Below are positions 1-32,000 of a stretch of DNA of 32,000 nucleotides, in pieces. Position 1 is the first letter of the stretch, and every line of letters begins with the position of its first letter. The DNA is taken from assembly GCA_029881255.1 (NCBI GenBank), contig JAOUMY010000003.1, positions 26,732 to 58,731 of the forward strand, given 5' to 3'. The position numbers were made by a program, and so were the translations under genes. This DNA is from Gammaproteobacteria bacterium. Lineage in GTDB: Bacteria; Pseudomonadota; Gammaproteobacteria; S012-40. Under the pieces are notes generated by a model. That model saw nothing but the letters and a program-made list of their open reading frames with translations, was not told the origin of the DNA and did no database searches.

Positions 1-2
1 AC

Positions 3-995
3 AACATCGTAGAAGTAAGCGGCTACTCCTCGGGCACCGGAAGCATATACGCGACGCGTATTGAATTGAAAAAGGCCGACTTCACCGTTGGTGAAGAAAT
101 GGAATTGAAAGGCGTGATCTCCCAACTGACAGACGCTACGTTTGTTATCGGCGGCATGACAGTGAACCACCTGAGTGCCGTACTGGAAGATTTCGAAGGT
201 GTAAGCCTGGCTGATGGTATGTACGTTGAGGTTAAGAGCACAGAAGGACTTGACGGAAACCAAAACCTGATCGCCTCCAAGATTCAACTCGAAAACAAGG
301 ATGGCAAAGGCGAAAAACGCGAAGACGGCGAAGAAATGGAGATCGAAGGTCTGGTCACTGGCGCGGTTAACGCCGATTTGACCGAAGTCGAAATCAACGG
401 CCAAAAGGTGTTACTTCGCGAGAAGACCGAATTCGAACACGGAGATGCAAGCCTATTGCTTGCTGGTACCAAAGTCGAGGTCGAAGGGGAGTTTGATTCG
501 AACGGCGCATTCATCGCCGAAGAAATCAAGTTCCGCGCCGAAGCCAAAATCGAAATGGATGGGATGCTCGAAGCCGTCGACCCTGCCCAACATACCGTTA
601 CAGTATTTGGACAAGTCGTATCGGTTAATAATCTGACCGTGATGGTCGATGAGCGCAACTCTGGCGATATCGAGCCAGTCAAATATTTCAACCTGAGCCA
701 TCTCGCTGTCGGCGACTGGGTCCAGTTGAAGGCGCACAAAGATGAAAGTGGCAACCTGGTTGCTAACAAATTGGAGCGCGATGACGCCGAAGATGCAAAT
801 AACGGTGTGATCGAAGTGGAGCTGCGTGGCGATATCGACGCCGTGCAGGACAATGGACAGTTACTCGTCGCTGGCGTTGCAGTTGATGTAAGTGCCATAG
901 ACGGAAAAAGCTTTGGTGTTGGCATGGAAATCGAGATGCGAGGAACATACGCCAACGGACTTTTCACAGCGACGGATGTGTCTGTAGAAGAGTAA
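3..995 (+). CDS. DUF5666-type repeat protein, 5'-truncated by the window edge
   Basis: The frame is open upstream of the listed ATG at 66 (NIVEVSGYSSGTGSIYATRIELKKADF...) and matches GNIVEVSGFNSGDGFIYATRVEVKK in the 1880..3334 protein, so the listed start is internal. Repeated beta-type modules such as VEVKSTEGLDGNQNLIASKIQLE. Confidence 0.8.
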   Translation, partial: NIVEVSGYSSGTGSIYATRIELKKADFTVGEEMELKGVISQLTDATFVIGGMTVNHLSAVLEDFEGVSLADGMYVEVKSTEGLDGNQNLIASKIQLENKDGKGEKREDGEEMEIEGLVTGAVNADLTEVEINGQKVLLREKTEFEHGDASLLLAGTKVEVEGEFDSNGAFIAEEIKFRAEAKIEMDGMLEAVDPAQHTVTVFGQVVSVNNLTVMVDERNSGDIEPVKYFNLSHLAVGDWVQLKAHKDESGNLVANKLERDDAEDANNGVIEVELRGDIDAVQDNGQLLVAGVAVDVSAIDGKSFGVGMEIEMRGTYANGLFTATDVSVEE

Positions 996-1052
996 TAGGA
1001 TGAAACGGAGACAGGGATGTCTCCACTACTAACTGGAAAGCAGTAAAGCATT

Positions 1053-1883
1053 ATGAGTGAGCAAGATACCAAAAAGATATTGACGTCAGCGATCTACCGA
1101 GTGTGTCGATCGCTTGTGCGTATCTTGCTGCGTAACGGCATACCCTTCGCAGGGTTTACGGACATCGCCAAGAAAGCCTATGTGGATGTTGCACGCGAGG
1201 AATTCGGTGTTGAAGGCAAGAAGGTTTCAGACTCACGCATTGCCACGATTACGGGGCTAACGCGCAAGGATGTACGACGTGTGAAACTGTTGGATATCCG
1301 CTCAGACACGGAACTTGCCGAACACTATAACCGCGCTGCACGCGTCATATTCGGATGGATACACGACAAGGATTATCAGGACGAAAACGCCAAACCGGTA
1401 CGATTGAAATTTGAAGGAAACAGTCCCTCGTTTAGCGCGCTGACCAAGAAATACAGTGGCGACGTTCCACCCAGAGCAATCTTGGACGAATTGGAACAGG
1501 TAGGCGTAGTCAAGGTGTTAGCCGACGACAGTATCGAAATACTCAAACTCGGTTACATACCTAGCACCAGCCAGGCAGAGAAGCTGAAATTGTTTGGCCG
1601 TGATACTTCCGGGCTGATCGATACCGTAGACCGAAACATTTACAGCGGTGAACAAGCATTTTTTCAACGTAAAGTAAGTTACGACGAATTGCCAGAAGAC
1701 GCGCGAGAAGAAATCCGCGCCATGCTGGAAGTGAAGGGCCAGGAGTTATTGATATATTTTGACGCCATCATGGCAGGTAGAGACGCCAGTCTGAATCCCG
1801 ATCAAAAAGGGAAAAACCACAAGGCTGCTGGTATTGGCATCTACTACTTCGAAGACGATGGCCCAGAGGAACAGGACTCATGA
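1053..1883 (+). CDS. DUF6502-like family protein, possible winged-helix-type N-terminus
   Basis: 276 aa ORF with N-terminus TSAIYRVCRSLVRILLRNGIPFAGFTDIAKKAYVDVAREEF typical of this family; 4-nt overlap (ATGA) with the next CDS. Confidence 0.7.
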   Translation: MSEQDTKKILTSAIYRVCRSLVRILLRNGIPFAGFTDIAKKAYVDVAREEFGVEGKKVSDSRIATITGLTRKDVRRVKLLDIRSDTELAEHYNRAARVIFGWIHDKDYQDENAKPVRLKFEGNSPSFSALTKKYSGDVPPRAILDELEQVGVVKVLADDSIEILKLGYIPSTSQAEKLKLFGRDTSGLIDTVDRNIYSGEQAFFQRKVSYDELPEDAREEIRAMLEVKGQELLIYFDAIMAGRDASLNPDQKGKNHKAAGIGIYYFEDDGPEEQDS

Positions 1884-3334
1884 AACAACAACTGTGGAAA
1901 ACATCGAGCGCTCTGCTGCTCACCCTGTCACTCTTCGCATGTGAAGGTGGCGGCATTACGGGCACAGGTTTTAAAGACCAGGCCGTTGGCGTCATCACCG
2001 GTTTCGGCAGCGTACTTGTCAACGGTATCAAGTTTGAGACCAATAATACCAAGGTGACGATAGACGATATCGAAAACGCCCTGGAAACCGAATTGAAAGT
2101 CGGCATGATAGTCAACATACAAGGCGAGATCGATGAAAACGGCCTCGCAGGATTTGCGAAATCCATTACCTATTCTGACGATGTCGAGGGTACCGTGCTG
2201 GCAAACAATACCTCGGTTGACAACACTCTCAATATTATGGGCCAAACCATTATCGTCAGTCCTGAAACGGTTTTTGGTAGCCAGATCGACACCATTACCA
2301 GAGTAGATGAGATTCAGACAGGAAATATCGTGGAAGTCAGCGGCTTCAATTCTGGTGACGGTTTTATTTACGCCACTCGGGTCGAAGTGAAGAAACTGGC
2401 GCACACTAGTGGAGAAGCGATTGAGGTTTCCGGTTTAATCAAGAGTCTCGATACCCAGGTATTCCTGATTGGCGATATGACGGTAGATTATCGTTCCGCA
2501 GAACTGGTCAATATCCCCAGCAATCAGTTACTCAATGACATGTTTGTTGAAGTGCGCAGCACCGAAGGCATTGATACGGTAAGCAATCGCCTTATCGCCT
2601 CGCGAATCAAACTCGAAGGTGATGGCAAGAAAAAATATCGTCTGGAGAAGGGTCAGGAAATCGAGCTGGAAGGCGTTGTCGCTGACTACAATGCCACTGC
2701 ACAGACTTTTAATCTCAACGGTCAAACCGTGGTGGTAAGCAGCACTACCGAGTTCAAACCCCAGGGTGCCGTGTTACGCGATGGTGCCAAGCTTTCTGTC
2801 AATGGCAGTATCAACGCCAAAGACGAATTGCTTGCCGAGGAGATTGAGATACGCGCCGAGGCCAATCTTAAAGTTCAGGCCTATGTCGAGTGGGTAGATT
2901 CCACTGCACATAGCTTCAAACTGCTCAACAGGACTTTTCTGACCACCAATACCAGCGTGTTCAATGATGAGCGCAACGACGGTTTCGAACCTGTTCGTTA
3001 TATGAATCTGGACCACTTGCGTGAAAATGATTTCGTGGAAGTCAGTGCTTATTATGATGAAGCGGAAGATATCCTGATCGCCACACACATAGAGCGCGAC
3101 GACCCTGAATTCACGCTCAGCAATGCAAGCCAGCAATGGGTGGAAATCAACGGCCTGGTGGCAGAAAACCATTTGCCAGACCTGACTTCAATCAAGATTT
3201 CCGGGATAACCATAGACATCAGTCAAATGTCGGCGGAAGATCAGGCGAATTACATCGTTGGTAAACAGGTTGAGATAATGGGTTACTACGACGAAGTAAC
3301 CCATCTGGTCATCGCCAGCCCGAACGAACCCTGA
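1880..3334 (+). CDS. DUF5666 domain-containing lipoprotein
   Basis: 484 aa, signal peptide with lipobox (LSLFACEGGGITGTG), multiple DUF5666-like modules (GKKYRLEKGQEIELEGVV... / EVRSTEGIDTVSNRLIASRIKLEG). Confidence 0.8.
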   Translation: MKQQLWKTSSALLLTLSLFACEGGGITGTGFKDQAVGVITGFGSVLVNGIKFETNNTKVTIDDIENALETELKVGMIVNIQGEIDENGLAGFAKSITYSDDVEGTVLANNTSVDNTLNIMGQTIIVSPETVFGSQIDTITRVDEIQTGNIVEVSGFNSGDGFIYATRVEVKKLAHTSGEAIEVSGLIKSLDTQVFLIGDMTVDYRSAELVNIPSNQLLNDMFVEVRSTEGIDTVSNRLIASRIKLEGDGKKKYRLEKGQEIELEGVVADYNATAQTFNLNGQTVVVSSTTEFKPQGAVLRDGAKLSVNGSINAKDELLAEEIEIRAEANLKVQAYVEWVDSTAHSFKLLNRTFLTTNTSVFNDERNDGFEPVRYMNLDHLRENDFVEVSAYYDEAEDILIATHIERDDPEFTLSNASQQWVEINGLVAENHLPDLTSIKISGITIDISQMSAEDQANYIVGKQVEIMGYYDEVTHLVIASPNEP

Positions 3335-3365
3335 TCAATCCACCTACTTTCACCTTTAACATTCC

Positions 3366-3395
3366 ATTCACCCACTACAGCGCTAGTGGGTGAAT
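3366..3395 (+). terminator. Strong hairpin terminator downstream of the DUF5666/DUF6502 operon
   Basis: Perfect 12-bp stem ATTCACCCACTA-cagcgc-TAGTGGGTGAAT followed by GTTTTC. Confidence 0.8.
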
Positions 3396-3446
3396 GTTTT
3401 CATTGTTATGATAAACGCCAATACGTATTCCGGAGATTTTGACACT

Positions 3447-4766
3447 ATGTCTGCCCAAAACACTGATCCATTCGTCAACTGGTTCAGACAATCCTCGCCA
3501 TATATCAACGCGCATCGTCGGCGTACGTTTGTGGTGTATGTGGGCGGCGAGGCTATCATCGAAGAAGACTGCATCCGTGGCATCGTCCACGATATCGCTC
3601 TACTCAATAGTCTGGGGGTAAGACTGGTGTTAGTTCATGGCGCGCGTCCGCAGATAGAGTCATCGCTTAAGGCGCATAGTATCGACGCGCCACTGCATAA
3701 GGGAATACGCGCCACAAGTGTAGAAGCAATGAATGTGGTGCAGTCTACCGTTGGACGTATACGCAGTCAGTTGGAAGCACGCTTTTCCACCGGGCTGGCC
3801 AATTCGCCAATGGCAGGGGCACGCATACGTATACTCGGTGGCAACCTGGTAATGGCAAAGCCTTTAGGCGTACGTGATGGCGTCGACTATGGACATTCAG
3901 GGGAAGTTCGTCGTATCGACAAGGACGCAATCAATTCCATACTGGATCTCGGCGCTGTTGTACTCATTTCTCCCGTGGGCTACTCGCTCACCGGCGAGGC
4001 ATTCAACATCGGCGCAGAAGACGTGGCCACCGATGTTTCCATTTTACTCAAGGCAGACAAGCTGATTCTGTTTACCGATGAGGCCAATATTTGTGATGAC
4101 GATGGCGAAGCCGTACGTCAGTTAAGCACCACCCAGGCCGAAACGTGTGCCCAACAGAGTGGTAAAGACAATCTTCACTTGTTAAGCGGACTGCGTGCCG
4201 CTAAAAACGGCGTTAGACGCGTGCATCTGGTGGATTATCAAACTGATGGCGCCCTGTTGCGCGAGTTGTTCACCCGCGACGGTATCGGCACGCTGATTAC
4301 CACCGACAATTACGATACCTTACGTCAGGCAAATATCGATGATGTCGGTGGCATCCTGGAATTGATTCGCCCTTTAGAAGAGGAAGGCATACTCGTCAGG
4401 CGTTCACGTGAATTACTGGAGACCGAGGTGAATCATTTCACGGTGCTGGAACGTGACGGCATGATTATCGGCTGCGCCGCACTCTATCCGTATCCTGAAG
4501 AATCCGCAGTGGAAATGGCGTGTCTTGCAGTGCACAAGGATTACCAGAATGGCGGGCGCGGCGATACCTTGTTACATACCATGGAAAAACAGGCACGCAC
4601 CCAGGGCTTTCAGCGTTTGTTCGTATTGTCGTCACGCAGTGGGCATTGGTTTCTGGAACGGGGATATGAGGAAAACAGTGTTGATGTTTTGCCGTTAAAG
4701 AAACAGCAGCTTTATAACTATCAACGTAAATCCAAGGTATTTATCAAACCGCTTGCGCAGGACTAG
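3447..4766 (+). CDS. argA: Amino-acid N-acetyltransferase (N-acetylglutamate synthase)
   Basis: Amino acid kinase-like domain (FVVYVGGEAIIEEDC... LVLVHGARPQIE) plus C-terminal GNAT domain (LAVHKDYQNGGRGDTLLHTMEKQA). The track start at 3390 is GTG and lies inside the upstream terminator, so ATG 3447 (MSAQNTD, GGAG upstream) or 3408 is more likely. Confidence 0.9.
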   Translation: MSAQNTDPFVNWFRQSSPYINAHRRRTFVVYVGGEAIIEEDCIRGIVHDIALLNSLGVRLVLVHGARPQIESSLKAHSIDAPLHKGIRATSVEAMNVVQSTVGRIRSQLEARFSTGLANSPMAGARIRILGGNLVMAKPLGVRDGVDYGHSGEVRRIDKDAINSILDLGAVVLISPVGYSLTGEAFNIGAEDVATDVSILLKADKLILFTDEANICDDDGEAVRQLSTTQAETCAQQSGKDNLHLLSGLRAAKNGVRRVHLVDYQTDGALLRELFTRDGIGTLITTDNYDTLRQANIDDVGGILELIRPLEEEGILVRRSRELLETEVNHFTVLERDGMIIGCAALYPYPEESAVEMACLAVHKDYQNGGRGDTLLHTMEKQARTQGFQRLFVLSSRSGHWFLERGYEENSVDVLPLKKQQLYNYQRKSKVFIKPLAQD

Positions 4767-4839
4767 GCGCGAGGAAACACGCTGCAGGTGTATCTTTCGA
4801 GGTGAAGTGAAATGCTTTTAAGATCGAAACGACATACTG

Positions 4840-5673
4840 CTATTTCATACCCAGGCGACTGGAGTTTGCCGATGTGTCATAGGCAATAAACTGCGCGCGC
4901 TTGATATCGCTTACATCAAACTCATACGGCGCTTCATAGTCACGACTCACGAAACGATTGTCGATATATAACTCCACATAAGACACCGCGCGATTATCTT
5001 CGACGTTGGCAATCACATGTTGCGCGCCTTGCTGAAGGATATAACCACGAGGCGCCTCGAAATCATTTTCCAGAGACATGTTTGCATAACGCACGGCCTG
5101 CTCAACATCAACTGGTTTTATATCTTGTTGCTGAAACGCGATTTGATCATAAACACTTTCACCAAAGATGCCATGTAGGAGTTGCGCCTGACGCAACTGC
5201 GGATTGATCGCCTTCATTTTCAGTATTGCAACCACGGTATCGTCGGCGACAAAGGCGTGGGTCACGATCAGATTATCGAGCATTAAACCCTGGCCAATAA
5301 GACTATCACCAACCACCACGATGATGGCCTCTGGCATGCGCTCTACCATGTCGATGAAAGCGGACAAGTCGTTTATGCCGTCCATCACCACCACATCACT
5401 ACCTGAAACCGATGACATATCACCAGTCTCTGCCCGATAGGCATAGTATTCAAACTCTGCGTTTTTGACCTCTTGCAACGCTACCCTAACCTTATCGAGG
5501 TTATATCCCATGGAAGTTATCTTGAAATGCGGTGTTGATGCCGCAAAGACGCTGTCGATATTTGCCGCGAGAATTAGCAACACAAGTATGGTTACTAACA
5601 GGCCGCCACGTGTACCGGCCTTTTCGCGCCTGATCTGATAGGCACTTTTGTGCTCAAATGCATTTGAATTCAT
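4840..5673 (-). CDS. Hypothetical membrane-anchored or exported protein
   Basis: ORF 4840..5781; start at 5673 (MNSNAFEHKS...) preferred because of the upstream AGGTGG-type RBS. One hydrophobic segment (GGLLVTILVLLILAANIDSVFA), then a predicted globular domain. Confidence 0.65.
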   Translation of the reverse strand: MNSNAFEHKSAYQIRREKAGTRGGLLVTILVLLILAANIDSVFAASTPHFKITSMGYNLDKVRVALQEVKNAEFEYYAYRAETGDMSSVSGSDVVVMDGINDLSAFIDMVERMPEAIIVVVGDSLIGQGLMLDNLIVTHAFVADDTVVAILKMKAINPQLRQAQLLHGIFGESVYDQIAFQQQDIKPVDVEQAVRYANMSLENDFEAPRGYILQQGAQHVIANVEDNRAVSYVELYIDNRFVSRDYEAPYEFDVSDIKRAQFIAYDTSANSSRLGMK

Positions 5674-5870
5674 TCTTACCACCTGTACTGCATTTATATA
5701 ATAAGTATGCAAATAGTCTACTCCCAAACAGGCGATTACATCATGGGCATTCATCACATAACGTAAAGCCGATGCAAACAACTTATGCCAAGGACATCAC
5801 AGTTCTTGCTGGCTAAGAGAACTTCTAAAGAGATGGAAATGAATTCTGGAAGTGCTCTGAGTCCAGATTA

Positions 5871-5895
5871 ACGAAGCGCCAAACAGGCGCTTCGT
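5871..5895 (-). terminator. Hairpin downstream of argG
   Basis: Perfect 10-bp inverted repeat ACGAAGCGCC-aaaca-GGCGCTTCGT between argG and the upstream region; weak T-tract on the minus strand. Confidence 0.55.
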
Positions 5896-5910
5896 TTCTG
5901 AAACACAAAA

Positions 5911-7122
5911 CTAAGCGCGAAGCTTTGCGGCGATACGCATGCGCAGGGCGTTGAGTTTGATAAAACCTTCGGCGTCTTTCTGGTTATAGGCGCCAGCATC
6001 ATCCTCAAAGGTGGCGATATTGGCGTCAAACAGACTATCGGTAGCCGACTCACGACCAACCACAATCACATTGCCTTTATATAGCTTCAATCTGACCGTA
6101 CCGTTGACGCTCGTCTGAGAGGCATCGATCGCCTGCTGCAACATTCTGCGCTCCGGGCTCCACCAATAGCCGTTGTATATCATGCTCGCATAGCGTGGCA
6201 TCAGTTCGTCTTTAAGGTGGGCGGTTTCGCGATCGAGGGTAATCGACTCAATCGCGCGATGGCCTTTCAACATAATCGTGCCTGCAGGCGTTTCGTAACA
6301 GCCGCGAGACTTCATGCCCACATAGCGATTTTCGACGATGTCGGCGCGACCAATCCCGTTCTCGCCGCCTATGCGGTTGAGCAGGATCATCACTTCCGCA
6401 GGTGACATCTCCTTGCCATCCACGGCGACAATGTCACCCTGGCGATAGGTAAGCTCGATATAAACCGGCGCGTCAGGCGCGGCCTCGGGTGATACCGTCC
6501 AGCGCCACATCGACTCTTCCGGTTCCAACCAGGGGTTTTCCAGCTGATCGCCTTCGTAAGAGATGTGCAGCAAGTTCGCATCCATGGAATAAGGCGACTT
6601 TTTACCGCGTTTTTGCTCTATGGGAATGCCATGCTGTTCGGCATAGCCCAGAAGCTTCTCACGGGAAGTCAGATCCCATTCACGCCACGGGGCGATGACA
6701 TGTACGTCTGGCTTTAATGCGTAATAACCCAGCTCAAAGCGCACCTGGTCGTTACCTTTACCTGTTGCGCCGTGTGATACCGCATCAGCGCCGGTCTCAT
6801 TGGCAATCTCGATCTGGCGTTTGGAAATCAGGGGACGGGCGATCGAAGTGCCCAGTAGATATTCCCCTTCATAAATCGTGTTGGCGCGGAACATGGGAAA
6901 CACGAAATCACGGGCATACTCTTCGCGCAGATCGTCGATATAGATCTCGCTCACCCCCATGGCCTTGGCCTTGGCACGGGCCGGTTCCACTTCCTCGCCC
7001 TGGCCGATGTCCGCAGTGAAGGTGACCACCTCGCACTGGTACTCATCCTGCAACCATTTCAGAATAATGGAAGTATCGAGGCCGCCTGAATAGGCCAGCA
7101 CCACCTTCTTGATTTGTGACAT
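5911..7122 (-). CDS. argG: Argininosuccinate synthase
   Basis: 403 aa, N-terminal [39 protein letters not shown]-loop; full-length hallmark sequence. Confidence 0.97.
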
Positions 7123-7262
7123 GTTACGCCCTCTATAGAAAAGCTGAGACGGAAAAGGGCGCTGATTTTATCAAGACCCACGGGTATGGTCGAGGGGAGG
7201 TGCTTAAGTGGTGGCTATAATTGGACGAAAAAGTGTGACGAAGCAGGCAATCAGGAGAGAAC

Positions 7263-7685
7263 ATGGGCCAAACCAACAGCTTAAACCAATTTCAGGATAT
7301 CAGCCGCCTGCTGAGCAAAACCCTGCAACGCCATCTTGGGCTGGTGGTAAAACAGTCTGATCGCGATATCGGTACCCTGATGAAGGTTTTTCAGGAACTC
7401 TTGAGCAAGCTACAGCAGAGCGATACGGACAGCTCAACCACCGCCGATGTAATGGCGATACTCGAAGCCCTGCAATTCCACGATCGTATCACCCAGATAC
7501 TCACCTCATCGCAAAAGAGTCTCGAGGTCTACCTGCAGGCCCTGGATGAGCTGAAAAATGGACAGGATATCGATGTCGCTTCGCTGGAAAAAGAGATTCG
7601 TTCACATTTTGTTGTTGCTGAGCAATATGCCGATGACGATCCGGAAAATAAACCGGTAGATAGTGACAAGCCGATATTTTTCTAG
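7263..7685 (+). CDS. Small all-helical protein with weak resemblance to CheZ-like/chemotaxis helical segments
   Basis: 140 aa ORF; helical segment VMAILEALQFHDRITQILTSSQKSLEVYLQAL. ATG preceded by aggagagaac. Confidence 0.6.
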   Translation: MGQTNSLNQFQDISRLLSKTLQRHLGLVVKQSDRDIGTLMKVFQELLSKLQQSDTDSSTTADVMAILEALQFHDRITQILTSSQKSLEVYLQALDELKNGQDIDVASLEKEIRSHFVVAEQYADDDPENKPVDSDKPIFF

Positions 7686-7851
7686 GTTGCACCCGGGAAA
7701 AACGACGGAAGCCGGGAAGATACTGATGTGCGAGCAGCGGTTTTGATGGTGATGTTTTGCGCCATGATGCGAGAATAGAAATCCCGGTTTTTTTTCGATA
7801 TATGCTGGTCATTGTGCAAACGAGTACCGGTTCGATTCCCCGAAATCTTGG

Positions 7852-9132
7852 CTAGTTATCATCGTCCCCAGCCAACTCAACACGGTTACGTCCACCACTC
7901 TTCGCGGTATACAATGCATTATCTGCCGTTTGCATCAAATCTTCCACTGTCATGCCCGGACGCATCTGGGCGATACCGAAGCTTCCCGTGACTTTGAATG
8001 TTTTATCATCATCGCTTCGGAACTCCATGCTTTCCCATCTTTTACGGATACGCTCTATCGCGATATAGGCCTTTTCCTGATCGGTATAGGGCAAAATGAC
8101 AAAGAATTCGTCGCCTCCATAACGACCAACCACATCCTCAGTACGCAATCCGTCTCTCACGCAGTTAGCGAATTCGCTGATAATTCGGTCACCAACATGA
8201 TGACCATGCGTATCGTTTACGCCTTTAAACCTGTCGATGTCGCACATGCACACACTCATTTTGTGGCCATGCCGCGACACGGAATGGAACTCCTCATTCA
8301 GACGCAACATCAATGCATGCCGATTATAAATGCCCGTCAGCGCGTCGGTATTGGCCAGAACATTCAGTTTGTCCGTGGACGACTTGATGCTATTGGCCAT
8401 AGCATTTAAGGCACGCATCAAAATCGAGAATTCGTCGTTCCAGTTTTCCTTGAGACTAACCTCGTAATTACCCCCTTCCACATTGCGCGCAAAGTCCAAA
8501 ACCATTTGCAGACGCGTGGAAAAATTGCGTACCAGAATAAAAGACCCTCCACCAAGCAAAGCCGTCATCAGTCCAACCAGTATCAACACCAGTGTCGTGA
8601 CGCGTTGCAGTTCACTCTGACTTTCCTCGAAGGTGTTATGAAATTCCGTCTTTACCTGTTCCTGCATATTGACCAGATACGCTTCGAGTTGGTTACGCAG
8701 TAGCGCTGTCCGGGTAATCTGCGCCGACAGCTGCGACATATCCTTATCCAGCAAATCCAGTGACAGCTTCCCCGCCACGTCGTTATAGTCGTGAAACATC
8801 TGGTGAAAGGTGTTGAGCCCTACAATGTGCTGACTAATCACCTGCATTTCATCAATGGAATGATTGATTTCCTCTGCATATTCCTTCGCCTTTTCCAATG
8901 CACGCTTGTCACCCAGGAGAACGGTTTCCTCAAACGCGTCTTGCAAACCATTCAGATTCGCGGAGATTTTGCTGACATGCTGGGAAAAAGGCATATAGAT
9001 CGTGTTTAAAGATTCGACCCTGTCGGAGACAGATTGACTGGACATAAAAACGGCCAGCATGGAAATAATGAACACCACAAAGATTAGGGCGCTAAAAGTG
9101 GGAATTAACCAAATTTTTCTACGGACTTCCAT
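7852..9132 (-). CDS. Membrane diguanylate cyclase: two TM segments, periplasmic helical region, HAMP-like region, GGDEF domain
   Basis: GGDEF active-site motif GRYGGDEFFVIL; TM segments near the N-terminus (LIPTFSALIFVVFIISMLAVF) and LVLILVGLMTALLGGGSFILV. Confidence 0.9.
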   Translation of the reverse strand: MEVRRKIWLIPTFSALIFVVFIISMLAVFMSSQSVSDRVESLNTIYMPFSQHVSKISANLNGLQDAFEETVLLGDKRALEKAKEYAEEINHSIDEMQVISQHIVGLNTFHQMFHDYNDVAGKLSLDLLDKDMSQLSAQITRTALLRNQLEAYLVNMQEQVKTEFHNTFEESQSELQRVTTLVLILVGLMTALLGGGSFILVRNFSTRLQMVLDFARNVEGGNYEVSLKENWNDEFSILMRALNAMANSIKSSTDKLNVLANTDALTGIYNRHALMLRLNEEFHSVSRHGHKMSVCMCDIDRFKGVNDTHGHHVGDRIISEFANCVRDGLRTEDVVGRYGGDEFFVILPYTDQEKAYIAIERIRKRWESMEFRSDDDKTFKVTGSFGIAQMRPGMTVEDLMQTADNALYTAKSGGRNRVELAGDDDN

Positions 9133-9366
9133 TGATGGACTCAGATGTTCAAAAAGCCTTGGATTACCTCGGGACTACTAAGGGTTAGCCGCATGTTTAG
9201 ACAAAGTATTTCCGTTTCTTCCCAGTTTGTCGGCACTTACAGCTGTTTGCTTGAACGTATTGCGGAAAAAATATGCCTGTATGCTTGTGTTAAATGGTTT
9301 TTGCCCAAGCATTAAACTCAGCGGGTGTAGACGTTTTTAAGGCAGGTATCAACAGGCGGGAAAGTG

Positions 9367-10413
9367 CTACAAACTTACACTACTTTTTAGCGGATAACGC
9401 TCCATCAAATAGCAAAGACAATCTTGCCGTATAACTTTGGCATCCAGGGTCAACATCGACGGCATCATTCCCTTGGCGAAACGGATTTCACTATTTTCAA
9501 AACGAAAGTATTCGGCTTCGACTTCCTCGCCGTTTTCGTCGATGACTTCAAAATGCACAGTTCCCCCCGCGCGCGTTCGGCCGATCAAAGTGTCAGGCGC
9601 GAGTTCGCGGAAATTCAGATGGTCTAGTTCAGGAAGAAACTGAATATCCGTCTCTTCTTCACCAAAACCAAAACCAAAACTGTATTGCTCCGGAACTTTC
9701 ACTGTGGCAACGGTGTGATAAAGATCGATATCGTGTGAAGCAACCGGGTGCTCAGGAATTTCATGTAAATGCATCAGGGCGGAAAGATATTCACTGGCGT
9801 GCGCATATCCAAGTTCATCACCGGCGCGCCCACACTCTACCGTCACGCTGGGGCACAGTTCGGCCATTGCCATTGATTGCACGCCATGAGGACGAGTGAA
9901 ATAGACCACGGTGCGATTAAACAATGTCGCGAGATGAAAAAAACGATGGTCGAGGCGATTGACGCAGGCGTAATGCGGATTCAAACCGGTGTTATTGTGA
10001 AAGTCGACACTGGCAAACAATTTTTGCGCGCGGGCGTAGTGCATCACATCACACACTAAACTATGTTCAGGTGAGTTTTCGCAATCCTCCCCCCCCAACC
10101 ACACGCGGTTGTAATCCAGTTGATCATCGAGACGACGCATACCTTTGGCGGCAGCGGCAACATTACCGACAAAGAGTATTAATCCTTTGGGCAGAGTCTT
10201 TTCCTGTTGTTGCCGAAGAAATCGTTGCACGGCTTGTAAACCCACGTCTTCATTACCGTGTAACAACACCGACGCAAACAGATTTTCCGGCAGCTTTCCA
10301 CGCAGATGGATCAGACTTGGGCCGGGCAAAATCTTGTATAAATCGGCCGCGCTACTCTCCAGAAACCCAGCGGGCAAAGACTCAAATATCGACAATTCGT
10401 TCATACCAACCAC
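9367..10413 (-). CDS. Succinylglutamate desuccinylase/aspartoacylase family (M14-like) zinc hydrolase
   Basis: Motifs LHGNEDVG and DFHNNTGLNPHY, conserved E in SVTVECGRAG. Confidence 0.85.
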   Translation of the reverse strand: MVGMNELSIFESLPAGFLESSAADLYKILPGPSLIHLRGKLPENLFASVLLHGNEDVGLQAVQRFLRQQQEKTLPKGLILFVGNVAAAAKGMRRLDDQLDYNRVWLGGEDCENSPEHSLVCDVMHYARAQKLFASVDFHNNTGLNPHYACVNRLDHRFFHLATLFNRTVVYFTRPHGVQSMAMAELCPSVTVECGRAGDELGYAHASEYLSALMHLHEIPEHPVASHDIDLYHTVATVKVPEQYSFGFGFGEEETDIQFLPELDHLNFRELAPDTLIGRTRAGGTVHFEVIDENGEEVEAEYFRFENSEIRFAKGMMPSMLTLDAKVIRQDCLCYLMERYPLKSSVSL

Positions 10414-11834
10414 TCGTGTACCGGTTTACCGGAGTTTTGCGCCTGATAATAGGCGTGTGTCAGCGCGACCATATCGGCGCTGCGTTTTTCGACAAATTCT
10501 CGCTGCCATTGCGCGCCTGTCATACCACTCTCGGCGCGCGCGCGTATGATATCGAGATAAAACCGGCTGTCCTGTTCATCGACTTGCAAGACACGCAAAC
10601 CTTGCATTGCATCTTCAAGCAGTCGATCCAGGATTAAATTTTTCAGTGAACCACGCTTACCGTCTAACCATTGATTGGTCGCGCGCAATCCCAGGCGTGC
10701 GGCTTCGTAAAAATTATCCCGTGCCACGCTAAACGGCAAAAGCGTTTCCGGCGCGATATCGCTATTGGCCAGCGTCTCCTGCAAACCGTAGAAGAAGGCA
10801 GCATTGGCCATTTCATCAACTATCGTTGGCCCCGCAGCAATCACTCGATGCTCAATGCGTAAGTGTGTCTGGCCGTTTTTTTCAAAACCGATCAGGGGAC
10901 GATTCCAGCGCCAGATAGTACCGTTGTGCAAACGCAGATACGGCAGTCGCGCGGCATCGTCATCGAGTTTAACCGGCAATAGTATCGGAAAATGATTGAG
11001 GTTTTCCTGGAAACATTCGAATACCGAATGCTGGACATAGCCACTGCCAAAACCTACCCGTTTGATCGGCCCACTAGCGGCGTCACCATAACCACCACTT
11101 TCAACCGAACTCTCAAACAAAGGTATACGCGTTTCTTCCCATAGACTGCGCCCAAACAAAAAGGGTGAATTCGCGCCAAGCGCAACGGTCGCCGCCGAGG
11201 CAATCGTGGCGGCGTTTAAATAGCGTTTGGATGCCCTGGCCGGAATCTGTCGATGCAATTGAAACGAGGTCGCCGCCGACTCCAGCATCACATCATTGTG
11301 CCGCGAAATCAGATGCTCGCGACCATTGATATCCAGATGCAGCGGCTTGCCCTTGCGCGCCAACATCACCTGTTCATTCAAGGCGCGATAGCGATTCAAC
11401 GGCGACATATTTTCCAGGGTAAGATCGTCGTCCTGCAGTGTCGCCAATATGCCGACCATGAGTATGCGATCATTTTGACGATCGGCGATTTGCGCGCATT
11501 CCTGCCAGTGTTGTTCCAGTTCCTGATGCATGCGCATCAATCCTTTTCCACTGAGCAACTGCGGACAGACATTGAGTTCGAAATTGAATCGCGACAGTTC
11601 CGGCGCGATGACCTCTTTGGGTAACTCGTTTAATAAAAGTGCATTATCGGGAGAGGGTGTGGCGTCTTGAGCGATTAACCACGCCTCTTGCTCCAGGCCG
11701 CCGACGGCCTGATCGACGCAGAAATCATTATCCTCAAATTGCTGTTTGAGTCGCTGGGTCTCTGCCAGCAAATGCTGCGCATAGTTCTGGTAGTCTTCTT
11801 CGGAAAACTGGCTGGTGAGTATCTCTTCGCCCAT
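10401..11834 (-). CDS. GCS2-type carboxylate-amine ligase (glutamate-cysteine ligase family 2)
   Basis: 477 aa with GGLEQEAWLI, ELSRFNFELNVCPQ and SAATSFQLHRQIP, similar to YbdK-like/GCS2 enzymes; its 3' end overlaps the downstream hydrolase by about 13 nt. Confidence 0.75.
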   Translation of the reverse strand: MGEEILTSQFSEEDYQNYAQHLLAETQRLKQQFEDNDFCVDQAVGGLEQEAWLIAQDATPSPDNALLLNELPKEVIAPELSRFNFELNVCPQLLSGKGLMRMHQELEQHWQECAQIADRQNDRILMVGILATLQDDDLTLENMSPLNRYRALNEQVMLARKGKPLHLDINGREHLISRHNDVMLESAATSFQLHRQIPARASKRYLNAATIASAATVALGANSPFLFGRSLWEETRIPLFESSVESGGYGDAASGPIKRVGFGSGYVQHSVFECFQENLNHFPILLPVKLDDDAARLPYLRLHNGTIWRWNRPLIGFEKNGQTHLRIEHRVIAAGPTIVDEMANAAFFYGLQETLANSDIAPETLLPFSVARDNFYEAARLGLRATNQWLDGKRGSLKNLILDRLLEDAMQGLRVLQVDEQDSRFYLDIIRARAESGMTGAQWQREFVEKRSADMVALTHAYYQAQNSGKPVHEWLV

Positions 11835-11841
11835 TCTAATC

Positions 11842-12468
11842 TCAGTTGTCTGTCATCGATGCCAAGGCAGATTTGGCGGCGTCCACGTCCTGGCTCGCCG
11901 CTTTTTGCAGCCATTGCTTTGCTCCTTGCAAATCCCGTTCAGTTCCACGCCCGTCGAGCATTAATTTGGCGAGATTGTATTGGGCAAAGCGATAGCCCAG
12001 TTCCGCCGAGCGGCGATAATAATGATAGGCCTCGGCGAGATTGACGCTCACCCCCAGGCCTTGTTCGTATAGAACACCAAGATTATTGAGTGCAATTGGA
12101 TGTTGCGCCTGCGCGGCCTGTTCATACCAGCGTCGCGCCTGGGCGAGATCCGCATCGACACCCAAACCTGCCTGCAACATCCAGCCGATATTGGCCTGCG
12201 CATCGGCATTGCCCTGCTCCGCCAGCGGTCGCCAAAGTTTCATGGCCTGTTGATAGTTACCGAAGAAATAGGCGTTCTCTCCCGATTTGTAGACCTGGCG
12301 CTGATCCGGGCGCAATTCCTCTTTACCCTGTCCGAAACCACGGGATACGACTTTTTTCGACCAATCCAGGGGAGGATCTTGTTTCTCTTCCTGTTCTGGA
12401 GCCGCCGCAACCACAACAGACGTGACCAGGAACAGACATAAAAATTTGACTACGACACGAATATGCAT
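11842..12468 (-). CDS. Sel1-like repeat protein, exported
   Basis: Signal peptide MHIRVVVKFLCLFLVTSVVVAAA, then tandem Sel1/TPR-like repeats (GNADAQANIGWMLQAGLGVDADLAQARRWYEQAA..., HPIALNNLGVLYEQGLGVSVNLAEAYHYYRRSA...). Confidence 0.85.
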   Translation of the reverse strand: MHIRVVVKFLCLFLVTSVVVAAAPEQEEKQDPPLDWSKKVVSRGFGQGKEELRPDQRQVYKSGENAYFFGNYQQAMKLWRPLAEQGNADAQANIGWMLQAGLGVDADLAQARRWYEQAAQAQHPIALNNLGVLYEQGLGVSVNLAEAYHYYRRSAELGYRFAQYNLAKLMLDGRGTERDLQGAKQWLQKAASQDVDAAKSALASMTDN

Positions 12469-12646
12469 CTTTTACGGATCAAATAGTTGGCCAGAAAACG
12501 TAGAAAAATAAAGACGCAGAATACCATTGCGCCCAGAGAAACTGAACGATTGAGCGCGATTGATTTTTGAGCAAGGGCGCCGGCTATGATAGGATTCGCC
12601 GACCAAATGATTCAAAAGTGCTTGATACACGCCGGGGGGATACTCG

Positions 12647-12781
12647 ATGAGCGAGAAAGAAATGATTTTTTTGTTCTTGATCAGCCTGTGCGTAATGGCC
12701 TATAGCCATCTTCCCGGCGAGCCCACAACTCCTGTCCTGGCCTCCGCAGTGGCCATACAAGACGGCAATACTTCCCAGTAA
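12647..12781 (+). CDS. Possible small membrane peptide (44 aa)
   Basis: ATG with GGGGGGATACTCG upstream; translation MSEKEMIFLFLISLCVMAYSHLPGEPTTPVLASAVAIQDGNTSQ with a hydrophobic N-terminal segment. Below the ORF-track cutoff. Confidence 0.25.
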   Translation: MSEKEMIFLFLISLCVMAYSHLPGEPTTPVLASAVAIQDGNTSQ

Positions 12782-12904
12782 ACACGTTTGCGCGCACCCG
12801 TCATCGACGATGCCTCTGACGGTAAACCCCTGGTGATTTTGGTTAACTCATCGGATATGCGCCGGGCACACTCATCATGTCTTGTCGACATAAGGCAAAC
12901 CGCC

Positions 12905-14452
12905 CTATGCGTAGTAGTCAACCAGGTTATCGGTGCTTAAACCTCTCATTTTTCCACTCGATTCGCTTACGACATCGTCTTCCCCGTTGTCGCCACCAGA
13001 TCCAGGAAAAATCGGTTTACCCAGACGTCCTTCCTGACCGTGCGCACCATCGTGCTGGCGTTGGGCAAATTGCTGAGTCGAGACATCCACATTGCCGAGA
13101 GACAAACCGCTTTCCGACAACATATCGCGCAGACGTGGCATCGCCGTTTCTATCGCCTCACGCACATTATTGTGCTGCGCCGTAAATTGAATAGACGCAT
13201 GTTCCTGCGACATCTTGATCTTGATGTTCACTCGACCCATCTCCGGAGGGTCTAGTCTTAGCTCAGCGGTTTGCACGCCATTTTTCACCAGAAAATTGAT
13301 GCGCTTGCTAAACACCGCACCCCATTCCTCGCTTTCTAATGGCGTGTTCATCACATAGGACGGCGTTCCCGTGGCAGACAGGGGACGCACACCGGCGCTG
13401 GCGCTATTGGTGCTACCCGCCCCTCTTTCCGCGCCACCAATCAGGCTCATCTTTTCCGTCAACTGATCAAACAATTCAGCCGCGGACTGCTGTTTCTGCT
13501 GCGCATTGCGTGCCTCGACGATGGTCTCGAAGCGGGTACTATTGCGTTCGAGTTGGCGCAAAGTCTCCTGAACCAGATGTTCTGATTCTTCTTCGCTGGC
13601 AAGTTCATCTGCTGAGACAAGCTGTTTTTCCGAGGGCTTTTCACGCTCGCCACTTTTGAGGTGTTGCGGTATCTGATCCGCTCTGACCGCACCACGACGG
13701 GCCAATTCAGCCGCAGTTTCTTCGATATCTTCCGCCAGGTCTTCAACCTCTACATCCGCCTGTGCAACCATGTTCACAACCTCCTGTGGCAATTCCACTA
13801 CCTCTTCAGTAGCGGTGTCATCGGAGGTTTCGGAAACCTCGGCGACCAGCGCCTCCAATGTTGTGGTGGGATCAGTTTCTTCTTCGCCACCGACTATCAG
13901 ATCTTCCAGTTCGGGCAACAGGGAAGACAGATCATCAATGGATTCTTCTGTGGTCAGCTCGGGGAGCTCGCCAGCCTTCAATTTATCTTCCACCATTTGG
14001 CGAAAGAGTTCGGCTAGCATCGCGTGTTTTTCTGAGGATTGTGTTTGTCCATGCTCGGCCTGCGCCGGCAAGGCCTTCTCATCATCAGCCTTTTCTTCCA
14101 TGCGTTGCGCAGCCTGTTGTGGCCCCTGGCCGGATTGTTCATCCTTTTCGCTCTGCCCCTGTGCTGGCTTGGTCTCGACCTTGTCTGCCACAGTTTGCTG
14201 ATCGGCATTTTCCTGAGAACGGGAAGCGGCGTTGTTTTGTTCATTGCGTGTCGCCGGTGTGTCGTTCTTGCTGCTGCGCTCGCTTGCCTGAGAGGTTTTC
14301 GACGCCGGAGTCTGTTGTTCCTGCTTGCGCATCTCGGCAGCAAACCGATCACCGGACTGTTTGCCCTGACCAGCGCCCATGCCGGCGGCACCGACGCCGC
14401 TCTGACTCAAGCTGCCCTGATCCAGGAATATATTGGCCATTGCATCCATCAT
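12905..14452 (-). CDS. fliK: Flagellar hook-length control protein
   Basis: Low-complexity Q/E-rich N-terminal region and conserved C-terminal domain GVQTAELRLDPPEMGRVNIKIKMSQEHASIQFTAQHNNVREAIETAMPRLRDMLSESGLSLGNVDV; position after fliJ. Confidence 0.9.
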   Translation of the reverse strand: MMDAMANIFLDQGSLSQSGVGAAGMGAGQGKQSGDRFAAEMRKQEQQTPASKTSQASERSSKNDTPATRNEQNNAASRSQENADQQTVADKVETKPAQGQSEKDEQSGQGPQQAAQRMEEKADDEKALPAQAEHGQTQSSEKHAMLAELFRQMVEDKLKAGELPELTTEESIDDLSSLLPELEDLIVGGEEETDPTTTLEALVAEVSETSDDTATEEVVELPQEVVNMVAQADVEVEDLAEDIEETAAELARRGAVRADQIPQHLKSGEREKPSEKQLVSADELASEEESEHLVQETLRQLERNSTRFETIVEARNAQQKQQSAAELFDQLTEKMSLIGGAERGAGSTNSASAGVRPLSATGTPSYVMNTPLESEEWGAVFSKRINFLVKNGVQTAELRLDPPEMGRVNIKIKMSQEHASIQFTAQHNNVREAIETAMPRLRDMLSESGLSLGNVDVSTQQFAQRQHDGAHGQEGRLGKPIFPGSGGDNGEDDVVSESSGKMRGLSTDNLVDYYA

Positions 14453-14569
14453 TGGAGATGATCCTCGCTAGTTTCTAGTGAGCTATCAGCAAGTGGGGTG
14501 CCAATTGGGAGGATCAGGCTTTATGGTCTGGCGAGATGTGTAGGATGACCAAAGCTAAGAAAATGAATT

Positions 14570-15001
14570 TTAAGACTTATCTCGATTAAAACGGTCGTCC
14601 AGTTCCTTCTGAATACGCCGCTCCTCGGCGCGATTTTCCCCCTGAACCATGCGCTCGACCACCTTATCGACCGCCTTGGTGCGGTGGTGGACGGCCAGCC
14701 ATTGCCGTTTGAGTCGTTCGTTTTCCGCCTCGAACTGCTGGATGATCTGGCGCTGCTGTTCGATCGCGCGGGTGAGGTTATCCATAAACGCCTGATAATC
14801 CCTCAGTTTTCGCGCCGGTATGCCGTTCTGGCCCAGGCTCAGAAACTGTCGCCCGTATTCCTGCTGGTATTGCAACAAATCATCCAGGCGCTTGCGGTGA
14901 TTGGCCAGTTGTGCATTGTGGGCACCAAGCGCCCTTGCCGCCTGATCCTCGCGGAATTCGTTGAGGCGTTGAACCGGCTTCAGTCGTTGGCTACCTTTCA
15001 T
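14570..15001 (-). CDS. fliJ: Flagellar export protein FliJ
   Basis: 143 aa coiled-coil protein located directly after fliI; typical FliJ length and composition. Confidence 0.85.
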   Translation of the reverse strand: MKGSQRLKPVQRLNEFREDQAARALGAHNAQLANHRKRLDDLLQYQQEYGRQFLSLGQNGIPARKLRDYQAFMDNLTRAIEQQRQIIQQFEAENERLKRQWLAVHHRTKAVDKVVERMVQGENRAEERRIQKELDDRFNRDKS

Positions 15002-15014
15002 GGCCTATCCCGAC

Positions 15015-16634
15015 CTAAACGCGAGCCGCAGCCGGCACGGGACCTGGCGCTGCCTGCCGTTGTTGCTGCTTGGCCTCCTGAACCTGCATGGCCTGCAACA
15101 GTAATCCACGGCTGCTGGGAAAATCCACCGGCTCGCCCATGTCCTGGGACAAAAAGGCATTGATCAATGGCTGCATCTTGATTGCCGCGTCCACTGCCGG
15201 ATCGCTGCCCGCACTATAAGCCCCCACGCTGATCAGATCGCGGTTGCGCTCATAATTCGAGTAGTGTTGTTTAAACAGTCGCGCCGCGCGCAAATGGGTC
15301 GGATCGACAATCTCGGTCATGACCCGGCTAATCGACTGTTCGATATCAATGGCCGGATAACGCCCCATCTCGGCAATACTGCGCGACAACACGATGTGGC
15401 CATCGAGTATGGCCCGCGCCGCATCGGCAATCGGGTCTTGCTGGTCGTCACCCTCGGCGAGCACCGTGTAAAAAGCCGTAATCGAGCCGCCACCAACATC
15501 GCCATTGCCGGCGCGCTCTACCAATTGCGGAATCCGCGCGAACACCGATGGCGGATAGCCACGGGTCGCTGGCGGTTCGCCGATGGCCAAAGCAATCTCC
15601 CGTTGCGCCTGGGCATAACGAGTCAACGAATCCATTAGCAGTAATACGTTCTTGCCCTGGTCACGAAAATACTCGGCAATGCGCGTGGCCAATGACGCAC
15701 CGTGCAGACGCAACACCGGGGGCGCATCGGCGGGCGCCGCAACGACGACTGAGCGCGACATTCCCTCTTCGCCCAGGGTGTTATAGATAAACTCTTTTAC
15801 CTCACGCCCACGTTCACCGATCAGGCCGACGACAATTACCTCGGCCTCGGTAAAGCGCGTCATCATCCCGAGCAATACCGATTTGCCCACACCACTACCG
15901 GCAAACAAACCGATACGCTGCCCCTTGCCGACGGTGAGCATAGAGTTGATGGCGCGCACGCCAACATCGAGTGGTTCGCTGATCTGATTGCGCGATAAGG
16001 GGTTGATCGGTCTTCCCTGCATGGGCACATATTCGTCTGCATCCAGAGGCCCGAGACCATCCAACGGACGACCGCGTCCATCGATAACCCGCCCGAGCAG
16101 GCCTTCGCCAACGGGAGCCTCATACGTCTGTCCTGTCGGGACCACCCGCGCGTTGGGCGTGATACCGCGCATGTCTCCGGTAGGCATGAGAAAGAGTTTG
16201 TCCTCGGAAAATCCCACGACTTCGGCCTCGACATTCTTGCCATCGCTATTGGCGACCAGACAACGGGCGCCGATGGGCGCCTGCACGCCGGTAGCCTCCA
16301 GTGTCAGGCCGACAATACGCTTGAGCTTGCCCTCGACGAGCAAAGGCATGGGTTCATCAAGACGCTTTTCATAGACCTGTAGACGCTCGGTCCACTCTGC
16401 ACTACGTGGATGCGGACCTTCCAAACGATATAAACGCGGAATGGGTCGACGGGGTGGAATGGCAGAACGGCCTTCAAGTCGTTCATGGTGAAAATGCAGA
16501 CGATCACGCCACTGACTACTGCGGGGGTGTGGCCTGTCACAGGCCATGGGAAGCGGACCGTCTAAACGCTCCGCATATTTATGTAATCGTTTACTCCAGT
16601 TATGCCGTCTTCGCTTGAGCGGGTCGTCACTCAT
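15015..16634 (-). CDS. fliI: Flagellum-specific ATP synthase FliI with an extended N-terminus
   Basis: Walker A region [48 protein letters not shown]. About 80 aa N-terminal extension ahead of the canonical [33 protein letters not shown]. Confidence 0.95.
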
Positions 16635-17373
16635 GATCGCCCTCGCGCTCGCCGCCTAATACTTTGGCGATGGTCGCGGCAAGCTGTGATTCTATAGTGG
16701 CATCAATGCGGGACTCATCGGTTTCCACATTGCAACCGCCTCGCGTTAAGGCTGGGTCTTCGACGATCTTCCAGCGCTGTTCTTCTTCGCTGGCATCGGG
16801 CATGGAAAAACTTTCGCGCACCAGGGCCGCGTCTTCCGGATGTAGATACACACGAACATTGCGGCTGTTAATCGGTAAGATCGCAACAGCTTTGCGTACC
16901 GCTGCAACCACTTGTCCGGGGTCGGTTCGTAATTCACGGCGTACCACATGTTTGGCGATGGCAATCGCCACTGCCACCAATTCTTGTTCAACTTCGTCAT
17001 CAAGCTGTAATAGGGGCGCATCGAAACTCAAAATGAGTTTTCTGACCATATCGAGTTGCGCCATCAATTCGGGCTGCGCATCGCGATAGGCCTGTTCGTG
17101 TCCCTGGTGCCGTCCTTCTTCCACACCGATTGCGTGACCTTCGGCGCGTCCTTCTTCTTTGCCGTGGGCCCGGCCCTCTACCAGTCCCCGTTGAAACGCT
17201 TCGTCATATGCCGTCTTCTGAATCTTTTCCAATTCATCGGCAGTAGGCATTTTCAACTTGGACTTCTTGCTGACATTCACCAGACGCGCGTCGGGTTGTT
17301 CGTCGAACGTTGGCAGATCCCAAACCGCAATCTGCGAAAACGCGTCACTGGGATTTACTTTCTTTATTGGCAT
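16627..17373 (-). CDS. fliH: Flagellar assembly protein FliH
   Basis: 248 aa, glutamate-rich middle segment ([32 protein letters not shown]) and conserved C-terminal domain; short overlap with fliI. Confidence 0.9.
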
Positions 17374-17401
17374 CCGATGCTCCTTCTATGGACACGCCAA
17401 A

Positions 17402-18448
17402 TTAAATAAATTCTTCGCCGCCGGTGCCGGCAAGCATGATCTCGCCCGCCTCGGCCATGCGTCTGGCAACTGCCACGATACCTTTCTGCGCCGCTTCCAC
17501 ATCGCTGACGCGTACCGGCCCCTTGGACTCCAGATCGTCTTTGAGTATGTCCGCTGCGCGCCGTGACATATTCTTGAAGAACTTGTTCTTCATCGCGTCG
17601 TCGGAACCCTTGAGCGCCACCACCAGATCTTCGGTGGAAATTTCCTTGAGCAGTGACTGGATACCGCGATCGTCGACATCGTTGAGATTGTCGAATACGA
17701 ACATGAGCTCTTGAATGTTTTCGGCAAGCTCGTTGTCCACGTCTTTGATGTTGTCGATGATTTCGGTTTCTGTGGCCGTATCAACAAAGTTGAGGATATT
17801 GGCGGCGGCCTTAACACCACCTACAGAAGAAGATTTCACGTTGGCGTTACCTGCAAATTGACGTTCCATAATATCGTTCAGCTCCTGCAGTGCAGAAGGC
17901 TGGATACCCTCGAGTGTGGCGATACGCAAAATGACGTCGACGCGCACGGGTTCGGAGAACATGGTTAAGACTTCCGCTGCCTGATCGTGTTCGAGGAAGG
18001 TCAACACGATGGCGATAATTTGCGGATGTTCGTTGCGAATGAGATCGGCAATCGATTTCGGGTCCATCCACTTAAAGGCTTCGAGACCTTTGATATGACC
18101 GCCCATGAGTATGCGGTCGATGAGTCCTGCGGCCTTGTCTTCACCGAGGGCTTTAACGAGTACGTTGCGTATATATTCGTCGGTATCGAGGCCAAGTGCA
18201 GTCGCCGTTTCAACAATGTCATAAAACTCTTTGACGACGCGTGTAACCTGGATCTTGGTGACGTTCTTGAGGCTGGCCATGGCCATACCGATGCGTTGCA
18301 CCTCTTTCGGCTCCATGTGTTTCATAACACTGGCCGCTTCTTCCTCACCCAGGGTGAGCATCAGAATCGAGGCACGCTCCAGGCCGGTAAGCGGAGGCCC
18401 GAGACGGGGATCGCCATTCTGCGGCGCTAATGGATTGTCTTCGGCCAT
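17402..18448 (-). CDS. fliG: Flagellar motor switch protein FliG
   Basis: 348 aa: LTGLERASILMLTLGEEEAASVMKHM, HPQIIAIVLTFLEHDQAAEVL, C-terminal VALKGSDDAMKNKFFKNMSRRAADILKDDLE. Confidence 0.95.
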   Translation of the reverse strand: MAEDNPLAPQNGDPRLGPPLTGLERASILMLTLGEEEAASVMKHMEPKEVQRIGMAMASLKNVTKIQVTRVVKEFYDIVETATALGLDTDEYIRNVLVKALGEDKAAGLIDRILMGGHIKGLEAFKWMDPKSIADLIRNEHPQIIAIVLTFLEHDQAAEVLTMFSEPVRVDVILRIATLEGIQPSALQELNDIMERQFAGNANVKSSSVGGVKAAANILNFVDTATETEIIDNIKDVDNELAENIQELMFVFDNLNDVDDRGIQSLLKEISTEDLVVALKGSDDAMKNKFFKNMSRRAADILKDDLESKGPVRVSDVEAAQKGIVAVARRMAEAGEIMLAGTGGEEFI

Positions 18449-18450
18449 GT

Positions 18451-20217
18451 TTAATCCTCTTCTTCATCCAGCGCCAGCCAGGTCTTCACAACCTGCGCCA
18501 CGATGCGCGGATCTTCGTTCACCATCTTACGCAGCACTTCCAGCATACGTTGGTATTCCTCGTGACTGACGCCAAGCGCCGCCCAGTCTTCCAGACTCAA
18601 ACCACCAGGACGTTGAGGGTCGTAGTGGATGTCTTCTGCAGACTGCGAACCTTCGTCCTCTTGAACTTGTTCCTCTTCCTCGACCTCTTCCGGCGTGGTC
18701 ATGGCGCGTATTACCGGACGCACTACCAGCAGGATGATCACCAGCACCGCCAACACACCTACGCCCTGCTTGGCCAGATCGATAAACCAGGGTTGTTCCC
18801 ACAGCGGACCACTCGGTGCTGGCGGAATATCCTGGGAGATCTGGAAGGCGGCGTTGATGATATTCAGGCTATCGCCACGCTGTTCGCTAAACCCTACCGC
18901 CTCGCGTACAAGTGACCGAATACTCTCGATTTCCTCGGGAGAGTAGGTGGCGCGGGCAACACTGCCGTCGGCTCCCACAACCACTTTATCGTCCATCACG
19001 ACCGCCACCGACAGCCTTTTCAGCGTGCCCGGCGCCTTGCGCGTGTGGCTGATGGTTTTATCCAATTCATAGTTAAAAGTGGAACGATCACTCTTCTTAG
19101 ACGGGGCCTGAGAAGCACCTTTGCCGTCTGCGGGCAAAGTCTCGGGAGCCTCGCCCGCGCCCGGCGGTTGATTGGTCAGAGCACCCGGTACGCCGCTTAC
19201 ATCACCACCGCGGCTCTCTTCACGCACGGTTTGTTCACTGCGTATCGAAGGCAAATCCGGATTGAATTTTTCGGCGGTGCTCTCGGTCATGGTGAAGTCG
19301 ATGTCGGCATCGACTTGCGCACGCAATGCCTCGAAACCAACGACCGGCGTCAGTATCCGTTCGATACGATGAATGTAATACTCTTCCATCTTTTGTTTGA
19401 AATCGAATTGCGCAGAAGACAGCGCCATGTCACCTGACATGTGTCGCTTAGTTAACATGCGTCCGCGTTCGTCGACGACGGTAACATTATCGGATTTGAG
19501 TTCGGGTATGCTTGATGCGACCAAATGCACAATCGCTGCAACCTGACTTTCATCGAGTGAAAGCCCGCGACCGAGTTTCACCATCACCGATGCGGTTGGT
19601 TCTTTGCGATCGCGAATAAACACAGACTGTTTAGGTATGGCAAGATGCACACGCGCAGATTCGATTGATGACATCGCTGTGATCGAACGGGCAAGTTCAC
19701 CTTCTATCGCCTTGTGATAACGTGCCTGCTCCATAAACTGGCTGGTACCGAAGCCCTGCTGCTCGGCCAACATCTCAAAGCCAGTACCTTCCTGCTGAGG
19801 TAGCCCCTGGGTCGCAAGACGCAAACGTACCTCATGCACTTTATCCCCCGGCACTTTTATCTCACCGGTCTTGTCATCCAGTTGATACGGTATCCCCTCT
19901 TGATCTAACACCTGCACGATATCAGCGCTGGATTGTTGCGAGAGACCTGCATAGAGCAACTCATAATTCTTTTCGGTGGTATACATGAAGATGGCAATAA
20001 TCACGGTGAAGGCCGCCGCGACACCGATAACCAACTGCATTTGCTGCCGACGGGATAAGGCGCGAAAACGCGCCACCATCGGCTTTTCAGTTAAATCCTC
20101 ATCGGAATAATCCTGCATGGTATCGACAGGCAGGCGCGTATCCAGGTCCGTCGTCGCCATATCGGTACGACCCGCTGCATTGGGATTTTGAGGAAGATTT
20201 TCTGCTGGAACCGCCAT
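18451..20217 (-). CDS. fliF: Flagellar MS-ring protein FliF
   Basis: 588 aa: NYELLYAGLSQQSSADIVQVLDQEGIPYQL, ARVHLAIPKQSVFIRDRKEPTASVMVKL, C-terminal TM and FliG-binding tail. Confidence 0.95.
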   Translation of the reverse strand: MAVPAENLPQNPNAAGRTDMATTDLDTRLPVDTMQDYSDEDLTEKPMVARFRALSRRQQMQLVIGVAAAFTVIIAIFMYTTEKNYELLYAGLSQQSSADIVQVLDQEGIPYQLDDKTGEIKVPGDKVHEVRLRLATQGLPQQEGTGFEMLAEQQGFGTSQFMEQARYHKAIEGELARSITAMSSIESARVHLAIPKQSVFIRDRKEPTASVMVKLGRGLSLDESQVAAIVHLVASSIPELKSDNVTVVDERGRMLTKRHMSGDMALSSAQFDFKQKMEEYYIHRIERILTPVVGFEALRAQVDADIDFTMTESTAEKFNPDLPSIRSEQTVREESRGGDVSGVPGALTNQPPGAGEAPETLPADGKGASQAPSKKSDRSTFNYELDKTISHTRKAPGTLKRLSVAVVMDDKVVVGADGSVARATYSPEEIESIRSLVREAVGFSEQRGDSLNIINAAFQISQDIPPAPSGPLWEQPWFIDLAKQGVGVLAVLVIILLVVRPVIRAMTTPEEVEEEEQVQEDEGSQSAEDIHYDPQRPGGLSLEDWAALGVSHEEYQRMLEVLRKMVNEDPRIVAQVVKTWLALDEEED

Positions 20218-20252
20218 ACTTTTTTACGCCTGTTTAGTAAAACGTTTCGCCA

Positions 20253-20594
20253 CTACACCTGCATGCTCATCACATCTTGATAGGCTTTGAGTAATTCCTT
20301 GCGTACCGTGAGCAAGGCCTCGAATGCGACGCTGGCCTTTTCCTTCGCTACCATTACTTGCGGCAAATCCACACCTTCGACGCCGGCTTCAAAGGCTTTC
20401 TTCAACGTCGCCGCATTCTGTTGCGCGTTATTCACTTCGTTAACTGCTTTCTGAAACAGTGAACCAAAACCGGGGGGTTGATCATTGGTCACTGGCTGTG
20501 CGTTTTGAGTCGACACATGTGGCACCTGCGCCCTCGCCTGCGAAGCAAGTCGGTGCAAATCTGACATCATGCGGCTCATATTTAAGTCATTCAT
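20253..20594 (-). CDS. fliE: Flagellar hook-basal body protein FliE
   Basis: 113 aa with FGSLFQKAVNEVNNAQQNAATLKKAFEAGVEGVDLPQVMVAKEKASVAFEALLTVRKELLKAYQDVMSMQV. Confidence 0.95.
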   Translation of the reverse strand: MNDLNMSRMMSDLHRLASQARAQVPHVSTQNAQPVTNDQPPGFGSLFQKAVNEVNNAQQNAATLKKAFEAGVEGVDLPQVMVAKEKASVAFEALLTVRKELLKAYQDVMSMQV

Positions 20595-20611
20595 ATCGGC
20601 TCCTTCCTCTG

Positions 20612-21991
20612 TTAAAAATTGCCGTAGGCGCTGGGGACTTCGATACCGTCTTCGCGCATGCGCGCCAGTTTGTAGCGCAAGGTGCGCTGACTGACGCCGA
20701 GTTTTTCTGCCGCAGTTTTGCGGCTACCGTTGGACGCCTTTAAGGCCTCCAATATCAAAACGTGTTCTCTGTCGCGCAGACTGTCACCGAGTTGCCCTTG
20801 CGAATTTTCGTCGTCTGTTTCTATGGGCCTTGGCGCGCTTGCACTGCTGGGCGAGCTAGTATTCATCGACGAAGGTTCAAACATGATTTGTTCATCGTCG
20901 ATGCGTTGATTGACCTGCAAAATCAGCGCACGCTGGGCGACGTTGTCCAGTTCACGCACGTTTCCTGGCCAGCTATGCCCCATCAGTTTTTGCTGTGCAG
21001 CATCGCTGAGTTCTGGCACTGGTCCACCACTGCGCGTATGCCGACGCAGTAAAAATTGCATCAATGGCACCACGTCTTGTTTGCGATCACGCAGCGGCGG
21101 TAAATGAATAGGAAAGACATTGAGGCGGTAATACAAGTCTTCACGAAAACGTCCGTTGGCGACTTCCTTTTTCATGTCGCGGTTGGTGGTGGCGAGTACG
21201 CGCACATCCAGGGGAATAAGTTTATTTCCGCCTAGACGTTCGACTTCGCGCTCCTGTAACACACGCAAGAGTTTGGCTTGCAGGCCGATGTCCATCTCGG
21301 AAATTTCATCGAGTAATAGTGTGCCGCCATTGGCCAGTTCAAACTTACCCGGGCTGGATTTATATGCGCCGGTAAACGCGCCTTTTTCATATCCGAACAA
21401 CATCGCTTCGAGCATGTTTTCCGGAATCGCGGCGCAATTGAGCGCCACAAACGGACCTTTATGCCGCGGCGACATTTGATGAATCTGATGGGCAAAGACT
21501 TCTTTACCGGTACCGCTCTCACCAGAAATCAACACCGTTGCTTCGCTGTCGGCGACCTTGGCGACGAGTGCCAAAACCTCTTTTGTTTTTGGATCTTCGG
21601 CAATCATGTCGCCGTCGACAGTCTCCTGCCCCAACACATGATTGGCAACCATATTCACCAGCACTTCGGCCTCGAAAGGCTTAACCAAATAATCAATCGC
21701 GCCATCGTGCATGGCTTCGACGGCTTTCTGGATAGTGCCGTAGGCAGTCATCAACACCGTCGGAATTTCCGGATGTAGCTCGCGCATTTTTTTCAGCAGT
21801 GTGTGACCATCCATGCCGTCCATTTGCACATCGCTAATCACCATGCCGACGTTATCGTTTTCCAGACACTCCAGCGCCGCGTGACCGTTGTCTGCTTCGA
21901 GCACGTTATAACCTGCGATCTGCAAAGTGTCGGTGAGCGCCTCGCGCAAACTCGCATCGTCTTCTACGATCAGTACGCTGGTGTGGCTCAT
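20612..21991 (-). CDS. fleR: Sigma54-dependent flagellar response regulator (FleR/FlrC type)
   Basis: Receiver domain, GESGTGKEVFAHQIHQMS and GAFTGAYKSSPGKFELA AAA+ motifs, C-terminal Fis-type HTH (SRKTAAEKLGVSQRTLRYKLARMREDG). Adjacent to fleS and fliE. Confidence 0.92.
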   Translation of the reverse strand: MSHTSVLIVEDDASLREALTDTLQIAGYNVLEADNGHAALECLENDNVGMVISDVQMDGMDGHTLLKKMRELHPEIPTVLMTAYGTIQKAVEAMHDGAIDYLVKPFEAEVLVNMVANHVLGQETVDGDMIAEDPKTKEVLALVAKVADSEATVLISGESGTGKEVFAHQIHQMSPRHKGPFVALNCAAIPENMLEAMLFGYEKGAFTGAYKSSPGKFELANGGTLLLDEISEMDIGLQAKLLRVLQEREVERLGGNKLIPLDVRVLATTNRDMKKEVANGRFREDLYYRLNVFPIHLPPLRDRKQDVVPLMQFLLRRHTRSGGPVPELSDAAQQKLMGHSWPGNVRELDNVAQRALILQVNQRIDDEQIMFEPSSMNTSSPSSASAPRPIETDDENSQGQLGDSLRDREHVLILEALKASNGSRKTAAEKLGVSQRTLRYKLARMREDGIEVPSAYGNF

Positions 21992-23235
21992 GCTTGACTC
22001 CTCTTGGATTCGGGGGCGGGTGTGCTGTTCATAATCGGCAGGCGCATAACAAAAGTCGTTCCTTGTTCATCGCTTTTACCCAACCACAGGCTGCCGCCAT
22101 GGGCCTGGACGACGTTCTGGGCGACGGCCAGGCCCAGGCCTGTGCCTTTGGACTTGGTGGTAAAAAACGGCTCAAAAATTCGCTTCTGATCTTCGGCAGA
22201 AATGCCGGGACCGTTGTCGGCGATATAAATATCTACCGAGGGCAAACTCTGTGTTTGTCTCGGTAAATCAGTGACGATGTGAATCTGTGCCTGTTCGCCA
22301 CAGGCCTGTAGCGCATTGGAAACCAGGTTTTGCATTACGCTCAACAAGGCATCGCGATTGGCGCGCAACAGGATCTCTTGTTGCGGCGGCTGGAGGTGTA
22401 ACATCGCACCGGCCTCACTCACCTGCGCTTCCATATATTGGCCAAGGTCGTTGAGTAGCTGTCCGAGGTCGACTTCCTGTAACACCGTCGCCGCGTCACG
22501 GGTGAAGGACAACATATCGTTGACCACTTTTTCCATGTGACGCATGCGATCCAGCGCCTTGTCGGCAAAACGATTGCGATCGGTTTCTTTAATGCCTTGC
22601 TTGGTCAGATTGGAAACATATAACAGTGCCGAGGCCAGCGGTGTGCGTATCTGATGGGCAACCTTGGCACTCATCTCGCCCATGGCGGATAGACGCTTGT
22701 AACGTTCGAGGGCGGTTTGCAGACCGCGAGCTTCGGTGATGTCGTTGAGTAGAATTATCTGCCCCGGCTCGTTACCTAAAGGACAGGTGGAAATCGACAC
22801 CCAACGACCAGCGAGCGTAATCGCTTCCTGACCGGTAAAGGAGCCACCGGATTGCAGAAAACCTTGTTCGACCACATCGCGCCACAGCGCGCCGTCGAGT
22901 TCCATCGCAAGTAATTCGCGCGCAGCTGGATTGGTCTCTTGAATACGGCCGCGGTTATCGATAACCACAACTCCGGCGGGCAGTGCATCCAGTAGATTGC
23001 TGAGACGGGAGGCGAGCCGCGCGTTTTCCGCCAGTTGTTCGCCATGATCGTGTTGCGCGGAATTCAGCTCTTCACTGAGATTGGAGATGTGATCTTCCAG
23101 GGCACGATAAGTCGCCGTGAGCTGATCGGCTACGCCATTAAAAGCGTTAAAAGCCTCTTGCAGCTCTTTGGGATTTGGCTTGCCTGGTTTGGTCTTGGCC
23201 AAGAAATGTGCTCCGATGATTCCGTCTGTTTGCAT
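21988..23235 (-). CDS. fleS: Flagellar sensor histidine kinase, PAS + HisKA + HATPase (FleS/FlrB type)
   Basis: PAS region LLDALPAGVVVIDNRGRIQETNPAARELL; H-box GEMSAKVAHQIRTPLASALLYV; ATP-binding GPGISAEDQKRIFEPFFTTKSKGTGLGLAVAQNVVQAHGG. Exact start uncertain (see findings). Confidence 0.92.
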   Translation of the reverse strand: MQTDGIIGAHFLAKTKPGKPNPKELQEAFNAFNGVADQLTATYRALEDHISNLSEELNSAQHDHGEQLAENARLASRLSNLLDALPAGVVVIDNRGRIQETNPAARELLAMELDGALWRDVVEQGFLQSGGSFTGQEAITLAGRWVSISTCPLGNEPGQIILLNDITEARGLQTALERYKRLSAMGEMSAKVAHQIRTPLASALLYVSNLTKQGIKETDRNRFADKALDRMRHMEKVVNDMLSFTRDAATVLQEVDLGQLLNDLGQYMEAQVSEAGAMLHLQPPQQEILLRANRDALLSVMQNLVSNALQACGEQAQIHIVTDLPRQTQSLPSVDIYIADNGPGISAEDQKRIFEPFFTTKSKGTGLGLAVAQNVVQAHGGSLWLGKSDEQGTTFVMRLPIMNSTPAPESKRSQA

Positions 23236-23361
23236 AACGGAATGCTTTGAGCAAGAAGCATGCCCCTGTTTAGGGCTTTAAATTCAGAGAGTTAAAAAGG
23301 CTAAATCAGACCCCGTCAAGGCTTCGTCACTTTTTTGCCGCGGATTCGGGGAATCCATACA
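23109..23361. repeat. Direct repeat copy A: 5' end of intact fleS plus its upstream region
   Basis: Ungapped alignment with 29196..29448 (constant offset 6087); hand count about 17 mismatches in 253 bp. Confidence 0.9.
23250..23266 (-). promoter_or_regulatory. Candidate sigma54 (-24/-12) promoter upstream of fleS
   Basis: Minus-strand GGGGCATGCTTCTTGCT: GG-N10-GC spacing, close to TGGCACG-N4-TTGCW. Confidence 0.45.
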
Positions 23362-23370
23362 GCAGCAGAA

Positions 23371-26300
23371 TCACAAAGGATTTACCGTCAGCGTAAAATT
23401 AGCGCTGTCAGAAAACGAGTTCTTTTCGTCTACGCGGATATATAACGAGCTACCGCTGGAGCTTGCGATACAGGAGTCGTTCCACGTTCCTGCATACGCA
23501 ACATCACAAACCGTACGTGCATAGTTATCGTCGTCGTACACCCAGACATCTACGTCGTCGGTCTGATTCGAAACCTCAATCGAATATAAACCTCCAGCGA
23601 TTAAGCCATCGACGCGATAATATCGGTATTCGTCTTTTACTATCGTGTCATCAAAGGGAGTACTTAGCGATAGCGCTTGTGGAGTTACACTAAATTCGAG
23701 AATTTCCAGGACGAAATCTGAACCCGAATAGCTTATGCTCGCATCGACCACTATATATGCACTTGTACTCTGAGCGACAGCTACACAGTCATCTCCTGTG
23801 CCGAAGTAGTAGGGTTCGCAAAGTACCGAACTATAATCTGCGTCCGAATAGACACTAAGATATGTTCCCGAGTCAGTCATGCTCGCCAAGTTAAAATAGT
23901 AGGCCGTTCCAATTGCAAGACCGGTTACCTCATAATAGACCTTGCCTTTATGGGCGCTGCCAGAAGTATCGGGAAACTCTGACAAATCCATTACAATCGG
24001 ACTTGGGGCCGGTTCTATAGTAATTGAAAATTCACCACCGTTATCGCTGTAGAGCGTGTCAACCAGCAAGAACATCGAACTTCCACTGGCAGTCAAATCG
24101 CACTCGAAATGGGTAAAGCAATAAGTGCCGCTAAACGAACCCTCACTATACAATGAAAGAGAAATCGAAGAAGCCGTCGTATTTGAAATCGTCGCCCTAT
24201 ATGTAACGCCAGAGGATAAACCAGTGATTTCGAACAAACCATAGTTGACACCAATTGAACCGCGCAGCGGAAAATCCTCTGTATCGTATGCAACAACTTG
24301 CGGTGTAACTGCTGTAATCGTTACCGTATCTGTTTGACTACTCAATGTGCCATCGTTGACGATGAGACTAAAAACGTAGTCACCAATGAGGTCTGCTTGA
24401 AATTGGAAATACTTGGCGCCAGGATCGACGATAGTCGCGTTACTACCGGCCGGAGAAGAAATAAGTGTCCAGTTGTAATTCAGCGCGTCATAATTAACAT
24501 CGTAACTCTGATAGCCAAAGACAAAGGGTGAAGAGCCAACTGCTACCGCGTGATCAGCTCCTGCGTATGCGACAGGCGCGACATTTCCGCTACCTGCAGT
24601 AATTATGACAGTATCGACAGCACTATCGGATACTCCATCGTTCACAACTAAATTTATAACATAGCTGCCGTCAACATCAGCTACAAATCCCGACGATACG
24701 CTAGTAGGCGTATCAAGCAAACTAAGACCACTTGTCGCAGGTACTGAATTTATAGACCAGGAGTAACTCAGGTTGTCTCCGTTATTATCCTTGCTAGCGA
24801 CCCCTGAAAGCTCGACATATGAACCGCTTAAAACCGTTTGATCACGACCAGCGTCAGCAACTGGAGGTACATTTTGCGCGGCAGTAATCACTACTTGGCT
24901 TAATAGACTCGTCAGCACCCCGTCGCTTACCGATAACGATATTACATAGCTTCCATCTACATCGGGAGTAAAACTAGGAATCCTCGAAAGTGGTTCATTC
25001 AGCATACTTAGTGTGCTTCCAGTAGGCACAGAAACGATATTCCAGGAATAAGTAGATATAGAACCATCCTTGTCTGTACTTAGTGATCCGTCGAGACCAA
25101 CCAGGGATCCGGTTAAGACAGATCTATCATATCCCGCATGTGCAACAGGCGGCATATTTGCGCCCGCACTAATAGTTACCGTGGCTGGGCTACTACTAAA
25201 ATATCCATCGTTCACCACCAGTGATATCACATAGTATCCTTCAACATCTGCAACGAAAGTTGGATTAACAACAGTAGGATCAGACAATGCCGTAACACTG
25301 CTTCCGACCGGTACAGACACAATCGACCACAGGTAAGTAATTGGAGAACCGTCTGGGTCGATGCTTAAGCTAGCATTGAGATAAGCCGCATTTCCGACGA
25401 TTAACGATCGTCTAGGACCTGCGTGCGCATTCGGCGGACTATTAGGTGCACCGGCCGTAATCGTTACAGTTGAACTGCTACTTTGTAACTGTCCATCGCT
25501 AACGACCAAGGAAAAAACATAGTCTCCATCCACGTCGGCCGTAAAGCTTGGGGAAACGACGCTGTTGCTCGACAGAGTCGAAATACTGCCTGTTGGAAGC
25601 GATACTGTCGTCCAAGTGTACGAGAGAAGTTGTCCATTGGGATCATAACTTGCACTTCCATCCAGCGTCACCACGCTTCCAGTGGTAACATATTTTGAGC
25701 TTCCCGCACTGGAAACCGGCGGCGCATCAACCGCCGCAAGTACTGATACTGTCGCTGGGCTGCTGTTGTCCGTACCATCATTAACAGTGAGTGAGAAAAT
25801 ATATGTGCCTTCAACATCTGGGGTAAAACTCGGACTAACTGTAGCGGCATTGTTCAATGAAATCACGTTACTGGAAGCAGGTACGGAGACCACGTACCAG
25901 CTATACGTTATGAAGTCGTTGTTTGCATCCGAGCTAGCGCTACCGTCCAGTGTAACTAGCCTACCCAGGATTGCAGTTTGGTTTTCTCCTGCGTGGGCAA
26001 TCGGGACAGCCTGGAATGCGACTGATACTAAAACCTCGTCAGCGGCGCTTTCAAGGTTTCCGTCGTTCACCACCAATGTTGCGCGATACACACCAACTAC
26101 ATCGGCAACGAAACTAGGTCTCGCAGCCGTAGCGTCAGATAAACTTGCGGAACTTCCGTCTGGCGCGACCAACGTCCAAAGATAAGTGAGCATGTCACTA
26201 TCAAAATCCGAACTAAGAGACCCGTCGAGCGTAACCTTATCACCGGGTTTTGCTGACGAATCTCTACCCGCGTTTGCAACAGGAGCAGAATTTTTTGTAC

Positions 26301-26658
26301 TTGCTACAATCACCACTTCATCGTCAGCAAACTTATCAAGTTCATCGTGCACGACGAGGGAAACTCGATATACACCATCCAAGTCTGCAATAAATGAGGG
26401 CGCAACAGTGGTCGGATTCGATAAAGTTGCCGCGCTGTTTTCTGGAACGTCAACAAATTTCCAGCTATAGGTAATACGACTTCCCTCTGGATCCACGCTC
26501 AAGCTACCATCAAGCTTAACAAGCGATCCGGTAGCAATATTTTGATCCGTACCGGCATGGACGACAGGAGCCTGATTATCAAGTGGGAATTCATTTAAGC
26601 AAGAGGAAAGTAGAAGAATAGGCGAGATAGTGATCAGCTTTGGAAAATAAAAACGCAT
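23371..26658 (-). CDS. Large PKD-domain repeat lipoprotein with C-terminal pre-peptidase-C-like domains
   Basis: 1095 aa; lipobox ILLLSSCLNEF; about 8 tandem ~95-aa PKD-like units (PPVADAGRDQTVLSGSYVELSG...YVINLVVNDG) followed by about three PPC-like units (YYRVDGLIAGGLYSIEVSNQTDDVDVWVYDDD). Confidence 0.85.
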   Translation of the reverse strand: MRFYFPKLITISPILLLSSCLNEFPLDNQAPVVHAGTDQNIATGSLVKLDGSLSVDPEGSRITYSWKFVDVPENSAATLSNPTTVAPSFIADLDGVYRVSLVVHDELDKFADDEVVIVASTKNSAPVANAGRDSSAKPGDKVTLDGSLSSDFDSDMLTYLWTLVAPDGSSASLSDATAARPSFVADVVGVYRATLVVNDGNLESAADEVLVSVAFQAVPIAHAGENQTAILGRLVTLDGSASSDANNDFITYSWYVVSVPASSNVISLNNAATVSPSFTPDVEGTYIFSLTVNDGTDNSSPATVSVLAAVDAPPVSSAGSSKYVTTGSVVTLDGSASYDPNGQLLSYTWTTVSLPTGSISTLSSNSVVSPSFTADVDGDYVFSLVVSDGQLQSSSSTVTITAGAPNSPPNAHAGPRRSLIVGNAAYLNASLSIDPDGSPITYLWSIVSVPVGSSVTALSDPTVVNPTFVADVEGYYVISLVVNDGYFSSSPATVTISAGANMPPVAHAGYDRSVLTGSLVGLDGSLSTDKDGSISTYSWNIVSVPTGSTLSMLNEPLSRIPSFTPDVDGSYVISLSVSDGVLTSLLSQVVITAAQNVPPVADAGRDQTVLSGSYVELSGVASKDNNGDNLSYSWSINSVPATSGLSLLDTPTSVSSGFVADVDGSYVINLVVNDGVSDSAVDTVIITAGSGNVAPVAYAGADHAVAVGSSPFVFGYQSYDVNYDALNYNWTLISSPAGSNATIVDPGAKYFQFQADLIGDYVFSLIVNDGTLSSQTDTVTITAVTPQVVAYDTEDFPLRGSIGVNYGLFEITGLSSGVTYRATISNTTASSISLSLYSEGSFSGTYCFTHFECDLTASGSSMFLLVDTLYSDNGGEFSITIEPAPSPIVMDLSEFPDTSGSAHKGKVYYEVTGLAIGTAYYFNLASMTDSGTYLSVYSDADYSSVLCEPYYFGTGDDCVAVAQSTSAYIVVDASISYSGSDFVLEILEFSVTPQALSLSTPFDDTIVKDEYRYYRVDGLIAGGLYSIEVSNQTDDVDVWVYDDDNYARTVCDVAYAGTWNDSCIASSSGSSLYIRVDEKNSFSDSANFTLTVNPL

Positions 26659-27042
26659 CTAAACTTTCCTCTTTGGTATTTGATACATCTATCGGACTAG
26701 CCAAACGCGCATCTATAACAATTTTTGCCAACAAAACCATAATTTTCCGATAAACCGACAGAACAACTCCAACTCTTTCATCAAGTTTCAAGCAATCCTC
26801 TCCCTATAACTGGCATATGGCACAAAAAAACACGCATTACTTTCTGCACTATTGGATTTATTCCCAAACAATTTCTCGATCTAAATATTTGTAAACGTTC
26901 TATACGAATACTACAAGACTAGTTAACACAGACAACATACCAATTACATCGTCGTCATCGAACAACGCCGATCCTAAACTGCCACGCACCTACTTAAAGA
27001 TAGAAACACGTCCGACGATATACATAGCAATATGCGCCACTC

Positions 27043-28440
27043 ATGAGAACCGCCAATTTGAAAAATATAATCTATAAATTAGCTCTAACAACGAATTTAC
27101 TTTTCCTATTTTCGTGCGTAACAACACCTGTGGAACACACATTAGTACCGGAAGGACACGAAAAGTCTGGACTACTTGTTGGCGAGATAATTTCAACCAG
27201 TATTCCAAATTTTAAATACGCAAGTGTCGTTATCGACGGTGTAGAACGAGGAAATTCTCGATTCGGCGGAAAAATAAAATTTTTACATTCACCTGGAAAT
27301 CATACGATAAATTCTGTAAACGTTCCTATACCCGGAACCAACTTATATAATCGCTACCCCATTAATCTAGCATTCACTATTAACTCCAAAAGAGTCACCA
27401 ATTTCGGATTGCTAAATATTGAAATACAAAGCAAAACTAATCAGTTTTTTATTTGGTATTTGGACAACAATGAAGAAATGAAATATTTTCTTAACAACGC
27501 CTACCCAAATGAATCGACAAAGATTAACTTGACCGAAATATCTCTGATTCCGAACAAGTACGTTAAAGGAAATAAGATAAATAATATTCGTAATCATATC
27601 ACCCGCAATACGCTAATTTCTCGTATGGATGACAAAACTAGACCGCTAAACGTCAAAGGATATGTACTAGGCCCTATCGGAAGCATTGCGAGATATGATT
27701 TATCCAACAAGAACTCTCCTTTGGAAACCCCTATTGACATAGATACGACGCTTGATATGAGCAATTGCAAGTCGCATGAAAAAATTGTCGCATGTCTATT
27801 CCCCCCGAGTAAACTATTCGTCGTAGATGGAAAAAAGGCATACAAACGCAGTTTGCCTGACGGCATAGTAGCCGACACTATCCGGATTCTAGACAAACAA
27901 AAATTAATGCTCATCGATAAAGCTGGGTCTATATTTGTTTCCCGAAACGCCGGTGTTTCCTGGACTACGGCACATAAAAGTACGGTAAGTCGCCAGCCTC
28001 AGTTCGCGGCGAACGAGTATCTTAACAACTATGGCTCTGAATCCTATGGTGTATATCTCGGTCCCGACAAATATTACGTTTACGCAAATTCGCGTGAAAA
28101 AAGCGGAAATTTCGGCATTTGGGAAAGTGACAGCAAATTGAAATCTTTTTCGGCTATTTCGCTACCGGAATCTATACGTGATATACCAAGTATTTTGGAG
28201 TCTAACGACACCCTTGTAATCAGCCCACGTATTGAGAATCTCTTTAACGAGGAATTCTACATACGCACTAGCGACGGAAAAACTTGGCGAACTGTCGATA
28301 CGCCTGGAAGACGGTGTGGCGCCCTGAAAGTTAGCGAAAGTGACCCGAATACCATGAGCCTGATTTGTTCCGGTAGAACATGGAAAACAACAGACGGCGC
28401 CAAAACCTGGAAGGCAAGCAACAAGTTGGATAAAGGCTAA
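27043..28440 (+). CDS. Hypothetical lipoprotein with C-terminal BNR/sialidase-like repeat motifs
   Basis: 465 aa; lipobox LLFLFSCVTTP; motifs such as IFVSRNAGVSWTTA, YIRTSDGKTWRTVD and TWKTTDGAKTWKAS resemble Asp-box-type repeats. Confidence 0.7.
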   Translation: MRTANLKNIIYKLALTTNLLFLFSCVTTPVEHTLVPEGHEKSGLLVGEIISTSIPNFKYASVVIDGVERGNSRFGGKIKFLHSPGNHTINSVNVPIPGTNLYNRYPINLAFTINSKRVTNFGLLNIEIQSKTNQFFIWYLDNNEEMKYFLNNAYPNESTKINLTEISLIPNKYVKGNKINNIRNHITRNTLISRMDDKTRPLNVKGYVLGPIGSIARYDLSNKNSPLETPIDIDTTLDMSNCKSHEKIVACLFPPSKLFVVDGKKAYKRSLPDGIVADTIRILDKQKLMLIDKAGSIFVSRNAGVSWTTAHKSTVSRQPQFAANEYLNNYGSESYGVYLGPDKYYVYANSREKSGNFGIWESDSKLKSFSAISLPESIRDIPSILESNDTLVISPRIENLFNEEFYIRTSDGKTWRTVDTPGRRCGALKVSESDPNTMSLICSGRTWKTTDGAKTWKASNKLDKG

Positions 28441-28480
28441 GCCTTGTAAGCAAACGTCAAATCATCATGAGAAGAAGTCG

Positions 28481-29107
28481 ATGACAAAAACATACAAACT
28501 GCTACTACTAAGTGTTTTTTTATTCCCATTTAACCAGACACAAGCAAGCAGCCTTGATCTCAGCGGTTACCTCAGCCTAGCACTTGGCCTTGGCGGAGAC
28601 AGATTGTTGGAAATCGGTTATACCGATGGGACGAAAGGAACAACTTACGCCGGAAATGGAGCTTCCGTTATAGTCGGCTCAACTCTTCGAAATAACTATT
28701 TTGAAACTAGAGCGGGAATCGGCTTTATGTCTGTTAGACAAACTGGCGACAATGGCGGCGCAGGGTTCAGGCGGTGGGTGGCAGAAGGAACCGGACTCAT
28801 TCGACTGGGCCGGGAAAAAAAGCATATGATTGGCGGTGGTGTGGTTTATCACATAAAACCCGTTCTAGAATGCGAATTCACTGGCCTGTGCCAAGACTAC
28901 ACGTATTTCAAAAATGCGCTCGGATACACTGTCGAATACAACTATGTATTCGACGGTGGCAATCCAAATTACATGGATACCTATGCAATCGCCTTGCTGT
29001 TTTTTACGCGTGTACAAATCGTCAAGTACCAGATTAATGATTCCACGAGCAACTATACCGCTGATGGCAGCGGTATAAGTATGGGCGTGGCAGTTACGTG
29101 GTATTGA
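28481..29107 (+). CDS. Small exported protein, possible outer-membrane beta-barrel
   Basis: 208 aa; signal peptide MTKTYKLLLLSVFLFPFNQTQA; alternating beta-like segments and aromatic C-terminus GVAVTWY. Confidence 0.65.
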   Translation: MTKTYKLLLLSVFLFPFNQTQASSLDLSGYLSLALGLGGDRLLEIGYTDGTKGTTYAGNGASVIVGSTLRNNYFETRAGIGFMSVRQTGDNGGAGFRRWVAEGTGLIRLGREKKHMIGGGVVYHIKPVLECEFTGLCQDYTYFKNALGYTVEYNYVFDGGNPNYMDTYAIALLFFTRVQIVKYQINDSTSNYTADGSGISMGVAVTWY

Positions 29108-29195
29108 TGAGAGAGTATACGTCACCTAAACGTCTTTAGTCCTAAGGCCAATATGATCTTTAGGTCACAAAGACTCATCATACTCGTGTCGCGAC

Positions 29196-29322
29196 AAGTC
29201 GCCGTAAGCTGATCGGCTACGCCATTAAAAGCGTTAAAAGCCTCTTGCAGCTCTTTGGGATTTGGCTTGCCTGGTTTGGTCTTGGCCAAGAAATGTGCTC
29301 CGCTGGTTCCGTCTGTTTGCAT
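29196..29322 (-). pseudogene. Truncated 5' fragment of fleS
   Basis: Translates as MQTDGTSGAHFLAKTKPGKPNPKELQEAFNAFNGVADQLTAT, against MQTDGIIGAHFLAKTKPGKPNPKELQEAFNAFNGVADQLTAT in intact fleS; similarity stops abruptly at 29196. Confidence 0.88.
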
Positions 29323-29336
29323 AACGGAATGCTTTG

Positions 29337-29353
29337 AGCAAGAAGCATGCCCC
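29337..29353 (-). promoter_or_regulatory. Second copy of the candidate sigma54 promoter motif
   Basis: Identical minus-strand GGGGCATGCTTCTTGCT at offset 6087 from the fleS-proximal copy. Confidence 0.4.
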
Positions 29354-29461
29354 AGAATTGGGCATTGAAATCAGCGACTTAAAAAGCCTAAATCAGACCC
29401 CGTCAAGGGTTCGACACTTTTTTGCCGCCGATTCGGGGATTCCATACACCGGCTGACAAAC

Positions 29462-31180
29462 TCAGCCGGTAATAGTACTCAACTGCGGTTTGTTTGCAGA
29501 CTTAGCAGCAATGCGCACATCCACCCCGGCGCGTATAAAGTGACGATTGATCGCCGACAACAAGGCCTTCAACGATGCACTAATCGTGTCCTGATCAAAG
29601 GCCACGCCGATGATGCGTTGGCCATCGATATTGGCGTGCACATAGGCGACCGCGACTGCATCGGTGCCCTCTTCCATCGCATGTTCGCTATAGTCAACGA
29701 TACTGATTTGTTGCCCGCAATGTTGTTGCCAGGCATCGACGAAGGCGGCCATGGTGCCCTCACCTTCACCGTGCATGGTGTGCTCACCCTGTTGATTACT
29801 AATCCGCGCTTCAATCACGTCTCGACCGTTCTTGTCGATGTGGAAGCCGTGCAAACTCAACGGCGACTGATCGTGTACATAGTGTTCGCGAAAGATTTCA
29901 TAGATCTGTGCGCTATCGACTTCGCCGCTTTGCGTCTCACTGACTTTCTGAACATGGGTCGCCAGCTCGGTCTGTACCCAACGGGGCAATTGCAAACCAA
30001 AATCACGCTCCATGACGAAGGCAACGCCGCCCTTACCCGATTGGCTATTGACGCGTATCACAGCCTGGTAGTCGCGCCCCAAGTCTTTGGGGTCGATAGG
30101 CAGATAGGCCACCTGCCAATGCTCGTCGTCTCTTTGTTTGTGCAGACATTTGCGTATCGCGTCCTGATGACTGCCGGAAAACGCGGTATATACCAGCTCG
30201 CCTATCCACGGGTGACGCGGATTTAAAGGGATATTGGTGCACTCGGTAACGACGTGGATAATCTCGTCCGGGTTAGACAAATCCAGTTGCGGATCAATAC
30301 CCTGGCTATACAGATTCATGGCCATGGTGACCACGTCCATATTGCCGGTACGCTCGCCATTACCCAATAAAGTCCCTTCGACACGATCGGCACCGGCCAT
30401 GATCGCCAGCTCGGCAGAGGCCACCGCACAACCTCTATCGTTATGGGTGTGTACCGAAAGCACGATGCTGTCGCGACGCTTCACGCGCGTAGCAAAATAT
30501 TCGACCTGGTCGGCAAACACATTCGGCGTGGCGACTTCGACGGTAGACGGCAGATTGATGATGCATTTGTGTTGCGGCGTCGGTTGCCACACATCGGTGA
30601 CCGCGTCGCAGACTTCCACGGCGTAATCCATCTCGGTACTGGTAAAACTCTCGGGGGAATATTCAAAGGTCCAATCCACATTCGGATATTTTTTCGCTTC
30701 GTCTTGTACCCACGTTGCGCCATTCACTGCAATCGCCTTTATGCCCTCGCGGTCCATTCCGAAAACACGCTCGCGTTGAATCGTAGAGGTGGAGTTATAC
30801 ACGTGCACAATAGCGCGCTTGATACCGATCAGCGATTCAAACGTACGCTGAATGAGAGCCTCACGCGCCTGCACCAATACCTGTACCGTGACGTCATCGG
30901 GAATCTGGTTTTCCTCAATCAGCCAGCGCACAAAATCATAATCGTGCTGACTGGCCGACGGGAAACCTACCTCGATTTGTTTAAAACCCAGCTTGACCAA
31001 CAAGGCCCACAGGCGGCGCTTCTGTGTTACCGTCATCGGTTCGAGTAGGGCCTGGTTACCATCGCGTAAATCCACGCTGGCCCACACCGGTGCCTGCTCG
31101 ATGACTCGGGTCGGCCATTGCCGATTCGCCAGATTTACGCCCGTCGCCGGGCGGTATTTACTGTGATTAAACTGCTTCAT
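29462..31180 (-). CDS. leuA: 2-isopropylmalate synthase (LeuA type 2)
   Basis: [75 protein letters not shown]. Start taken at 31180 ([13 protein letters not shown] upstream) rather than the track start at 31225. Confidence 0.93.
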
Positions 31181-31405
31181 TGTGTATCCTTTTGCGCCAC
31201 TGGTTTGACCCACATCGATTTCCACCTCTGGTATCAGTTTCCATCTGGCAGTCCCGGTAAGGCCCGCTTTTCGGAGTCTTGGTCACGACTCAAGCCTGTT
31301 TAGCCGTCGTGTAGAAAGCATAGCCCAATCCCCGGGGCATTATCTTGCTATTTGTGCCCGATTTTCGCTCTTGATTAATAGATTATTGCCGATATTATTA
31401 TCACT

Positions 31406-31879
31406 ATGGCAGATAATTTCACTCCCGACCGCTATGACCGCGAGATCCTGGCCATCCTGCAGCAGGATGGACGGATTAGCAATCAAGACCTTGCGGACAA
31501 GATCGGCCTCTCTCCCTCGCCGGTATTGCGACGGGTTCGAGCATTGGAAGAGTCCGGCATCATTGCTGGTTATCGCGCGCTATGCGATGCCCGCAAACTC
31601 GGCCTGACCCTGACCGCCTTGATTCACATATCCATGGACAGACACACCCCTGAGCGCTTTGAAAACTTCGAACAAAAGATTAGCGAGTTGCCGGAGATCA
31701 TGGAGTGTTTGCTGATCACCGGCCAGAGCGCGGACTATCAATTAAAGGCAGTCGTGAAAGACATGGACGCGTATCAAGTTTTGTTGCTCAACAAAATTAC
31801 GCGCATCGAAGGCGTGACCGGGGTGCAGTCGAGTTTTGTGATGCGAAGAGTGGTGGATAGGACGAGTTTGGCTTTGTAG
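31406..31879 (+). CDS. Lrp/AsnC family transcriptional regulator
   Basis: 157 aa: DREILAILQQDGRISNQDLADKIGLSPSPVLRRVRALEESGII followed by the AsnC ligand-binding domain. Confidence 0.9.
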   Translation: MADNFTPDRYDREILAILQQDGRISNQDLADKIGLSPSPVLRRVRALEESGIIAGYRALCDARKLGLTLTALIHISMDRHTPERFENFEQKISELPEIMECLLITGQSADYQLKAVVKDMDAYQVLLLNKITRIEGVTGVQSSFVMRRVVDRTSLAL

Positions 31880-32000
31880 AAATTGAGCGATCGGGTTTGT
31901 GGTTGCGACATTTTTCCGGATCTGAAATGTTCGCTCTGGGTGTCAACTCAACCGTAGGAAGCTCTAGAGCGCACTTGGTACTATTGTTTGTTTTATCGCC

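Follow-up and report, generated by a model that had tools for sequence, protein, structure and literature searches.

The window, a stretch of 32,000 nucleotides drawn from a metagenome-assembled genome (MAG), carries the fleS-fleR operon and leuA, with an interval of ~5.8 kb lying between them. Within the operon, fleR/flrC (20612..21991, minus strand), encoding a sigma-54-dependent response regulator, overlaps the stop codon of fleS/flrB (21988..23235, minus strand). ORF and domain scans identified both genes, and the FleS sensor kinase is intact with PAS, HisKA, and HATPase_c domains. The annotations differ in its start, which NCBI places at ATG 23235 (415 aa) and JGI and ENA at TTG 23202 (404 aa). 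Because a conserved GGAG lies upstream of the TTG, position 23202 is more likely to be the true start. On the far side of the interval lies leuA (29462..31180, minus strand), encoding a 2-isopropylmalate synthase of 572 aa from ATG 31180. A strong hairpin (29449..29472, minus strand; folding energy -20.4 kcal/mol, z = -5.9) spans its stop codon. Next to leuA we found a 66-aa ORF annotated as hypothetical protein OEZ43_07705 (29122..29322, minus strand), which consists of 42-44 FleS-derived codons followed by 22 unrelated ones. This fleS' stub is the same as FleS through residue 42 save residues 6 and 7, diverges beyond, and gave no match in a Pfam scan.

The interval is framed by a pair of direct repeats. 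Segment 23109-23361 can be aligned gap-free with 29196-29448, 6087 nt further on, the two differing by 17 mismatches over 253 nt (93.3% identity), in agreement with the ~93% ungapped repeat that an earlier note on this DNA had described. A repeat search lengthened the pair to 265 nt at 92% identity (23105-23369 and 29192-29456), blastn returned 257 nt at 93.0%, and a 45-mer derived from the repeat had exactly two occurrences in the window and none in 100 shuffled sequences. Copy A (23105..23369) covers the first 98-131 nt of intact fleS together with its leader, its sigma-54 promoter, and upstream regulatory DNA, thus overlapping the start of the gene and heading the fleS-fleR operon. Copy B (29192..29456) comprises the equivalent segment and ends in the truncated stub. 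Counted from the leuA stop codon at 29462, the extended edge of copy B (29456) is 6 nt and its core edge (29448) 14 nt away, the latter being touched by the stem foot of the leuA hairpin. This bears out the earlier reading of copy A as the start of intact fleS and of copy B as a truncated fleS start set against leuA. The accompanying description of the whole repeat as the fleS 5' end applies to the left 98-131 nt, which are coding, but not to the remainder, which is promoter and upstream regulatory DNA. In total, the repeat combines ~100 nt of regulatory sequence preceding fleS with a conserved sigma-54 promoter and a short leader, and it reaches into the gene itself for the first 33-43 codons.

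Motif matching placed the fleS sigma-54 (-24/-12) promoter, GGGCATGCTTCTTGCT, at 23250..23265 (minus strand) and a predicted orphan second copy at 29337..29352 (minus strand). Its core GGCATGCTTYTTGCTC is unchanged across copies A and B and the relatives L081 and L089. The homologue of copy A in both relatives is the fleQ-fleS intergenic region, and the repeat as a whole is one contiguous segment of the target locus, colinear with this intergenic region and the fleS start. A stretch near the right repeat end that resembles the L081 fleQ tail (~60% over 32 nt) was considered as a fleQ 3' remnant and rejected, having neither a surviving frame nor an HTH motif. The mismatches between the copies are distributed unevenly, with 3 in 23109-23266 (158 nt, 98% identical) vs 14 in 23267-23361 (95 nt, 85% identical; Fisher p = 1.3e-4). 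Perfect stretches of 96 nt (23120..23215, partner 29207-29302, from run lengths) and 47 nt are included, none being longer than 96 nt. Among the sites differing between the copies at which both outgroups agree, five match copy A and one matches copy B, so that the derived changes fall mainly on copy B. At the stub junction, the sequence is ATCGTGCC in A and GTCGCGAC in B, the common TCG being indistinguishable from chance.

The interval itself is filled by three intact genes and one intergenic region of 384 nt. All three products carry signal or lipoprotein leaders, as expected from their earlier description as exported proteins. The first gene (23371..26658, minus strand) encodes a lipoprotein of 1095 aa that contains eight PKD repeats and, at its C-terminus, three repeats of ~105 aa. 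The gene closes next to copy A, its stop codon being separated by 1 nt from the extended edge of the copy (23369) and by 9 nt from the core edge (23361). Its closest relatives on JGI contigs are 34-42% identical, a similarity at repeat level only. The AT-rich intergenic region (26659..27042) separates it from the divergently oriented second gene and presumably accommodates the cassette promoters. This second gene (27043..28440, plus strand) encodes a 465-aa lipoprotein with an invariant lipobox Cys25, an N-terminal beta-sandwich, and a C-terminal Ycf48/BNR-like beta-propeller. Its AlphaFold2 model (pLDDT 88.7) matches beta-propeller structures, suggesting such a fold. A word-indexed search for close homologues returned self matches only, and a full HMMER search yielded 137 remote homologues with at most 26% identity. 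Two of these remote relatives (L090 and L091) reside in genomic contexts unrelated to fleS or leuA, and their downstream partner genes of ~195 aa are unrelated to the third cassette gene. The latter (28481..29107, plus strand) encodes a secreted ORFan of 208 aa with a signal peptide and the C-terminus ...VTWY, which is possibly a small outer-membrane barrel. It gave self matches only in the word-indexed search and no match to Pfam, NCBIfam, or PADLOC, and its single-sequence AlphaFold2 model was uninformative (pLDDT 33).

Base composition sets the cassette apart from its surroundings. The GC content is 0.35-0.44 over 26500-28500 vs ~0.52-0.55 in the flanks, matching the AT-richness noticed before, especially around 26700-28450; the gene of the 465-aa protein has a GC content of 0.40. 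A GC and codon-usage profile, proposed earlier as a check, marked all three cassette genes as outliers. Their GC3 is 0.40-0.46 (0.41 for the PKD gene) vs 0.50-0.67 in the 20 other genes of the window, and their codon log-likelihoods of -1.28 to -1.35 (vs -1.04 to -1.17) are the three worst scores among the 23 genes. By composition and codon usage, the measures applied to horizontally acquired DNA, the cassette is foreign.

The earlier note had seen no integrase or transposase, and domain scans of all cassette ORFs against Pfam, NCBIfam, and PADLOC detected neither these nor any other recombinase gene or remnant. The ORF map of the interval leaves no room for such a gene. Inverted repeats of at least 30 nt are lacking within 20000-32000, tRNA or tmRNA genes are lacking in the window, for which the Rfam scan was empty, and PADLOC detected no defence gene. 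Comparison of the whole cassette with plasmids and phages (blastn, distant mode) gave no match. An IS or composite transposon would bring a transposase, terminal inverted repeats, and a target duplication of 2-14 bp; a transposase domain and inverted repeats of at least 30 nt are absent here, and the duplication amounts to 257-265 bp. As to an integrase island, target-derived flanking direct repeats (257-265 nt) are present and the recombinase gene is absent. The restoration of the fleS 5' end at the insertion fits the gene-end variant of island insertion; the window contains no tRNA or tmRNA gene.

Considering the MAG origin of the window, an assembly artefact had to be weighed, in which the cassette, in reality a circle of its own or part of another strain, would have been threaded in through ~260 bp of shared sequence. 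Logan contigs (k=31) all break inside the repeat, and the 2.8-kb contig L084 contains a circular-type junction. However, the Logan contigs stop exactly 30 nt (k-1) inside the shared stretches, where they should stop if the repeat is genuine; these contigs therefore show the existence of the repeat only and were dropped as structural evidence. The two copies differ at no fewer than 17 positions, and because they share no stretch >96 nt, an assembly with k=141 resolves them. An independent MEGAHIT contig (L088, k=141, 71.7 kb) reproduces the arrangement with 100% identity over 20 kb and crosses both copies with matching linkage of the distinguishing bases. Therefore, the assembly duplication that the earlier note had named as a refutation is excluded, and an artefact of the threaded kind is very improbable. 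The junction in L084 runs from window position 27383 to the 96-nt stretch and from there on to 24086. It joins the right end of the cassette to its left end via a hybrid repeat with the crossover inside the 96-nt perfect stretch, exactly the junction that the PCR proposed earlier for an excised circle would target. Either an excised circle or a tandem duplication would give such a junction, but as a single short contig of probably low coverage L084 could also be a de Bruijn graph chimera and hence an artefact.

A search of 5.8 billion non-redundant proteins gave a closest FleS of 71% identity, and the best matches in a FleS scan of the genome collection were 51-52% identical. In every relative inspected, fleQ and not leuA lies upstream of fleS, so that a fleS-leuA arrangement is itself derived. 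The ancestral fleS-repeat-leuA order proposed in the earlier note is thus unsupported, a fleS-leuA neighborhood being undocumented anywhere. An empty site composed of leuA, one repeat, and fleS was not found in the searched collections, whose nearest FleS is the one of 71% identity. A repeat 28-mer had 0 matches in JGI metagenome contigs and 0 in viral contigs, and the searched databases contained neither a donor element nor a second host of the cassette.

The repeat is a contiguous piece of the target locus, one of its copies is truncated and the other complete, and recombinase genes are absent, which in combination points to an integrase-free insertion. We give about an even chance to the reading that the foreign cassette of ~5.8 kb entered at the fleS promoter/5' region via host homologous recombination, most likely by a Campbell-type single crossover. 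The chromosomal partner would have been a leuA-P(fleS)-fleS segment and the incoming one a circle in which the cassette was accompanied by ~260 bp corresponding to the region upstream of fleS, the sigma-54 promoter, and the first 33-43 codons. Their crossover, presumably RecA-dependent, would produce the order leuA, promoter and truncated fleS', cassette, promoter and full-length fleS, so that fleS-fleR would remain a complete operon headed by copy A, with copy B reduced to a dead-end stub. The locus has this composition: the upstream copy B promoter is followed by a stub of 42-44 codons, and the downstream copy A promoter by a FleS of 404/415 aa. Later, the upstream part of copy B would have shed bases conserved in relatives, and the left 158 nt were probably held at 98% by gene conversion or repeated inter-copy recombination.

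The kind of event is already known, and the locus is real but fairly ordinary. As in the suicide-plasmid outcome and in integrase-free insertion during E. coli conjugation, a contiguous target duplication flanks the insert, no recombinase gene is needed, and the upstream copy provides a promoter with a truncated gene while the downstream one provides a promoter with the full gene (PMC3240628). In E. coli lacZ, 56/60 integrase-free insertions were single crossovers of circularised DNA leaving target duplications of 109-950 bp, a range into which the 257-265 bp observed here fall (PMC3240628). Unlike in these experiments, we are dealing with a natural event in an uncultured gammaproteobacterium, with no plasmid backbone and with copies that are 7% apart in a mosaic. 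A fresh single crossover alone leaves the split of 3/158 vs 14/95 mismatches unexplained; consequently, the extra assumption of gene conversion or of a divergent donor allele is needed. The plain long target duplication considered before likewise fails to account for 98% identity in the left 158 nt vs 85% in the right 95 nt. From the original interpretation, the repeat, the truncated and intact copies, and the foreign cassette are retained, but not the ancestral fleS-leuA order or the plain duplication. Also speaking against the single crossover, a natural 6-kb circle devoid of replication or transfer genes has no obvious origin, and empty site, donor, and second host are missing from the searched databases, with L084 possibly chimeric.

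In a rival reading, the copies are alleles and not duplicates. A linear fragment from a related strain, composed of the cassette, the donor P(fleS), and the fleS 5' end, would have recombined within fleS beyond codon 44, its other end being joined illegitimately at fleS nt ~131 (HFIR). In that case, copy A would stem from the donor, and copy B would be the allele of the recipient, now orphaned. This single step explains the 15% upstream difference vs 2% in the promoter core and the coding part, on both of which selection would have acted in each lineage. If only ~50 of the left 158 sites are counted as neutral, finding at most 3 differences is no more than borderline unlikely (P = 0.34 for 30 neutral sites, 0.017 for 60). 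In addition, there is the short TCG match at the stub junction, and the HFIR mechanism, known from natural transformation and conjugation, is documented (PMC3240628); it would share with our locus foreign DNA, one homologous flank, a non-homologous other end, and no need of mobile-element genes. On the other hand, HFIR was far rarer than single crossover in the study cited and mostly deleted target DNA (PMC3240628). Typically, it removes about as much as is inserted, leaving no direct repeat, and the TCG, set against the 3-10 bp of microhomology expected at an illegitimate junction, is no better than chance. A donor lineage with the cassette directly upstream of P(fleS) and the same CCATACA boundary would be required, none being present in the databases searched, and copy B misses bases that the two outgroups have kept, a strange loss for a promoter functional until the event. 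Altogether, we consider the allelic explanation unlikely. An intragenomic duplication without circular donor, either by staggered-break insertion ~260 nt apart with fill-in or template switching or by tandem duplication of cassette, promoter, and fleS' with subsequent deletion of one cassette, appears rather improbable. Hairpins are sites of fork stalling and template switching, and the strong one at the leuA stop coincides exactly with the right edge of copy B; L084 would represent the tandem intermediate. However, both versions predict copies identical at birth and an even divergence in a neutral copy B, which is not observed, and the tandem route requires two precise events.

We regard as quite improbable that the cassette is the rest of an island or prophage which integrated at the fleS 5' end with a replacement promoter and 5' end and later lost its integrase and most genes, sparing three cargo genes between attL and attR. 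The cryptic prophage e14 of E. coli is bracketed exactly in the way seen here, by direct repeats of a gene end that belong to the intact icd at one border and to the pseudo-fragment icdC at the other; there, too, the interrupted gene stays functional, and excision recombines the icd copies into a chimera (PMC13626634). The near-identical block beside a diverged mimic resembles att sites, and the L084 junction is attP-like. Unlike our locus with its duplicated 5' end and promoter and no integrase, e14 duplicates the 3' end, has an integrase, and excises after SOS induction. Moreover, the 5.8 kb consist of three intact genes and the 384-nt intergenic region with no recombinase gene or remnant and no matches in the blastn searches of phages and plasmids or in PADLOC, and a 158-nt identity block far exceeds usual att cores.

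Returning to the single crossover, the locus represents a clean natural example of a small foreign block placed in the start of an essential regulatory gene without killing it, fleS surviving because its promoter and 5' end are present twice. It indicates that no mobile-element enzyme is needed for surface-protein cassettes to become fixed in a chromosome, at the price of long repeats through which the locus is liable to loss, amplification, and gene conversion. Perfect stretches of 96 nt and 47 nt are adequate RecA substrates, and the repeats may still recombine today into a 6,087-bp circle and an empty site or into a tandem cassette duplication. The junction in L084 is the remnant expected from amplification or deletion by unequal crossing-over at direct repeats, here supported by one short contig. 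If it is real, the locus offers a tractable case of an uncultured bacterium in which RecA drives excision or amplification; if not, it is no more than a local curiosity of one MAG. A bolder version, which we hold to be quite doubtful, sees the cassette as a minimal recombinase-free mobile unit that captured a ~260-bp host promoter/5' fragment as its attachment site, cycling between the integrated state and the 6,087-bp circle, of which L084 would be the junction, or amplifying in tandem by host RecA. The predicted sigma-54 promoter of copy B faces the cassette, antisense to the genes of the 208-aa and 465-aa proteins, and under this version it would fire into the cassette and so couple expression of the surface proteins inversely to the FleQ/sigma-54 flagellar programme.

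Read along the minus strand, the locus comprises leuA (29462-31180, minus strand; HMGL-like, IPMS_D2, and LeuA_dimer domains), copy B of a direct repeat, the genes for a 208-aa and a 465-aa protein, a PKD gene, copy A of the repeat, fleS (21988-23235, minus strand), fleR (20612-21991, minus strand), and then fliE through fliK. The two copies, 23109-23361 (A) and 29196-29448 (B), align without gaps at an offset of 6087 and differ at 17 of 253 positions (93.3% identity), which bears out the coordinates and the hand-counted identity (about 93%) of the earlier note. Seed extension widened the pair to 23105-23369 and 29192-29456 (265 nt, 92%), and blastn aligned 257 nt at 93.0%. A 45-mer taken from the repeat occurred exactly twice in the window and not at all in shuffled sequence.

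Since the window originates from a metagenome-assembled gammaproteobacterium (459,864-bp contig, locus tags OEZ43_), an assembly artefact has to be taken seriously, and the earlier note had named an assembly duplication as one of the findings that would overturn its reading. However, L088, an independent MEGAHIT contig of the locus (ENA ERZ27296367, k=141, 71,739 bp), matches the window at 100% identity across 20,013 bp and runs through both repeats with variant bases as in the window. As the longest stretch identical between the copies measures only 96 nt, a k=141 graph separates them. An artefactual arrangement is accordingly very improbable. Logan contigs of run SRR7132271 (k=31; L083, L085, L087) all break off exactly 30 nt inside stretches common to the copies (23237, 29236, 23149, and 29324), as expected of a genuine repeat; beyond that they are uninformative.

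Both copies were aligned with the DNA upstream of fleS in the nearest two relatives, L081, whose FleS is the closest in any collection searched (71% identical), and L089 (64%). The alignment identifies the repeat as the native control region of fleS: all four sequences have an unchanged core, GGCATGCTTYTTGCTC, which fits the sigma-54 -24/-12 consensus (GG, 10 nt, GC) and lies on the minus strand at 23250-23265 in copy A and 29337-29352 in copy B, and TTGACG, TAGCCTT, and CTGATTTAAAAG are further upstream motifs in common. The fleS start is set at ATG 23235 by NCBI (415 aa) and at TTG 23202 by JGI and ENA (404 aa; protein records P0001 and P0122). We favor the latter because a GGAG conserved in relatives lies 9 nt upstream and the L081 gene call likewise begins at the TTG start. 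Besides the sigma-54 promoter, the repeat thus comprises approximately 100 nt of regulatory DNA lying upstream, a short leader, and 33 (TTG start) or 43 (ATG start) codons from the beginning of fleS. The description of the repeat as the fleS 5′ end was therefore right in including the start of the gene and too narrow in omitting the regulatory DNA, promoter, and leader. Copy B adds 22 unrelated codons before a stop, giving a 66-aa ORF (29122-29322) annotated as OEZ43_07705. Its orphan sigma-54 promoter (29337-29352, minus strand) is oriented antisense towards 28481, into the 208-aa and 465-aa genes; a transcript, if any, would counter their expression under flagellar (FleQ/sigma-54) control. 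The leuA stop codon lies within a strong hairpin at 29449-29472 (minus strand; -20.4 kcal/mol, z = -5.9) that stops exactly where copy B starts; lacking a U-tract, it is no classic intrinsic terminator.

Divergence between the copies is distributed unevenly, with 3 mismatches in 158 nt (23109-23266) versus 14 in 95 nt (23267-23361; Fisher p = 1.3e-4) and a boundary just upstream of the sigma-54 core. At sites where the copies differ, both outgroups (L081 and L089) side with A at five and with B at one; counting at least one agreeing outgroup, the numbers are nine and three. The conserved regulatory bases are hence retained in copy A, and most derived changes fall in copy B, as is expected of a relic that has lost its function. 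Even decay would be expected of such a relic, but the left 158 nt of copy B are almost unchanged. Assuming the rate seen upstream, three or fewer differences in this part have a probability of 4e-8 if all 158 sites are neutral, 0.017 with 60 neutral sites, and 0.34 with 30. There are two ways out: either gene conversion or repeated recombination homogenized the left part, or already-diverged alleles were joined, with coding sequence and core promoter having been under selection in both lineages.

The PKD gene (23371-26658, minus strand) encodes a 1095-aa lipoprotein with a leader ending in ...LLSSC and eight PKD/K319L-like repeats with a period of 285 nt. Its C-terminal ~320 aa (23371-24400, minus strand) consist of three repeats of ~105 aa without any Pfam match, each with conserved Cys pairs and a Y-x-V/I-x-G-L motif. 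The 465-aa gene (27043-28440, plus strand) is one of a convergent plus-strand pair with the 208-aa gene (28481-29107, plus strand). No close homologue of its product was found among 5.8 billion non-redundant proteins searched, and a full HMMER search returned 137 remote relatives equal to it in length (≤26% identity), in which the lipobox cysteine (Cys25) is invariant. Built on the alignment of these relatives, an AlphaFold2 model (pLDDT 88.7) confidently predicts an N-terminal beta-sandwich and a C-terminal beta-propeller like those of Ycf48, GH74, and sortilin. The NCBI gene call for this interval comprises only 320 aa; 465 aa are supported by the remote homologues, whose alignment starts at residue ~17 and which have the lipobox Cys25 in common. 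Two contigs with such homologues (L090, 3391-5386; L091, 6001-8007) have a conserved ~195-aa lipoprotein next (the pair 36% identical), unrelated to the 208-aa gene of the window. The latter is an ORFan with a signal peptide and the C-terminus ...VTWY; its product may be a small outer-membrane barrel, and its AlphaFold2 model (pLDDT 33) was unusable.

In composition, all three genes are outliers, in line with the earlier note, which found the islet more AT-rich in places: GC3 is 0.40-0.46 compared with 0.50-0.67 in the 20 other genes of the window, their synonymous-codon likelihoods are the lowest three, and GC drops to 0.35-0.41 over 26500-28000. Scans of the interval for integrase, transposase, tRNA, Rfam families, inverted repeats, and defence genes were empty, consistent with the first reading, which had seen neither integrase nor transposase. 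The cassette matched no plasmid or phage record, and the repeat was absent from JGI and viral contigs.

In each of five relatives inspected (L081, L082, L001, L002, L089), the gene directly upstream of fleS is fleQ, so that the leuA-fleS adjacency, proposed as ancestral in the earlier note, is itself derived in this lineage. As fleQ is also absent from the window, the flagellar regulon has been split here. A promoter with a gene stub, an insert, and a promoter with the complete gene represent the textbook outcome of a single homologous crossover between a chromosome and a circle bearing a promoter-proximal target fragment. A circle with such a fleS fragment would thus have left the stub copy, the cassette, and the complete-gene copy. 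In Escherichia coli lacZ, 56 of 60 integrase-free insertions were single crossovers with target duplications of 109-950 bp (PMC3240628). Based on this layout and precedent we favor insertion by host recombination, at about even chances of being correct; the finding is real and its reading as an insertion reasonable, if unproven. True homology-facilitated illegitimate recombination (HFIR) was much rarer in the same study (PMC3240628). The allelic/HFIR variant is an unlikely rival. Break-repair or tandem-duplication routes rank just behind, followed by an e14-like integrative element now decayed and deprived of its integrase, comparable to icd/icdC (PMC13626634). Duplication of the whole control region may reflect selection, as only events leaving a complete promoter before fleS would keep the cell motile. 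The locus is a fresh instance of an already known structure, an integrase-free islet between duplicated target segments.

One further contig, L084 (ENA ERZ27296366 k141_309214, 2,791 bp), joins the right end of the cassette to its left end: window 27383-29302 with copy-B bases is linked to 23216-24086 with copy-A bases via the 96-nt shared stretch, so that the 208-aa gene is followed by a hybrid repeat and then by the 3′ end of the PKD gene. Exactly this junction is expected from a 6,087-bp circle after excision, or from a tandem duplication that arose by recombination between the copies. That it is real seems doubtful; otherwise, it would be a low-coverage assembly chimera. Low coverage is suggested by its small size and by termini that both lie in unique sequence. 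In addition, MEGAHIT passes low-k contigs on to higher k; the 96-nt stretch collapses at k ≤79, and a chimeric path may survive if the true branches were clipped.

Elsewhere in the window, FliI (15015-16634, minus strand) has an N-terminal extension of ~95 aa with three W-x-x-RL-x-x-[YH]-x-[EK]-RL-[DE] repeats, its first Pfam domain (ATP-synt_ab_N) beginning only at residue 106. At 14488-14503 (minus strand), a perfect sigma-54 consensus, TGGCACCCCACTTGCT, precedes fliK, whose start codon (14452) follows 36 nt downstream. At 66-3334 (plus strand), DUF5666-repeat proteins of 309 and 484 aa flank a DUF6502 protein, in what looks like a paralogous trio.
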